Shown here: piece by piece, positions 1-37,141 of the stretch | How positions within the stretch are numbered: the first letter of the stretch is position 1 | Layout of the letters: every line of letters begins with the position of its first letter | Source of the DNA: a virus | Virus record (IMG/VR): IMGVR_UViG_3300014561_000002 | Length of the DNA: 37,141 nt | Strand: one strand, 5' to 3' | The notes under the pieces: model-generated | What the model saw: only the letters and a program-made list of their open reading frames with translations | Database searches by the model: none | Told to the model about the DNA's origin: nothing | Translations under genes and position numbers: made by a program

Positions 1-78
1 TTCGTACAGCTCGCACAGGGCCACCTGAAGATCGGTGACACTGCTCTCCACGGCGGTCACCTGCGTCAGCAGGTCCGC
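1..78. repeat. Terminal overlap copy 1 (identical to 37064..37141)
   Basis: ttcgtacagctcgcacagggccacctgaag...cagcaggtccgc occurs at both window ends, compared base by base. Confidence 0.95.
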
Positions 79-1473
79 CAGGGTGGGGTAGTGGTAGCCG
101 TCAATCCAGAGTTCCAGAGGGAACATTGTTTTGGATAAACAAGCAACATGAAGGATGCCGTTTGTTTGGAATGTGATTGTAAAATCGTCGTTACAGTTAT
201 AAATTGTCGTGCCACCGCGTGCAATGCTTTTTTCAGTGCTATTACCGTAGCTGCTGAACTTGCCTTTGGTAATGCATATCTTATCAACATTGCCTGGAAT
301 CTGAACATCCCAAGTTTTGAATCTTTCAGGAGACTTCGCATAGGTGTTCCACGCCAGCCGGGGCTCCGACTTTACCGCCACGGCGGCAGCGATCTTGTCG
401 TTGAGGGTCTTGCCGCTGAGGGTGCCGTCCGGGGCGATGTCCAGGTAGTCCCCTACCTTTACGCCGCCCAGGGCGTCCGCTGTGGCGGCAGGCAGCACGT
501 ACTCCTGGGCCAGCATCACGGTCTCGGTGCTGCCGTCGCCCTTGGTCACGGTCATTGTGTTGCCCTGCACGGTCAGCGCCTTGAGGTACACGCCGCTCCC
601 CGCTTCCACCGCGCCCACGTCCTCCGCCGTCAGCGGGGTCTCCTTCCCGGTGCCGCCGTGTTCTGTACCCAGCACCCCGGTCATGGCCGGCAGGCTGGTG
701 GTGTCCTGGGTGGTAAAGCTCTTTTCGTTGCCGTCGGCCATCGTCACGGTCAGGGTGCGGCCCTCCAGCCGGATGCTCTGCACCACCGCCGCACCGCTGG
801 CCGGCATGGCTCCCACATCCTCAGCCGTCAGGTGCACCGCGCCTCCCTTGCCGTTGACGCTCACCACCTTCCCGGTCTCCGGTGCCGCCAGCTCTGCCCG
901 GTGGGCTGCTGCCTCTGCCCTCGCCGCCGAATTTTCAGAGCTTTCAGCCCCTGCCGTTGCCGTCCGGGCCGCCGTCTCTGCCTGGCCCTTGGCATTCACC
1001 GCCCGGGTTGCTGCGGTGGCCGCCGTCTCGGCGTTGGTCTTTGCGCTGGCTGCGGCCTGCTGCGCCGTGTTGGAGTATTCCAGCACCCGGGCCACAAAGG
1101 TCTCGTACTGGGTGGGGCTGATTTCCACGTCTCCGTCGGTGTTCAGAGTGCTGTAGCACTCGTACTTGGTGGGCTTTGTCAGGGCCCGGTAACCGTCCGC
1201 ACCCAGGGCCAGCAGCATCCACTGGCCGCCGGGGCTGGCCGTCAGGGTCTTGTCCACCGCCACGCTGTCTTCGTCGTCCAGCAGCACCGGTGCGGGCAGG
1301 GTGCCGTCCAGCCACTGCACATGCAGCGTCACGCTCAGGCCCTGCCATTCTGCCGGTAGCTCAAATTCCAGCTTTTCCACCCCGGCGCTGCTCTGGCCGC
1401 CCACCTTCAGCACCCGCACGTCCGGGGCAAACTCCGCCCCGGCAAAACTGCGCTTCAAGATCTTCACACGCAT
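1..1473 (-). CDS. Tail fibre / receptor-binding protein (491 codons in window; 496 aa once closed through the circular junction)
   Basis: Absent from the ORF track because the frame has no stop inside the window. I checked every plus frame-1 triplet from 1 to 1473 and found no TTA, CTA or TCA. The ATG at 1473..1471 is preceded by AAAGGAGGAG. Translation begins MRVKILKRSFAGAEF... It has an Ala/Thr-rich coiled coil (SNTAQQAAASAKTNAETAATAATRAVNAKGQAE) and the repeated motif ...LTAEDVGA.... It sits between the virion genes and the lysis genes. Confidence 0.75.
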   Translation of the reverse strand, partial: MRVKILKRSFAGAEFAPDVRVLKVGGQSSAGVEKLEFELPAEWQGLSVTLHVQWLDGTLPAPVLLDDEDSVAVDKTLTASPGGQWMLLALGADGYRALTKPTKYECYSTLNTDGDVEISPTQYETFVARVLEYSNTAQQAAASAKTNAETAATAATRAVNAKGQAETAARTATAGAESSENSAARAEAAAHRAELAAPETGKVVSVNGKGGAVHLTAEDVGAMPASGAAVVQSIRLEGRTLTVTMADGNEKSFTTQDTTSLPAMTGVLGTEHGGTGKETPLTAEDVGAVEAGSGVYLKALTVQGNTMTVTKGDGSTETVMLAQEYVLPAATADALGGVKVGDYLDIAPDGTLSGKTLNDKIAAAVAVKSEPRLAWNTYAKSPERFKTWDVQIPGNVDKICITKGKFSSYGNSTEKSIARGGTTIYNCNDDFTITFQTNGILHVACLSKTMFPLELWIDGYHYPTLADLLTQVTAVESSVTDLQVALCELYE

Positions 1474-1494
1474 TCGCGTCTCCTCCTTTCGCCC

Positions 1495-1538
1495 TTCCAG
1501 TCTACCGCACTCCGCTGCACAAAAAACCTGCGGACTTT
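1495..1538 (-). promoter_or_regulatory. Conserved late-operon element, copy 2 (upstream of tail fibre gene)
   Basis: 39/44 nt identical to 23505..23548. On the minus strand it reads AAAGTCCGCAGGTTTTTTGTGCAGCGGAGTGCGGTAGACTGGAA and ends about 20 nt before the tail-fibre RBS. Confidence 0.5.
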
Positions 1539-1548
1539 CCGCCAAAGC

Positions 1549-1590
1549 AAGAGCACCCCGGCAGCCATTTCCGGCCGCCGGGGTGCTCTT
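1549..1590 (-). terminator. Stem-loop immediately after the giant ORF
   Basis: AAGAGCACCCCGGC (1549..1562) pairs perfectly with GCCGGGGTGCTCTT (1577..1590), a 14-bp stem lying 3 nt past the stop codon. The U-tract on the minus strand is weak (GCTTTGG). Confidence 0.5.
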
Positions 1591-1592
1591 TC

Positions 1593-4500
1593 TTATCTCA
1601 GGTCTGCGTAGGGGTCATTTACCGTGGTGGTCTGCGCCTTTTCGGCGTTCTTCAGCCAGGTGGCAAAGGTTTTCTGCTCGTACAGGGCGTTCCCGTCCCC
1701 ATCGGTCAGGGCCAGCAGCATCTCCTCCAGCTTCTGCCGGTCATAGTCGCTGCCGGCCAGATACTCCGGCTTGCACACCTCCGTGATCTTGCTCTTCAGG
1801 TTCGTCACGCTCTTTCCGGCCCGCAGCAGCCGGTCAAGCTCTTCCTGCACATCCTGTGCCCGGCCGCTGTCCACGGCCGCCACCAGGTCATCGGTCACGC
1901 TGTCGTTGTCGCCCTTCAGCACCTCGTTGGCCCGCTTGTTCACGGCGCCGGTCACGCAGTCGATCACGGCCTCCCGCTTGTCCGCGTCAGCCTTTGCGCC
2001 TTCCCGGATGCCCAGCGCCTCGTACAGGTCCCGGATCACCTGCCGCGTCAGCTGCTGGCGCTGGCTGTCGTTGCCGTTCACCTGGGCCTGGGCCGCCTGC
2101 TGCACCCGGTCGTCGTACTTTGCAAGGCGGGTCTTCAGCTGCTTGTAGGCCTCTTCCTCCTTGCCCATCTCCTGCAGCTTCTCCATGGCCGCCTGCGCCT
2201 CGCCCGCGTCGCCGCTGGCATAGGCATCATACAGCCGGTCGTACTGTCCGGTTGCGCTGGCAGGCAGGCTGCTGAAGGTAAATTTCCCGCCGTGGAACAT
2301 GTTCACCGCGTCCTGCACATAGCCCTTGAAGGCTTCCAGGATCTTCCGCCCGTTGCCAAAGGGCACGCCGGCAATTTCCAGTCCGTCCTCCATCAGGGTC
2401 AGGGCGTACTTCTCCACTTTGCCGTGGTGGGTCGCCAGCTTCGTTTCGTCCATGTCTGCCGTGTCCTTGCGCAGCTCGCTCACAAACTTTGTCACGTCCC
2501 CAGCCAGATCGTTCACGGCGCTGATGTTCGTGGCGCTCACCACATCATAATCCTTGCCGTTCAGGGCGTTGTCCACCAGGCTGTACACCTCGCTGCCAAA
2601 CAAAAAATTTCCGGCCGCGCTCTCGGTAAACAGCCCGGTAAAACGGCTCAGCAGGCTTTTCAGGGTCACGTCCCCGTTTTCGTCCTGCTCCCGGTCCCAC
2701 CGGTGCAGCAAAAAGTCCGCGCCGATCTTCATCAGGGCAAACACCGCCGTCTGCGCCACCTGGCTCCCCGCCGCCCGCTGCAGCTGCTTGCCGGCCCGCT
2801 GCAGCTCTGCCTTGGTCTCTTCCGTTTCGCCCTCTTCAAACCGCGCTTTCTGGGCGTTGTAGTCCATCACGGCGTCAGCCAGGATGCCGTAGTTCTGGAA
2901 CCGCTGGGTGGTAAACATGGTAAAGGTCTTTACAAACTCGTCCGGGTTGCGCTGGATGCCTGCCCGCTGCATCACGGTATAGTTGGGCTGGGTCTGCTCG
3001 ATCACCTTCTGGTACATCCGGTTCACGGCCTGCCAGTAGTCCTCACTGCCCTCTTTGGCAGCTCCCTCGGCAAATTCCCCGGGGTGGTTCTTCACGTAGG
3101 CCTTGCTGCCCTCCCACAGCGCTGCCACCGTCACCTCGTCCGCGCCGTTGATCCACCCGGTCAGGACTTTCGGCAGCTTGTCCATGGCCTTTTCTGCCGG
3201 TGTGAGGCCTTTGCCAATGCTGGCCAGTTCGCCCCGCTGGCTGCCGCGCTTGCGCCACTCCAGCAGCACGTCCCCGTGTTCCGAGATCTCCGTCTCCAGC
3301 GCCGCCCGCTGCTTCGGGGGGAAGTTCTTTACAAAGGGCACCACCGACGCCATGGTGTCGCTGCCCAGCACGGCCGCCGCCGTGGGCAGACTGGCTGCCT
3401 GCGCAATGGCCACGCCCGGATTCAAAGTCAGGATCGCCCCGGCGTAGTTGCCCCGCAGCCGGGCCGCCATCCGGCTCACGCCGTTGTCCCGCTTGCGCTG
3501 GGTGGTCTGCAGGTCGGTCAGCAGGTCGTTGATGTACTCCACCGCGCTGCGGCCCCACTGCTCCTTGATGATGCCGTTTTTCAGGTTGTACACGCCATCT
3601 TTTGTTTCCACGTTGCTGTTCAGCACCTTCTGCACGTCCCGGATGGGCAGTGCCAGGCCCGCATAAGCCGCCGTGTCCCGGATGCTGCGCTGCACCACAT
3701 TGCTGCACTCTTCCAGCAAAATGGGCTGCACCGCTTTCTTTACACGGTTCTTCAAAAAGCCCCGGCCCTCAATGGTGGCGTCAAGGTTCAGCCCCTCGAT
3801 CTGGGTCGCCAGGGCGCTCTTGTCCACCGCAATGGGGTAGTAGTTTTTCACCCCCGCCCGGTTATAGCCCAGCAGCTGCATGCTGGTCTCGTTGATCAGG
3901 TTTGTGGTGTACTGGTTGAACAGTTCCTGCATGTCCGCGATCCACGCCCGGTCGTAGTCGGTCAGGGCGTTTTCCACCGTCTGCAGCACCGTGTCCACCA
4001 TCGGGGTGCCGTCGGCATTCTGCAAGCCGCCCAGGTGCACGGTCTGGCCCTCCTGGTAGGCCCGTTCAATGTTTCCTTTTGTGTACTGTTCCATGTTCGG
4101 CACCGTCAGGCCGCCGTTCAGCAGATGCTGTCGGCTGTCCGCGTTCTGCAGATGCATGTACAGGCTGCACAGCATGGCGTGGTTCAGCGGCACGCTGTTG
4201 CCCTTGGTGTCGGTCAGGCCGATGTCCACCGTCTCGGCCCCCGGCCCGGCAAAGGCGTCCATCTCTTTCAGGTGGGTCTTGCCCGTCACGTCCGCAAAGA
4301 GTTTCTCGCCCTTGATGATGATCTCGCTCTGCCGGCGCTGGCCGTCGTTCAGCATCCTCGCCAGCTTCTCCATCTGGCCGTTCTTTGCGTAGCCGCCCAG
4401 CATGCGGAACACCCGCTCACCGCCCAGCATGTCCAGCTGGTACTTGGTCAGCGTGTTCCGTAGCCCGTCAAACCGCCCGCCGGGGCGGTTGCCCTTGCTG

Positions 4501-7500
4501 GTTTTCACCTCGTAGGCAGCAGCGTCCGCAATGGCGCTCACTTCCTCAGCCTTTGCAAGGCTCAACGTCTTGTTTTCGGTGCGGATCACATGCAGCGTGC
4601 TGCTGGTAATGGCTTTCAGCAGCCGCAGCTGGTCCACCGTCATGGGCAGATAGGTGCGGTTCTCCGTGTCCCGGATGCGCGCTTTCAGCCGGTCCTGCAG
4701 GGCCCGGGCCTTCTCACTGTCCGGCAGGGCTTCCGCCTGGGCCAGCTGCTCGTGCAGCTTGTCCAGCCGGGCATTCTTCGCAGCTGTCAGGTCCTCCCGC
4801 AGCGTCTGGATCAGTTCCGGCACCTTGCTCTGCTTCCAGTCCTCGGTCATGGCGTTGGGGGCTCCCTCGCTGCCCATGCTGGCCGTAATGCTGTCCTGCA
4901 GCCTCGTCAGCTGGTTCACAGCCTTGCTGTTCAGGGTCACCAGGTTCGCCAGCTTGGCCACCTCGGCCGCCTCCACGATCAGCCCCTTCTGCACATACTT
5001 GCCCTGCTGGGGCCGCAGCACCATCTGGTTCAGCTGGGCCGCGTTCGCCCGGATGCTCCGTTTCAGCTCGTCCGCCTTCCGGGCGTCCCGGGCCCGCTGC
5101 ACCCGGTTCTCGGCTACTTTCTTCGCAATGGCAATGTCCTCGTCCCGCTGCTGGCGGGCCACTTCCAGCGCAATGGCGTTCCGCTCCGTCTGCTTCTGGT
5201 ACCACTCCGCAGCTTTCTGCTGGTTCATCAGTTCCCAGTCCTGGATCTCCCTGTCCTGGATCATCAGCGAGCGCTCCGCCCGGTCGGCCCGGCGCTGCTC
5301 CTGCTTCACCTGATCGGCCAGATAGTCGTTTTCTTCCCGCAGCTCGCCCATGCGTTCCTTGTACCACAGCTTTGCTGCGTCCATGTCCTCCTGCCGCTGG
5401 GCTTTCAGCCGCTGCTCCTGCTGCTTCAGCTTCCGGCGGAACTCCTCCCGCTGGTAGGTGATGTACTCGTTCACGTCGCCCAGGTTGGTAAAGGTCTTTC
5501 CGTCGATCTTCACAGCGCTCCGGGTCTCGGTGCGCTGGTTGGCGGCCAGTCGGCGGGCAAACTCCTGCCGCTGCACTTTCTGGACACCCTGCATGCCCTT
5601 CTCCACCTCGGCGGCCCTTGCCTCGTCTCCGGCCGCCGCCTTGGCCATCTGTAGCGCCTGCTTCTGCATGCCCTCAAAAATAGCCTGGGCGTCGGTCATC
5701 TCGGGCACGTTCATAATGTCCTCGATCATCCGCCCGGCCAGCTCCACCCGGGCGTCCTCGTACTCGGCCTCGTCCGCAAAGCGGCTGCGCATCTCCGGCT
5801 TGATGCTGTCATGCAGATTCATCAGCACGTCCAGCCACTCGGTGCTCTCCATGCTCATGACACCCTCCACACCGGCCTGCTGGGCCGCCGCTTTCCACAG
5901 CGCCCGCGCACCGTCCTGGATGCCGCCCACGGCCCGGGTGTCGTTCACAATGCTCTCGTACTGCTCCGCCGGGTTTCCGTCCCGCACGCCGTCGGCCTGC
6001 CGCAGGGCCACACCGTGGCTGCGGGCCTCGGCCACCGCCGCGCTCCAGTTGCCGTACCGCTTCACCAGCTCCGCCTTGGCCTTGCCGGTCTTGTTCACGG
6101 TGTACTCCAGCCGGTGCAGCTCCGGGTATTCGTCCCACAGCTCACTGTTGCGGTAGGTCGCCCCGTCCAGCACCTCGCCCGCCAGCGTCTCGGCCAGCGC
6201 CTGGGCCTTTGTCATGTCCGCGCCGTCCGCTTTCAGGTAGTCCACCAGCACCCGGGTCTCGTTGGCCAGCTTTGCCCGGTCGGCCCGGCTGGCGTTGGCT
6301 TTCGTCCACCGCGCCGCCAGCCCGTCCAGGCTGTCCTGGCTCACCTTCACGCCTCTCGTCACCCCAAAGAACTGGCTCAGGGTGTCCAGTGCCGCCGCCG
6401 TGTTCGCAATATCCCGGCTCGCCTGCCGCTGGTCGTTCTTCTTTGCCTCCCGGCTGGCCTGCTCCGCCAGCTGGAAACGGAACTTTGCAAGGCTGCTTTC
6501 CTGCGCCAGCTCTCCGGTCTTGTAATACTCCCGGATCTCCCGCACCACCTTGTCCGCATCCACACGCCCGCTGTATTCCTTGCTGGCGGCAACCCTGCCG
6601 TCTGCTGTGGAGATGTCCAGCGTGAACTGCCTGCGCTCGCCGCCCAGCTGCTCGGCCATTTTCCGGATCTGTTCCAGCTGCTGCGCCGTGGGGGCCGTGT
6701 CCGCCGAAATGTCCACGCCCGGCGCTTCCGCCATCACACGCACATTGCCGTCCAGCAAAAACTCATTCAGCGCTTCCGTGCCGTTCTTCACTTCCGCCGG
6801 GCCGAACACCTCCAGAATTTCCCGGTGGTCGGTGTCCCGGCTGCGGTCATTCTGGGCAAAGTCCAGCATCTGGCCGTCCGGCAGAATGTACCCTGCCCGC
6901 CGGAACTCTTCCGTCACGCCGAACTGTTCCTTTGCCAGCACCCGCCGGTACTCTGCGTTACCGCCGTACTCTTTGGCCTTGGCATCGTAGGCACGCTGTG
7001 CGTCCTTGGCCTGGGCGTCCTTCCGCTGCTGCAGACGCTCATTGGCTGCTTTCATCTGCTCCGTCAGGGCACTGTCCCGCTCTTCCAGCGCGGCCAGTCG
7101 GCTGTTGTACTCCTTGCGCTTTGCAAGGTAGTCCTGGTATTCTGCGCTGTCCCGGTAGGCCTTGCCCTCTGCAGAAAAAACGCCCAGCGCCTTTTTCTTT
7201 GCCTCGATCCGCTGCACTTCGGCACTGTTCAGCCATGCGCTGCGTTCTTCCTTCAGGGCACTGCGCTGCTTGGTCAGTTGCTGCTGTTCGGTGCGCAGCT
7301 TTGCCAGCTCATCCTGCTCCGCCAGCTGATAGCGCACATTTTTCTGCACAGCTGCATTGTTTTCCTTGCTTTCGACAGCGGTTTGTGCTATAGTAGTGTC
7401 AGAAGATACTTCCTGAGCATCCGCAAGGGTGCTCCGCACAGCTTTCGGGAGCTGTGTGGGAGTATCTTCTTTTTTTGTCATATTTCCCTCAGTGTCAAAC

Positions 7501-10500
7501 GTCACATAGCTTCCATCTGCCCAGCATACCTCATGAACATAGAAATTCTTCATGCCATTCTGCCGGGTGTATTCTCTTACAATCACGCCTTCATACAGCT
7601 TTGTTCCGTCAATTTCGACGGGCGCTGCAAAGACATAAGTATCATACCCTCGTCCCTGCCAGTTTTGCTCATACCCGATTTGCTTTCCTTTTTGAATTAC
7701 TTCAGGGACTGCAGCAACCGCAACCTGTTTTGCTTTGCTGTTCCCATGCTGCACCGTTGCACGTGCACCGCTCTTTGTCAACTCCACCGTTCCGAAGTTT
7801 TCACGAATCACTTTGTTTCCTATAGAATCAAAGAATTCTTCAACATTGGAAATGTTTTCGTTTCGCGTTTTTCCGAAAGACACCTCTGTTCCTTCGATTG
7901 TCGCCACCGGTTTCATTTCTTCCAATTCGTCCAGATGGCCGTTCATCTGCTCCACCAGAGAATCTTTTCCCTCGTGCAGCTGGAACCGCACCCCCTGCGC
8001 CGCACCCTCACTCTTGAGGGCTGCGGCGTTTTCTTTTGCCGCCCGCAGGTTGTCCATGGCCTTTTCCGCATGGGCAAAATAGGCGTCCTGCAGGGCCCGT
8101 TTTTCCGCCTCGGCCAAACGCTGGGCTTTCAGGGCCGCCCGGTTCTCCGGGTCAAGGGTCAGCGCTTCCTTTGCCCGGCTGATGATGCCGTTCAGCATCT
8201 CCTTCACGGCGGTCATCACCTTGTGGATGGTGCCTGCCTTGCCGGCGTTCTTCTCCGCCTGCGCCCGCTGGAATTCGGCCCACCGGGTCACGCTCTCGGC
8301 ACTGTCAAAAATGCCGCGCCAGCTGTCCGCCACCAGTTCCTCAGCAGCCTGCTCATAGGTCAGGCCCTGGGCGGCATAGTCCTTCACCTTGTCCCGGATC
8401 AGCTCGTCCACGTTCTCAAAGCCCTCGCTCTTCGCCAGGTACTCCAGCGCCGTGTTCTGCACCGCCTTGGCACCCTCGGCATCCAGAGCGTTGTACCAGT
8501 GGTAGTCCTCGTGCAGCACCGTGCCAAACACGTCTCCGTTCCGGTCGCCAAAAAAGATGCGGCCCGTCTCGGTGTCCACATAGGCTTTCACCCGCTCGCT
8601 GGGGCTTCCGTCCGGGCCCAGCAGCACGCTCTTCAAAATGGCGTCCGTGCCGGTTCCCGCCGCGTTCAGCCGGATCACCTGGGCTGCCACATCGTCCGCC
8701 GCGCGGTCGCTGCCCTTCCAGATCACCCGGCCCTCGCCTTTCGTGCTCTGGTCGGTCAGGGCACCGCCCAGGGCCCCGCGCCCCACCGTGCCGGCTTCCA
8801 CTTCGCCCTGCCCCTGCAAAAAGGCCGCCCGCAGTGCCTGCTCTCCGCCGGGCTGCTGCAGTACATAGTTCGTGTTCGGGGCAAGGTTGTTCATGCCGCC
8901 CGCCAGCTCCAGCGCCTTGTCAAAGGTTTTCACCCCGTCCATCTGGCCCATGCGGTACATGCTGCTTGCTGCCGCCGTGTAGCGTTCCAGGTCTGCAATG
9001 CTGTCCGGCACCATCCGGCTGATGGTCTCCGCCGCGCCCTTGCTCACCTTCCAGTCCGTCAGCTCCCGCTGCACGGCCTGCTGCTTCTCAGTCAGGGTCT
9101 GCTGGCGCAGCCCCACCGTCCGCCGCAGGCCGTCCGGTGCTTCCCGGCTCTGCTGTGTCGTCTCCTGTGCTTCCTGCTGCGCAGCGGCCCGGCTTTCCGC
9201 CTGCGCCTGCTGGTGCAGCTGTTCCGGGTTAAACAGCATCGTTCTGGGGTTTTCCGGGTCTACCGTCCGCACCGCTTCCGTGCCGTCCGCAAAGCGCACC
9301 GTCATGGTGTCGTTGCTCATGCTCACGCTGTAGCCCTGCCCGCTTTCCACGGTTTCCCCAGCCTTTTCCACGGTACTTTGGCCCGGATCGGCGGCAGGGT
9401 TCTCCATCTGCGTCGCATTGTTCCCGACATTTGTGTCGGGAACTTCCGCCGCCTGCTGCACGGCCTGCCCGGCAGTCTGCTGCTGGGCAAGCGTGCGCAG
9501 GGCTTTCCGGGTCTCGCTGGCCGTGGCGGGCAGCTCCATGCCGTACTCCTCCGCAAAGGCCGCCCGGTTTGCTTCGTTGGCCGCGTTCGGGGTGAACAGG
9601 TTGATGGTCTTGCCCGTCAGGGCATCCGCCTCCATGGCGGCCGCCAGCTGCTGCACCGCCGGGTTCTCGCTGCGCACCGCTGGGGCTGCATCCTTCTGGG
9701 CAGTTGTTTCCGCAGCGTCGGCATTGTCCGTCTGCTGCACGGCGGCGGCCTGGTCTGCCTGCTGCCGTGCAGCTTCTCCCGGCTCCATGGCCCGCTCTTC
9801 CAGTGCCCGCTGCGCCGCCGCGGCATCCGCCGCCCGGCTCTCGGTGTCCGCCTGCACCGGGGCAGCCGTTTCCATCCCGGCCCGGGCATCCAGCGTCCGG
9901 CTCATGGCGCCCAGCCCCGTGCCCACGGCACCGCCCAGCGCACCGGAGGCACCACCCGTCAGGCCGCTCTGCAGCGCCTGCAAAAAGGTGTCGCTCTGCA
10001 GCAGCTCGTCGGCGGCCTGCTGGTCGCCGCCCAGCGTGGCATCAATGATCTTGTCCGCATAGGTTTCCACAAAGGCCTGCACCGCATTGTCCACTCCGCC
10101 GGAGATCGTGTTGGCGGCCAGCTGGCTGTTGCCCAGCCCGCTCACCAGCTTCGAGCTGCGCACAAGATCGGCCAGCTTTCCGGCCACCGTGTCCCGGGCA
10201 TAGTCCACGCCCATGCTGCGGGCCATGTCCGCCACGCCCACGCTGTTGATGGCCCAGCCTGCGCCAAACTTTGCAAGGCCCACGCCCACAGCCTGGCCGG
10301 CGCTGGTGCCCTTCTCCGCGTCCTGGCCCATGCTCTCGGCCGCGCCCTGGGCGCTCAGCACCGGCAGCACCAGGTAGGGGCTCACGCCCGCAACAGCCAG
10401 GTTCTCCGCCGCGCTGGTGGCAACGCCCATGGCTGTTTTGGCCGCCGGGCTCATGCCCGCCCGGGCTGCTTCCGTGCGCTGCTGGCCGTAGTGGTACAGC

Positions 10501-11675
10501 TGGTAGCCAAGGCTCGTGTCTTTATCCAGCGCCGTTTTCTGCACCGTCCCGGCAATGCGGCTGCGCATTTCGTCGATCTCGCTCTGGCTGTAGCCCATGC
10601 CGCGCAGATCCTCGTCGGTGTACTGGGGGTTATAGTCCATGTCCACCGCCGTGATCCGGTCTTTCAGTTCCTTGCCACGGGCATCGCCTTCCAGTTCCTT
10701 GTCCAGTGCCGCCTCGTTTTTCTGGGTAGCCCGGATGTCCTTCACGCCCTGGGTGGTCATCTCGCCCGCCATGGGCACCGCCGACGCCACCGTGGCCGTA
10801 ATGCCCTTTGTGGTGTCCGCCGTGCGGCGTGCCGCCCGCTCTGCCAGCGGCAGGGCATCATATTCCCGGATGTATGCCCGGGCCTCGTTGATCTCCTGGG
10901 CCGTGTACCCCATCTTCAAAAGGTCTCCGGGGCTGTACCGCTGCTTTGTACCGGTCACCTGCACGGCCTGCTCCGGGGCAACGCCCTTGTCCTCCTGAGT
11001 GGTGTACTCCTTCTGCCGCAGCAGGTCCACCACCTCCCGGTGCCGGGGGTCGGCATCCATCCACTGGTTCAGCTCGTCAAAGCGGTCTGTTGGCCGGTCC
11101 TTGGCAAGGGCATTCCCCGCCTTCTGCGCCGCCTTGGCGTAGCTGCCGTAGGTGCCCTGCGCAATGGCCCGCTGTTTCGGGGCGTTGTCGCTGCCAACAT
11201 AGTTCCAGTCCGGTTCGTAGTCCTCCTGCCGGTCCGTGGCCACCGGGCTGCCCGTGTTGCTGGCCATATCCGCCAGCACCTGCTTGCCCAGCGTGTCCGC
11301 GCTTACTGTTCCCAGCACCTGCCGGGTGCCGCCGGTCCAGGCCGGGGTGCTGGCCGTCGTCTGCAGGCGGCTGGTGCTGGCGGGGGCAGCCGTCATCTGG
11401 CTGCGGATCTGCGCCACCTGGGCCACGCTCAGGCCCGTGCCGGCGCTCTTGGCTGCCGGTGCCGCCGGGGTGGTCTTGGCCGTCTGGGTCGTCATCGTTT
11501 TCTTCTGGGCTGTCGTTCCGACGATGTTCGCCCGCTGGCTGTTCTTTGCCAGCGGGGCCGTCATGGTCTTCTTGGCCGTCTGAGTCGTCGTCTTCTTCTG
11601 GGCTGCGGTTTTTGCGGCGTCATTCGCTTTAATCTGCTCCCGCATCTGGCGCACCTGTTCTACACTCAGGCTCAT
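1593..11675 (-). CDS. Giant polyvalent virion protein (3,360 aa): TM/Gly-rich N-terminal region, zincin HExxH peptidase-like module, swapped effector-like modules, long coiled coil, large conserved C-terminal half
   Basis: Single uninterrupted ORF with AAAGGAGGAGCAAC before the ATG. HEDYH at aa 1055-1059. Hydrophobic Gly/Ala-rich stretches (MGVATSAAENLAVAGVSPYLVLPVLSAQGAAE, GVGLAKFGAGWAINSVGVA). Heptad-rich region (RLKAQRQEDMDAAKLWYKERMGELREENDYLADQVKQEQRRADRAE...). It is the last and largest gene of the virion module. Confidence 0.9.
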   Translation of the reverse strand: MSLSVEQVRQMREQIKANDAAKTAAQKKTTTQTAKKTMTAPLAKNSQRANIVGTTAQKKTMTTQTAKTTPAAPAAKSAGTGLSVAQVAQIRSQMTAAPASTSRLQTTASTPAWTGGTRQVLGTVSADTLGKQVLADMASNTGSPVATDRQEDYEPDWNYVGSDNAPKQRAIAQGTYGSYAKAAQKAGNALAKDRPTDRFDELNQWMDADPRHREVVDLLRQKEYTTQEDKGVAPEQAVQVTGTKQRYSPGDLLKMGYTAQEINEARAYIREYDALPLAERAARRTADTTKGITATVASAVPMAGEMTTQGVKDIRATQKNEAALDKELEGDARGKELKDRITAVDMDYNPQYTDEDLRGMGYSQSEIDEMRSRIAGTVQKTALDKDTSLGYQLYHYGQQRTEAARAGMSPAAKTAMGVATSAAENLAVAGVSPYLVLPVLSAQGAAESMGQDAEKGTSAGQAVGVGLAKFGAGWAINSVGVADMARSMGVDYARDTVAGKLADLVRSSKLVSGLGNSQLAANTISGGVDNAVQAFVETYADKIIDATLGGDQQAADELLQSDTFLQALQSGLTGGASGALGGAVGTGLGAMSRTLDARAGMETAAPVQADTESRAADAAAAQRALEERAMEPGEAARQQADQAAAVQQTDNADAAETTAQKDAAPAVRSENPAVQQLAAAMEADALTGKTINLFTPNAANEANRAAFAEEYGMELPATASETRKALRTLAQQQTAGQAVQQAAEVPDTNVGNNATQMENPAADPGQSTVEKAGETVESGQGYSVSMSNDTMTVRFADGTEAVRTVDPENPRTMLFNPEQLHQQAQAESRAAAQQEAQETTQQSREAPDGLRRTVGLRQQTLTEKQQAVQRELTDWKVSKGAAETISRMVPDSIADLERYTAAASSMYRMGQMDGVKTFDKALELAGGMNNLAPNTNYVLQQPGGEQALRAAFLQGQGEVEAGTVGRGALGGALTDQSTKGEGRVIWKGSDRAADDVAAQVIRLNAAGTGTDAILKSVLLGPDGSPSERVKAYVDTETGRIFFGDRNGDVFGTVLHEDYHWYNALDAEGAKAVQNTALEYLAKSEGFENVDELIRDKVKDYAAQGLTYEQAAEELVADSWRGIFDSAESVTRWAEFQRAQAEKNAGKAGTIHKVMTAVKEMLNGIISRAKEALTLDPENRAALKAQRLAEAEKRALQDAYFAHAEKAMDNLRAAKENAAALKSEGAAQGVRFQLHEGKDSLVEQMNGHLDELEEMKPVATIEGTEVSFGKTRNENISNVEEFFDSIGNKVIRENFGTVELTKSGARATVQHGNSKAKQVAVAAVPEVIQKGKQIGYEQNWQGRGYDTYVFAAPVEIDGTKLYEGVIVREYTRQNGMKNFYVHEVCWADGSYVTFDTEGNMTKKEDTPTQLPKAVRSTLADAQEVSSDTTIAQTAVESKENNAAVQKNVRYQLAEQDELAKLRTEQQQLTKQRSALKEERSAWLNSAEVQRIEAKKKALGVFSAEGKAYRDSAEYQDYLAKRKEYNSRLAALEERDSALTEQMKAANERLQQRKDAQAKDAQRAYDAKAKEYGGNAEYRRVLAKEQFGVTEEFRRAGYILPDGQMLDFAQNDRSRDTDHREILEVFGPAEVKNGTEALNEFLLDGNVRVMAEAPGVDISADTAPTAQQLEQIRKMAEQLGGERRQFTLDISTADGRVAASKEYSGRVDADKVVREIREYYKTGELAQESSLAKFRFQLAEQASREAKKNDQRQASRDIANTAAALDTLSQFFGVTRGVKVSQDSLDGLAARWTKANASRADRAKLANETRVLVDYLKADGADMTKAQALAETLAGEVLDGATYRNSELWDEYPELHRLEYTVNKTGKAKAELVKRYGNWSAAVAEARSHGVALRQADGVRDGNPAEQYESIVNDTRAVGGIQDGARALWKAAAQQAGVEGVMSMESTEWLDVLMNLHDSIKPEMRSRFADEAEYEDARVELAGRMIEDIMNVPEMTDAQAIFEGMQKQALQMAKAAAGDEARAAEVEKGMQGVQKVQRQEFARRLAANQRTETRSAVKIDGKTFTNLGDVNEYITYQREEFRRKLKQQEQRLKAQRQEDMDAAKLWYKERMGELREENDYLADQVKQEQRRADRAERSLMIQDREIQDWELMNQQKAAEWYQKQTERNAIALEVARQQRDEDIAIAKKVAENRVQRARDARKADELKRSIRANAAQLNQMVLRPQQGKYVQKGLIVEAAEVAKLANLVTLNSKAVNQLTRLQDSITASMGSEGAPNAMTEDWKQSKVPELIQTLREDLTAAKNARLDKLHEQLAQAEALPDSEKARALQDRLKARIRDTENRTYLPMTVDQLRLLKAITSSTLHVIRTENKTLSLAKAEEVSAIADAAAYEVKTSKGNRPGGRFDGLRNTLTKYQLDMLGGERVFRMLGGYAKNGQMEKLARMLNDGQRRQSEIIIKGEKLFADVTGKTHLKEMDAFAGPGAETVDIGLTDTKGNSVPLNHAMLCSLYMHLQNADSRQHLLNGGLTVPNMEQYTKGNIERAYQEGQTVHLGGLQNADGTPMVDTVLQTVENALTDYDRAWIADMQELFNQYTTNLINETSMQLLGYNRAGVKNYYPIAVDKSALATQIEGLNLDATIEGRGFLKNRVKKAVQPILLEECSNVVQRSIRDTAAYAGLALPIRDVQKVLNSNVETKDGVYNLKNGIIKEQWGRSAVEYINDLLTDLQTTQRKRDNGVSRMAARLRGNYAGAILTLNPGVAIAQAASLPTAAAVLGSDTMASVVPFVKNFPPKQRAALETEISEHGDVLLEWRKRGSQRGELASIGKGLTPAEKAMDKLPKVLTGWINGADEVTVAALWEGSKAYVKNHPGEFAEGAAKEGSEDYWQAVNRMYQKVIEQTQPNYTVMQRAGIQRNPDEFVKTFTMFTTQRFQNYGILADAVMDYNAQKARFEEGETEETKAELQRAGKQLQRAAGSQVAQTAVFALMKIGADFLLHRWDREQDENGDVTLKSLLSRFTGLFTESAAGNFLFGSEVYSLVDNALNGKDYDVVSATNISAVNDLAGDVTKFVSELRKDTADMDETKLATHHGKVEKYALTLMEDGLEIAGVPFGNGRKILEAFKGYVQDAVNMFHGGKFTFSSLPASATGQYDRLYDAYASGDAGEAQAAMEKLQEMGKEEEAYKQLKTRLAKYDDRVQQAAQAQVNGNDSQRQQLTRQVIRDLYEALGIREGAKADADKREAVIDCVTGAVNKRANEVLKGDNDSVTDDLVAAVDSGRAQDVQEELDRLLRAGKSVTNLKSKITEVCKPEYLAGSDYDRQKLEEMLLALTDGDGNALYEQKTFATWLKNAEKAQTTTVNDPYADLR
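7335..7970 (-). other. AT-rich domain cassette inside giant ORF (aa 1236-1447), possible PBECR/MuF-C-like nuclease-fold module
   Basis: Visibly lower GC than the flanking ORF sequence. It is bounded exactly by the junction motifs RFQLHE (7971..7988) and RYQLAE (7317..7334). Peptide: ...GTVELTKSGARATVQHGNSKAKQVAVAAVPEVIQKGKQIGYEQNWQGRGYDTYVFAAPVEIDG.... The fold assignment comes from memory of polyvalent-protein domains only. Confidence 0.4.
8499..8513 (-). other. HEDYH (HExxH zincin) motif inside giant ORF
   Basis: Codons CAC GAG GAC TAC CAC read directly from the sequence, in the context FGTVLHEDYHWYNALDAEG. It resembles the metallopeptidase modules described in phage and conjugative-element polyvalent proteins. 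The family assignment is inferred. Confidence 0.55.
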
Positions 11676-11687
11676 GTTGCTCCTCCT

Positions 11688-13265
11688 TTACCATCCCATA
11701 GTCTGCGACACCTGACTGATGGTGCTGTCGCTGTAATTTTTCCGGATCAGATACTCGGTGATCTGGGCCATGTCATAGCCATTGTTTGCCATCTGCTGTG
11801 CTTCTCGCAGCGCCGTATTGTAATTGCCGCCTTTCGGGCTGGCCATGTTCACCGACGCCCCCGCCACGCCGTCCACCGTGCCGCTGGTGCTCCACGGCGT
11901 TTTGGTGGTCGCTGCCGGCAGCTTGCTGGTCGTGGTTCCCGCCTTTCCCGCTCCGGTTCCTCCCGCCGCGCTCTGGGTACTGGCCTTGGTGCCGGTGTCT
12001 GCCTTGATCCATCCCGCATTGGTCAGGGTCCGCTTGTAAAAGTCGTACAGGGGCTCGGTGCCCTTCATGCTGGAAAATTTGTTTGCCATCTGCTGCAGCT
12101 GGCTGGTCGTATAGCCGCCGCTCTTGCTGGTGGTACCGCTCCCACCGCTTCTCGTGCCGCCGGTGCCCGTGGTCTTGTACCGCTGCTGCATTCCCAGCAG
12201 CGCCTGCTGGTAAGCCAGGTTCGAGCTGTTCTGCCGCCCCGCAACGGTGCTGAAGTCATCCACCGCATTTGTGTCCAGTCCGGCCAGGCGCAGGATCGTA
12301 TTCTTTGCGGAGTCGTTTCCATTGGCCGATGCATTCATGGCATTCAGCGCCGCATCCATCTGATCTTTTTCCACATCCGTCATGCCCTGCCAGGTGTCCA
12401 GGATCGTTTCGTCCAGGCCATACTGCCGCAGCGCCTCCCGGGCCGCATCCATGCTCCCGGCCTTTGCAAAGCTCAGCGCCTGTGTCAGGCCGCTCACCTT
12501 GTTCTGCCGGGTCGTATAGCTTTCTGTCCACTTGTCTACCTGCGTGCTGTCCAGTCCGTACATATCCATGATCTGCCGGGCCTGCTCCGGGTTTCCACTA
12601 TTGAACGCATCCTGTGCCATCTGGTAGCCCTGTGCCTGGATCTGCAGTTTCTGCTGCCCGTACTTCTCGTAGTTCTGGTAGCCGTTCCACACTGCGCTTC
12701 CCACGCCCTTGATGCCCGTCCACACATTGTTCCAGAAGTCGCTGTTCTCCTGCCGTGCCGTGTCCACCCGGCCGCTCAGGTAGTCCCGCCAGTTCTGGGC
12801 ATTGCTCACGCTGCCGTCATACTCGCTGCGTTCCAGGCTCTGCTGGCCCAGCAGGTCGTCCAGCACGCTGGCGGTGTCGCTCATCTTCTGCTTCCAGTTC
12901 TGCAAAGCGTCCGCTCGCAGGCTGCTCAGGCTGTTGTCCACGCCTGCGATCTGCTCCCCTGCCGCCTGGTTCGCCGCCGTCTTGGCCCAATCCGCACCGT
13001 ACCCGCCCGCCAGGGTATTGGCCGTGCCGGCAGCGGCTGCCGCGCCGTTCTGGGCGTTGGCCACGCTGTTGGCCCGGTACTGCTGGTAGGCGGCATTCAG
13101 GGCGTCCGTGTCCACGCCGGTGCTGCCGGTCAGGCTGGCATCCGCCAGCTGCCCCAGCTTCTGGTTGATGCTGTCCGTGTAGTTGTTCTGGTAGGCCCCC
13201 GGCATAGCCTGTTCGGCCTGGGCCAGCTTCTTCTTTGCTGTGTTCAGTCTCGCAATGGTTCCCAT
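11688..13265 (-). CDS. Virion protein of unknown function (525 aa), paralogous N-terminus to the 194-aa protein
   Basis: ORF inside the virion module. Its stop lies 10 nt before the giant-gene ATG. It shares the pattern ...Y..Y...I...LGQL...D.AYQQY....A.Q...AA..GGY... with 13278..13862. The motif GLDxxxxDxW recurs three times. Confidence 0.7.
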   Translation of the reverse strand: MGTIARLNTAKKKLAQAEQAMPGAYQNNYTDSINQKLGQLADASLTGSTGVDTDALNAAYQQYRANSVANAQNGAAAAAGTANTLAGGYGADWAKTAANQAAGEQIAGVDNSLSSLRADALQNWKQKMSDTASVLDDLLGQQSLERSEYDGSVSNAQNWRDYLSGRVDTARQENSDFWNNVWTGIKGVGSAVWNGYQNYEKYGQQKLQIQAQGYQMAQDAFNSGNPEQARQIMDMYGLDSTQVDKWTESYTTRQNKVSGLTQALSFAKAGSMDAAREALRQYGLDETILDTWQGMTDVEKDQMDAALNAMNASANGNDSAKNTILRLAGLDTNAVDDFSTVAGRQNSSNLAYQQALLGMQQRYKTTGTGGTRSGGSGTTSKSGGYTTSQLQQMANKFSSMKGTEPLYDFYKRTLTNAGWIKADTGTKASTQSAAGGTGAGKAGTTTSKLPAATTKTPWSTSGTVDGVAGASVNMASPKGGNYNTALREAQQMANNGYDMAQITEYLIRKNYSDSTISQVSQTMGW

Positions 13266-13277
13266 GGTGTCCCCTCC

Positions 13278-13862
13278 TTACACAAAAAGCCACGGCAGGA
13301 TCTGCGCCGCCAGCTGCACCGCGCTCAGAATGCCGTTCAGCCACCGGCTGGTGCGCTGGCTGCTCTCGCTGCTGGCCTTGTCGTACTCGTTCTGGCGGTA
13401 CTGCAGCCCGTCCATCCAGTTGGCCATGTCCTTCTGGTAGTTCTGGTAGTCCTGCTGTTCGGCGTTCTGCAGTCCGCTCAGCCGGCTCTCCAGCCCGGTG
13501 CGCTTGGCCGTGTACTCGCTGCGGCTCTGATCCTGCAGGCTGTTCAGCACGTTGTCCAGGTTGTTCATGGTGGTCGTGTAGGCGTTCTGGCCCGCCTGGG
13601 TGCCGTAGCTGGAGCTGTAACCTCCGGTCTGGGCCGCCGCGTTGGCCTGGGCGTTCTGGTTCGCCAGCTTGGCCGAGCGGGTGTACTGGCTCTTGTACTG
13701 CTGGTAGGCCGTATCTGCGTCCGGGTCGTAGTCAAACTCCTTCATGCCGTCCAACTGGCCCATCACGTCCTTGATCTTCGGCTGGTACTGGCTCACATAG
13801 TCTGCCGGGCGGGTCTTTTCGTAGTTCTCCAGTTCCGTCCGGGCATTGCTCAGTCTGCTCAT
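13278..13862 (-). CDS. Virion protein of unknown function (194 aa) with C-terminal hydrophobic anchor
   Basis: ORF whose start overlaps the upstream stop (ATGA). It ends in the hydrophobic segment GILSAVQLAAQILPWLFV. It is a paralogue of the 525-aa protein. Confidence 0.7.
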   Translation of the reverse strand: MSRLSNARTELENYEKTRPADYVSQYQPKIKDVMGQLDGMKEFDYDPDADTAYQQYKSQYTRSAKLANQNAQANAAAQTGGYSSSYGTQAGQNAYTTTMNNLDNVLNSLQDQSRSEYTAKRTGLESRLSGLQNAEQQDYQNYQKDMANWMDGLQYRQNEYDKASSESSQRTSRWLNGILSAVQLAAQILPWLFV

Positions 13863-14053
13863 TCCGTCTCCCCCTTACTGCTCAAAAAATTCTCGCTCAT
13901 GTTCTCGCTGTCCAGGTTGGTCAGCACGTAGCCCAGCTGTTCCTGCAGCTGGTACAGGTAGTTGCGCAGCGCCCGGGCGTCCTCCGGGTCCATGCTGCTG
14001 CCAAAGCTGGGCAGGCTGATGCCGTTCAGCCCCGCTAAACTCGCCATGTTCAT
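13859..14053 (-). CDS. Small virion-module protein (64 aa)
   Basis: ORF packed between the 629-aa and 194-aa genes and coupled to both neighbours. No recognisable motif. Confidence 0.55.
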   Translation of the reverse strand: MNMASLAGLNGISLPSFGSSMDPEDARALRNYLYQLQEQLGYVLTNLDSENMSENFLSSKGETE

Positions 14054-14056
14054 CCC

Positions 14057-15946
14057 TCACTTTCTCGGCCCAGCCCCGGTCACCCGGCCGCCGGTGGTGC
14101 CTGCCAGCGTAAAGGCCATGCTCCGCAAAGCGATCTGCCCCGTGCCGCTCAGCTTCAGCCGCATGGTGTCGTGCCGGCGCGGCTCAAAGGGCAGGTTCAG
14201 CCGGGCATGGTCTCCCGTGGCGGCCGCCGTGCGCAGGGTCTCCCAGGGTCCGCCGTCGTAGCTCGCCGCCAGCGTCACCACACTGTGGGTCTGGGCGTCC
14301 AGCCGCAGGGTGATCCGGCTGATGTATTTGTCATCCGTCTCGGTCAGTCCAATGTCCCCGCTCACCGCCTCAAACTGCAGTGCCGCCTCGGCTTCCCCTT
14401 CTGTTTCCCGGTCGGGGTCTGCCGCCCACAGGGCCCGGCCATCCCACAGGTACAGCTGCTGGCCGGTGCTGGCCATCTCGTAGCCCACGGCGCTCTCTTC
14501 GTGCCACAGGCCCCGCTCCGTGTCGTACACCAGCAGCCGCCCGGCGCTGTCCCCCTGCCGGCGCAGGTACAGGTAATACCGCGCGTCCAGGCTTCCAGCA
14601 GCGCACCACGCGGCCCCCGTCAGCTTCCCGGTGTCCAGCGCGCCGGACACCTTGCTGGGCAGGCTGCCGTCCCAGGCCATCACCCCGCCGGGCGAGAGAT
14701 AGTACAGTGTCTCGTTCAGCACGCACAGGCTGTGGGCGGCGTTGGCTGCCACGCCCCGGCACCGCACGCTGGAGAGCTGGTAGTCGCTGGGTTTGGAGCC
14801 GTACAGCTTGTGGATGCAGTTCTCTTTGAAAAACAGCACATACCCCATGCAGCTGGCCGCCCCGGTAAAGGCCCCGTCGCTGCCCACGCTCACGGCATAG
14901 CTGTCCGAGGCAATGCCCCGGTAACTGTACCAGTTGGTAGGGTCACCCAGGCGGCAGGCGTAAATGGTGTTTTCCTTCTTGCTGCAGCCCCACACCCGGT
15001 TGCCCTGCTCGGTCACAAAGTCCAGCTCCGGCACCCGCCGCTCCAGCGTGATGCTCACGGCCAGGCCCTCATTCTCGGTGCGTGCCCCGTCCAGGCTGCG
15101 CCAGCTGGTGCCCGTGGCCGTCACCGTCCAGCTGCCATAGTACCGGCTGCTGTCCTGGGCCGGGGTCAGGCTGGCCACAAGGTCGTCTCCTTCCAGCGCC
15201 TGCACCACGATCTCTCCGTTCAGGTCTGCCGCCAGCGCGTCACACACCGCCTGCGGCATGCCGGTCAGGGTCACCGTGTCGCCCTCCTTCAGCAGGCTCC
15301 CGATCCCCGGGCAGGTCATGCGCACCGTGTTCACCAGCACCTGCACCCACTTGCCGCTCTTGGCGCTCCACTTTTCCAGCACGCTCTCATAGTCGTACAG
15401 GTTCCCGGCTTCGCCCTTCAAAAACAGCTGCCCGTCCTCCGGGCTCTCCGGCTCCGTGTCGCCTGCACCGGCCACCTCGTACATCTTGCCCTCCGTGTCG
15501 CAGGGGCACACGGTCATCTTCCGGTCGCCCAGCTCCCACTTCGCCCCCAGCGGCTCCAGCTGGCCGGTCTCGGTGTCAAAGGCCAGCCTGTCCGGCCAGA
15601 TCAGCACCTTGCTGCCCATGCCGGCCAGCGCCTTGCGGTCGTCCGTCAGCACATTCTCCAGCGTCACCGCCGCCGTGCGGCCGGTCTGCCCGTCCGGGGC
15701 ATATTCCAGCCCCGTGCCCCGGCAGATCAGCAGCCCGTTCAGGTGGTACATGCCGCTTACTTTTTCCACATCCCGCACCTTCTTGCGCAGGGCCCGGGTC
15801 TGCAGCGCCGGAAATCCCCGGCCGGAGAAATTCAGCGCCGCCGAGAGCTCCGCCTCGCTGCAGCTGTACGTCTCGTTGATGCCCCCAAAGGCCCGCAGCA
15901 GCTGGCGGCTGCCGGTCAGCTGGTTCAGGTTCGTCCCGTCGATCAT
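14057..15946 (-). CDS. Large structural protein (629 aa), putative tail/nozzle or adaptor-associated protein
   Basis: GGAGG lies 9 nt before the ATG. The sequence is beta-rich with recurring G/W/Y patterns. The function is assigned from its position after the capsid and adaptor-like genes. Confidence 0.6.
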   Translation of the reverse strand: MIDGTNLNQLTGSRQLLRAFGGINETYSCSEAELSAALNFSGRGFPALQTRALRKKVRDVEKVSGMYHLNGLLICRGTGLEYAPDGQTGRTAAVTLENVLTDDRKALAGMGSKVLIWPDRLAFDTETGQLEPLGAKWELGDRKMTVCPCDTEGKMYEVAGAGDTEPESPEDGQLFLKGEAGNLYDYESVLEKWSAKSGKWVQVLVNTVRMTCPGIGSLLKEGDTVTLTGMPQAVCDALAADLNGEIVVQALEGDDLVASLTPAQDSSRYYGSWTVTATGTSWRSLDGARTENEGLAVSITLERRVPELDFVTEQGNRVWGCSKKENTIYACRLGDPTNWYSYRGIASDSYAVSVGSDGAFTGAASCMGYVLFFKENCIHKLYGSKPSDYQLSSVRCRGVAANAAHSLCVLNETLYYLSPGGVMAWDGSLPSKVSGALDTGKLTGAAWCAAGSLDARYYLYLRRQGDSAGRLLVYDTERGLWHEESAVGYEMASTGQQLYLWDGRALWAADPDRETEGEAEAALQFEAVSGDIGLTETDDKYISRITLRLDAQTHSVVTLAASYDGGPWETLRTAAATGDHARLNLPFEPRRHDTMRLKLSGTGQIALRSMAFTLAGTTGGRVTGAGPRK

Positions 15947-15949
15947 CTC

Positions 15950-16330
15950 TCAGTACCTCCACTGCACCCCGCCCGCCGGGGGGTATTTCTGCCGCATCCA
16001 GGCTGCAAACTCCTGGCAGTAGTCACTGTACATCTGCAGCTCGTTCACCGCCCGGGCCGTCTCGCCCAGGGCCAGGTCCATCTGGGCGCACAGCCAGTGC
16101 TGGTACAGTGCGCTGAAGGCATCCGGTGCCAGCAGCTGGGTGTCATACTCCAGCCCGTCCCCGGCCATGTCGGCGCCCACAGCGTCAAAATCGCCGCAGG
16201 CCGAGCGGTTCACCACCGTCTGCCGCAGCCGCGCGTCGCACTGGCGCATCCACATCTGCTTCATCTCGTCCCCAAAGTCGTTGTTCGGCCGCATCTGGTC
16301 GCAAAGTTCTATCGCCTTTCCGGCTGTCAT
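15950..16330 (-). CDS. Putative head-tail adaptor/connector protein (126 aa)
   Basis: AAGGAGG lies 7 nt before the ATG. The size and the position just downstream of the capsid gene fit an adaptor. The pattern LYQHWLCAQMDLALGE...ELQMYSDYCQEFAAWM resembles gp6-like connector proteins, recalled from memory only. Confidence 0.4.
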   Translation of the reverse strand: MTAGKAIELCDQMRPNNDFGDEMKQMWMRQCDARLRQTVVNRSACGDFDAVGADMAGDGLEYDTQLLAPDAFSALYQHWLCAQMDLALGETARAVNELQMYSDYCQEFAAWMRQKYPPAGGVQWRY

Positions 16331-16345
16331 CGTTCCGCCTCCTTA

Positions 16346-16388
16346 GCAAAAACACCCGGCACAGCAAGTGCCTGCCGTACCGGGTGTT
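16346..16388 (-). terminator. Rho-independent terminator/attenuator after the capsid gene pair
   Basis: On the minus strand AACACCCGG...CCGGGTGTT forms a compound GC-rich hairpin followed by TTTTT. It lies between 16404 and the next gene's RBS. Confidence 0.6.
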
Positions 16389-16403
16389 CTCTTCACGTTG
16401 TTC

Positions 16404-16712
16404 TTACAGCTTCTGCAGTGCCGGCACGTTCTGCGCCGCCGCCTGGGCCGCCTCGATCTTCGCATTGGCCGCGTTGTCCATCTCCTCGCTGTGGCGCAGC
16501 ACCTCGGCCACCGCCGCAGGCACCTCCACGTCCACACCGCGCTGGATCAGGTACGCCTCGCCGTTCACGCTCACAAAACGGGCGCTGGAGTAGCGGCCGT
16601 TGTCCTTGAATAGGTGGATCACCTCGGTGGCGGGCTTCTCCGCCTGCACGTCCTTGGTGTCCTGGGTGGCTGCTTCTGCAGCCTGCTGGGCGGTTTCTTT
16701 CTTCACTGCCAT
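16404..16712 (-). CDS. Small capsid-associated protein (102 aa)
   Basis: ORF directly downstream of the major capsid gene with a GGAGG upstream. Function unknown; a decoration-like role is suggested by position only. Confidence 0.55.
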   Translation of the reverse strand: MAVKKETAQQAAEAATQDTKDVQAEKPATEVIHLFKDNGRYSSARFVSVNGEAYLIQRGVDVEVPAAVAEVLRHSEEMDNAANAKIEAAQAAAQNVPALQKL

Positions 16713-16733
16713 TTTGTGTTCATCCTCCGTTCC

Positions 16734-17762
16734 TCAGTTTGCCTTCGCCTTGGCGCTGTAGCGTGCGCTGCAGCTCTCAATGCGCACCATGTACTGCTCG
16801 CTCAGACGCTCGGCGGTCTTCACGGCCTTCCAGCCCACAGAGGCACGCTGGTTCAGGGGGTCATCGCCGTAGCCCAGTTGCTTCACGATGTGCTGCAGGC
16901 CGCCGCCCTCCAGCTCGGTGGTGGCGTAGGCGTGGGCGCCCAGCACCAGGGTGCCAAACACCGCAAGGCCGCTGGGGCAGCCGGTGCCCGTCCAGATCTT
17001 TGCCTCGCTGGTCTCCACAAAGCGCACGTTGCCGATCTTGCCGATCTCGCCCTCAAAGATCTCCTCGGGGCTGGCGTACTTGTGGGCCTCCACCCAAGCC
17101 GGGTCCTTCTTCAGGTCGTAGGCCGTGTACGGGTGGATGATGCACACATAGCTGCCGCCGGCAGAGCCGATGGGGTCAGCATTCTGCACCTTCAGCTGGG
17201 CCACCGCCTGCTCAATCAGGTCCACCGTCAGCTGGGCCGTGGCGTCCAGGCCCGCACGGCTGCTCACGGGGGTCTCAACGCCGTCGCTCACCTTGGGGGC
17301 GTAGATTACGTTGGTGCCGCCGGCCAGAATGTCGCGCACAATGGTGTCCATGGTGCGGCCGCTCTGGCTTGCCAGCACGCTGGTGGCCTGCACCACGTTG
17401 TTGTCAATGGTGGTCATCTGCACCATATCGGTCAGGGGCACCCAGCCGCCGTACTGGTGCACCTCAGCGGTCACCGTGGTCACGGTCAGGGCCTGGCCTT
17501 CCGGGGTCACGCCCTCGGTCAGGGGCGTGGTGGCCTTGGGCAGCGCGTCATACTTGCGGAACTCGATGGTCTTGCCGTTGTTGGCCGGGATCGGGTAGCT
17601 GTCGCCGAACTGGTCATGCACCAGCGCCGGCAGCGCCTGGTCGATGAGGCGGCGCTCGTAAAAGGTTTTCATCTCGGCGCTCATGCCGGAGCTGCCGGTG
17701 GTGTTCTGCAGCTGCTCGTGCGCATCCGCAAACAGCTGCAGGTTCAACTTCTTCCATTTCAT
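16734..17762 (-). CDS. Major capsid protein, HK97 fold, N4-gp56-like family (342 aa)
   Basis: ...GKTIEFRKYDALPKATTPLTEGVTPEGQALTVTTVTAEVHQYGGWVPLTD...RTMDTIVRDILAGGTNVIYAP matches the N4-gp56-type capsid signature as I remember it. I moved the start from the track's TTG (17780) to the ATG at 17762, which has GAAGGAGG 8 nt upstream. The N-terminus MKWKKLNLQLFA|D carries a Prp-type cleavage motif. Confidence 0.9.
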   Translation of the reverse strand: MKWKKLNLQLFADAHEQLQNTTGSSGMSAEMKTFYERRLIDQALPALVHDQFGDSYPIPANNGKTIEFRKYDALPKATTPLTEGVTPEGQALTVTTVTAEVHQYGGWVPLTDMVQMTTIDNNVVQATSVLASQSGRTMDTIVRDILAGGTNVIYAPKVSDGVETPVSSRAGLDATAQLTVDLIEQAVAQLKVQNADPIGSAGGSYVCIIHPYTAYDLKKDPAWVEAHKYASPEEIFEGEIGKIGNVRFVETSEAKIWTGTGCPSGLAVFGTLVLGAHAYATTELEGGGLQHIVKQLGYGDDPLNQRASVGWKAVKTAERLSEQYMVRIESCSARYSAKAKAN

Positions 17763-17814
17763 GGTTTGGTCCTCCTTCAAAGGTTTATGTTCTCACACCC
17801 TCGTGTGGGAAGTC

Positions 17815-19245
17815 TTACAGTGTGATCTTCTCGCCCCGGCGTGCCCTGCGTTCCAGGTCCTCCAGCTGGCGGCGGCTCATGCTGGCCACGTCCACATGGG
17901 TGGTCATCGCGCCGCCGGGCCGGGTGCCGTTCTCGCCGGGTCTGCTGGCCCTCTGCTGGATGCGCGCCGCCACGCCCTGCTCCACCTTCTGGGCGGTCTG
18001 GGCCGTGGCCTGCTGCATGATGTGGTCAAAGTAGGCGGCCCGGTAAGCGTCCGGCAGGCTCACGCCCCGGCGCATCAGGTCGGCCACCTGCTCGTTGGCC
18101 AGCACCTCCTGCAGCTCAAAATCCGGGTACTGGGTCTTCAGCTGGGCGGCCTGGGCCTCCCACTGTGCCTGGATCTGGCTCACCCGCTGCTGGCGGGCTG
18201 CTTCCTGCTGCATGGCCTGCAGCTGGGCGTTGCGGGTGTTGCTGCGCTTCAGGTCGCTCTCCATCTTGTCCAGCTCCCGGGCCGTTTTCACGCTCACACC
18301 CCGCTGCTGGGCCAGGTCCTCGTAATATTTCTCGTCCTTCACGCGGCCGTTCTCCACCGCCTCGATCAGGCCGTCCATGTCCTCGGTGTCCACGCCGTAG
18401 GCATTGGCCAGTGCCTGGGTCAGCCGCGCCACCTGCGGATTCTGCCGGATGTTCTCCGTGGCCTTATCAATGGCCCGCTGCATCATCTCCTGGAACACGT
18501 CGCTGTATTCGCCCTGCACCATCTCGCCAAAGGCTCTCCGGCGCTCCTCCGGGGTCTTTTCGGCCTTGGGCTCCTTGGCAGGTTCCTGGTGCTTCTCCGC
18601 TTCCGCCGGGTCACTCTCACTGCCAGAGGCCCCCTCCTTGAGGGGGCTGCCGCCCGCAGGCGGCTGGGGGAGTTTCTCCCCGCCTGCCGCCTTCCCCTTC
18701 AGCGCCCCGCTGCGCCGTGCCAGCCGCTCCTGTGCCGGCCGCAGGGCAGGCTCCTGCACCGCCGGGGCGGCCGCTTCCGCCGCACCGCCCTCTGCAGCCC
18801 CTGCGCTGCCGTCTCCGCCTTCTGCGAAATACTGCAGGTTCATCTTGCCGCTCACCATGTCCGCCAGCTTGTCAGGTTCCAGTTCCTTGGTATCGGCATA
18901 CACATAGTGCACCTCCAGTTCCACGTTCTCCGGGTAGCTCTCGGCCAGGGCGTCAATGCCGTCCTGCACCAGCTCCACCCAGGCTTCCACCATGTCCTGC
19001 GTCTGGGCGGTGGGGGTGGCCTCCACCTTCATCCAGCCGTCGCCGTGGGCCACAACGCCCACAGCCAGTAAGCCCGCCCGGGCAGCTTCCACCACCTCGT
19101 TGGCCAGCGTCTGCAGCAGCACACTTACCGCCGCACACACAATGTCCTGCCCGTACTCGCCTGCGCCGGCGTGGCCCTCGGCCTTTACCTCGTAGCCGGT
19201 CACGCCGCTGGCCCACACCGTTCTTGCAACTGTCGCTCTGATCAT
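17815..19245 (-). CDS. Prp-like cysteine protease fused in frame to scaffolding protein (476 aa)
   Basis: The N-terminal ~110 aa match ribosomal-processing protease Prp: GHAGAGEYGQDIVCAAVSVLL here versus S. aureus GHADHGEYGHDIVCAGASAVL. The catalytic residues are His25 (19171..19173) and Cys37 (19135..19137). The internal motif KMNLQYFA|EGG ends at aa 140/141. The remainder is Ala/Glu/Gln-rich and helical, like a scaffold. Start set at ATG 19245, with AAAGGAG 8 nt upstream and 14 nt after the portal stop. Confidence 0.8.
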   Translation of the reverse strand: MIRATVARTVWASGVTGYEVKAEGHAGAGEYGQDIVCAAVSVLLQTLANEVVEAARAGLLAVGVVAHGDGWMKVEATPTAQTQDMVEAWVELVQDGIDALAESYPENVELEVHYVYADTKELEPDKLADMVSGKMNLQYFAEGGDGSAGAAEGGAAEAAAPAVQEPALRPAQERLARRSGALKGKAAGGEKLPQPPAGGSPLKEGASGSESDPAEAEKHQEPAKEPKAEKTPEERRRAFGEMVQGEYSDVFQEMMQRAIDKATENIRQNPQVARLTQALANAYGVDTEDMDGLIEAVENGRVKDEKYYEDLAQQRGVSVKTARELDKMESDLKRSNTRNAQLQAMQQEAARQQRVSQIQAQWEAQAAQLKTQYPDFELQEVLANEQVADLMRRGVSLPDAYRAAYFDHIMQQATAQTAQKVEQGVAARIQQRASRPGENGTRPGGAMTTHVDVASMSRRQLEDLERRARRGEKITL

Positions 19246-19258
19246 GCCGTTTTCTCCT

Positions 19259-21286
19259 TTACTCCTTGTTCGGGTTGTTCGCATTCATGGCCCGCTTGGC
19301 CGCCTGTGTCGAGAGACTGTTGTTCCCTTCGCCCACCGCAGCGCCCAGGCTGTTGGTGGTGCTGCGGGTCACATTGCTGCTGCCGCTGCCGCCACCCGTG
19401 CTGCCCGCCGCCTGCGCAGCCGCTCCTGCCGCCTCGCTCACGTTGGTGCCGTTCTGCTGGTCGATGATGGCCGCCATTTTCTGCATCTGCTGCGCCATCT
19501 GCTGGAGCTGCTGGTACAGCGTGCCGTTCTCGCTCACCCGCTGGCGCACCTTCTCAATGCCTTCAAAGTCCATCATGTCCAGCGCCGCCAGGGCCGCGTC
19601 GGCGTTGGCCGGCGCAAAGAAGCCCATCTGGTAGCACTCTTTCGCCGTCTCGTTCTGAGAAAGGCGGCTGAAGGTGCTCTTCTTGGCCGCACTCACCGTG
19701 ATGTCAAACACTGGCTCATGGTCGCCCAGCTGCACCCCGCCGATCTCGCCGCCCGGCACGGCCCGCAGCTGCGCCGCGCTGAAGGGGGTGTACTCGGTCT
19801 GCCCCGTCTCTCCGGTAACGCGGAACACCCGCTGCTCGTCGTAGAACTGGCGCATCAGCTCAATGATCAGGTAACACTCCTTCGCAAAGGAGCGGTACGC
19901 GCTTTTCAGCATGTCCCGGCTCAGCTTGCTGCCCGCTTCCTGCAGGGCCGCAATGGCGCTGGCCGCGGTCAGGCCGCTGGTAGTGCCGCCCTGGCTCACG
20001 TCCCGGTTGCCGCTGACCTCCTTCAGCTCGTTCACCCGGTCGTCCCGGTAGGTGATGCAGTTGCCGCTCAGCACGCTGGTCTGCAGCGGCATAAAGGTGT
20101 CGCTGTTCAGCCGCCCCACCACATGCACGATGTCCCGGCTGAAGTCCGCCAGTTCTTCCTCGCTCACCCCGGCCGAGTCGCTCACCACAAAGCGCAGTTT
20201 GCTTGCCAGTTTCACGTTCTCGTCCATGGCGTGGTTCATCTCGTCAATGGCGGTCTGGGTGTCCTTCATCACGTCGATGTACCCAAAGCCCGCCGGGCTG
20301 TCCTCTTCCATGAACAACGGGTCAAACACAAAGGGGTATTTCCCGTGGTCGTAAAAGCCCCGCTCGGCCAGGGCCGGGTCGTTCTCGCTGGCGTACAGCA
20401 CCACGCCGTTGCAGTACTTGCAGTAGTGCAGCACCGGCGCGCCCTGCGGCCGGGCCTTTTTGTAGTACCAGTCCACCACCACACTCTTGCCGGTGGTGTC
20501 GAGCTGATCGTCGTGGATGTACTCGGCCACGTCCAGGCTCTTTCCGGTGTGGCCTTCCAGCTGGGGGTATTTCGCCACCAGCTGCTCGTTGTCCTCCAGG
20601 CTCAGGCTGAACAGGTTCGGGCTCTCCTGAATGTCGCTCACGCCAGGGGCCCAGTACAGCATCAGCAGGTTCACGCTCTTCACGCTGATGTCGCCAAGGC
20701 CCCCTCGCAGCGTCGGGTCCCAGAACACACCCTTCACGCCGGTGCCGGTCTTGAGCTTGCGCCACCAGGTGTCGCTGTACACCTGCTCATAGTCGCACTG
20801 CTCCAAAACCACCGGGATGATCTTCGAGAGTGCCTTGGCCGTTTCTTCGTCGTCCGCCGCCCGGGGCAAAACGTTGGGCTCCGGGTAGTTGTCCATGGCG
20901 TCGGCGTGCTTGTTGGCAATGCTGTTGAACAGCCATCCGCTGGAGGGCTTGGGCTTGCCCTCCATCATCTTGTTTTCGCAGTTCTTCCAGTGCCCCATGC
21001 GGAACCACAGCTCGTTCTCCACGATCCGCTTGTCCAGCGACGCCTTGCCCGCCTTGTATTTCTGCAGGGTCTCCCCCGCCTTTGCGATCTCCTCCGGCCC
21101 GATCACCTGCGCGCCTGCCGCCTCTTCCGTGAGGGAGCCGCCTGCCGTCTGCAGGCCCGCTCCGGTCATCGGCTCCGGCTGCTGCGCTCCCAGGCTGCTC
21201 AGCATCCCGGCCCCCGCCGGGTCTTCGCTCACCCTCTGGTCCGGGTATCGCCGCAGCAGCTCCTGCAAAAGTTCTTTTCCGTCCAC
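19259..21286 (-). CDS. Portal protein (675 aa)
   Basis: Size and position between terL and the scaffold. The conserved-looking segment LQKYKAGKASLDKRIVENELWFRMGHW... is typical of Firmicutes phage portals. Confidence 0.85.
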   Translation of the reverse strand: MDGKELLQELLRRYPDQRVSEDPAGAGMLSSLGAQQPEPMTGAGLQTAGGSLTEEAAGAQVIGPEEIAKAGETLQKYKAGKASLDKRIVENELWFRMGHWKNCENKMMEGKPKPSSGWLFNSIANKHADAMDNYPEPNVLPRAADDEETAKALSKIIPVVLEQCDYEQVYSDTWWRKLKTGTGVKGVFWDPTLRGGLGDISVKSVNLLMLYWAPGVSDIQESPNLFSLSLEDNEQLVAKYPQLEGHTGKSLDVAEYIHDDQLDTTGKSVVVDWYYKKARPQGAPVLHYCKYCNGVVLYASENDPALAERGFYDHGKYPFVFDPLFMEEDSPAGFGYIDVMKDTQTAIDEMNHAMDENVKLASKLRFVVSDSAGVSEEELADFSRDIVHVVGRLNSDTFMPLQTSVLSGNCITYRDDRVNELKEVSGNRDVSQGGTTSGLTAASAIAALQEAGSKLSRDMLKSAYRSFAKECYLIIELMRQFYDEQRVFRVTGETGQTEYTPFSAAQLRAVPGGEIGGVQLGDHEPVFDITVSAAKKSTFSRLSQNETAKECYQMGFFAPANADAALAALDMMDFEGIEKVRQRVSENGTLYQQLQQMAQQMQKMAAIIDQQNGTNVSEAAGAAAQAAGSTGGGSGSSNVTRSTTNSLGAAVGEGNNSLSTQAAKRAMNANNPNKE

Positions 21287-21326
21287 TCTGTCACTCCTTT
21301 TTTGCCCATTCCCAGTGGTGTGGGAG

Positions 21327-22787
21327 TTACACCCGCATCACATGTGTTCTGCTCTTTCTCTTGTCCAGGTCCAGCGGGTCGTCCCGCAGCGCCGTCTCTT
21401 TCTGGATCTGCCGCGGGCTGATGGGGTTTTCCATCAGCACATAGCGGCACTCGTCGTAGATGTGATCCTCCTGGTCCGAGTCAATGTCCTCCACGTTGCT
21501 CTCGTCGTACACAAGGTTCGGGATGGTCCTAATAAAGTGCCTGCAGGTATCAAACACCTGCAGCATGGGCCGCCCCTCGGCGTTAAAGGCCAGCCGGTAG
21601 TGCATCTGCATCTTTCCGGCAAGGCGAGTGTGGTCCCCCGGGTGCCATACCAGGTAGTACGGGTGCTTTTCCTGCATCTGGGCAATGCTCTCGCCCTGGC
21701 TCTCGTTGAAGATGGCCGGGTCCGCCACGCCCTGGATCACCCGGCCTTTCAGCATCGGGTCGTTCTCTTCTGCTTCCCTTATGCGCCGGGCCTGCTCCAC
21801 CGGGTCGATCTTCAGGCCTTCGTTCGGCGTGCCGGTGCAGCCGTACAGCTCCTTGATCCGGTACAGCCTGCCATCCTCGTCCGCTGCATACCACCCCACC
21901 GAGAAGGGCCGCGAGTAGCCAAAGTCGTACCCGCGCCAGATCTTCCAGTGCGCCGGAATGCGAAACGGCTTGATGACATGGGTCCACCGCTGGTCCTCGT
22001 AGTGGGCCGGGTCGTTGCGCCACTCGGTGAACACCTGGCCGCTGAAGCTGTCCCAGCTGCCATAGAGCAGCGCCTGCTTTTCTGCCTCCGGCAGGCTTGC
22101 CAGATTGTTCAGATACCCCGGGTCATTTTTCAGCAGTTCCGGGTTGTCAAAGATGGTGGAGGGGATAAACACCCGCGTGCGCCGCAGCTTTTCCACGGTG
22201 CCGTCCGGCTTCTTCACGTCCACCAGCTGCACCATCCGGGTGCCCGGGGGTGCCGGCGTGATGAACCGGGCCTTCACCCACCCGTGGCCGATGCCGCCGG
22301 GGTTGGCCGTGGCCCGGATGTACACCTGTGTGCCCGGCCCGCTGGGGCGGTTGCGGCTCATCAGGTAGCTGTACTCTTCCCAGGTGAAGTGGGTCAGCTC
22401 GTCCACCCCGATAAAATCAAACTGCTGGCCCTGGTAGTTGTATTTGTCCTGGGACCGGAACATGCTGCCAAAATAGATCTTCGCCCCGCTGGGGAAGGTC
22501 CAGCAGTGGTTGCTGGCATTGTACCGGGCCTTGGGGAATGCGGGCTTGTAGTACTGCATGGTCTTGTCGATCAGCTCCCGCAGCTGGGGAAAGGTCTTGC
22601 GCAGGATCAATGCCCGGTAGTTGGGCACATCCACCTGCCGCAGCGCCTCGATCACCAGCGCGTCGCTCTTGCCGCCGCCGGCCGCCCCGCCGTACAGGGC
22701 CTCGTCCTCGCTGCGCCGCATAAAGGCCGCCTGCCTCGGCTGCGGCCGCCAGATGATGGGCCGGCCGTTAATCTCCTGCCGTGCCAT
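21327..22787 (-). CDS. terL: Terminase large subunit (486 aa)
   Basis: Walker A-like LYGGAAGGGKSDAL near the N-terminus, a C-terminal nuclease-type acidic motif (DSDQEDHIYDECRY), and a start that overlaps the terS stop. Confidence 0.9.
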   Translation of the reverse strand: MARQEINGRPIIWRPQPRQAAFMRRSEDEALYGGAAGGGKSDALVIEALRQVDVPNYRALILRKTFPQLRELIDKTMQYYKPAFPKARYNASNHCWTFPSGAKIYFGSMFRSQDKYNYQGQQFDFIGVDELTHFTWEEYSYLMSRNRPSGPGTQVYIRATANPGGIGHGWVKARFITPAPPGTRMVQLVDVKKPDGTVEKLRRTRVFIPSTIFDNPELLKNDPGYLNNLASLPEAEKQALLYGSWDSFSGQVFTEWRNDPAHYEDQRWTHVIKPFRIPAHWKIWRGYDFGYSRPFSVGWYAADEDGRLYRIKELYGCTGTPNEGLKIDPVEQARRIREAEENDPMLKGRVIQGVADPAIFNESQGESIAQMQEKHPYYLVWHPGDHTRLAGKMQMHYRLAFNAEGRPMLQVFDTCRHFIRTIPNLVYDESNVEDIDSDQEDHIYDECRYVLMENPISPRQIQKETALRDDPLDLDKRKSRTHVMRV

Positions 22788-23478
22788 CCAGCACCACCTC
22801 CTGCTGCTCTGCGTCGTCCTTTGCTTCCATCAGCACCGCCGGGGCAGCGCTCTGGCTGCCGCCCTCGTCCCGCGGCACCAGCGCCGCCGCATTGGCCGCA
22901 GCGTTCAGCAGCACCGTGGCCACGTTCGCTGCGTCCTTGTCGGTCATGGCCAGCGCCTCGTACCGCTCCAGCTGCTGTTCCAGCTCCTTCCGCTCATCGT
23001 CCTCCAGCTGCCGGTCGTAGCTGCCCGGCTCGCTGTACACCACAAGGCCGGTTTCTGCCGCGTCCTGCAGGTTCTCCGCCTCGCTCTTGAGCAGCCCGCC
23101 GATCGCAAAGTCCCGGGCTCGGGCATCCTCGTCCAGTTTTGCCCGCAGCTTTGTGCAGATCTCGCTGGCCCGCTGGTTCTCGGCCACCCGCTGCTGCAGG
23201 TAGCCCACCTGGGCCCGGGCTCCCAGCGCCGCCCGGGCTGCGATCTCCCGCGCCGCCTGGGCCCTGGCCTCGGCAAACACCCCGTCCGACTTTCCGGCCT
23301 CCTCGGCCATCCAGCTGCGGATGGTGCTCTCCGGCACGCCGTACTTCCGGGCCACTGCACAGATGGAGTTGGAGCTGATCATGGCCATCACCACCTCAGC
23401 CCGCACCCTGGCCGGGTACTTCTTCCCGCGCCCCTGCCGACCCGGCACGGTATTTTTGCAGTATTTCCGCTGTGCCAT
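22768..23478 (-). CDS. terS: Terminase small subunit with N-terminal HTH (236 aa)
   Basis: HTH segment ICAVARKYGVPESTIRSWM followed by a coiled C-terminal part, directly upstream of and overlapping terL. Start moved to the ATG at 23478, which has GGAGGG 6 nt upstream. Confidence 0.75.
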   Translation of the reverse strand: MAQRKYCKNTVPGRQGRGKKYPARVRAEVVMAMISSNSICAVARKYGVPESTIRSWMAEEAGKSDGVFAEARAQAAREIAARAALGARAQVGYLQQRVAENQRASEICTKLRAKLDEDARARDFAIGGLLKSEAENLQDAAETGLVVYSEPGSYDRQLEDDERKELEQQLERYEALAMTDKDAANVATVLLNAAANAAALVPRDEGGSQSAAPAVLMEAKDDAEQQEVVLDGTAGD

Positions 23479-23504
23479 CCCAGGCCCTCCCTCTGTGCTC
23501 ATGG

Positions 23505-23548
23505 TTCCAGTCTATCGCAAACCGCCGCACAAAAAACCTACGGACTTT
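23505..23548 (-). promoter_or_regulatory. Conserved late-operon element, copy 1 (upstream of terS)
   Basis: The minus strand reads AAAGTCCGTAGGTTTTTTGTGCGGCGGTTTGCGATAGACTGGAA. It is 39/44 identical to 1495..1538 and lies immediately 5' of the terS RBS. Confidence 0.5.
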
Positions 23549-23734
23549 TTGGGGGAGTGGAGCACGGGTTGTGTTTGCTGTTTTTTCCGCAGCGGCCTTG
23601 CGGCGCTTTGAAAAACCAGAACACTGCCCCAGCCTCAGCTCCCTGTTTCAGCCGCAGGCGGCGGTCGTCGCCGTTGCAGCACAAAAAGGCCGCGCGCCGC
23701 TGCGCTCAGCCATCCCTCTGCGTCCCCGCAGCTG

Positions 23735-24076
23735 TCATTCCGCATCCAGCAGCCCCGCCGCTGCCGCGTAGATCCCCACCGTGCTCAGCGCTTCCAGCTC
23801 CTTGCTGTAGTAGGTCGTCCGCCCGATGTACAGCGCCCGGATCACGTCCTCTTCCCGCATGCCCTCCAGGTAGCGCATCCGCAAAAGTTCCCAGCAGGCA
23901 GGGTCTGTCCGTGCATAGTAGTCCTTCACCCGGGCCAGCACAGCTGCCCACCTGCCGTGCCCGTCGTACTGCCGCAGCGCTCTGCGCACCTCTTTCCGCT
24001 GCTTTTTGGTCACCTGCCCGCCGCCTTTCCTGCTTTTTTTGCCGTTTTTAGCTGGTATCTCACGCATTCCCCGCAC
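23735..24076 (-). CDS. Late transcriptional regulator, sigma-70 region-4-like / ArpU-RinA type (113 aa; start uncertain)
   Basis: The C-terminal segment WELLRMRYLEGMREEDVIRALYIGRTTYYSKELEALSTVG looks like sigma region 4/RinA-type activators. It is the last gene before the packaging module. The RBS is weak for both candidate starts (24076 GTG, 24067 ATG). Confidence 0.55.
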   Translation of the reverse strand: MRGMREIPAKNGKKSRKGGGQVTKKQRKEVRRALRQYDGHGRWAAVLARVKDYYARTDPACWELLRMRYLEGMREEDVIRALYIGRTTYYSKELEALSTVGIYAAAAGLLDAE

Positions 24077-24117
24077 AAACCGCCTATTTTACGCGCAAAA
24101 TAAAATTATCTTGTCTG

Positions 24118-25002
24118 TCATGTGCGAACTTTCGCAAACTCCCGCCGCCGCAGGATCACATAAGCCTGCGGTTCGGTGGCTTCCCAGCCCTCCGGCCGGG
24201 GCTCGATGCTCTCGTGCAGCCCGCCGGGGTCAAAGATCTGGATCTTCACGCACTCCCACCCCGGGAACAGCTTTTCCCACCACGCCGGGTCCTCCGCGTG
24301 TTCGCTGCAGGCCTCCCGCAGCTGGCGGCGGCTCCACTTGGTGTCAGCTGCCGGCTGCTCCTCCGGCAGGGTCAGGTTGCTGGTTTCCAGGCACCGCCGG
24401 AAGCCGTGGCCGTAGATGTACCCCACCGTGCCGCTCGTACCCTGCCCGTCAATGCCCAGGATCTTCTTCATGATGATCCGGTCTGCGTTCATGGTGCCCA
24501 TGGGCTCAAACTCCCGTGTGCCGGGGACACGCCGCCGCCATAGATCCTCCAGCATATACCGCAGCTCCCGCCGCTCTGCCTCACTCAGCCCCGGGCACTG
24601 GGCAAAGCCATGCATGTGCAGCCGCCCGGCCTCGCCGTTGCGCACGGCCCACAGCATCAACTTCAGCCACGTTCCCCGCACGCCAAACCGCTTGCGTGCC
24701 GCCCGCTGCACTCGCCGGGCGTAGTTTCTCACGTCCCGCCAGCAGCCTTCCTCGTCCTCGGGCAGGTAGGCGTCCTCGTATGTAGCGGTCAGGTAAAAGC
24801 CGTTCTGGTCAAAATTGGCCAGCACCTTGCGCTGTCGGCGGCGCAGGCTGGCGGCTTTGTTCCGGCTCTTCTGCCCCCGGTCACTTTCCTTGCGCTTCTT
24901 GCCCCGCTGGCGGTGCTCCTGATCCGTCACGGGGTAAATGCCCACGGCCTGGTATGTGTCCCCGCAAAGGGTCCTTTTTTCCCGGATGTAGCTTTTTCGC
25001 AT
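24118..25002 (-). CDS. Putative rolling-circle replication initiator (HUH endonuclease-like, 294 aa)
   Basis: Three Rep-like motifs in order: FYLTATYED (motif I-like), GRLHMHGF (HUH) and TVGYIYGHGF (Tyr motif candidate). Start set at ATG 25002, with AGGGAGGG 7 nt upstream. Confidence 0.5.
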   Translation of the reverse strand: MRKSYIREKRTLCGDTYQAVGIYPVTDQEHRQRGKKRKESDRGQKSRNKAASLRRRQRKVLANFDQNGFYLTATYEDAYLPEDEEGCWRDVRNYARRVQRAARKRFGVRGTWLKLMLWAVRNGEAGRLHMHGFAQCPGLSEAERRELRYMLEDLWRRRVPGTREFEPMGTMNADRIIMKKILGIDGQGTSGTVGYIYGHGFRRCLETSNLTLPEEQPAADTKWSRRQLREACSEHAEDPAWWEKLFPGWECVKIQIFDPGGLHESIEPRPEGWEATEPQAYVILRRREFAKVRT

Positions 25003-25210
25003 CCCGGTGCCCTCCCTGTCCGGTAAACTTTTCGTGTTGGTTTCTTTTCTGTGGCCCACACAGTCACAAGATTAACGGGTATACAAGCCCCCAAAGCGCC
25101 CGCCTCGGACGCCTATTATAAAAAGGAATGGTTTGTTCAGTTCAAACGCCTGCCGCCAGAGCTTTCCCTCTGGCAGCACCCGTTCGGCCTGACGCTCCCG
25201 CCGTCGCCAA

Positions 25211-25247
25211 AGCCCCCGGCCGCGCGCATCCAGCGCCGCCGGGGGCT
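25211..25247 (-). terminator. GC-rich hairpin after the early operon
   Basis: AGCCCCCGGC (25211..25220) pairs with GCCGGGGGCT (25238..25247), a 10-bp stem lying 3 nt after the stop of the 63-aa ORF. The U-tract is weak. Confidence 0.4.
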
Positions 25248-25249
25248 CG

Positions 25250-25441
25250 TTATTTGTGCTTTCCGCCCATCCAGAACTCCGCGTCAAAGTCGTTCCGGTT
25301 GATCTTTCCCGCATCGTTCTGGCTCTTCGTGTAGGTCTTTTCTTTCTGTACCTCGGCTTTCCAGGCCCGGTATTTTTCGCACCGGTCGCTGCAGGCTGGG
25401 TGCCGGTCCGGGCAGTCCGGCGTGCATACCGGCTTTACCAT
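25250..25441 (-). CDS. Small Cys-rich (zinc-finger-like) protein (63 aa)
   Basis: Cys spacing CTPDCPDRHPACSDRCEKY. The start overlaps the upstream gene. Confidence 0.55.
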   Translation of the reverse strand: MVKPVCTPDCPDRHPACSDRCEKYRAWKAEVQKEKTYTKSQNDAGKINRNDFDAEFWMGGKHK

Positions 25442-25926
25442 GCCGGAGCAGCCGGTTTTCCCTCTGCTGCCCAGTACCCATAGCTCAGCTCTTTCTTTCC
25501 ACGCTCCCGGGCCTTGGCGTTGTAGCCTTCCAGCTCCCGCACGTCCCGCTGCAGCGGGTCAGGGTCTGCCAGGTACTTCTTCAGCCGCACCCGGGGCGCT
25601 CTGGGTGCCACCGGTTTCGGCACCGGCAGCGCAGCAGCTTTCGGCTTTGCAGGCCGTTTCGGCGGCTTTGCCTGCACGGCCGCCGTCTTTTTCGGCTTCA
25701 GCCGCACCTTGTAGGCTTTCCGGCTGTAGGCTACTTCTACCTTTTCCCGGGTGATGTCCCACCGGTGCTTGCCGCGGCGCTTGTGCTGGCGCTGCTGGTC
25801 CCGCCACAGCGTCGGCAGGATCTTCTCCGCCCGCACCACGCCCTGGGCGGCCAGATCCGCCGCCGTGCCCTCGTACAGCACCTTCCCGCTGTCCGGGTCG
25901 TGCAGGCGGTATTTGTACACCATCAT
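25435..25926 (-). CDS. Basic early protein of unknown function (163 aa)
   Basis: Start set at ATGATG (25926), with AGGAGGG 9 nt upstream. It has a Lys/Pro-rich central linker (KPKKTAAVQAKPPKRPAKPKAAALPVPKP). Confidence 0.6.
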   Translation of the reverse strand: MMVYKYRLHDPDSGKVLYEGTAADLAAQGVVRAEKILPTLWRDQQRQHKRRGKHRWDITREKVEVAYSRKAYKVRLKPKKTAAVQAKPPKRPAKPKAAALPVPKPVAPRAPRVRLKKYLADPDPLQRDVRELEGYNAKARERGKKELSYGYWAAEGKPAAPAW

Positions 25927-26021
25927 ACGGCTTTGCCCTCCTGCTTCCAGGCCCGGTGCTTTGCGCTCGCACGCTTCTCCTGCAGGCGCTTGAGCGGGTC
26001 CACCCACTCCTCACGCACCAT
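25923..26021 (-). CDS. Small ORF b (32 aa) or the C-terminal part of a frameshifted 64-aa gene
   Basis: ATG with AGGAGGTG 6 nt upstream. The stop overlaps the next start (ATGA). Its frame is open upstream to 26088 and gives a protein-like peptide (FAKKAAGKHGVQVQEVRDMVREEW...). Confidence 0.4.
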   Translation of the reverse strand: MVREEWVDPLKRLQEKRASAKHRAWKQEGKAV

Positions 26022-26112
26022 GTCCCGCACCTCCTGTACCTGCACGCCGTGCTTTCCGGCCGCCTTTTTTGCAAAAGTGCTTGCGGCTCATTCTGCATTT
26101 GTCCTTGCTCAT
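26011..26112 (-). CDS. Small ORF a (33 aa) or the N-terminal part of a frameshifted 64-aa gene
   Basis: GGAGGAAACAG precedes the ATG, which overlaps the upstream stop (ATGA). The ORF contains an A6 run (26065..26070 on the plus strand as T6). Confidence 0.4.
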   Translation of the reverse strand: MSKDKCRMSRKHFCKKGGRKARRAGTGGAGHGA

Positions 26113-26333
26113 CTGTTTCCTCCGTTCCCGTACAACTCAAACTCCGCCCCGTCTTCAGTGATCAGCACCCCGCCGTACAGTGCGGCAGCCAGCTGCTGCA
26201 TTCTCGCTCCCGAGATCCGCAGCATGCCGTTCTCTCCCATCCATCTGCGCACCTCTCCGGCACGGATGCCGATCTTCTCCGCCAGGGTGTCGGCGTTCTC
26301 GCCCCGGTAGCCCATCGCTTCTTTCAGGGTCAT
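26109..26333 (-). CDS. Small HTH-like early protein (74 aa)
   Basis: The true start is inside the longer track ORF, at an ATG that overlaps the upstream stop (ATGA). HTH-like segment: ADTLAEKIGIRAGEVRRWMGE. Confidence 0.55.
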   Translation of the reverse strand: MTLKEAMGYRGENADTLAEKIGIRAGEVRRWMGENGMLRISGARMQQLAAALYGGVLITEDGAEFELYGNGGNR

Positions 26334-27082
26334 CTCGCCCGCCTCCTCTCCCAGCTCTCCGGCATGGCCGGGGCCTGCAGCACGGTCTGGATGCGCTTTT
26401 CCACTTCCGCCGGGGCCAGCGGCAGGCAGCCCACCCGCTTGCGGCTGGCCTCCACCATCCAGGCCCGCTCTGCCAGCCCGTCCAGTACCTGCCGGGTCTG
26501 GCGCTGCTGCTGATGCAGCGCCTGTGCGTCCGGGATGTCCTCCACCTGCACGTCGGTCTTGTAGGCGTCCCGGGCGCAGCGGCAAAAACGCTCCAGCGCC
26601 ACGTCCACGCCGTCCTCTATGGCCCAGGCGGAAAGCTGCCGGAAGTTTTCCAGCACCGCTTTATGTAAGTCGTTCAGGCGCTTGGCTCCAAAGCCCAGCA
26701 CCTCGGCGCAGGCCGCCGCGTATACCCGCCACTCCAGCGTGGCAGCATTGTCCACCGCCATGCGGATCTGCAGCTCCTTCTGCTTGCGGGCCGCGCCCTT
26801 GCCCAGCGGCACCCGGAACTCCGTTTCCGCCCCCTCCGGCAAAAGGCTCACCAGCCAGGCCTGCCCGGCTGCAGCCTGTTCCCGGCCGCTCTTCCGGGGC
26901 TGGGCCATGACCTCCAGCATCTCATCGTTGATCGCATCCCGCCGCAGGTTCACCTTCCGCAGCCGCTGCACACCCACCTCGTACTCGTCGTGCAGGGCAA
27001 TGGTCACGCAGGCGTGCATAAAATCCACCGCATTGTTCTCCGCCAGGCTGATCTTCTCGGTCAGGCTCAGTTTCTTCTTCAT
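26330..27082 (-). CDS. Early protein of unknown function with internal duplication (250 aa)
   Basis: Start at ATG 27082 overlaps the upstream stop. Two similar segments are present (AVDFMHACVTIALHDEYEVGVQRLRKV and TLEWRVYAAACAEVLGFGAKRLNDLHKAV). Confidence 0.6.
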   Translation of the reverse strand: MKKKLSLTEKISLAENNAVDFMHACVTIALHDEYEVGVQRLRKVNLRRDAINDEMLEVMAQPRKSGREQAAAGQAWLVSLLPEGAETEFRVPLGKGAARKQKELQIRMAVDNAATLEWRVYAAACAEVLGFGAKRLNDLHKAVLENFRQLSAWAIEDGVDVALERFCRCARDAYKTDVQVEDIPDAQALHQQQRQTRQVLDGLAERAWMVEASRKRVGCLPLAPAEVEKRIQTVLQAPAMPESWERRRAR

Positions 27083-27261
27083 CTCTTTGTCCTTTCGTAG
27101 TATTCGTCGTGCAGCTTCTGCCACTGGGCCAGCGGCAGGGCCTTGTCCCGTGCCGCACGGGCCAGTACCCGGTACGCCGGGCCGTTTTTGTCCCGCGGGT
27201 TCATCCAGTCCGCCTTTTCCAGCGCCTCGTTCAACTCCCGTCGGTACTCTTCGTAGGTCAA
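27079..27261 (-). CDS. Small early protein (60 aa)
   Basis: TTG start with GGAGGTG 5 nt upstream, overlapping the upstream stop. Confidence 0.5.
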   Translation of the reverse strand: MTYEEYRRELNEALEKADWMNPRDKNGPAYRVLARAARDKALPLAQWQKLHDEYYERTKR

Positions 27262-27575
27262 GGCTGCACCTCCCCCTGCCGCCGCATCAGCTCCGTCATA
27301 AAGCTCATCTCTTTTTCGCTGCTGACCATATACCGTTTACCTTTTCCTCGCACCATGGCCAGCAGCCGGTCCTGCATCATCTCGCCAAATTCCTTGGCGG
27401 CTTCCTCCTGCTCGGCCTTGGAGAGGTCCTTTCTCATCAGTTGCGCCACGGTGCTCAGGTAGGCATCTTCCAGGGCGTCCAGCGCTTTGCCCTTGCTTGT
27501 GTTCTGGCCCTGGCAGCGCATCACCACCGGGCCGTCGTCGATCACCGAAATGTTGATTTCAATCTTGCTTTTCAT
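27258..27575 (-). CDS. Early protein of unknown function (105 aa)
   Basis: GAAGGAGG lies 6 nt before the ATG. The ORF is in series with the rest of the operon. Confidence 0.6.
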   Translation of the reverse strand: MKSKIEINISVIDDGPVVMRCQGQNTSKGKALDALEDAYLSTVAQLMRKDLSKAEQEEAAKEFGEMMQDRLLAMVRGKGKRYMVSSEKEMSFMTELMRRQGEVQP

Positions 27576-27587
27576 CCTTGTCCTCCT

Positions 27588-27806
27588 TCACGGTTCCCCG
27601 TGGTCGTTCATCCAGCTGGCCGCCAGCGCCCTGGCGTCCGCCAGTTTGTCGCACAGCATGTTCACGGCTGCTTCCTGCATCCACTCCGGCAGCTTGTCGG
27701 CCTGCATCAGGGCAGCGCCCATGTCCCGCACCAGCTCCTCGCCGTGCAGCTCCATCCGCTGCCAGATCTCTGCCTCGTCCGGCGTCAGGTTCTCCGGCCG
27801 GCTCAC
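27588..27806 (-). CDS. Small early protein (72 aa)
   Basis: GTG start with GGAGGTG 5 nt upstream, overlapping the stop of the 63-aa ORF. The rest of the 216-aa track ORF is Gly/Arg/Ala antisense-type sequence. Confidence 0.45.
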   Translation of the reverse strand: MSRPENLTPDEAEIWQRMELHGEELVRDMGAALMQADKLPEWMQEAAVNMLCDKLADARALAASWMNDHGEP

Positions 27807-27994
27807 TTCAGCACCTCCACGCTGTAGGCCTTGCAGGTACAGCCCCCGTGCTCTGCCCGGGCTTTGTCCTCGACCATGGCCTTTGCCACACCCTTGCTGA
27901 TGGCCTGCACCTCGTAGCTGCAGTGTGTAAAGTATTCGCTTTTGGTCTGTGGCAGCTTCTGGCTGCACTCCACATTCACGCGGTATCTGCCCAT
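27803..27994 (-). CDS. Small early protein (63 aa)
   Basis: ORF with ordinary amino-acid composition, 4 nt after the upstream stop. Confidence 0.5.
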   Translation of the reverse strand: MGRYRVNVECSQKLPQTKSEYFTHCSYEVQAISKGVAKAMVEDKARAEHGGCTCKAYSVEVLK

Positions 27995-27997
27995 CCT

Positions 27998-28246
27998 TCA
28001 GCCCGCCTTTCTGCGGCTGGCCGCCTGCTTCTTCTGCGGCTGCCGCTCCTTGCGGGGCTTTTCGTCCTCTTCCTGCTCGGCGCAGTTGCCCAGGCCCGCC
28101 AGCACCACAGCCAGCGCCAGCAGCACCAGCGCCCCCACAAAGCACCCGGCCATGGCCCAGCCGGTGTAGCTTTCCAGGCCGCTTGCCACCAGCAGGCAGC
28201 CGATCAGGCTGGCCCAGCTGCCGCAGTAATAGATCCATTTCCGCAT
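27998..28246 (-). CDS. Small membrane protein, two predicted TM helices (82 aa)
   Basis: Two hydrophobic segments (WASLIGCLLVASGL and AMAGCFVGALVLLALAVVLAGL) followed by a charged tail. Start moved to the ATG at 28246, with GGGAGG 8 nt upstream. Confidence 0.6.
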   Translation of the reverse strand: MRKWIYYCGSWASLIGCLLVASGLESYTGWAMAGCFVGALVLLALAVVLAGLGNCAEQEEDEKPRKERQPQKKQAASRRKAG

Positions 28247-28301
28247 TGTCAAAACCTCCCGTTTGTGTTAAACTTCTGGTGATGAGTGCATGCTGCTTTC
28301 A

Positions 28302-28484
28302 TCACCCCTTGGCCTTGCCGGTGCTGTCACGCCGGCAGGGCCTTTTTGTTTTCTTGCACTTCTCCCGCTGCTTCTGCCATGCTTCAAACGCAGCCTGGTT
28401 CTCCGGGTCTGCGTAAAAATCCGCGGCAATGTCATACAGCGCCCAGATCTGCCACATCTTCAGCGGCCCGCTTTCACCGTCCAT
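28302..28484 (-). CDS. Small early protein (60 aa)
   Basis: AGGAGG lies 5 nt before the ATG. Confidence 0.5.
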   Translation of the reverse strand: MDGESGPLKMWQIWALYDIAADFYADPENQAAFEAWQKQREKCKKTKRPCRRDSTGKAKG

Positions 28485-28496
28485 TCACGCCTCCTG

Positions 28497-28760
28497 TCAG
28501 TCCGGGTTAAAGGTCTGGAAGCGTTCGCCTTCGCCGAGTGCTTCCAGCGGGATCTTCCACTCGGTGCAGATGCTTTCGGCCACCGACTTTGCAAAGCCGA
28601 TCAGCTCATCGCCCCGCGCTGCCATCAGCACCCGGCGCTGTGCGCCGGGGCGCAGGTTTGCCCGGCGCATAGCGATCAGACAATAGCCCATGCAGGCTGC
28701 ATTGCTCCACGGCCCGTTCAGGTTTGCCAGCATCCGGGCCGCCTCGTTCTTCTTGCCCAT
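28497..28760 (-). CDS. Small early protein (87 aa)
   Basis: Start moved to the ATG at 28760, with AAGGAGG 7 nt upstream. Confidence 0.5.
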   Translation of the reverse strand: MGKKNEAARMLANLNGPWSNAACMGYCLIAMRRANLRPGAQRRVLMAARGDELIGFAKSVAESICTEWKIPLEALGEGERFQTFNPD

Positions 28761-29063
28761 CTCTTTGTCCTCCTTGGTTTCATGCATTCTTCCCCGGCTG
28801 GCCCTTATTCTCCGATTTGTGCTATACTTGCACTGAAAGGAGATGAAAGCCACCCGTGCTTTACAAAATCATGTTTGAAATTCAATGTCCCTTTGACGCT
28901 CTGGGAATTCTGCCTGCAATGGAATCCGAAATCTGCTGCAGCGTTGTCCCCGGAAAGTCTCCGGTTTTCTCGGTTCCTAACGTCTGTGACCGCTGCAACG
29001 ACACAAACTTTGAGCAATGTCAGCAATGCACTGGCGCAATCTATCAGATGTTCCGGCAGGGGC

Positions 29064-29390
29064 TTATCCCTGTGGAGTTTCTTCCTTCCTGGCCGGTTCG
29101 CACTCTGCCAGACCCCATCCGGCCATGTCTTGAGCTGCTTTCAGAATGATTTCTGCATTCTCGGCAATCACCCCGGAAAGCGACCTGTTATAATCAGGGT
29201 CATACACAGCCATCTTTCTGGCCGCCATCCACCCCGGCAGGAATTCCCAAAGGGTCTGTGCCGCTTCCAGTGTTCGGTTATTTTCTTTGCTGTGTAAGTA
29301 CAGCCCCAGTTCGTTGTAGTCTCTGCCCGCCTCTTCCACAGGCGTGCAGGGCTTTTTTGTTTCTTCCTCCACCTTCTTCCCTCCCTTCAT
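29064..29390 (-). CDS. Early protein of unknown function (108 aa)
   Basis: The ATG overlaps the stop of the Cro-like gene (ATGA). Confidence 0.55.
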   Translation of the reverse strand: MKGGKKVEEETKKPCTPVEEAGRDYNELGLYLHSKENNRTLEAAQTLWEFLPGWMAARKMAVYDPDYNRSLSGVIAENAEIILKAAQDMAGWGLAECEPARKEETPQG

Positions 29391-29593
29391 GCGCTTTTCC
29401 CCGGCTGGTGAAACAGATACTCCATCCGCATCCCCGGAAAAAGTCTGTTACGCACTTCTTCCGCTTCTGGATAAGTAAAATCCGTTTCACCGTTGATCTT
29501 GTTCCTTGCGGTTTTTTCGGAACAGCCGATCGTTCGCATGATGTCCCTGACGGTCAATCCATTCCGTTGCATTTCAGCCTTTAAGTTATCCAT
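29387..29593 (-). CDS. Cro-like HTH regulator, first gene of early (lytic) operon (68 aa)
   Basis: HTH segment LTVRDIMRTIGCSEKTARNKINGE. It is divergent from the repressor gene, with AAAGGAG upstream of the start. Confidence 0.7.
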   Translation of the reverse strand: MDNLKAEMQRNGLTVRDIMRTIGCSEKTARNKINGETDFTYPEAEEVRNRLFPGMRMEYLFHQPGKSA

Positions 29594-29616
29594 TGCCTTT
29601 TCTCCTTTCTATTTTG

Positions 29617-29645
29617 ATTTTATATCCTTATTCGGTAAAAGTCAA
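29617..29645 (-). promoter_or_regulatory. Early (lytic) promoter: TTGACT-17-TAAAAT
   Basis: Read on the minus strand, the -35 is at 29645..29640 and the -10 at 29622..29617, about 20 nt upstream of the cro-like RBS. Confidence 0.65.
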
Positions 29646-29685
29646 CCCCATTTTGCAATTTTTTTTTCAATTCGGTAATTTATTA

Positions 29686-29714
29686 TTGACTTGTGCTTTT
29701 TTCTCTTTTATAAT
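29686..29714 (+). promoter_or_regulatory. Repressor (lysogenic) promoter: TTGACT-17-TATAAT
   Basis: The -35 is at 29686..29691 and the -10 at 29709..29714, with exactly 17 nt between them. GGGGAGG lies 8 nt before the GTG start at 29746. Confidence 0.7.
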
Positions 29715-29745
29715 GGGCTTATCAATTAACGGGGAGGTTTTTACC

Positions 29746-30108
29746 GTGTGGCTTGAAAGGCTTGTCCAACTGAAAAAAAACAGCGGCATGACAATTGAGC
29801 AGATTGCAACGGCTTCCGGTGTCCCTAAAGGAACCTTGAATAAGCTCTTTGCTGGACAGACAAAAGACCCTCGGTTGTCCACCGTTTCTGCGGTTGTCCA
29901 CTGCATGGGGTATACCCTTGACGATCTATCCGGCGATACCTCAAACGGTGAAACTGTACTCACCCCTCGGCAGTCTGCTCTGCTGTCCTCGTTTGACCAG
30001 CTCAACGAGGAGGGACAGACCAAGGCCGTGGAGTATGTGGAGGACCTTGTGCTCACCGGCCGTTATAAAAAATGTTCTGCGCCTGACCTGGGTGCAAAAG
30101 AAGCGTAA
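29746..30108 (+). CDS. CI-like XRE-family HTH repressor (120 aa)
   Basis: HTH segment MTIEQIATASGVPKGTLNKLFAGQTKDPRLSTVSAVVHCMGYTLDDL. GTG start chosen by its RBS. No S24 peptidase domain. Confidence 0.75.
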   Translation: MWLERLVQLKKNSGMTIEQIATASGVPKGTLNKLFAGQTKDPRLSTVSAVVHCMGYTLDDLSGDTSNGETVLTPRQSALLSSFDQLNEEGQTKAVEYVEDLVLTGRYKKCSAPDLGAKEA

Positions 30109-30117
30109 ATAAAAAAT

Positions 30118-30150
30118 CCGTTCCAGCATCAGCCGGAACGGTTTATTTGT
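30118..30150 (+). terminator. Terminator after repressor gene
   Basis: CCGTTCC (30118..30124) pairs with GGAACGG (30135..30141), followed by TTTATTTGT. Confidence 0.6.
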
Positions 30151-30163
30151 ATGGGAGAGAATT

Positions 30164-31258
30164 ATGTCAAGCTCTTATCTCGGCCATGGTGCCAAGTATT
30201 GGGCCGACCGCTATTTTGAACAGCACACGCAAACCCGCCTGCCAGATGATCCCGCAGATCTCAGCTGGCGAGAAAAATATCTTGCATTGGAAAAAGAATG
30301 TGAGCATTATCAGGCAACGCTCTCCGAAATGCGCGTAGAAATCGAATACCTGCGCAGCCAACAGCCTACAAGCATTGTGGCCGACCCAGACCTTCAGCGG
30401 AAGGCTGAAAAATGGAAACTCGGTTATACACGTTTGGCAGCTGCGCTCAAAGAAAAAGAGAAACAGTATGATGCACTGTCTGCAGAAAAGCAGCGCCTTG
30501 AGTGCCATCTCCAAGAGCGGGAACTCTATCGTGGAAAAACAGCTGAACAATGGGCCGAATTGTATTTTTCTGAGCAGCGCAATTATCAAAAAGCCACTTC
30601 CGATCTGCAAGAGAGCGATTCTGAAATCCAAACGTTAAACAGCACTATTGCAAATTATCATAAATTCAATGAGGTTGATGGGCACGATGCCACCTACTGG
30701 CATCACAGATACACAACCTCACAGAAAGAGGCTTTTAAGGCCAACGTGTTTTCCGCTCTCGTTATCTTTTTTATTGCCTTTTCCTTCGGCGCCGTTTTTG
30801 GAAATCACGTCGGAGGGAGCGAAAATCTTTCTCCATCTTTTCAAACGGCAAGTTCTTCTATTTCATTATCACCCCAAGTTCAGCCTCAAACGAGTATTGT
30901 TTATAGCAGCTCAAATGAATCAAATACGATCCCGCTTACGGTTACTGCCAGCAAAAACAATAGCTACTACTTTTGTCTCTGCCAGGGTTCTAAAATCGTT
31001 AAAAGTTATTATGTGCGTGCCGGTGAAACGCTTACAACAGTTGTTCCTCCGGGAGGCTACTCTATTTATTTTGCGTATGGGTCCAGCACATCTACTTGGT
31101 TCGGTACACAAAATTTGTGGGGAACTCATACTTCTTTTTATCATTTCACCATCACATTCCCTTTTCGAGAGCCATGTGGACAAGTCTTTAATTTTGCTGT
31201 TTCAAATTCTTTTAGTGTGGAGAGTATAAGTAAAGATGAGTGGTCTGCTCTTAATTAA
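30164..31258 (+). CDS. Coiled-coil / single-pass membrane protein with beta-rich extracytoplasmic C-domain (364 aa); candidate superinfection-exclusion or abortive-infection factor
   Basis: AT-rich ORF. The N-terminal ~190 aa are heptad-rich and contain three W..(R/L)Y motifs. One TM helix, VFSALVIFFIAFSFGAVF (aa ~194-213, nt 30743..30802). A Ser-rich linker precedes a beta-rich C-terminal domain. It is co-oriented with the repressor. Confidence 0.75.
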   Translation: MSSSYLGHGAKYWADRYFEQHTQTRLPDDPADLSWREKYLALEKECEHYQATLSEMRVEIEYLRSQQPTSIVADPDLQRKAEKWKLGYTRLAAALKEKEKQYDALSAEKQRLECHLQERELYRGKTAEQWAELYFSEQRNYQKATSDLQESDSEIQTLNSTIANYHKFNEVDGHDATYWHHRYTTSQKEAFKANVFSALVIFFIAFSFGAVFGNHVGGSENLSPSFQTASSSISLSPQVQPQTSIVYSSSNESNTIPLTVTASKNNSYYFCLCQGSKIVKSYYVRAGETLTTVVPPGGYSIYFAYGSSTSTWFGTQNLWGTHTSFYHFTITFPFREPCGQVFNFAVSNSFSVESISKDEWSALN

Positions 31259-31275
31259 ATTTCATTTACCCCTAT

Positions 31276-31298
31276 AAACTCACAAACCCCTCCAGCAG
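31276..31298 (+). repeat. Cassette-boundary repeat, copy A (truncated)
   Basis: AAACTCACAAACCCCTCCAGCAG is 21/23 identical to the first 23 nt of copy C. Confidence 0.7.
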
Positions 31299-31417
31299 GT
31301 TCCTATTAAGTCTGCTTATTCATGTCTTGTTTGTGAAGGATTTTTGAATTTTCATTGCTTGTCAAGCCCTAATTTTTAGTTTTTCTGTTGCGTTTGCAAC
31401 TTTTCACATTTTTTTCG

Positions 31418-31446
31418 TGTACAAACCTGCTCACCGAGCGTATAAT
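31418..31446 (+). promoter_or_regulatory. Putative promoter of the type III TA locus: TGTACA-17-TATAAT
   Basis: A perfect -10 at 31441..31446 and a 4/6 -35 at 31418..31423. Confidence 0.4.
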
Positions 31447-31547
31447 AGACTTGCAGGAACGTATTCCTGCCAAGACAATGAAAAGACTGCTGGTCTTTGC
31501 TTGTCCGCTGAAAGAGGGTAGCCCCTCCCTGCCATGAAAAAATGGGG

Positions 31548-31632
31548 AATTAAAAAAGCGGTGAGCTCTTACCGTGAGTAGAGAATGAAAAAAGCGGAGA
31601 ACCTCTGCCGTATAGTGAGGAATGAAAAAGGG
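31548..31632 (+). repeat. Imperfect tandem repeats (36 nt, 37 nt, partial third)
   Basis: AATTAAAAAAGCGGTGAGCTCTTACCGTGAGTAGAG / AATGAAAAAAGCGGAGAACCTCTGCCGTATAGTGAGG / AATGAAAAAGGG. The two full units are roughly 70-75% identical by eye. Confidence 0.7.
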
Positions 31633-31663
31633 TGCGGGACAGGTTACTGTTCCGCACCTTCTT
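31631..31663 (+). terminator. Hairpin terminator/attenuator between repeat RNA and toxN
   Basis: GGTGCGGGACAG-GTTA-CTGTTCCGCACC forms a 12-bp stem with one G-U pair, followed by TTCTT. This is the position the attenuating terminator occupies in known type III TA loci. Confidence 0.6.
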
Positions 31664-31681
31664 GGATTAAGGAGCTGAATT

Positions 31682-32209
31682 ATGGGGAAGTTTCAATTTT
31701 ACCACATCAACGAACACTATATCAGCTATTTACATAGTATTGACACCCATGTGCAATACAATAAGGGGCAGCGGCGTCCGTATGTTGGAATTGTACTCTC
31801 CATCAACGGCATTGATTATTATGTTCCCCTTGAATCCCCTAAGCCCAATCACGTTAACATCAAAGGCGGCGGTCCTGTTATGAAACTCGACGATGGTCGT
31901 CTTGGCCTAATGGGCTTCAACAATATGATTCCTGTTATTCCATCTTGCTTGATCAAATTTGATATTCAGAGTATCGAAAATGAGAATTATAAAATGCTCT
32001 TGTTGAATCAGTTAAATTATTGCAACAAGAATCGCGATCTTATTCTCCAGCGTGCAGAATCCACATACCGCAAAGCTCTCAGTCGTAAAATCCCGCTGTA
32101 TCAAAAGGTATGCTGCAATTTTGAAAAATTGGAACGTAAAAGCAAGAAATATGATCCAAATTACGTTCCATCTAAAAAGAAAATTCGTGCAACCGTACCT
32201 TCCAAATAA
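31682..32209 (+). CDS. toxN: ToxN/AbiQ-family type III toxin (endoribonuclease, 175 aa)
   Basis: MGKFQFYHINEHYISYLHSIDTHVQYNKGQRRPYVGIVLSINGIDYYVPLESPKPNH... and C-terminal ...CCNFEKLERKSKKY parallel ToxN/AbiQ (MKFYTISSKYIEYL...AFIGIVLEI.GHKYLAPLTSPK...CNFSLLEEKY), recalled from memory. AAGGAG lies 7 nt before the ATG. Confidence 0.8.
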   Translation: MGKFQFYHINEHYISYLHSIDTHVQYNKGQRRPYVGIVLSINGIDYYVPLESPKPNHVNIKGGGPVMKLDDGRLGLMGFNNMIPVIPSCLIKFDIQSIENENYKMLLLNQLNYCNKNRDLILQRAESTYRKALSRKIPLYQKVCCNFEKLERKSKKYDPNYVPSKKKIRATVPSK

Positions 32210-32219
32210 TTGTTCTTTT

Positions 32220-32253
32220 CAAGGAGCTCCCCGCCGGGTGCTCCTTGTTTTAT
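32220..32253 (+). terminator. Terminator after toxN
   Basis: CAAGGAGC (32220..32227) pairs with GCTCCTTG (32240..32247), followed by TTTTAT. Confidence 0.65.
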
Positions 32254-32292
32254 AAACGCACAACCCCCTCCAACTGTTTCCAGCCGGAGGGG
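32254..32292 (+). repeat. Cassette-boundary repeat, copy B (hairpin CCCCTCC...GGAGGGG)
   Basis: AAACGCACAACCCCCTCCAACTGTTTCCAGCCGGAGGGG is 36/39 identical to copy C. It sits between the convergent toxN and GNAT-like genes, so it could act as a bidirectional terminator. Confidence 0.8.
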
Positions 32293-32342
32293 CAAACAAA
32301 AAGCCCGCCAAGGTATGCCTGGCAGGCCACATGGAACTACAA

Positions 32343-32966
32343 TCAATCACCCAGATATTTCAAAAGCTGCACCAAATACTGGCCGGATTGCCGGTCTCGC
32401 TCATCTCGGTCAAGATCCCGTTTGCCGAAGATCACAAAGCCATTGTCTCCGTAAAAATTGAGCAGCGCGTCTTTGTCCTCGCATTCCAGATACACAAACT
32501 TGCCGCCCAGCACCGCCTGGATCGCGCGCACCTTATCAGTCGCCAGCTTCAACAGCACGTCGCCCGGAATCAGGTTGTCGTATCCGTTGGCAAAATTTTT
32601 GCCAAGCTGACCAATCAGAGGTGCTGAGATCATGTAATTGTCCGTCATAGAGCGTCGCGCATCCCTTGCCATTGCAAAACGATTCACTTTCTTTGCAACA
32701 TTTTTACTAATGTTCTTGCGTGGAATTTCGAGCACTTTGTTTGACAGTGTAAAATATCCCACCAGCACTGGTTTGTCTTTGTAAGATGTCACCACCAGCT
32801 GCGTCTGGGCAATTCCCTGCCTGGCAAATTCAATGGCCTTGCAATGCAGAAAAAACTCCACGTCCTTATTCAGCGGACAAGAAAACTCGGAAAGGATCTC
32901 CTTTGTTCGACCCTCTCCGAGTTCTTGGATCATATCTTTTAGGTTAACTAATCCGTATCCTGTCAT
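32343..32966 (-). CDS. GNAT-fold acetyltransferase-like protein, TacT/AtaT-type toxin candidate (207 aa)
   Basis: The pattern FSCPLNKDVEFFLHCKAIEFARQGIAQTQLVV...VLVGYFTLS...ISAPLIGQLGKNF...GDVLLKLATDKVRAIQAVLGGKFVYLECEDKDALLNFYGDNGF follows the layout of GNAT toxins (F.CG..L..FL...A, LGRLAV..., FY...GF). The acetyl-CoA motif is degenerate. Confidence 0.55.
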   Translation of the reverse strand: MTGYGLVNLKDMIQELGEGRTKEILSEFSCPLNKDVEFFLHCKAIEFARQGIAQTQLVVTSYKDKPVLVGYFTLSNKVLEIPRKNISKNVAKKVNRFAMARDARRSMTDNYMISAPLIGQLGKNFANGYDNLIPGDVLLKLATDKVRAIQAVLGGKFVYLECEDKDALLNFYGDNGFVIFGKRDLDRDERDRQSGQYLVQLLKYLGD

Positions 32967-33136
32967 TTCTTTCCAAACATCTCACGCAGCGCATCGCCCT
33001 TGATCTCATGGACAGTCTTATCCACAACGACATTTTTGCTGCTCTTTCCCTCTGCATTTTCCAATGCTCGTACAAAATTCCGTGCAAGCGGTTTTGAACG
33101 AATCACGACATTCTTTGTAATACTCTTTGTCGCCAT
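32963..33136 (-). CDS. Small protein (57 aa) translationally coupled to the GNAT-like gene; candidate antitoxin
   Basis: Too short for the ORF track. Peptide: MATKSITKNVVIRSKPLARNFVRALENAEGKSSKNVVVDKTVHEIKGDALREMFGKK. GAAGGAGG lies 8 nt before the ATG at 33136. Its stop overlaps the next ATG (ATGA). Confidence 0.55.
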   Translation of the reverse strand: MATKSITKNVVIRSKPLARNFVRALENAEGKSSKNVVVDKTVHEIKGDALREMFGKK

Positions 33137-33186
33137 CAAAAAGACCTCCTTCTTTTTGAAAGTGCAAAGCTATACCTTGCATCTTC

Positions 33187-33215
33187 ATTATATGCAATCC
33201 AGCCCCCTTTGTAAA
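33187..33215 (-). promoter_or_regulatory. Promoter of the 57-aa/GNAT operon: TTTACA-17-TATAAT
   Basis: Read on the minus strand, the -35 is at 33215..33210 and the -10 at 33192..33187, about 50 nt upstream of the start codon. Confidence 0.55.
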
Positions 33216-33240
33216 GCCGCCTGTGCAACTTTCATGTAAA

Positions 33241-33279
33241 AAACGCACAAACCCCTCCAGCCGTTTCCAGCCGGAGGGG
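33241..33279 (+). repeat. Cassette-boundary repeat, copy C
   Basis: AAACGCACAAACCCCTCCAGCCGTTTCCAGCCGGAGGGG, a direct repeat of copy B lying 987 bp away. Confidence 0.8.
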
Positions 33280-33385
33280 TCTGCCCCGTCGTCAAAAGGT
33301 AAGGATAAAAAAGCAAGAAGGTTTCTTTCCATGCGTCGCCTGCCCTTACAGCATAGCACGCTTTTTGGATATGGGCAAGCAAAAG

Positions 33386-33415
33386 CCCCGGCGCTGGTAC
33401 GATGCAGCGCCGGGG
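33386..33415. repeat. Perfect 11-bp inverted repeat (CCCCGGCGCTG-8 nt-CAGCGCCGGGG), flanked by 10-bp direct repeats
   Basis: Read directly from the sequence. ATATGGGCAA occurs at 33369..33378 and 33491..33500. On the minus strand the hairpin is followed by CTTTTGCTTG. It may be a terminator and/or part of attP. Confidence 0.6.
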
Positions 33416-33524
33416 ATAACATGGAGTGCAGCACAAAACCGGACAAAGAAAATTTTATGCTTGCAGGGGTCAGTATATCACACTCCCTGCATATGGGCAA
33501 ACCGCCCGGAAAGGAAGTGTTATC

Positions 33525-35135
33525 ATGCCCCGCAAAAAAGCTCCTGCGGCCGAAGCGCCGCGCCTGGTGGCTTACTACCGCTACTCTGGCGGCAGCCGTC
33601 AGACCGAGCAGAGCATCGAGGGCCAGCGTCGGGACTGCGAGGCCTACGCCCGCGCCCACGGCATGACCATCCTGCGCGAGTATGTAGACCGCCATATCAG
33701 CGGCAAAACCGATGACCGCCCTGCCTTCCAGCAGCTGGTGGCCGACAGTGCGGCGCACACCTTTGACGCCGTGATCTGCTGGAAAACCGACCGCCTGGCC
33801 CGCAACCGCTACGACAGCGCCGTCTATAAGAAAAAGCTCCGGGACAACGGTGTGGAGATCCTCTATGCCGCCGAGAGCAACATCTCCGGTGCCGAGGGCA
33901 TCATCATTGAGGGCCTGATGGAAGCTCTGGCTGAGTATTACAGCGCCGAGCTGGCCGAAAAAGCCCGCCGTGGCATGCGGGAATCTGCCCTCAAGGGCAA
34001 GGCCTTGGGCAGCTCCCGCCCGCTGGGCCTCACCGTGGACGCCGACAAGCACTATGTCATTGAGCCCAAAGGTGCCGAGGCCGTCCGGTATATCTTCGAG
34101 CAGTACGCCGCCGGGCTGTCCTCCTCCTCCATCGTGGAGCGTCTGAACGCCATGGGCCTGCGCACCAGCCACGGCGGCCCGTTCAATAAAAGCAGCATCA
34201 ACCGCATCATCCAGAACGAGATGTACCGCGGCGTTTACGTCAGTAAAAAGTTTGATGTCCGCATCGAGGGCGCGATCCCGGCCATCATCGACAATGATCT
34301 ATGGGAAAGGGCACAAAACATGTTTGAACGCAACCGCCAGAGCCGCACCCCGCACGCCTCCCGCGCCGATTATATCCTCTCCGGCAAACTGTATTGCGGA
34401 GAGTGCGGCTGCCTGATGAAGGGCGTCTGCGGCCGCAGCAGCGGCAACGGCCAGATGTACCACTACTACGCCTGCCCCGGCCGCTCCATCGGCCGCGCCT
34501 GCACCCGCAAAAACATCCCGCAGGACGAGCTGGAGGCTATGGTGGTCAACGCCGTCGCCGATCTGCTGCTGGAGCCCGCGCTGCTGGAGCAGATTGCGGA
34601 TGCCATCGTGGAGCTGCAGCAGGCTGAGGCCGCGCGCCCGGATCCGGAGAAGCAGGCGCTGGAAAAATCCCTGTCCGATGTCCGCAGCAAGATTCAGAAC
34701 ATCCTCACTGCCATTGAGAACGGCACCTCCAGCGCCGCCCTCTCTGCCCGCCTTGCCGACCTGGAGCAGCAGGAGAGCACGCTTTCCTATCAGCTCTCTT
34801 CCCTCACCGCCAAAAAGCCTCTCACCTTCACCCGTGACCAGATTTTGTTCCTGCTGCAGCAGTTCCGTGTCTCCCCCTCGGAGCGCACCAAGGCCTACTG
34901 CCGCCGCCTGGTTGATACCTTTGTGGATCACATCGAGCTCACCAACACCGAGCTGATCCTCTATTTCAACATCTCCGACGAAACCATTGATAAAAACAAA
35001 AAAGCTCCCCGGTCGAACCATTCCGAAGAAAGTTCGACCGAGAAGCGTTTGGTCCGCCTTATGTTTCCCCAGTCGAACCTTTCCGTCACCGTCTTTCCTT
35101 CTTATTTTCTTCTTACCCGTCCCCTCTCCCATTAA
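33525..35135 (+). CDS. int: Large serine recombinase (integrase, 536 aa)
   Basis: Resolvase-type N-terminus (VAYYRYSGGSRQTEQSIEGQRRDC...DAVICWKTDRLARN), a recombinase domain, a Cys cluster (LYCGECGCLMKG...YYACPGR) and a C-terminal coiled coil. Start set at ATG 33525. Confidence 0.9.
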   Translation: MPRKKAPAAEAPRLVAYYRYSGGSRQTEQSIEGQRRDCEAYARAHGMTILREYVDRHISGKTDDRPAFQQLVADSAAHTFDAVICWKTDRLARNRYDSAVYKKKLRDNGVEILYAAESNISGAEGIIIEGLMEALAEYYSAELAEKARRGMRESALKGKALGSSRPLGLTVDADKHYVIEPKGAEAVRYIFEQYAAGLSSSSIVERLNAMGLRTSHGGPFNKSSINRIIQNEMYRGVYVSKKFDVRIEGAIPAIIDNDLWERAQNMFERNRQSRTPHASRADYILSGKLYCGECGCLMKGVCGRSSGNGQMYHYYACPGRSIGRACTRKNIPQDELEAMVVNAVADLLLEPALLEQIADAIVELQQAEAARPDPEKQALEKSLSDVRSKIQNILTAIENGTSSAALSARLADLEQQESTLSYQLSSLTAKKPLTFTRDQILFLLQQFRVSPSERTKAYCRRLVDTFVDHIELTNTELILYFNISDETIDKNKKAPRSNHSEESSTEKRLVRLMFPQSNLSVTVFPSYFLLTRPLSH

Positions 35136-35482
35136 CCCCTTCTCACCAGCGCATTGTACAGCATCTCCAAGAACTGCGCCGCGGACGGTGTGCCGGTCAG
35201 TGGGTAGCCTGCCAGCTGTTGCACATGTTCCGGGCTTGTGTTCCATGTGATCTGTGCGGCCCGACGAATCGTGCTCTGAATGGCTGTCCAGTAGCAGTGA
35301 TATTGTTCTGACAGCGGCTCATATACTTCCTTCTGTACAGCCTCCAGCCTGTCCTCCTGCTCATAGATCCGGGCCAGCGCATCCCGCAGAATGCGATAAG
35401 CTCTCATATTACGGGTGATTCCCAGCGGGCGCAAGACGTCGGCCGCCCGGAGTGCAAAGTCGGTCGTTTCAGTCGTAGTCAT
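35132..35482 (-). CDS. Spo0A C-terminal (DNA-binding) domain-like protein without receiver domain (116 aa)
   Basis: LRPLGITRNMRAYRILRDALARIYEQEDRLEAVQKEVYEPLSEQYHCYWTAIQSTIRRAAQITW...QFLEMLYNAL aligns in pattern with B. subtilis Spo0A-C ([24 protein letters not shown]...[32 protein letters not shown]...EFIAMVADKL). Confidence 0.7.
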   Translation of the reverse strand: MTTTETTDFALRAADVLRPLGITRNMRAYRILRDALARIYEQEDRLEAVQKEVYEPLSEQYHCYWTAIQSTIRRAAQITWNTSPEHVQQLAGYPLTGTPSAAQFLEMLYNALVRRG

Positions 35483-35520
35483 TTTTTACACATCCTTCCA
35501 CGCCCACTTTAGCCGAAAAA

Positions 35521-35576
35521 TGTCGGGATGTGTCAATTGCGCCCTAATGTGTCGCAATATGTCGGAATAGGTCGCT
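35521..35576 (+). repeat. Array of 0A-box-like heptamers phased at 10 bp
   Basis: TGTCGGG (35521), TGTCAAT (35531), TGTCGCA (35550), TGTCGGA (35560) and GGTCGCT (35570), against the Spo0A consensus TGNCGAA. TGTCAA at 35531..35536 is also the reverse complement of a TTGACA -35 for the minus-strand gene. Confidence 0.55.
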
Positions 35577-35578
35577 TG

Positions 35579-35619
35579 CAAACAAAAATAGCCCCGGGAA
35601 CCAGATGGTTCCCGGGGCT
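35579..35619 (-). terminator. Rho-independent terminator ending the late/lysis transcript
   Basis: AGCCCCGGGAACC-AGAT-GGTTCCCGGGGCT forms a perfect 13-bp stem, followed on the minus strand by ATTTTTGTTTG. It lies downstream of the last holin gene. Confidence 0.8.
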
Positions 35620-35702
35620 GTTGCTCTATGTAGGCGTACACCCTGCCGCCGCAGCGGCTAAGTTATGCATAGTTGCTTACAAAATGGAAGCACCTGCTGA
35701 GC

Positions 35703-35969
35703 TTAGTGCACGCCCTTCTTCAGCTGCTCCAGATAGCTGTCCGCCGCCAGCGCCTCTTTGGTGAAAGAATTGTTCTCCCACCACGCCCAGATGGCCGCCG
35801 CCGAGGTCAGGCCCGCCGTCACCCACTGCTCCAGCTGTGCGCTGTCAATGGGCAGCAGCGGCTTGCCGCAGGCGCTGAGGATCTGGTTTGCCAGGGCCAG
35901 GCCCAGCACGGCGGTGCGTGCCACGGTGCCGGCGGAAATGTTGTTGTTCTTCGTGATGTGTGCGTTCAT
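35703..35969 (-). CDS. Holin, phi LC3/LL-H-like family (88 aa)
   Basis: Hydrophobic segment TAVLGLALANQIL and the family-typical motif AIWAWWENNSFTKEA. Adjacent to the endolysin. Confidence 0.75.
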   Translation of the reverse strand: MNAHITKNNNISAGTVARTAVLGLALANQILSACGKPLLPIDSAQLEQWVTAGLTSAAAIWAWWENNSFTKEALAADSYLEQLKKGVH

Positions 35970-35971
35970 GT

Positions 35972-36397
35972 TCAGGTTCCTTTCTGCTCTTCCGAGCGCT
36001 GCTTTAAAATGTCCACGGCCTTTGTCAGCGCCGCCGGGATCGGCAGGCCCATCAGGCCGGCATTCTCAACGATGGAAATGGCCTCGTTGCAGATAAAGCC
36101 GATGACCACGGCGTCCCGCACAAAGCTGGTTGCCATCACGGCGTCCAGCCGGCAGGCCACCAGCACGATCAGCAGGGTCTCTCCCTTGCGGATCAGTCCC
36201 TTCCAGCCCGCACGGCTCTCCAGCGCGCCGGTCCGGCTCTTGGGGCTGGCGTGGAATACGCCCGCCACGATCAGGCCGGTCACATAGTCCACGGCCATAA
36301 AGAGGATCAGCGTCTGCAGCGCCGCATCCCAGCCGCCGTACAGGCTGGCAATGGCGGCACCCAGCGCCCCCACGGCCATGCAAAAAGTGTCTTTCAT
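35972..36397 (-). CDS. Holin, Phage_holin_4 / toxin-secretion holin family (141 aa)
   Basis: Multiple TM segments and the motifs VDYVTGLIVAG...SRAGWKGLIRK...NEAISIVENAGLMGLPIP typical of this holin family. Confidence 0.75.
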   Translation of the reverse strand: MKDTFCMAVGALGAAIASLYGGWDAALQTLILFMAVDYVTGLIVAGVFHASPKSRTGALESRAGWKGLIRKGETLLIVLVACRLDAVMATSFVRDAVVIGFICNEAISIVENAGLMGLPIPAALTKAVDILKQRSEEQKGT

Positions 36398-36460
36398 GTT
36401 GCTTCCTCCTTTCGTCTCATTTTCGTTTTAATCGTCTCAAAGCGGTGTGCCGTGAGACGA

Positions 36461-36874
36461 TCAGCCCGTCCAGCGGGATTTATTGGGCCGGGTGTCCACA
36501 TGCACCCAGCCCTTGGTGCGGCCAGCCTTGACCGGGTAGCGGCCCACGCCGCCCCAGTCCGGCATCAGGCTCTCGGCGTATGCGGCCACGGCCTCCACGG
36601 TGGTGTCCGCCACCTGGATGTCCGCTGCCTTGCCCAGCAGGTGCTGGCTGGATTTGGAGCCGCCGACGGCGGTGTTGTGGGTGCCGGTGCGGTAGCCGCT
36701 GGTGATGACCACCGCCTTGCCAAAGTGCTCCCGGATGGCCTGCAGCAGCACCGTGAGGGCCTCGTCCACCATGATGGTGTCGGAGCCGTCCCGGCACCGG
36801 AACTCTCGCACCTTAAAGGCCGGGGCCAGCTGCCTGGCCCCGTCCTTGGCAAGGCTGTACTGTTTGATTGCCAT
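36461..36874 (-). CDS. Endolysin, peptidase M15 (zinc D-Ala-D-Ala carboxypeptidase/L-Ala-D-Glu peptidase-like, 137 aa)
   Basis: EFRCRDGS...VITSGYRTGTHNTAVGGSKSSQHLLGKAADIQV...WVHVD matches the M15 H..D...H metal-ligand layout. Adjacent to the holins. Confidence 0.8.
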   Translation of the reverse strand: MAIKQYSLAKDGARQLAPAFKVREFRCRDGSDTIMVDEALTVLLQAIREHFGKAVVITSGYRTGTHNTAVGGSKSSQHLLGKAADIQVADTTVEAVAAYAESLMPDWGGVGRYPVKAGRTKGWVHVDTRPNKSRWTG

Positions 36875-36878
36875 TTTG

Positions 36879-37046
36879 TCACGTCCTTTCTGTTTCGTCA
36901 GGTTCTTCTGTTTCTTCGTCCTGCTCGGATACTGCGGAGATGCCGTTTGCGGCCAGCAGGGCTTCCACGGTGCTGCGCAGACGGGCGGGCACCTCGTCCA
37001 GCGTCTTGATACCCTTGCGGATCAGGGCTGCATAAATTTTCGCCAT
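36879..37046 (-). CDS. Small protein between tail fibre and endolysin (55 aa)
   Basis: Start moved to the ATG at 37046, with AAGGAGG 7 nt upstream. The ATG shares its A with the TGA stop of the tail fibre gene. Peptide MAKIYAALIRKGIKTLDEVPARLRSTVEALL with an acidic tail. Confidence 0.6.
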   Translation of the reverse strand: MAKIYAALIRKGIKTLDEVPARLRSTVEALLAANGISAVSEQDEETEEPDETERT

Positions 37047-37141
37047 CAATTTTCCTCCTTTTCTTCGTACAGCTCGCACAGGGCCACCTGAAGATCGGTG
37101 ACACTGCTCTCCACGGCGGTCACCTGCGTCAGCAGGTCCGC
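37046..37141 (-). CDS. 3' end of the tail fibre gene (last 31 codons + stop); 37064..37141 duplicates 1..78
   Basis: Same frame as 1..1473. Reads ...ADLLTQVTAVESSVTDLQVALCELYEEKEEN-TGA (stop at 37048..37046). Confidence 0.75.
   Translation of the reverse strand, partial: ADLLTQVTAVESSVTDLQVALCELYEEKEEN
37064..37141. repeat. Terminal overlap copy 2 (identical to 1..78)
   Basis: Base-by-base identity with 1..78. Confidence 0.95.

What the first reader, a model, noticed from the sequence alone, without database searches (positions are those of the whole stretch)
1593..11675. One 10,083-nt ORF (3,360 aa, 27% of the genome) encoding a polyvalent virion protein in a phage with no recognisable tape measure or tail tube
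The ORF is the terminal gene of the virion module. It combines several parts:
- an N-terminal duplicated motif (LSVEQVRQMREQI/LSVAQVAQIRSQM and AQKKTTTQTAKKT/AQKKTMTTQTAKT, nt 11397..11669);
- Gly/Ala-rich hydrophobic segments reminiscent of tape-measure or ejection proteins;
- a zincin HEDYH module;
- at least two cassette-like internal modules;
- a ~250-aa charged coiled coil;
- a >1,200-aa C-terminal half of unknown function.

This fits the polyvalent-protein concept, in which multi-effector proteins are packaged into virions and delivered with the DNA. It may substitute for ejection/internal-core proteins in a podovirus-like particle. The functions of most of its length are unknown, and its effector modules may target host defences.
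Basis: partly seen in the sequence, partly recalled or inferred. Interest (0 to 1): 0.7.

Follow-up and report, generated by a model that had tools for sequence, protein, structure and literature searches.

The report
Giant modular virion-cargo protein of gut phage
A single real 3,360-residue gene in a temperate Faecalibacterium-type phage encodes a 'polyvalent' protein: two conserved scaffold regions and a conserved metalloprotease-like module flank swappable cassettes. It is most likely packed in the phage head and injected with the DNA, which is a known kind of protein in an unstudied lineage.

Summary
The ORF (1593..11675, minus strand, 3,360 aa) is real and is one gene.
- It has a strong ribosome-binding site, and GC3 is 0.8-0.93 in one frame throughout.
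- Substitutions against close relatives fall mostly on the third codon position.
- 52 independent IMG/VR contigs carry an equivalent closed ORF of 3,195-3,653 aa. Only 4 relatives are split, each at a different place.

It belongs to a very large family (3,150 clusters at 50% identity) of 2,500-5,200 aa proteins from gut Clostridia and Bacteroidota (pro)phages. Their variable middles carry hallmark polyvalent-protein domains: LPD3 here; ART-PolyVal, PBECR3/5, MuF_C and LPD23 in relatives.

Architecture:
- a repeat-bearing N-terminus;
- a Gly/Ala-rich N-core;
- a variable linker;
- a zincin-like module with invariant HExxH...EE;
- two swappable cassette slots bounded by R[FY]QL linkers (one cassette is low-GC, the other is flanked by 16-nt direct repeats);
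- a constant module;
- a roughly 1,300-aa all-alpha C-core with no Pfam or PDB match.

The neighbourhood looks like a podovirus: P22-type portal, a propeller-containing nozzle-like protein, no tube or tape measure, and a T7-like gene order.

Packaging and ejection are inferred from position and from analogues found in virions by mass spectrometry (JC1 gp69, phi24B gp47). They were not shown here. The peptidase fold could not be confirmed by structure prediction. Verdict: a new member of a known kind, of moderate interest.

The parts
1593..11675 (-). Giant gene, 3,360 aa plus stop; a single ORF
   Evidence: GC3 profile; codon-position substitution bias; 52 closed single ORFs of 3,195-3,653 aa in IMG/VR relatives.
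11681..11687 (-). Shine-Dalgarno AGGAGGA, 5 nt upstream of the ATG
   Evidence: Read directly from the sequence.
11376..11675 (-). N-terminal low-complexity K/T/A/Q-rich region (aa 1-100) with duplicated motifs LSVEQVRQMREQI/LSVAQVAQIRSQM and AQKKTTTQTAKKT/AQKKTMTTQTAKT; length-variable in relatives
   Evidence: Relatives L001 and L006 lack about 31 aa here. Homology to more distant relatives starts only at aa ~76-180.
9816..11138 (-). N-core (aa ~180-620): conserved region with Gly/Ala-rich, moderately hydrophobic segments (peaks at aa 426-444 and 463-481)
   Evidence: Nearly invariant columns in A2 are still recognisable in giants of 20-30% identity. It is retained in the minimal 2,053-aa version L074 and in P0014.
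9129..9815 (-). Variable Q/A/E-rich linker (aa 621-849) between N-core and zincin module
   Evidence: Composition. Among 57 relatives the distance from the N-core end to the zincin-module start varies from 98 to 357 aa. Homology breakpoints lie at aa ~588-609 and ~729-850.
7989..9128 (-). Zincin-like module (aa 850-1229); HEDYH at aa 1055-1059 (nt 8499-8513), invariant EE at aa 1112-1113
   Evidence: Motif. Invariance in 155 close sequences and in alignments A2, A5 and A6. An iterated profile finds the module in 102 of 148 family representatives, at 20-32% of protein length. Weak zincin hits. AF2 topology is strands, then the HExxH helix, then a helix, at pLDDT 60.
7335..7988 (-). Cassette slot 1 (aa 1230-1447): LPD3 domain (Pfam hit aa 1277-1375, nt 7551-7847) in a low-GC island
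   Evidence: Pfam PF18798, E=1.2e-9 on the whole protein and 1.1e-11 on the tile. GC is 0.46-0.50 against 0.64, and GC3 is 0.42-0.57. The slot holds other families in relatives.
6480..7334 (-). Cassette slot 2 (aa 1448-1732): a coiled-coil segment plus a globular domain of unknown function
   Evidence: Absent from 97%-identical L001. No Pfam hit. Coiled-coil heuristic positive at aa 1514-1572. Slot content varies among 57 relatives, with 7 architectures.
7313..7328 (-). 16-nt direct repeat CAGCTGGCGGAGCAGG (copy 1), encoding QLAEQ of the VRYQLAEQ linker
   Evidence: Together with copy 2 it brackets exactly the 855-nt in-frame indel relative to L001.
6458..6473 (-). 16-nt direct repeat CAGCTGGCGGAGCAGG (copy 2), encoding QLAEQ of the FRFQLAEQ linker
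5511..6479 (-). Module 3 (aa 1733-2055), constant in the close subfamily; function unknown
   Evidence: Present in all 57 giants compared (family 0). Only a sub-threshold LPD22 hint, E=0.042.
1596..5510 (-). C-core (aa 2056-3360): charged helical/coiled-coil entry (aa ~2040-2230), then a highly conserved all-alpha region with motifs such as QAASxPTAAAVLG, TQPNYTxMQR and TMFTTQRFQN
   Evidence: phrog_22978 and phrog_28077, both of unknown function. 3,150 family representatives, and the region lies at the C-terminal end of 2,500-5,189-aa proteins. Invariant columns. No Pfam or PDB match. AF2 is all-helical at pLDDT 56. BFVD hits are to the last fragments of polyvalent giants.
1545..1594 (-). 19-bp GC-rich hairpin immediately after the stop codon (terminator-like), followed by a second small hairpin plus U-run at 1530-1542
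   Evidence: RNA fold -43 kcal/mol, z=-8.3. Terminator scan. Sequence.
11688..13265 (-). Upstream gene g525 (525 aa), Q/N/A/G-rich, no family hit; positional analogue of a podovirus internal/ejection protein
13278..13862 (-). g194 (194 aa); its N-terminus resembles that of g525; hydrophobic C-terminal end
14057..15946 (-). g629: nozzle-like protein with beta-propeller-type repeats; PHROG label 'internal virion protein'
   Evidence: phrog_511, E=3e-41. Matches to designed propeller 'Cake' proteins, E=6e-5.
16734..17780 (-). Major capsid protein with an N-terminal Prp cleavage motif KKLNLQLFA|D
17815..19284 (-). Prp cysteine protease fused to a scaffold-like protein, with an internal MNLQYFA|E site
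19259..21286 (-). P22-type portal
   Evidence: PF16510, E=2.5e-28; phrog_156.
1..1473 (-). Downstream tail-fibre-like gene (496 aa). It starts at 1473, runs off the window start and ends at 37046-37063 of the circle
   Evidence: It has repeated LTAEDVGA motifs and no Pfam hit.

Best explanation
The gene encodes a phage-type polyvalent protein. It is a very large late protein that is most likely incorporated into the capsid interior of a podovirus-like particle and expelled through the portal and nozzle at infection, ahead of or with the DNA.

Shown here:
- It is one translated gene under purifying selection in the virion operon.
- Its backbone consists of the N-core, the zincin-like module and above all the ~1,300-aa C-core. 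This backbone is shared by thousands of giant (pro)phage proteins.
- Between zincin and C-core lie two slots whose content is exchanged among close relatives at conserved R[FY]QL linkers. In this genome slot 1 holds a recently acquired low-GC LPD3 domain.

Inferred:
- The conserved backbone provides packaging and ejection functions, such as docking in the capsid and forming or extending the channel across the Gram-positive envelope. It occupies the position that gp16 holds in T7.
- The cassettes are early-acting effectors against host or rival-element functions.
- The zincin module cuts the polyprotein into working pieces (autoprocessing), or alternatively helps breach the wall.
- Cassette turnover occurs by recombination at the short linker homologies.
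For: Single real gene.

Polyvalent membership:
- LPD3 is above the Pfam cut-off.
- Family members carry ART-PolyVal (6 of 13), PBECR5, MuF_C, LPD3, LPD23, PBECR3, GNAT and MTase. Precomputed PF18798/18812/18814/18819 hits appear in closer homologues.
- BFVD matches are to proteins named PolyVal ADP-ribosyltransferase, LPD-containing or MuF_C-containing.

Backbone versus cargo:
- Minimal natural versions keep N-core plus C-core (L074, P0014), or C-core with few extras (P0109, seen on 23+ contigs).
- The C-core has 3,150 representatives and always lies at the C-terminal end.
- The zincin module is in 102 of 148 representatives at a fixed relative position.

Cassettes:
- Seven slot architectures among 57 giants.
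- Homology breakpoints coincide with the R[FY]QL linkers.
- A 16-nt direct repeat brackets the indel.
- GC3 drops in the LPD3 cassette.

Podovirus-like context:
- P22-type portal, Prp-processed capsid and scaffold, and a propeller-containing nozzle-like g629.
- No tube, sheath or tape-measure hits.
- The order portal, scaffold, capsid, small proteins, nozzle, 62/194/525-aa proteins, GIANT, fibre, lysis parallels T7 gp8-gp17.

Analogues proven in virions:
- JC1 gp69 is 4,515 aa, 22% of its genome, carries LPD3, is the last large gene before the lysis module, and gave 51 peptides in virion MS (PMC9144972).
- phi24B gp47 is 2,811 aa with LPD domains, abundant in virions, invisible in cryo-EM, and proposed to be an ejection protein.
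- N4 vRNAP and the MPTase logic are described in PMC5512222.
- A remote C-core match is annotated 'structural protein' in the podovirus Tenacibaculum phage Gundel_1.
Against: - There are no proteomic or structural data for this phage or any close relative. No cultured phage in GenBank carries a detectable homologue.
- The C-core and N-core have no match to any solved ejection or internal-core protein, and hhalign to the N4 vRNAP C-terminal region is null.
- Both AF2 models are low-confidence, so the Gundel match (TM 0.19, 12% identity) is weak.
- The zincin fold is unconfirmed, and Pfam's MPTase-PolyVal model does not hit.
- The R[FY]QL linker also occurs in P0109-type proteins that lack a zincin, which weakens the idea that it is a zincin cleavage site.
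- The linker motif is not enriched outside the close subfamily.
- Podovirus morphology is inferred from genes only.
Confidence: 0.55

Rival explanations
1. It is a tape-measure-like or tail-lumen structural protein of a long-tailed phage that has accreted cargo domains. The Gly/Ala-rich hydrophobic segments and the long helical C-terminal half would line the tail tube and form the membrane channel, as tape-measure proteins do.
For: - It lies between the head/neck genes and the fibre and lysis genes.
- It has Gly/Ala-rich hydrophobic segments and an almost entirely alpha-helical predicted C-core.
- Low-probability BFVD matches to tape-measure and minor-tail proteins appear at ranks 18-50, with E from 1.5e-4 upward and probability 0.47 or less.
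- UniProt names of some homologous uncultured contigs say Siphoviridae or Myoviridae.
Against: - No Pfam, PHROG or NCBIfam tape-measure hit for this protein or 28 relatives.
- No tail tube, sheath, tail-assembly-chaperone pair, Dit or Tal detected in the window or in L001, L002, L004 or L006.
- The portal is P22/SU10-type, and g629 is nozzle-like with propeller repeats.
- The length varies from 2,050 to more than 5,000 aa by gain and loss of globular cassettes within closely related phages with the same head genes. That is hard to reconcile with a ruler.
- The family names on 'ct' contigs are automatic labels.
Confidence: 0.12
2. It is an external virion appendage (a muzzle, needle or fibre-associated complex) anchored by the C-core, displaying its enzymatic cassettes on the outside of the particle rather than being ejected from the head.
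For: - It lies adjacent to the fibre gene.
- The C-terminal ~45-aa repeats have a very weak resemblance to Cpl-7 CW_7 cell-wall-binding repeats (5i8l, E=0.063).
- There is one isolated PHROG tail-spike hit, E=1.4e-4, in 1 of 15 members.
Against: - The cassette types in the family (ART, BECR RNases, MuF_C, methyltransferase, GNAT) act on intracellular targets according to PMC5512222.
- No beta-helix, fibre or receptor-binding domains were detected.
- The analogue phi24B gp47 is abundant yet invisible in the virion map.
- The CW_7 and tail-spike hits are below significance.
Confidence: 0.1
3. It is a late-expressed, non-packaged multi-effector acting in the producing cell or released at lysis (superinfection exclusion, inter-phage or inter-bacterial toxin delivery). 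It would be co-located with virion genes only for timing.
For: - Nothing here demonstrates packaging.
- A strong terminator hairpin sets the gene at the end of its transcription unit.
- The prophage also carries a ToxIN-like abortive-infection module, which shows investment in conflict systems.
Against: - The gene is conserved at the same position inside the structural operon across 60-99% identical and more distant relatives.
- A conserved ~1,300-aa non-enzymatic-looking backbone is retained even when all cassettes are lost.
- There is no signal peptide-like N-terminus.
- The experimentally studied analogues are virion proteins.
Confidence: 0.1
4. The 10-kb ORF is an artefact: two or more genes joined by assembly or sequencing errors.
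For: - Four relatives are split: L001 by a 4-nt insertion at aa ~840, L006 by A5 to A6 just before VRYQL, and also L004 and L043.
- All hits in the protein database are 2,197 aa or shorter.
Against: - 52 independently assembled contigs have closed single ORFs of 3,195-3,653 aa.
- The splits are at four different positions.
- The representative library contains homologues of up to 5,189 aa. The 2,200-aa ceiling of the other database therefore looks like a property of that collection (the 3,360-aa query also failed there).
- There is uniform GC3 and third-position substitution bias in one frame.
Confidence: 0.02

Closest known systems
Bcep22-like podovirus giant virion protein (Bcep22 gp75 / JC1 gp69, 'DarB-like antirestriction protein', 4,515 aa)
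   Same: - A podovirus with a single gene taking ~22-27% of the genome, placed as the last large gene of the morphogenesis module before lysis.
- Multidomain polyvalent architecture that includes an LPD3 domain.
- For JC1, shown in purified virions by mass spectrometry (PMC9144972).
   Different: - JC1 gp69 has lytic transglycosylase, methylase, SNF2-type helicase and LPD38 domains. None was detected here.
- Proteobacterial host.
- No sequence similarity was found between the backbones: tblastn of both halves against 50,697 phage records gave no Bcep22-like hit.
- The conserved N-core, zincin and C-core backbone of the present family is not described for gp69.
Stx phage phi24B gp47 (2,811 aa large polyvalent protein)
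   Same: - A podovirus with a large polyvalent protein carrying LPD domains and a metallopeptidase-type domain.
- Abundant in virions by proteomics but absent from the cryo-EM map.
- Proposed to be packaged in the capsid and to act as an ejection protein forming the trans-envelope conduit (bioRxiv 10.64898/2026.04.10.717836). This is the same functional model as proposed here.
   Different: - Different LPD set (LPD5, LPD1, LPD38, MuF_C).
- Gram-negative host.
- No detectable sequence relationship.
- For phi24B virion presence is measured; here it is not.
Polyvalent proteins as defined by Iyer, Burroughs, Anand, de Souza and Aravind 2017 (PMC5512222), including their zincin-like MPTase hub domain
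   Same: - A large protein combining unrelated domains, encoded next to packaging and virion genes.
- LPD3 here; ART-PolyVal, PBECR and MuF_C in family members.
- A zincin-type HExxH + Glu module as a recurrent hub, with autoproteolytic release of domains proposed.
   Different: - The two largest and most conserved parts of this family (N-core and the ~1,300-aa C-core) match no Pfam LPD or other model.
- Pfam's MPTase-PolyVal model does not recognise this zincin clade.
Coliphage N4 virion RNA polymerase gp50 (3,500 aa)
   Same: A podovirus protein of similar size that is packaged and injected. It contains an MPTase region followed by a C-terminal region needed for encapsidation (PMC5512222). 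hhalign places this family's HExTH helix on N4's HELVH, though without significance.
   Different: - No RNA polymerase domain here.
- The C-core is unrelated to the N4 C-terminal region (hhalign probability 0.5%).
- This phage is temperate: it is found as a prophage in L001, and the L002/L003 relatives (61% identical over the C-terminal ~1,950 aa) have a tyrosine integrase next to the locus.
T7 internal core / ejectosome protein gp16 (with gp14, gp15)
   Same: - Same position in the gene order: portal, scaffold, capsid, adaptor/nozzle, small and medium internal proteins, largest internal protein, fibre (T7 order from established knowledge).
- The largest protein of the set, predicted to be largely alpha-helical.
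   Different: - No sequence or fold match to any solved T7, P22 or other ejection protein.
- 2.5 times larger.
- Carries exchangeable cassettes.
- Gram-positive host, so there is no periplasm to span.

Membership tests
Polyvalent proteins (Iyer et al. 2017) | Carries signature polyvalent-protein domains (LPD, MPTase, ART-PolyVal, PBECR, MuF_C and others) | tested here: met
   LPD3 (PF18798) scores 38.8-45.3 bits against a cut-off of 27. Homologues of the same backbone carry ART-PolyVal, PBECR3/5, MuF_C, LPD3 and LPD23.
Polyvalent proteins (Iyer et al. 2017) | Several biochemically disparate domains in one large polypeptide | tested here: met
   At least eight separable regions bounded by homology breakpoints, including a zincin-like module, LPD3 and two further globular modules. 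Only LPD3 has a curated family assignment.
Polyvalent proteins (Iyer et al. 2017) | Encoded in the context of phage packaging/virion (late) genes or conjugative transfer genes | tested here: met
   Same strand and operon as terminase, portal, capsid and nozzle-like genes, with fibre and lysis genes downstream.
Polyvalent proteins (Iyer et al. 2017) | Delivered into the host cell with the invading DNA | not testable with these tools
   Needs virion proteomics and infection assays. Only analogues are documented.
Zincin-like metallopeptidase (MPTase) | HExxH on one helix and a Glu ligand on the following helix, conserved across the family | tested here: met
   H1055, E1056, H1059 and E1112/E1113 are invariant in 155 close sequences and in alignments down to 13-30% identity. 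AF2 places HExxH in helix 200-215 of the module, followed by further helices.
Zincin-like metallopeptidase (MPTase) | Zincin core fold (three-stranded sheet, N-terminal helix, two C-terminal helices) recognised by structure or profile comparison | tested here: inconclusive
   AF2 pLDDT is 60 and Foldseek against PDB found nothing at E<=0.001. Profile hits are weak but all are zincins in register: DUF6782 in 5 of 19 members (best 6e-5), M48 3c37 E=0.041, ArdC 6sna E=0.1, Wss1 5xbn E=0.34. N4 MPTase by hhalign: E=0.032, probability 1.6%.
Zincin-like metallopeptidase (MPTase) | Match to Pfam MPTase-PolyVal (PF18818) | tested here: not met
   No hit in this protein, its tiles, 13 distant giants or 19 excised modules.
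Tail tape measure protein | Sequence match to tape-measure families, and a companion tail tube and chaperone pair upstream with Dit/Tal downstream | tested here: not met
   No such Pfam, PHROG or NCBIfam hits for the protein or its neighbours in the window or in four related loci. There are only low-probability Foldseek resemblances, from a poor model.
Podovirus internal-core/ejection proteins (T7 gp14-16, P22 gp7/20/16 type) | Gene position between the nozzle/adaptor genes and the fibre gene in a short-tailed phage | tested here: met
   Gene order. Morphology itself is not observed.
Podovirus internal-core/ejection proteins (T7 gp14-16, P22 gp7/20/16 type) | Homology to a characterised ejection protein | tested here: not met
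   No hit by sequence or profile search against PDB chains or by Foldseek against PDB.
Podovirus internal-core/ejection proteins (T7 gp14-16, P22 gp7/20/16 type) | Located inside the capsid and released at infection | not testable with these tools
   Requires proteomics or cryo-EM of full versus emptied particles.
N4-type virion RNA polymerase | Single-subunit RNA polymerase domain | tested here: not met
   No polymerase family hit. The C-core against the N4 gp50 C-terminal 1,401 aa gives hhalign probability 0.5%.

The most novel reading that the evidence does not exclude
Three linked proposals:
1. The ~1,300-aa C-core (with the Gly/Ala-rich N-core) is an undescribed, very widespread delivery chassis. 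It would be the part that docks a cargo protein in the capsid and builds the envelope-crossing channel, defining a superfamily of cargo-carrying ejection proteins in short-tailed (pro)phages of gut Clostridia and Bacteroidota.
2. Effector cassettes are plugged into this chassis at fixed slots through short conserved R[FY]QL linkers. These would serve as recombination joints, as the 16-nt repeats here suggest.
3. The linkers may also serve as processing sites for the resident zincin.
Probability: 0.25. Interest if true: 0.65.

Novelty: new member of a known kind. Interest (0 to 1): 0.42.

Why it matters
Faecalibacterium and related Clostridia are dominant, health-associated gut bacteria, and their phages are barely studied experimentally. 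This prophage lineage spends more than a quarter of its genome on one protein, and that protein's family is very large in metagenomes.

If the protein is packaged and injected, its swappable cassettes are a natural catalogue of early-acting anti-host and anti-defence effectors for these hosts. In the family they include ADP-ribosyltransferases, BECR-type RNases and LPD domains of unknown function.

The conserved C-core would then be a candidate envelope-crossing machine for Gram-positive podovirus-like phages, for which no ejectosome is characterised. The defined slot-and-linker organisation also gives a practical handle for mapping constant versus variable parts and for engineering cargo.

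Tried and rejected
1. The whole 3,360-aa protein could not be searched: the search for homologous proteins failed and the tblastn length limit was exceeded. I worked with halves and tiles instead.
2. That protein database never returned anything longer than 2,197 aa. This at first suggested the gene is normally split. DNA-level retrieval from IMG/VR rejected that reading, and so did the representative library, which holds homologues up to 5,189 aa.
3. Pfam on ten tiles at E<=1 found nothing beyond LPD3 and a sub-threshold LPD22 hint. NCBIfam found nothing.
4. PDB sequence and profile searches found nothing meaningful except weak zincin hits. They covered the whole protein, the zincin alignments A1 and A6, and the C-core alignment A7.
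5. Both AlphaFold jobs gave low confidence: zincin module pLDDT 60, C-core pLDDT 56. Foldseek against PDB was uninformative for both. The BFVD search is useful only as a homology signal.
6. I tested whether the phage's own Prp protease could process the giant. Canonical NLQxFA sites exist in the capsid and scaffold proteins but in none of 57 giants, so this was rejected.
7. I tested whether R[FY]QL is a general family feature. It is enriched about 12-fold in the close subfamily but not across distant representatives. It also persists in zincin-less proteins, so the cleavage-site idea stays speculative.
8. Faecalibacterium phages Epona and Lugh (PMC5883640) were considered as relatives. They are classed as Myoviridae and Siphoviridae types, and no Faecalibacterium phage record matched in GenBank.
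9. tblastn with three distant C-core representatives against cultured phages found no bridge to annotated phages. The Gundel_1 accession could not be obtained to verify that link by sequence.
10. hhalign to the N4 vRNAP C-terminal region gave no relationship.

Full report
**1. The observation**

The window lists an ORF at 1593..11675 on the minus strand, 3,360 aa, and it translates without a stop.
- A consensus AGGAGGA sits 5 nt before the ATG, directly after the stop codon of the upstream gene.
- In this 63% GC genome GC3 is 0.77-0.93 in the reading frame along the entire length. The exception is aa ~1201-1440, where it falls to 0.42-0.57. That stretch coincides with a nucleotide low-GC island at ~7250-8000.
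- Against six relatives of 97-99% nucleotide identity, 58-61% of substitutions fall on codon position 3, and synonymous changes outnumber non-synonymous about 1.5 to 1. The frame is therefore under purifying selection over its length.
- A 2,706-aa ORF on the opposite strand (5811..13931) is most simply the antisense shadow ORF expected opposite a long high-GC gene; I did not test it separately.
- The window's first and last 78 nt are identical, so it is a circular assembly of 37,063 bp. The gene takes 27% of it.

**2. One gene or several?**

The protein-database searches returned only proteins of 2,197 aa or less, and two close relatives are split.
- L001 is a prophage in a 540-kb bacterial contig. 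It has 887-aa and 2,167-aa ORFs because of a 4-nt insertion at aa ~840.
- L006 has 1,419-aa and 1,921-aa ORFs because an A5 run is A6 just before the VRYQL linker.
- L004 and L043 are also split.

I then fetched 79 IMG/VR loci at the DNA level with the middle of the protein. Of these, 52 hold one closed stop-to-stop ORF of 3,195-3,653 aa, and four more are longer than 3,000 aa but cut by contig ends. The representative library also contains homologues of up to 5,189 aa.

The four splits are at four different places. The single giant ORF is the normal state, and the 2,200-aa ceiling looks like a property of one database. The 'several genes' refutation fails.

**3. Anatomy**

Homology breakpoints, composition and family searches give this layout.
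- **aa 1-100:** The region is variable: L001 and L006 lack about 31 aa here.
- **aa ~180-620 (N-core):** includes the Gly/Ala-rich hydrophobic stretch. It is nearly invariant among homologues and still alignable in giants of only 20-30% identity.
- **aa 621-849:** a Q/A/E-rich linker. The distance it spans, from the N-core end to the zincin-module start, varies from 98 to 357 aa among relatives.
- **aa 850-1229:** the HEDYH module.
- **aa 1230-1447:** a cassette with a Pfam LPD3 domain, E=1.2e-9 on the whole protein and 1.1e-11 on a tile, above the curated cut-off.
- **aa 1448-1732:** a second cassette with no family match.
- **aa 1733-2055:** a module present in all 57 close giants.
- **aa 2056-3360 (C-core):** begins with a highly charged helical stretch. 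KRDE is 0.36-0.43 at aa 2001-2200, the heptad heuristic is positive at 2052-2149, and AF2 gives long helices.

The three boundaries at aa 1230, 1448 and 1733 each carry the motif [VF]R[FY]QL.

**4. The cassettes are real cassettes**

- Module 1448-1732 is exactly what 97%-identical L001 lacks. It is bracketed by a perfect 16-nt direct repeat, CAGCTGGCGGAGCAGG, encoding the QLAEQ of both linkers, 855 nt apart and in frame.
- Among 57 giants, the two slots between the zincin module and module 3 hold members of three piece families in seven combinations.
- In homologues the same region carries LPD3, PBECR5, PBECR3 or MuF_C.
- The LPD3 cassette's GC3 drop points to recent import from a lower-GC donor.
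- R[FY]QL occurs 2-4 times per giant against 0.21 expected, though the sequences are related.
- In some split alleles the downstream gene begins right at the linker, for example P0053 with MKKSVRFQLS.
- The motif is not enriched in distant family members, so it is a feature of the subfamily.

**5. The zincin question**

- H1055, E1056, H1059 and E1112/E1113 are invariant in 155 distinct close sequences. They are also invariant in a 45-sequence alignment reaching 29% identity, across 13 giants of ~20-38% identity, and in 19 excised modules of 13-30% identity.
- An iterated profile finds the module in 102 of 148 family representatives, always at 20-32% of the protein's length, mostly as HELTH. 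The module is therefore part of the conserved backbone, not a variable effector.
- The AF2 model has pLDDT 60. It shows strands, then the HExxH helix, then further helices, which is the zincin order described in PMC5512222. The model is too poor for Foldseek, which gave no hit at E<=0.001.
- Profile evidence is weak but consistent. Pfam DUF6782 ('putative metallopeptidase') hits 5 of 19 modules, best E=6e-5. PDB profile hits are an M48 peptidase at E=0.041, ArdC at 0.1 and Wss1 at 0.34, aligned helix-strand-strand-HExxH in register. hhalign puts the motif on N4 vRNAP's HELVH, inside the region Iyer et al. call an MPTase, but without significance.
- Pfam's MPTase-PolyVal model never hits.
- My reading is that this is a divergent zincin clade. 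The signature is met and the fold is unproven.

**6. The C-core**

- This is the best-conserved part and the only universal one.
- A search with aa 2161-3360 found 3,150 cluster representatives at E<=1e-3 and 1,032 at E<=1e-30. Most are 2,500-5,189 aa with the match at their C-terminal end.
- Natural minimal versions keep N-core plus C-core only (L074 at 2,053 aa; P0014), or C-core with modules 2/3 and a short unrelated N-terminus (P0109, 2,083 aa, on 23+ contigs).
- It has many invariant polar residues and motifs such as QAASxPTAAAVLG, TQPNYTxMQR and TMFTTQRFQN.
- It matches nothing in Pfam, even at E=0.5 over 15 members. It matches nothing in NCBIfam and nothing in PDB by sequence, profile or fold. 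It matches only two PHROGs of unknown function.
- AF2 predicts an all-helical protein at pLDDT 56, worst in the most conserved stretch.
- Foldseek against BFVD gave probability-1.0 matches to the last fragments of uncultured-phage giants named PolyVal ADP-ribosyltransferase, LPD-containing, MuF_C-containing or nuclease. This reflects sequence homology more than shape, since TM is only ~0.2. It also matched a 'structural protein' of Tenacibaculum phage Gundel_1 at E=3e-10 and 12% identity. Gundel_1 is a cultured phage of podoviral morphology (PMC8776804). I could not verify that link by sequence.
- hhalign to the encapsidation region of N4 vRNAP is null.

**7. Family identity**

Thirteen distant giants scanned against Pfam carry ART-PolyVal (6), PBECR5 (4), MuF_C (3), LPD3 (2), LPD23, PBECR3, a GNAT and a methyltransferase. 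All but the GNAT and the methyltransferase are families that Pfam itself describes as polyvalent-protein or phage domains, and LPD3, MuF-C and the PBECR clade are described in Iyer et al. 2017. The window's protein is therefore a polyvalent protein by domain content, size and context.

**8. Context**

All on the minus strand:
- an HTH small-terminase-like gene, then the large terminase;
- a P22/SU10-type portal;
- a Prp cysteine protease fused to a scaffold-like protein;
- the major capsid protein;
- 102- and 126-aa proteins;
- a 629-aa protein (PHROG 'internal virion protein') with propeller-type repeats (E=6e-5 to designed propellers), as expected of a nozzle;
- a 194-aa and a 525-aa Q/N/A/G-rich protein;
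- the giant gene;
- a 19-bp hairpin (-43 kcal/mol, z=-8.3);
- a fibre-like 496-aa gene wrapping the window end;
- then a holin gene in the window (35972-36397); in 97%-identical L001 the corresponding stretch holds a 55-aa gene, an M15 endolysin and two holins.

No tube, sheath, tape measure, chaperone pair, Dit or Tal is detectable here or in four related loci. The order parallels T7 gp8-gp17 (T7 order from established knowledge), with the giant in the gp16 position.

Hosts are Faecalibacterium (including cultured isolates) and other Oscillospiraceae, Ruminococcaceae and Lachnospiraceae, plus a few Bacteroidales MAGs. No cultured phage in GenBank has a detectable homologue.

**9. Mechanism**

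Best-supported model (confidence ~0.55): a capsid-packaged, ejected cargo protein.
- The conserved backbone provides incorporation and channel-forming or ejection functions.
- The two slots carry exchangeable early effectors.
- The zincin may process the polyprotein, as proposed for polyvalent MPTases.

The gene, its modular population structure, its family and its context are shown. Packaging, ejection, processing and effector activity are inferred from position and from analogues:
- JC1 gp69: 4,515 aa, 22% of its genome, with LPD3 and 51 virion peptides;
- phi24B gp47: 2,811 aa, abundant in virions, invisible in the cryo-EM map, and proposed to be an ejection protein;
- N4 vRNAP.

Rivals are a tape-measure-like protein (0.12), an external appendage (0.10), a non-packaged late effector (0.10) and an artefact (0.02).

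**10. Novelty and score**

The kind (polyvalent virion proteins of podoviruses) is known, and family members already carry 'PolyVal' names in UniProt. This is therefore a new member of a known kind.

Three things are less ordinary:
- the size and complete lack of annotation of the C-core family;
- the clear split into chassis and slots, with linker repeats;
- the host group.

Interest: 0.42.

Noticed in passing
window 31546-32209 (+), inside the low-GC island ~29000-33000: A ToxN-family toxin gene (31682-32209, Pfam PF13958, E=5e-47) is preceded by a 36-nt tandem repeat (2.3 copies, 31546-31629), as expected for a ToxI antitoxin RNA. This is a type III toxin-antitoxin / abortive-infection module carried by the phage. 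The surrounding 4 kb has GC 0.41-0.48 against ~0.64 elsewhere, so it looks like imported cargo.
   Followed up: partly
window 1-78 and 37064-37141: The first and last 78 nt are identical, so the window is a circularly closed assembly of 37,063 bp. The fibre-like gene downstream of the giant gene runs across this junction (1473 to 1, then 37063 to 37046).
   Followed up: yes
window 16734-17780 (-) and 17815-19284 (-): The capsid protein N-terminus (MKWKKLNLQLFA|DAHE) and the junction between the Prp protease domain and the scaffold-like part of the 489-aa protein (GKMNLQYFA|EGGD) both carry the Prp cleavage motif known from ribosomal protein L27 and staphylococcal phage 80alpha (recalled from memory, not checked against the literature here). 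The phage brings its own Prp. The listed TTG start of the capsid gene is probably 6 codons too early. No such site occurs in the giant protein or in 56 homologues.
   Followed up: yes
window 5811-13931 (+): A 2,706-aa ORF lies antisense to the giant gene and its upstream neighbours. It is most simply the shadow ORF expected opposite a long gene in a high-GC genome, given that the minus-strand frame shows the coding signals (GC3, third-position substitution bias, homologues); the + strand ORF itself was not tested.
   Followed up: partly
window 1530-1594 (-): A 19-bp GC-rich hairpin starts within the stop codon of the giant gene (-43 kcal/mol, z=-8.3). It is followed by a second small hairpin with a U-run. 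The giant gene therefore probably ends a transcription unit, and the fibre gene has its own strong ribosome-binding site.
   Followed up: partly
L006:14192-14251, L001:9776-9835 (relatives); window ~7330-7345 and ~9150-9170: Close relatives carry frameshifts that split the giant gene: an A5 to A6 change in the run just upstream of the VRYQL linker (L006), and four single-base insertions within 15 nt (L001). I could not tell whether these are sequencing errors, decay in prophages, or a slippery site used for regulated expression.
   Followed up: partly
window 11688-13862 (-): The 194-aa and 525-aa proteins upstream of the giant gene appear, by eye, to share a similar N-terminal ~100 aa and are Q/N/A/G-rich. 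g194 ends in a hydrophobic tail. By eye, g525 contains three ~35-aa repeats of the form xAxxxLxxxGLDxxxxxxW. The giant's C-terminus has two ~45-aa repeats that weakly resemble the Cpl-7 CW_7 wall-binding repeat (5i8l, E=0.063). These may be wall-contacting helical hairpins, but nothing here is significant.
   Followed up: partly
window 14057-15946 (-): The 629-aa protein that PHROGs labels 'internal virion protein' contains beta-propeller-type repeats (designed 'Cake' propellers, E=6e-5). By position it fits a podovirus nozzle better than an internal protein.
   Followed up: partly
L002/L003 (ENA contigs with P0109): A 2,083-aa version of the protein (C-core plus modules, with no N-core and no zincin) sits in an element with integrase, Abi_2 and Mrr_cat genes, a capsid gene and several fibre-like genes. 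No portal or terminase lies within ~7.4 kb (L002) or ~3.7 kb (L003) upstream of the capsid gene, the distance these loci cover. It could be a rearranged prophage or a satellite-like element that uses the same cargo protein.
   Followed up: no

Follow-up and report, generated by a model that had tools for sequence, protein, structure and literature searches.

A reused predicted terminator block bounds independently assorting cassettes in the repressor-integrase interval of a putative temperate gut phage

Do the hairpin repeats that punctuate the stretch between the repressor and integrase genes of this virus mark the edges of cassettes that move one at a time, and if so, by what means? The window analysed here is the whole of IMG/VR virus record IMGVR_UViG_3300014561_000002, with a length of 37,141 nucleotides. 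A sequence-only reading had described positions 30109-33524 as an AT-rich island, and composition bears this out, with a GC content of 44.6% (0.446) compared to 63.3% (0.633) for the remaining window. In 500-nt windows across 29501-33500 the GC content is 0.39-0.50, against mostly 0.59-0.72 in the backbone, and the AT-rich stretch starts at about 29300 and takes in the cro/repressor region. The features of the island and its borders are collected in Table 1. A promoter-like site was found for the repressor by promoter scan (+29686..29714), and at least four alternative repressor alleles are seen among relatives. Upstream of the integrase lie direct repeat D2 and, at 33415-33386, a terminator-like hairpin on the minus strand, and the integrase shows 68% DNA-level identity to Faecalibacterium phages. 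No transposase or additional recombinase was found within the island in the open reading frame list or by domain search. In the early region, only a replication initiator was recognised, and no phage recombinase of the RecT, Erf or Sak type. The explanation that we consider probable as a whole is that a temperate phage of the human gut has in this region the accessory (moron or defence) slot of its lysogeny module, with terminator copies serving as portable homology and cassettes being gained, lost and exchanged singly.

Table 1 Features of the island and its borders, in window coordinates.
Feature	Position	Strand	Evidence
HTH (Cro/C1-type) repressor, left border of island	29746..30108	+	PF01381 HTH_3, E 4e-08
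Post-repressor hairpin, T-rich on both sides	30118..30141	.	Terminator scan (minus-strand terminator-like, -30141..30118)
Slot-1 cargo, 364-aa bitopic membrane protein	30164..31258	+	Hydropathy peak 2.38, residues 193-215
Copy A, left arm and loop of T2 only	31276..31303 (first noted span 31276-31298)	-	21/23 identical to C
Portable ToxIN promoter module	31304..31446	+	Promoter scan; site +31418..31446
Near-palindrome GTTGCGTTTGCAAC in ToxIN promoter module	31388-31401	+	
ToxIN promoter -35	31418-31423	+	Promoter scan
ToxIN promoter -10	31441-31446	+	Promoter scan
ToxI/antiQ-like tandem repeats, 36 nt, 2.3 copies	31546..31629	+	TRF, score 90
Hairpin between tandem repeats and toxN	31631-31658	+	
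toxN/abiQ endoribonuclease toxin, 175 aa	31682..32209	+	PF13958, E 5.2e-47; PADLOC AbiQ, E 1.3e-44
T1, intrinsic terminator of toxN, hairpin and TTGTTTTAT	32220..32253	+	Fold -19.2 kcal/mol, z -5.4
Copy B of 39-mer (T2)	32254..32292	-	36/39 identical to C
Own terminator of GNAT operon	32302..32328	-	Terminator scan, 11 pairs and TTTTTGTTT; fold -19.7 kcal/mol
207-aa GNAT-fold protein	32343..32966 (ORF 32966-32343)	-	AF2 pLDDT 88
Putative antitoxin, 57 aa from ATG or 58 aa from TTG	32963..33139 (33139-32963)	-	ORF list; phrog_3291, E 8.7e-19
GNAT-pair promoter TTTACA-17-TATAAT	33187..33215	-	Promoter scan, 11/12
Copy C of 39-mer (T2), strongest terminator copy	33241..33284 (39-mer 33241-33279)	-	17-pair stem and GCGTTTTTTA
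Integrase-upstream region, right border of island	33285..33524	.	Relatives: two haplotypes (TCTGCC... / GTTGCC...)
Large serine integrase	33525..35135	+	Resolvase, Recombinase, Zn_ribbon_recom domains

The slot next to the repressor, slot 1, here encodes a protein whose N-terminus is charged and coiled-coil-like, followed by one transmembrane helix (~193-215) and a C-terminal domain of ~145 aa. It belongs to no Pfam, PHROG, NCBIfam or PADLOC family, and is probably a candidate superinfection-exclusion protein. Relatives fill slot 1 with unrelated cargoes, at least 11 in number and for the most part membrane proteins for which an anti-phage role may be envisaged, and all of these cargoes terminate at copy A or at T1/T2. 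The post-repressor hairpin region (30120-30153) is the left breakpoint for many slot-1 swaps, with homology breakpoints of relatives at 30120, 30144 and 30153. The sequence-only reading gave each unit its own promoter and/or terminator; promoter-like sites were found for the ToxIN unit and the GNAT pair, but the promoter scan detected no separate promoter for the 364-aa gene.

The ToxIN unit has the sequence features of a type III ToxIN/AbiQ abortive-infection system. As in known ToxIN and AbiQ-antiQ type III toxin-antitoxin systems, short tandem repeats and then a hairpin lie ahead of the gene for a ToxN-family endoribonuclease; unlike them, the repeat RNA has no Rfam family match and the carrier is a gut prophage. 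The core of its promoter module is common to the AbiD cassette of one relative, L109, and to the ToxIN cassette of a sister lineage (lineage 2), and its terminator T1 likewise closes other slot-1 cargoes (L007, L011, L020, L029, L054 and L077).

On the opposite strand, the 207-aa protein is predicted to resemble tRNA-acetylating GNAT toxins in fold, its best Foldseek matches being AtaT2, AtaT, KacT, TacT and GmvT (E ~1e-8). It also matches the acetyltransferase family phrog_1758 (E 8.5e-48), has no Pfam, NCBIfam or PADLOC match, and shows marginal sequence similarity to known toxins (E 0.003). The putative antitoxin ORF overlaps the toxin start by 4 nt, and an ORF of 56-61 aa lies upstream of the GNAT gene at all homologous loci inspected. 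The GNAT/DUF1778 type II systems TacAT, AtaRT, KacAT and GmvAT (PMC9177977) share the GNAT toxin fold, with tRNA-acetylating toxins as the top structural matches, and the small overlapping gene upstream. However, the 57-aa partner seen here has no DUF1778 or other Pfam match and no RHH signature, and the toxin exceeds theirs by ~40 aa and has an insertion near residues 100-110. The pair may be a toxin-antitoxin system with an anti-phage role.

Copies A, B and C of the 39-mer, which we call T2, lie where the sequence-only reading had placed them and with the identities that it gave, and the similarity of copy A to copy C reaches 25/28, extending through the hairpin loop. No 39-mer matches are expected by chance (100 shuffles), yet three copies are observed, all of them in the island. 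In structure the 39-mer is a Rho-independent terminator that serves leftward transcription, on the minus strand, and it would be expected to act as such in vivo. Copy B folds with -24.6 kcal/mol on the minus strand versus -16.5 on the plus strand, and copy C with -37.3 (z -6.6) versus -21.2 kcal/mol; a T-run follows the hairpin on the minus strand (terminator scan; copy C site -33284..33247). All nine 39-mer alleles seen more than once are free of mismatches on the minus strand, where every deviation is a G·U pair, whereas on the plus strand each carries 1-2 A·C mismatches, and all four recurrently variable stem pairs form G·U on the minus strand only. The lineage 2 counterpart of copy C, C', keeps its stem via double substitutions (minus strand -31.3 versus plus strand -19.3 kcal/mol). 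The boundary unit is larger than the 39-mer, comprising plus-strand T1 and minus-strand T2 in a back-to-back block of ~75 bp. Copy C lies immediately upstream of the GNAT promoter. Copy A shows no folding (z -0.84) and borders the ToxIN cassette on its left in all ToxIN-positive relatives, irrespective of the cargo to its left. It is a truncated recombination scar, and perhaps a passive one, since slot-1 swaps could exploit any flanking homology. Among 185,579 species-representative genomes the 39-mer was not found and its 21-nt left arm has matches in just three unrelated genomes, about chance level, which rules out a host-wide element and disposes of the earlier concern that the repeat might be a generic terminator of the host genome.

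About 85 related loci were recovered, and some metagenome and IMG/VR loci among them may be redundant, so that the counts given here are maxima for the number of independent observations. Copies B and C stand on either side of the GNAT cassette in 44 sequences, and 26 have a single hybrid copy in its place, with the left flank of B, the right flank of C and nothing of 32293-33240. These 26 solo copies comprise 10 of B type, one of C type, and 12 and three of two further types, and four allele types imply several events; the B-type solo copies would need a crossover in the last ~7 nt of the repeat, or else are ancestral empty sites. The ToxIN junction falls at the same block. In the relatives that lack ToxIN (L029, L047, L054, L075, L077 and L088), the cargo is joined to T1/T2, while in L007 66-bp direct repeats, composed of T1 and the T2 left arm, lie on either side of the ToxIN cassette; the same cargo, d, occurs with ToxIN in L007 and without it in L054. 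Rather than the same three cassettes recurring with no variation at the repeats, we see all four combinations of ToxIN and GNAT presence and absence, across many slot-1 cargoes: seven slot-1 types occur both with and without GNAT, and four without ToxIN. All junctions among the ~85 loci lie at the terminator block, and the cassettes assort independently of each other. The proposal of cassette gain and loss at reused boundary repeats is largely supported, the presence/absence junctions being exact. The cassettes might also work jointly as one multi-layer exclusion island, as the sequence-only reading supposed.

Sister lineages act as replicates. Lineages 2 and 3 carry tyrosine integrases, as does L069. 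Between the window and lineage 2, identity is 98-99% for ToxI-toxN, 94% for the T1/T2 block, 78% for the GNAT gene and 87% for the upstream module, with no similarity on the integrase side, a pattern that reads as a mosaic at cassette level. The lineage 2 scar A' matches C' at 28/28 positions, even at substitutions whose compensating changes exist only in C', and this suggests gene conversion between copies inside one genome. In lineage 3 the boundary is a hairpin, H, that is unrelated to T2. The lineage 3 GNAT cassette sits between 41-nt direct repeats of H (93% identical), in seven relatives H stands alone and the cassette is precisely missing, and L109 has AbiD between two H copies. In this sister lineage the same repeats hold different cargo, which the earlier reading had proposed looking for: either a GNAT pair or an AbiD gene, or else no cargo. 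The pattern holds regardless of recombinase type and hairpin sequence.

Homologous recombination between terminator copies is the most likely mechanism, and we infer it in preference to template switching. The T1/T2 block would insulate convergent units from one another and from the integrase gene, and because the same block closes each cassette, its copies could supply portable homology. Within a genome, recombination between copies would delete a cassette or convert one copy to another, and recombination between related co-resident phages would swap cassettes, so that each cassette may be gained, lost and exchanged on its own. The direction of any one event is proposed only provisionally, as gain and loss are indistinguishable without a rooted phylogeny. 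Some observations are awkward for this mechanism, among them the absence of a recognised phage recombinase from the early region. The length of 39 nt is short for RecA-type recombination, and the H duplicates that bracket the lineage 3 GNAT cassette are not explained by homologous exchange with a lineage 1 donor, so the resident terminator must first have been duplicated somehow.

The repeat could instead be a terminator only, duplicated for insulation and marking the edges of cassettes without causing them, each cassette going back to one ancient indel, with ordinary homologous recombination in the long genes on either side (ToxIN and the integrase side) reassorting it afterwards. Flanks are 95-99% identical among relatives, making crossovers outside the repeat easy, moron ends are expected to bear functional terminators, and the position of the cassette C terminator directly upstream of its promoter in lineages 1 and 3 fits insulation. 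We nevertheless regard this as unlikely: the indel edges coincide to the base with a 39-41-nt repeat in two lineages with unrelated hairpins, the repeat stops at the limits of the terminator in both, the solo copies are of at least four allele types with B-type and C-type among them, and in lineage 2 A' is identical to C' though A' has no structural role.

Quite improbable, in our judgement, is hairpin-stimulated template switching, in which replication stalls at the hairpin, switches to copying a donor cassette and then restarts upstream of the hairpin, so that each insertion duplicates the resident terminator; copy-A-like scars would come from switches within the loop. It would account for two independent one-terminator duplications of unrelated sequences (39 nt for T2 and 41 nt for H), for the longer duplication of ~250 bp around H in L109, and for the break in copy A immediately past the loop, but integration of a mini-circle by homologous recombination gives an identical product, and deletion to a solo copy is more simply recombination between direct repeats. 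Hardest to credit is site-specific recombination as in integrons, with the hairpin as an attC-like site for a dedicated recombinase (the adjacent integrase or a host enzyme): as with integron gene cassettes, imperfect palindromes bound cassettes beside an integrase gene, and a single copy remains after loss, but there is no IntI here, nor any transposase or extra recombinase in the island, the cassettes are driven from promoters of their own and occur in either orientation, the palindrome has the make-up of a canonical terminator, in lineage 3 an unrelated hairpin takes its role, the same boundaries stand beside a serine integrase in lineage 1 and tyrosine integrases in lineages 2 and 3 and L069, and the integrase has its attachment point elsewhere, with an attP core at ~35050-35060 within the 3' end of its gene and homology of integrated relatives ending at 35056-35060, adjoining tRNA-Pro(GGG).

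Similar arrangements are known. Slots between integrase and repressor that carry morons or lysogenic-conversion genes are familiar from the lambdoid moron concept, and elsewhere from the sie genes of lactococcal P335 phages and the prophage defence genes of mycobacteriophages. The island resembles these in its location, in its autonomous, prophage-expressed units with their own promoter and terminator, in its deviant base composition, and in the small membrane proteins adjoining the repressor, for which a sie function would be by analogy. It differs in that the boundaries are a reused, sequence-conserved terminator, and in that every presence/absence combination is documented in natural populations. 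Anti-phage hotspots in temperate elements likewise hold quickly swapped systems at a fixed position, with swapping attributed to recombination (2022, PMC9122126; PMC13586616). Those hotspots belong to a different host clade and phage type and are delimited by conserved core genes, whereas here a small terminator repeat delimits each cassette; the words 'terminator' and 'hairpin' are absent from PMC13586616.

The closest analogue is offered by T4-type phages, with their PeSL (promoter-early stem-loop) regulatory cassettes (Arbiol et al. 2010, PMC2839356; Comeau et al. 2014, PMC4122927). There, non-essential genes in hyperplastic regions lie between short conserved motifs of the terminator or terminator/promoter kind, and indels or replacements between close relatives stop at the motifs, which has been attributed to homologous recombination between them. 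Copy C, a terminator abutting a promoter, and the promoter module common to ToxIN and AbiD cassettes are further likenesses. In contrast, a lytic myovirus has dozens of PeSLs spread over its genome, while the present case is one lysogeny-module hotspot in a temperate Firmicutes siphophage, its unit is a convergent terminator pair, and its cargo consists of toxin-antitoxin, Abi and membrane-protein genes. In short, the island adds a clear new case to an established mode of accessory-gene shuffling by phages.

The window is the genome of a temperate phage, about 37 kb long in excised or circular form, with the repressor, cargo and integrase on its plus strand and the main operons on its minus strand. 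The ORF content expected between repressor and integrase from the sequence-only reading was recovered in full, comprising a repressor, a 364-aa protein, repeats followed by toxN, an opposite-strand gene pair and an integrase. That reading had also described an AT-rich island running from the repressor stop to the integrase start. The composition is as described, at 44.6% GC in 30109-33524 against 63.3% in the rest, but the AT-rich zone begins earlier than proposed, near 29300, in the cro/repressor region. The island shows the properties of a moron, being autonomously transcribed, deviant in composition and variably present among related phages. Among GenBank phages we found no isolate with it; the sole match is to the integrase (68%, Faecalibacterium phages Toutatis and Lelie).

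Features of the repressor-integrase island in window coordinates
Feature	Position	Strand	Remarks
HTH repressor	29746-30108	+	
364-aa protein	slot 1 (repressor-proximal cargo position)	+	one transmembrane helix predicted
39-mer copy A	31276-31298		scar
Tandem repeats upstream of ToxN/AbiQ gene	31546-31629	+	36-nt period, 2.3 copies
toxN terminator T1	32220-32253	+	
39-mer copy B (hairpin T2)	32254-32292	-	
57/58-aa + 207-aa ORF pair	GNAT cassette	opposite to other cargo	
39-mer copy C (hairpin T2)	33241-33279	-	
Large serine integrase	starts 33525	+	

Relatives were collected by pattern scans, giving 16 related IMG/VR contigs and 67 metagenome contigs, all 67 of the latter being homologous to the window and about a third titled as human-gut assemblies. 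Alignment of these relatives supported the suggestion that cassettes are gained and lost at the 39-mer repeats, in that the presence or absence of both the GNAT and the ToxIN cassette varies exactly at the repeats. The GNAT cassette lies between copies B and C in 44 sequences, the window included. In 26 sequences the segment equivalent to 32293-33240 is precisely absent and a single repeat copy is left, which has the left flank of B (T1) and the right flank of C, the integrase-upstream region. These solo copies represent the B-type and C-type alleles and two further types, four in total, and both haplotypes of the integrase-upstream region are found with and without the cassette. ToxIN is missing from the related loci L029, L047, L054, L075, L077 and L088, in each of which the slot-1 cargo joins the T1/T2 block directly. 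One slot-1 alternative, cargo d, is accompanied by ToxIN in L007 and lacks it in L054 and L077; in L007 the ToxIN cassette is flanked by 66-bp direct repeats made up of T1 and the left arm of T2.

All four combinations of ToxIN and GNAT presence and absence occur. Among 53 sequences that span the island, of which 52 are relatives and one is the window, seven slot-1 types were seen both with and without the GNAT cassette. Slot 1 itself holds at least 11 unrelated cargoes, nearly all of them predicted membrane or secreted proteins of no known family, with chimeric proteins in L047 and L069. A check suggested with the sequence-only reading was to look for the 39-mer beside other cargo, and we see that the left arm of T2 starts the rightward sequence whichever slot-1 cargo is present. 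Collapse of the repeats during assembly was rejected as a source of the solo copies: the final k-mers used by the assemblers that the contig titles name are longer than a 39-nt repeat, and solo sites recur across many samples and assemblers, with distinct alleles, and again in lineage 3.

Several individual loci merit description. L069 (1-3900) belongs to a different phage, one with a tyrosine integrase, in which the ToxIN cassette is accompanied by T1 and by half of T2. In its slot-1 ORF, an N-terminus from the 364-aa protein is fused to a C-terminus from the 138-aa cargo-d protein, and a RelB/DinJ-like ORF and a diverged T1/T2 lie 3' of ToxIN. In L073 (5400-7700), the 3' end of the GNAT toxin gene has received a mobilisable element, which codes for a MobA-like relaxase and a CHC2-primase. 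At 28622-28631 of the window, two alignment blocks overlap by 10 bp, between which most relatives have about 355 bp more, and the early region of the window appears to have undergone a deletion between short direct repeats at this point.

Copies A, B and C of the 39-mer were found where the sequence-only reading had placed them, B and C agreeing at 36 of 39 positions and A and C at 21 of 23, where no such match is expected by chance; the similarity of A to C continues to 25 of 28 positions, through the hairpin loop. For both complete copies the minus-strand RNA gave the more stable fold (-37.3 vs -21.2 kcal/mol for copy C, -24.6 vs -16.5 kcal/mol for copy B). On this strand copy C forms 17 pairs followed by the U-tract GCGUUUUUUA, and copy B forms 12 pairs followed by the weaker tract GUUGUGCGUUUAU, which is the sequence pattern of an intrinsic terminator, a G+C-rich hairpin with a U-tract directly after it. 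On the plus strand there are A·C mismatches, and a U-tract is absent. Among 12 T2 alleles from the relatives, each recurrent allele is fully paired on the minus strand, with one or two G·U pairs, and shows one or two A·C mismatches when read as plus strand. This applies to all four recurrently variable stem pairs, which are G·U on the minus and A·C on the plus strand. Because of this folding preference, the T-run and the pairing of the alleles, we read T2 as a predicted intrinsic terminator for leftward transcription. Copy B is back-to-back with T1, the two having an A/T-rich spacer in common, and copy C lies directly upstream of the promoter of the GNAT pair. Copy A is a scar, consisting of the left arm and loop only and showing no folding (z -0.8).

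Within the window the 39-mer is confined to the island. A generic terminator scattered through the host genome had been named as one refuting outcome, and this was excluded: the 21-nt left arm is present in 3 of 185,579 species-representative genomes, about the estimated chance level, and the three matches (Falsirhodobacter, Victivallales and Flavobacteriaceae) have no homology to the window. Two viral contigs that matched a loose palindrome pattern (L001 and L016) were rejected as unrelated hairpins, as neither the flanks nor the left arm are shared. No Rfam family was matched by the repeat RNA or the hairpins at the gathering or a permissive threshold.

Two sister lineages allow comparison with the window's own lineage 1. 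Lineage 2 (L095-L098) has the closest GNAT homologues outside lineage 1 (90% identity) and tyrosine integrases, and its gene order is that of the window, with repressor, variable membrane cargo, ToxIN, GNAT pair and integrase, and with repeat copies A', B' and C'. Its identity to the window is a mosaic, cassette by cassette: 98-99% for ToxI-toxN, 94% for the T1/T2 block, 87% for the module upstream of ToxIN, 91.5% for the antitoxin gene, 78% for the GNAT toxin gene, and none on the integrase side. The stem of C' is kept by double substitutions, with the same strand asymmetry as in the window. A', a scar without function, is identical to C' at 28 of 28 positions, which suggests gene conversion between the repeat copies of lineage 2.

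Lineage 3 (L091) has a tyrosine integrase, no ToxN, and a GNAT identity of 83%. Its GNAT cassette is flanked by 41-nt direct repeats, 93% identical, of a hairpin H, which is unrelated to T2 in sequence and is likewise predicted to act as a terminator for transcription in the GNAT sense. When contigs were scanned for H, seven showed a solo copy and a precise absence of the GNAT cassette; in one of these, L108, the flanks are 98.9% and 97.7% identical and overlap by 41 bp. In L109, two H copies surround other cargo, an AbiD/Abi_2 gene, and a promoter module is common to this AbiD cassette and the ToxIN cassette. More distant GNAT pairs (63-66% identity) occupy other positions in phage genomes, where they precede terminase genes and are free of flanking direct repeats, so the flanking duplication is not general to the gene pair.

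Slot 1 of L109 (6565-7866) encodes a protein of 433 aa in which an N-terminal hydrophobic segment, recognised by eye, and a charged Glu/Lys-rich stretch accompany an Mrr_cat restriction-endonuclease domain (E 1.2e-11); this protein may serve as a membrane-anchored defence nuclease. The ToxIN promoter is preceded by a near-palindrome, GTTGCGTTTGCAAC (window 31388-31401), and the GNAT-pair promoter by a related motif (33219-33232); the motif is also conserved in the GNAT cassette of L091 and the AbiD cassette of L109, and may be an operator or promoter element common to the cassettes.

The most economical reading of the sequence comparisons is that cassettes are shuffled by recombination between copies of the terminator block. 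The conserved block would close each cassette, and recombination between block copies would lead to deletion, conversion or exchange of cassettes. In its favour are the exactness of the junctions, the hybrid nature of the solo copies, the way the cassettes assort independently and the identity of A' and C'. A length of 39 nt is short for homologous recombination, and a search of the early region for a phage recombinase to account for short-homology exchange recognised none. Homologous recombination also cannot account for one GNAT core flanked by duplicates of two unrelated terminators, which leaves room for a circular intermediate or hairpin-stalled template switching. We considered whether the intrinsic terminators of the lysogeny-module hotspot serve whole expression cassettes as docking sites that need no recombinase, an idea we regard as unlikely. 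A cassette would leave as a circle that keeps one terminator copy, or be copied by hairpin-stalled replication, and would be inserted at whichever terminator is resident, duplicating it. This would account for the same exact-terminator duplication of T2 and H around the same GNAT cassette and, if true, would amount to integron-like exchange of defence cassettes in temperate Firmicutes phages without a dedicated integrase.

An integron-like system was rejected. An integron has an IntI-type tyrosine recombinase, attI, Pc and promoterless, co-oriented cassettes that end in attC; here the recombinase is a large serine recombinase, the cassettes bring promoters of their own and occupy both strands, and identical boundaries occur beside other integrases. 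The adjacent integrase is not responsible for the cassette boundaries, because these are the same with serine or tyrosine integrases and its own site lies elsewhere, at window 35056-35060 inside its 3' end, with tRNA-Pro(GGG) as target.

In integrated relatives, homology to the window ends at this site, about 80 nt before the integrase stop codon, and a tRNA-Pro(GGG) gene abuts the end point with an overlap of about 7 nt (window 35050-35135; L008 885-962; L026 4083-4160; L050 4713-4790). This places the attP core inside the integrase's own 3' end, and integration is predicted to replace the last ~26 codons of the integrase. In the integrase-upstream region (window 33285-33524), a 30-nt sequence is directly repeated at 33349-33378 and 33471-33500 with 77% identity. 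A strong hairpin resembling a terminator (33415-33386) and sites resembling promoters are also present on its minus strand, and the region may specify a small antisense RNA or sites that regulate int. The lysis module ends in a minus-strand gene (35132-35482) that is convergent with the integrase gene; its 116-aa product has the C-terminal DNA-binding domain of Spo0A (PF08769, E 7.5e-19). In the structural region, a single minus-strand ORF of 3360 aa (1593-11675) presumably encodes a giant tail or host-interaction protein.

With regard to cargo, the ToxN/AbiQ protein matches PF13958 at E 5.2e-47 over profile positions 2-159 of 159, and PADLOC AbiQ at E 1.3e-44. The locus has the layout of a type III TA system, with 36-nt tandem repeats, then a hairpin (31631-31658) and TTCTT, before toxN; the repeat RNA did not match an Rfam ToxI-like family. 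At the level of sequence, the ToxIN/AbiQ identity is secure. The AlphaFold (AF2) model of the 207-aa protein (pLDDT 88.2, pTM 0.83) has as its top 16 Foldseek matches AtaT2, AtaT, KacT, TacT, GmvT, or 7byy, an unnamed 'bacterial toxin' entry, with E values of 2e-8 to 5e-7. The modelled structure is thus of GNAT fold, related to tRNA-acetylating TA toxins. A profile search against PDB sequences gave a marginal match (GmvT, E 0.003), in which the FY..NGF motif aligns with FYERFGF of GmvT; residues F171, Y172, N175, G176 and F177 are invariant in 32 homologues. The Tyr of this FYxxxGF motif may correspond to the catalytic Tyr, the residue altered in the AtaT Y144 and KacT Y145 mutants of PDB titles.

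The 207-aa family corresponds to phrog_1758, with 893 homologues detected. Pfam gave no match for the 207-aa, 58-aa or 364-aa proteins, NCBIfam and PADLOC gave none for the first two, and only insignificant matches were obtained in the latter two databases for the 364-aa protein. The 58-aa partner has no Pfam match at E <= 0.01, and hence no DUF1778 (RHH); its sole match is phrog_3291, to which no function is assigned. In the homologous loci inspected, the partner gene is always upstream of the GNAT gene. Membership of the GNAT/DUF1778 TA family was rejected because the partner is shorter, different and without DUF1778, and we call the 57-aa and 207-aa proteins a putative GNAT-toxin-like TA pair. 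On position and topology only, the slot-1 membrane proteins are candidate superinfection-exclusion proteins.

We regard the island finding as well supported and moderately surprising. Its setting corresponds to that of classical morons and prophage defence hotspots (PMC9122126, PMC13586616); the words 'terminator' and 'hairpin' are absent from the text of PMC13586616. The island resembles PeSL-type systems in that a stem-loop terminator motif is conserved and repeated at the borders of accessory genes, and in that indels and replacements between close relatives end at the motif. The PeSL motif combines a strong promoter with a terminator, and the island may match this in part: copy C adjoins the GNAT promoter and a promoter module is common to the ToxIN and AbiD cassettes, but the repeated unit as such consists of terminators only. 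In the literature searched, neither this island nor terminator-bounded cassettes are described in Faecalibacterium-type phages.

These observations raise the question of whether the terminator hairpins take an active part in the insertion of cassettes or play a passive role. The reused terminator block is a small, recognisable marker of cassette edges that could help to delimit and mine accessory cargo in gut prophages. Candidates for such mining include the at least 11 unannotated slot-1 membrane or secreted proteins and the widespread phage-borne GNAT toxin-like pair, with its novel 57-aa partner, 893 homologues and no Pfam family. The PeSL idea is extended from lytic T4-like phages to temperate Firmicutes phages, and the ~85 related loci, with all four ToxIN/GNAT states and three lineages, provide a base-pair-resolved natural experiment in the reshuffling of prophage defence and exclusion repertoires in the human gut.

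Follow-up and report, generated by a model that had tools for sequence, protein, structure and literature searches.

A ToxIN-family module with three unlike, position-conserved pseudoknots in a temperate phage

Described type III systems and the phage-borne toxin

For ToxIN_Pa as well as for the ToxIN system of E. coli, both abortive infection and toxin-antitoxin function have been demonstrated. The repeat arrays of type III families are located upstream of the toxin gene and comprise 1.9-5.6 copies of 31-62 nt (PMC3401426). Members are further characterized by an H-type pseudoknot in each unit, built from two nested helices of 3-4 bp and loops of 3-4 nt, 1-2 nt and variable length, by a palindromic terminator between repeats and toxin gene, by a toxin that cuts at an A-rich site and thereby releases antitoxins of unit length from the repeat RNA, and by neutralisation of the toxin through direct binding of the RNA in a closed heteromeric complex (PMC3401426). 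As a rule, type III antitoxins are sought and depicted as arrays of repeats that are nearly identical. A survey published in 2025 still describes the antitoxins of toxIN and cptIN as near-identical repeat arrays (PMC12283969). Homology of the toxin, an array upstream of its gene and a pseudoknot in each unit are likewise found in the locus described here, which resides in a 37,141-nt stretch of viral DNA (IMG/VR record IMGVR_UViG_3300014561_000002, in the following the window). All features discussed lie on the plus strand. The module is a genuine and well conserved variant of the known ToxIN system and is not decaying.

The toxN gene (31682..32209) is an intact ORF with an ATG start, and its 175-aa product is a full-length protein of the ToxN/AbiQ family of endoribonuclease toxins. 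The original prediction had assigned the ORF to this family and proposed an HMM search against PF13958/ToxN; this search returned a significant Pfam match over the whole profile (positions 2-159 of 159; E 5.2e-47, 160 bits with a cut-off of 25). The assignment is borne out by the AbiQ model of PADLOC (E 1.3e-44) and by a sequence search of the PDB, in which the matches were exclusively ToxN/AbiQ proteins (E 1e-14 to 2e-22) with 4ATO as the best (E 1.8e-22). When an AF2 model of the toxin (pLDDT 79) was submitted to Foldseek, each of the four significant matches was a ToxN/AbiQ chain, again headed by 4ATO. An NCBIfam search with the toxin and the neighbouring genes gave no match.

The active site of ToxN_Pa comprises Tyr29, Lys33, Thr52, Ser53 and Lys55 (PMC5086642). 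In a phmmer alignment to 2XD0, Ser53 and Lys55 correspond to S52 and K54 of the phage protein, which are invariant in 21 homologues and are likely to be the catalytic serine and lysine. Lys33 is represented by R32, also invariant in the 21 homologues. As the equivalent of Thr52 is an invariant glutamate (E51) and Tyr29 falls into a gap of the alignment, the catalytic details may differ from those of ToxN_Pa. Downstream of toxN, a probable terminator consisting of an 8-bp stem, a 12-nt loop and the sequence UUUUAU can be read at 32220..32253. It was missed by the terminator scan because its loop exceeds 8 nt, and it also appears as a hairpin within a chance-level Rfam match.

The toxIN island is situated between genes for a cI-like repressor and a serine integrase. 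Genes for a portal protein, a large terminase and a replication initiator were identified as well, and GC content amounts to 41-48% at 29-33 kb versus 52-69% over 1-29 kb. The earlier claim that the locus is carried by a temperate phage is supported, and homologous loci adjoin integrases, repressors and KilA-N/Bro genes. The locus adds a clear example of a temperate phage whose repressor-integrase cargo slot houses a module for defence or addiction. That it could serve the exclusion of other phages is plausible.

Structure and conservation of the upstream RNA

The upstream region was compared across 27 distinct loci, the encoded ToxN proteins of which are 50-99% identical. A promoter-like site (TGTACA, 17-nt spacer, TATAAT; 31418..31446) was detected by consensus scan with 10/12 matches. 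The region holds five such sites, as opposed to 2.0 +/- 1.0 in shuffled sequences, and each of the 27 loci has a TATAAT-like box at the corresponding position. Ahead of toxN lies a 14-bp hairpin with a weak U tract, a probable leaky terminator or attenuator (31629..31660; -25.7 kcal/mol, z = -6.5), which encloses the 12 bp noticed before at 31631..31658. It was not called by the terminator scan, as the U tract following the stem is poor (UUCUUGGAUU) and contains fewer than five U. In 27/27 loci, the segment from the last A tract to the start codon folds with a hairpin at -14 to -29 kcal/mol. The ribosome-binding site AAGGAG is read at 31669..31674, 7 nt before the ATG. Promoter, hairpin and AAGGAG had all been predicted, at these positions or a few bases away, and the layout that they form is indeed that of type III systems; what went unrecognised was a third pseudoknot, here termed PK0.

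Common to the 27 loci is an RNA of about 210 nt, in which two hairpins form the leader, A5-6 junctions set apart three H-type pseudoknots (PK0, PK1 and PK2), and the strong hairpin comes last. The minimum free energy fold places the first leader hairpin, with 7 bp (GCAGGAA/UUCCUGC), at 31453..31470, 2-3 nt away from where the RNA probably begins, and 27/27 loci possess a hairpin of 6-10 bp and differing sequence at this place. The same fold yields a second, long and imperfect hairpin at 31474..31505; such a longer second hairpin is predicted across the 27 loci, and leader z-scores range from -2.2 to -6.6. Leaders were folded one by one, their lengths being too variable for column-wise counting of pairs in a MAFFT alignment. 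Short ORFs of 34-50 aa that cover the RNA region were dismissed as mechanical; length and sequence of the leader vary while base pairing is conserved.

PK0 (31510..31550) is formed by helix 1 (31515-31518/31527-31530) and helix 2 (31522-31525/31544-31547), which are paired to 98% and 100%, respectively, over the 27 loci; helix 1 is closed by GC, UA, AU or CG, depending on the locus. PK1 (31558..31586) consists of helix 1 at 31559-31563/31570-31574 and of helix 2, in which CUCU (31566-31569) pairs with AGAG (31580-31583); the latter is 98% paired over the 27 loci, with compensatory changes in 4/4 pairs. PK2 (31594..31623) comprises helix 1 (31595-31599/31606-31610) and helix 2 (CCUC, 31602-31605, with GAGG, 31617-31620), paired to 92% and 94% in the 27 loci and likewise with compensatory changes. 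PK0 and PK1 are joined by an A6 tract (31552..31557) that is invariant in all 27 loci and represents a predicted ToxN cleavage site. In the A6 tract between PK1 and PK2 (31588..31593), 31589-31593 are invariant and 31588 is A in 26/27 loci, and in the A5 tract that links PK2 to the hairpin (31625..31629), with which the formerly proposed 'partial third unit' begins, four A are invariant throughout the 27 loci.

The unit lengths of PK0, PK1 and PK2 are 41, 36 and 37 nt, and loop 3 measures 13, 5 and 6 nt, respectively. In the scheme of PMC3401426, the loop lengths of PK0 conform to the 'Group II' ToxI pattern and those of PK1 and PK2 to Group I. Helix 1 is AGGG/CCCU in PK0 versus CGGU/ACCG in the other two. 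The 5' tail of PK0 reads AAAG instead of A6G, and PK0 is devoid of an A5-6 tract on its 5' side; its 3' tail, GGGGAAU followed by A6, is the same as in PK1 and PK2.

The pseudoknots are supported by covariation. Across the 27 loci 94.2% of their cells are paired, compared with 42-55% when partners are slid, and changes on both sides are found in 15/26 pairs compared with 4-6. Each of the six pseudoknot helices is paired to 85-100%. The observed value was reached by 0/500 shuffles on four of five measures and by 37/500 on the measure 'further pair types'. The number of units is exactly three in 27/27 loci, and the units are conserved by position: in 24/27 loci PK1 resembles the PK1 units from elsewhere more closely than the PK2 units, the converse applies to PK2 in 26/27, and PK0 shares only 58-64% identity with the PK1 and PK2 that accompany it in a locus. 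Adjacent units never have helix 2 in common (0/27 loci for either adjacent pair); PK0 and PK2 share it in 15/27. The conservation of the repeats among homologues, the lack of which had been named at the outset as a ground for refutation, is hereby established.

Two full repeat units of 36 and 37 nt with 70-75% identity had originally been described. The two units are there, with slightly higher identity: Tandem Repeats Finder (TRF) reports 31546..31629 with a period of 36, 2.3 copies and 78% matches, and global alignment yields 81%. Two A-punctuated fragments further upstream (31476-31484 and 31533-31541) are also present in the sequence but are not remnants of repeats, the former being the 5' strand of the second leader hairpin and the latter loop 3 of PK0; the A run of neither is conserved in homologous loci, which speaks against the cleavage punctuation once seen in them. 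The label 'non-canonical, degenerate' cannot be retained, since the RNA recurs in 27 loci and ToxI_Bt itself reaches only 75% in TRF and has unlike units. Unlike repeats are not unusual in the ToxN family: in a survey of 34 other ToxN loci, the arrays of 12 fell at 72-90%, and 13 lacked any TRF array. Repeat finders thus under-call such loci, and the curated Rfam model for ToxI (RF02519) misses the phage RNA, matching 31555-31589 with 15.4 bits (E 9.1), below the gathering threshold of 50 bits. All six Rfam matches obtained at permissive E-values, among them Phage_DGR (18 bits), DGCR5, the plastid psbA 3'UTR and ToxI (15 bits), score far below gathering; they were discarded as chance with the exception of ToxI, which was kept as a hint.

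Proposed working of the module and alternative readings

It appears likely to us that the locus is a functional type III cassette of the ToxIN family, carried as low-GC cargo by a temperate phage of gut Clostridia and working in the manner proposed here, in which transcription and processing, the stoichiometry, the trigger and the neutralising effect of each unit are inferred. From the single promoter, a structured RNA of about 210 nt would be synthesized, comprising the two leader hairpins, PK0, PK1, PK2 and the strong hairpin. Most transcripts would stop at this hairpin and a minority would read through into toxN, such that partial read-through would provide RNA in excess over toxin. ToxN_Bt cleaves A/AAAA (PMC5086642), and because the invariant A5-6 junctions match this specificity, the phage ToxN may be an A-tract-specific endoribonuclease that cuts the precursor within the A tracts. 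ToxN would then be held on the released pseudoknots by their conserved single-stranded tails in a closed inactive ring, in analogy to the 3:3 triangle of ToxIN_Bt and ToxIN_Pa. As no A5 tract precedes PK0, this pseudoknot would probably stay joined to the leader. Once transcription of the locus ceases, for example because another phage infects the cell or the prophage is lost, the antitoxin RNA would decay, and free ToxN would cleave A-rich RNAs and arrest the cell.

The least certain step of this explanation is the role of PK0 as an antitoxin unit, because the A5-6 tract is absent from its 5' side and helix 1 is different. Only PK1 and PK2 might be antitoxins, with PK0 and the leader hairpins forming a non-neutralising, cis-acting 5' domain that could act as an exonuclease shield, as a guide for co-transcriptional folding or as a handle for RNA turnover. 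We consider this rather doubtful but possible. It is consistent with the deviating helix 1, 5' tail and loop 3 of PK0, with its low identity to PK1 and PK2 within the same locus and with the leader, which has the character of an add-on since the B. thuringiensis reference locus lacks the two hairpins. The topology of PK0 is nevertheless that of PK1 and PK2, and its 3' tail ends in an invariant junction tract. Furthermore, PK0 of the most distant member of the comparison set (L154, 50-52% ToxN identity) exhibits a short loop and, as helix 1, the ordinary GCGG type, another locus (L162) contains an array made up wholly of PK0-like units, and in ToxI_Bt, too, the first unit carries a helix 1 of the AGAG type. 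A different possibility is that the RNA acts unprocessed or partly processed, with three tethered pseudoknots wrapped around three ToxN molecules and the A tracts serving as uncut binding tails. The presence of three units in 27/27 loci, equal to the number of RNA positions in the ToxIN triangle, and the neutralisation of ToxN by the ToxI_Pa precursor (PMC5086642) would fit this arrangement, which we still regard as improbable: the solved ToxIN complexes all hold unit-length RNA with a 2',3'-cyclic phosphate (PMC5086642), the invariant A5-6 tracts coincide with the cleavage motif of the nearest solved homologue, and the likely catalytic serine and lysine are invariant.

A decaying or non-functional locus, in which the repeats drifted apart after loss of function, had also been suggested. 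Repeat identities of about 78-81%, the Rfam ToxI score below threshold and a relative (L156) with truncated toxN and only two units might be taken to point in this direction, but the conservation data contradict it and render it exceedingly improbable. The ORF is intact, near-identical copies occur on at least 48 contigs from human-gut metagenomes and 16 viral ones, and the 90% cluster contains 753 sequences. toxN is under purifying selection (dN/dS ~0.04), and the differences between the units are conserved by position and compensatory. In addition, the knots are far more conserved than synonymous sites of toxN, being 93-98% identical between loci with third codon positions of toxN that are 56-63% identical. 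Among the three options offered originally, a divergent antitoxin with heteromeric potential fits best.

The functional cassette favoured here can be extended by a much more tentative proposal, namely that PK0, PK1 and PK2 constitute an ordered, non-interchangeable set, of which one transcript would deliver one each for a single closed 3:3 triangle, with PK0 fused to the leader, and that this is an old and general design of Firmicute ToxIN systems. The proposal rests on the A-B-A alternation of helix 2 and on the same three-position logic in ToxI_Bt. If it holds, the alternation would prevent neighbouring knots from mispairing, so that each could fold in cis, and would block expansion or collapse of the array by recombination. 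The leader linked to PK0 would stick out of the complex and determine how long the RNA persists, hence the threshold for triggering the toxin, and the three-position logic would be an old, general principle of Firmicute ToxIN that the picture of identical repeats has hidden. The phage locus and its 26 relatives represent a widespread clade of gut-phage ToxIN with three different, position-conserved pseudoknots behind a structured leader. This architecture poses the testable question of how heterogeneous RNAs and a homomeric toxin assemble, which experiments on TenpIN have recently begun to address (PMC13682666).

Comparison with known systems

The best match to the phage toxin in sequence and fold is ToxIN_Bt from plasmid pAW63 of B. 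thuringiensis (4ATO; ToxI is RF02519). ToxI_Bt resembles the phage RNA in its roughly three units of 34-37 nt, in pseudoknot topology and in sequence (GGUG..CUCU.ACCG..GAG), and the junctions of both are A-rich, as fits A/AAAA cleavage. TRF detects 3.1 copies with 75% matches in ToxI_Bt; the three units are unlike each other and position-conserved in both B. mycoides and B. cytotoxicus. Helix 1 of its first unit is of the AGAG type, and helix 2 alternates in the order A-B-A. The toxins share only 33-34% identity, ToxI_Bt has no two-hairpin leader, such that its first unit directly follows the promoter, and this unit lacks the long loop 3 of phage PK0. ToxIN_Bt is plasmid-borne, and the phage RNA stays under the RF02519 threshold although it is visibly similar to the ToxI_Bt units.

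ToxIN_Pa from plasmid pECA1039 of Pectobacterium atrosepticum (2XD0/2XDB/2XDD) and ToxIN from E. coli (7D8O) agree with the phage system in toxin family, fold and operon order (promoter, repeats, terminator, in the phage a probable one, and toxin). ToxIN_Pa deviates by having 5.6 copies of a 36-nt repeat with 98% identity, by AA/AU cleavage, by its proteobacterial plasmid and by the lack of a leader. AbiQ/antiQ from Lactococcus lactis (4GLK), an anti-phage system of Firmicutes with A/AAA cleavage, belongs to the same family and also has about three repeats, of 35-37 nt, but these are 94% identical, plasmid-borne and without leader hairpins. An experimental precedent for unlike repeats within one type III antitoxin is provided by TenpIN, where either of two non-identical tenpI repeats forms a pseudoknot and neutralises the toxin, and the purified complex contains both (PLoS Pathog 2026, PMC13682666). 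TenpIN differs from the phage system in its toxin family (~13% identity to ToxN), in having two units and in forming a 2:2 heterotetramer as opposed to the presumed 3:3 ring.

The toxin and the layout of its locus

The 175-aa ORF at 31682..32209 (plus strand) was originally predicted to encode a ToxN/AbiQ toxin, and this identity is borne out. The ORF covers the whole Pfam profile PF13958 (ToxN_toxin) with an E value of 5.2e-47, has a PADLOC match to AbiQ (1.3e-44) and among solved structures matches ToxN/AbiQ chains only, the best being B. thuringiensis ToxN (4ATO, E 1.8e-22). For an AlphaFold2 model derived from 21 homologues (pLDDT 79, pTM 0.75), Foldseek gave four significant PDB matches (4ATO, 2XD0, 7D8O and 4GLK), every one a ToxN/AbiQ protein, and the first match after these had an E value of 2. 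Of the active-site residues listed for P. atrosepticum ToxN (PMC5086642), Ser53, Lys55 and Lys33 align with S52, K54 and R32, each invariant across the clade, while the position of Thr52 is occupied by an invariant Glu and Tyr29 lies in an alignment gap. Purifying selection acts on toxN: dN/dS is about 0.04 in comparison with the related locus L030; against more distant homologues dS is saturated and dN amounts to 0.1-0.45.

The elements described for the locus were all found. A sigma-70-like site (TGTACA-17-TATAAT, 10/12 matches, 31418..31446) is separated by about 230 nt devoid of any ORF of note from the ribosome-binding site AAGGAG (31669-31674), all on the plus strand. Tandem Repeats Finder (TRF) places 2.3 copies of a 36-nt repeat with 78% matches at 31546..31629, and a 14-bp hairpin follows at 31629..31660 (-25.7 kcal/mol, z = -6.5). 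This hairpin is not listed in a terminator scan of the window because the U tract behind it is weak. Downstream of toxN, a further hairpin followed by UUUUAU can be read at 32220-32253 (plus strand).

Three pseudoknots held apart

Homologous loci were gathered from genomes, viral contigs and metagenomes, and 27 with distinct upstream sequence were retained, their ToxN proteins being 50-99% identical to that of the window. One architecture is common to all 27: a -10 box, hairpin 1 and a longer hairpin 2, then a unit beginning AAAGAGG (PK0), two units both beginning AAAAAAGCGG (PK1 and PK2), a strong hairpin, the ribosome-binding site and toxN. Pairs were counted for three hand-written H-type pseudoknots in an alignment spanning PK0 to the start codon. 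Standard pairs occupy 94.2% of the 701 cells (three pseudoknots, 27 loci) versus 42-55% after a shift of the 3' partners by 1-3 columns, and 15 of 26 pairs have changes on both sides versus 4-6 in the slid controls. On four of five measures none of 500 shuffles reached the observed values; on the fifth, further standard pair types, 37 did. The pair that closes helix 1 of PK0 is by itself seen as G-C, U-A, A-U and C-G. PK0 (31510-31550) is therefore a third pseudoknot, so that what had been described as an A-punctuated fragment is real sequence belonging to a structure that had gone unseen. Its loop 3 measures 13 nt, which fits 'Group II' of Blower et al. (PMC3401426), and the 5-6 nt of PK1 and PK2 fit 'Group I'. 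As the A runs in the PK0 loop and in hairpin 2 are not conserved at other loci, they are not cleavage punctuation, contrary to what had been proposed. By contrast, the unit junctions hold three A5-6 tracts that do not vary among the 27 loci, except at one position in one locus. The leaders could not be aligned column by column with MAFFT and were folded singly; each is predicted to form two hairpins, of unlike sequence (z-scores -2.2 to -6.6). In 27/27 loci the stretch from the last A tract to the start codon contains a hairpin, with a folding energy of -14 to -29 kcal/mol.

The units are kept distinct. PK1 and PK2 of one locus are on average 75% identical, compared with 80% for PK1-PK1 and 82% for PK2-PK2 across loci; PK1 is nearer to PK1 than to PK2 of other loci in 24 of the 27 and PK2 nearer to PK2 in 26. 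The 5' strand of helix 2 reads CCCC in PK0 (21/27), CUCU in PK1 (21/27) and CCCC or CCUC in PK2 (23/27). Neither pair of adjacent units has this strand in common at any of the 27 loci, and it is common to PK0 and PK2 in 15. As the loci are related, these counts do not represent independent events.

The RNA is conserved rather than degenerate, and the option that the locus is decaying is rejected by the conservation of the module in 27 loci together with the purifying selection on toxN. What looks like a truly decayed copy of the family offers a contrast: in L156:1211-1728, PK0 is accompanied by a single further unit and the ToxN match ends at residue 76. Between the window and the loci L001, L030, L003 and L004, the three knots (31510-31623) are 93-98% identical, the leader 78-89%, toxN 71-80% and its third codon positions 56-63%, the proteins being 68-87% identical. 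The knots are therefore under stronger nucleotide constraint than the leader and much stronger constraint than the synonymous sites of toxN. Near-constant knots beside divergent ToxN reflect either very strong selection on the RNA or separate recombination of RNA module and toxin gene, and they prompt one to ask how a single array can serve toxins differing at 30% of residues.

Phage setting and low-GC cargo

Judged by its genes, which include a portal, large terminase, internal virion protein, replication initiator, cI-like repressor and large serine integrase, the window is a temperate phage. GC content drops from 52-69% at 1-29 kb (59-69% if a single interval at 52% is set aside) to 41-48% at 29-33 kb, the part that contains toxIN. 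Homologues adjoin tyrosine or serine integrases, HTH repressors and KilA-N/Bro/ANT genes, and near-identical copies were found on at least 48 contigs from human-gut metagenomes and on 16 from IMG/VR. A 39-nt element (AAACGCACAAMCCCCTCCA...GGAGGGG) with an internal hairpin is present in three copies about 980 bp apart (31276-31314, 32254-32292 and 33241-33279; copies 2 and 3 92%, copies 1 and 2 62% identical). Its copies flank both the toxIN cassette and the one that follows, and it may mark the boundaries at which cargo is swapped in and out of this slot.

In that following cassette (32343-33139, minus strand), which lies directly 3' of toxIN and belongs to its low-GC island, a 207-aa ORF has a match to phrog_1758 'acetyltransferase' (E 8.5e-48) and none in Pfam, NCBIfam or PADLOC. 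Its start is overlapped by a 58-aa ORF assigned to phrog_3291, a group of unknown function; the layout resembles a type II toxin-antitoxin system with a GNAT-type toxin. A 364-aa ORF of similarly low GC directly after the cI-like repressor (30164-31258, plus strand) has no match in Pfam, PHROGs, NCBIfam or PADLOC. A 22-nt inverted repeat (31496-31517 and 32864-32885, 86% complementary) may be due to chance; because the gene at the second site lies on the minus strand, its mRNA would hold a sense-similar copy (19/22) of the leader/PK0 junction.

Proposed circuit and comparison with known ToxIN systems

The locus is best read, by analogy, as a standard ToxIN circuit. The attenuating hairpin is proposed to keep the RNA in excess over the toxin, and the junction A tracts are the predicted ToxN cut sites, B. 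thuringiensis ToxN cleaving at A/AAAA (PMC5086642). The conserved tails of the units would keep them bound within an inactive, closed complex; once transcription stopped, the RNA would decay and the toxin be freed. Least certain is the role of PK0, which probably remains attached to the leader and may act either as a third antitoxin unit or as a cis-acting domain. Antitoxin units of the PK0 type do exist by themselves, since the array of L162 (ToxN 43-46% identical) consists of PK0-like units only (AAGAGG..CCCCU.AGCCU..AGGG), the middle one with about 24 nt in loop 3.

Unlike repeats are less unusual than the original prediction assumed, and its term 'non-canonical' was overstated, as unlike units also occur in the reference locus of the B. 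thuringiensis plasmid pAW63 and at other ToxN loci. Near-identical arrays are found in P. atrosepticum (98%), Fusobacterium (98%) and Lactococcus (94%), and a 2025 survey describes the toxIN and cptIN repeats reported so far as nearly identical (PMC12283969). In 2012, on the other hand, Blower et al. had already loosened TRF to allow for 'greater variability between antitoxin repeat sequences' (PMC3401426); functional non-identical repeats have been demonstrated for TenpIN only (PMC13682666). TRF applied to 34 other ToxN-family loci found arrays of at least 92% in nine, of 72-90% in 12 and none in 13, some of which (L162, L169, L174 and L175) visibly hold three unlike units. Upstream of toxN on an S. 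epidermidis plasmid (L197) and a C. difficile phage-plasmid (L199), three units stand in A-B-A order, the outer two almost alike and the middle unit different, which parallels the helix 2 alternation in the window's clade and pAW63.

The locus is thus a genuine, conserved, phage-borne ToxIN module of a known kind in variant form. The pAW63 reference locus carries 3.1 copies of 34 nt with 75% matches. Its three units differ from one another and are position-conserved on plasmids of B. mycoides and B. cytotoxicus, unit 0 with a compensatory A-U to G-C change. Like the window's clade it has a first unit with an AGAG-type helix 1 and an alternating helix 2 (CCU, CUC, CCU); the clade differs from ToxIN of B. 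thuringiensis by its two-hairpin leader and its long-loop first unit.
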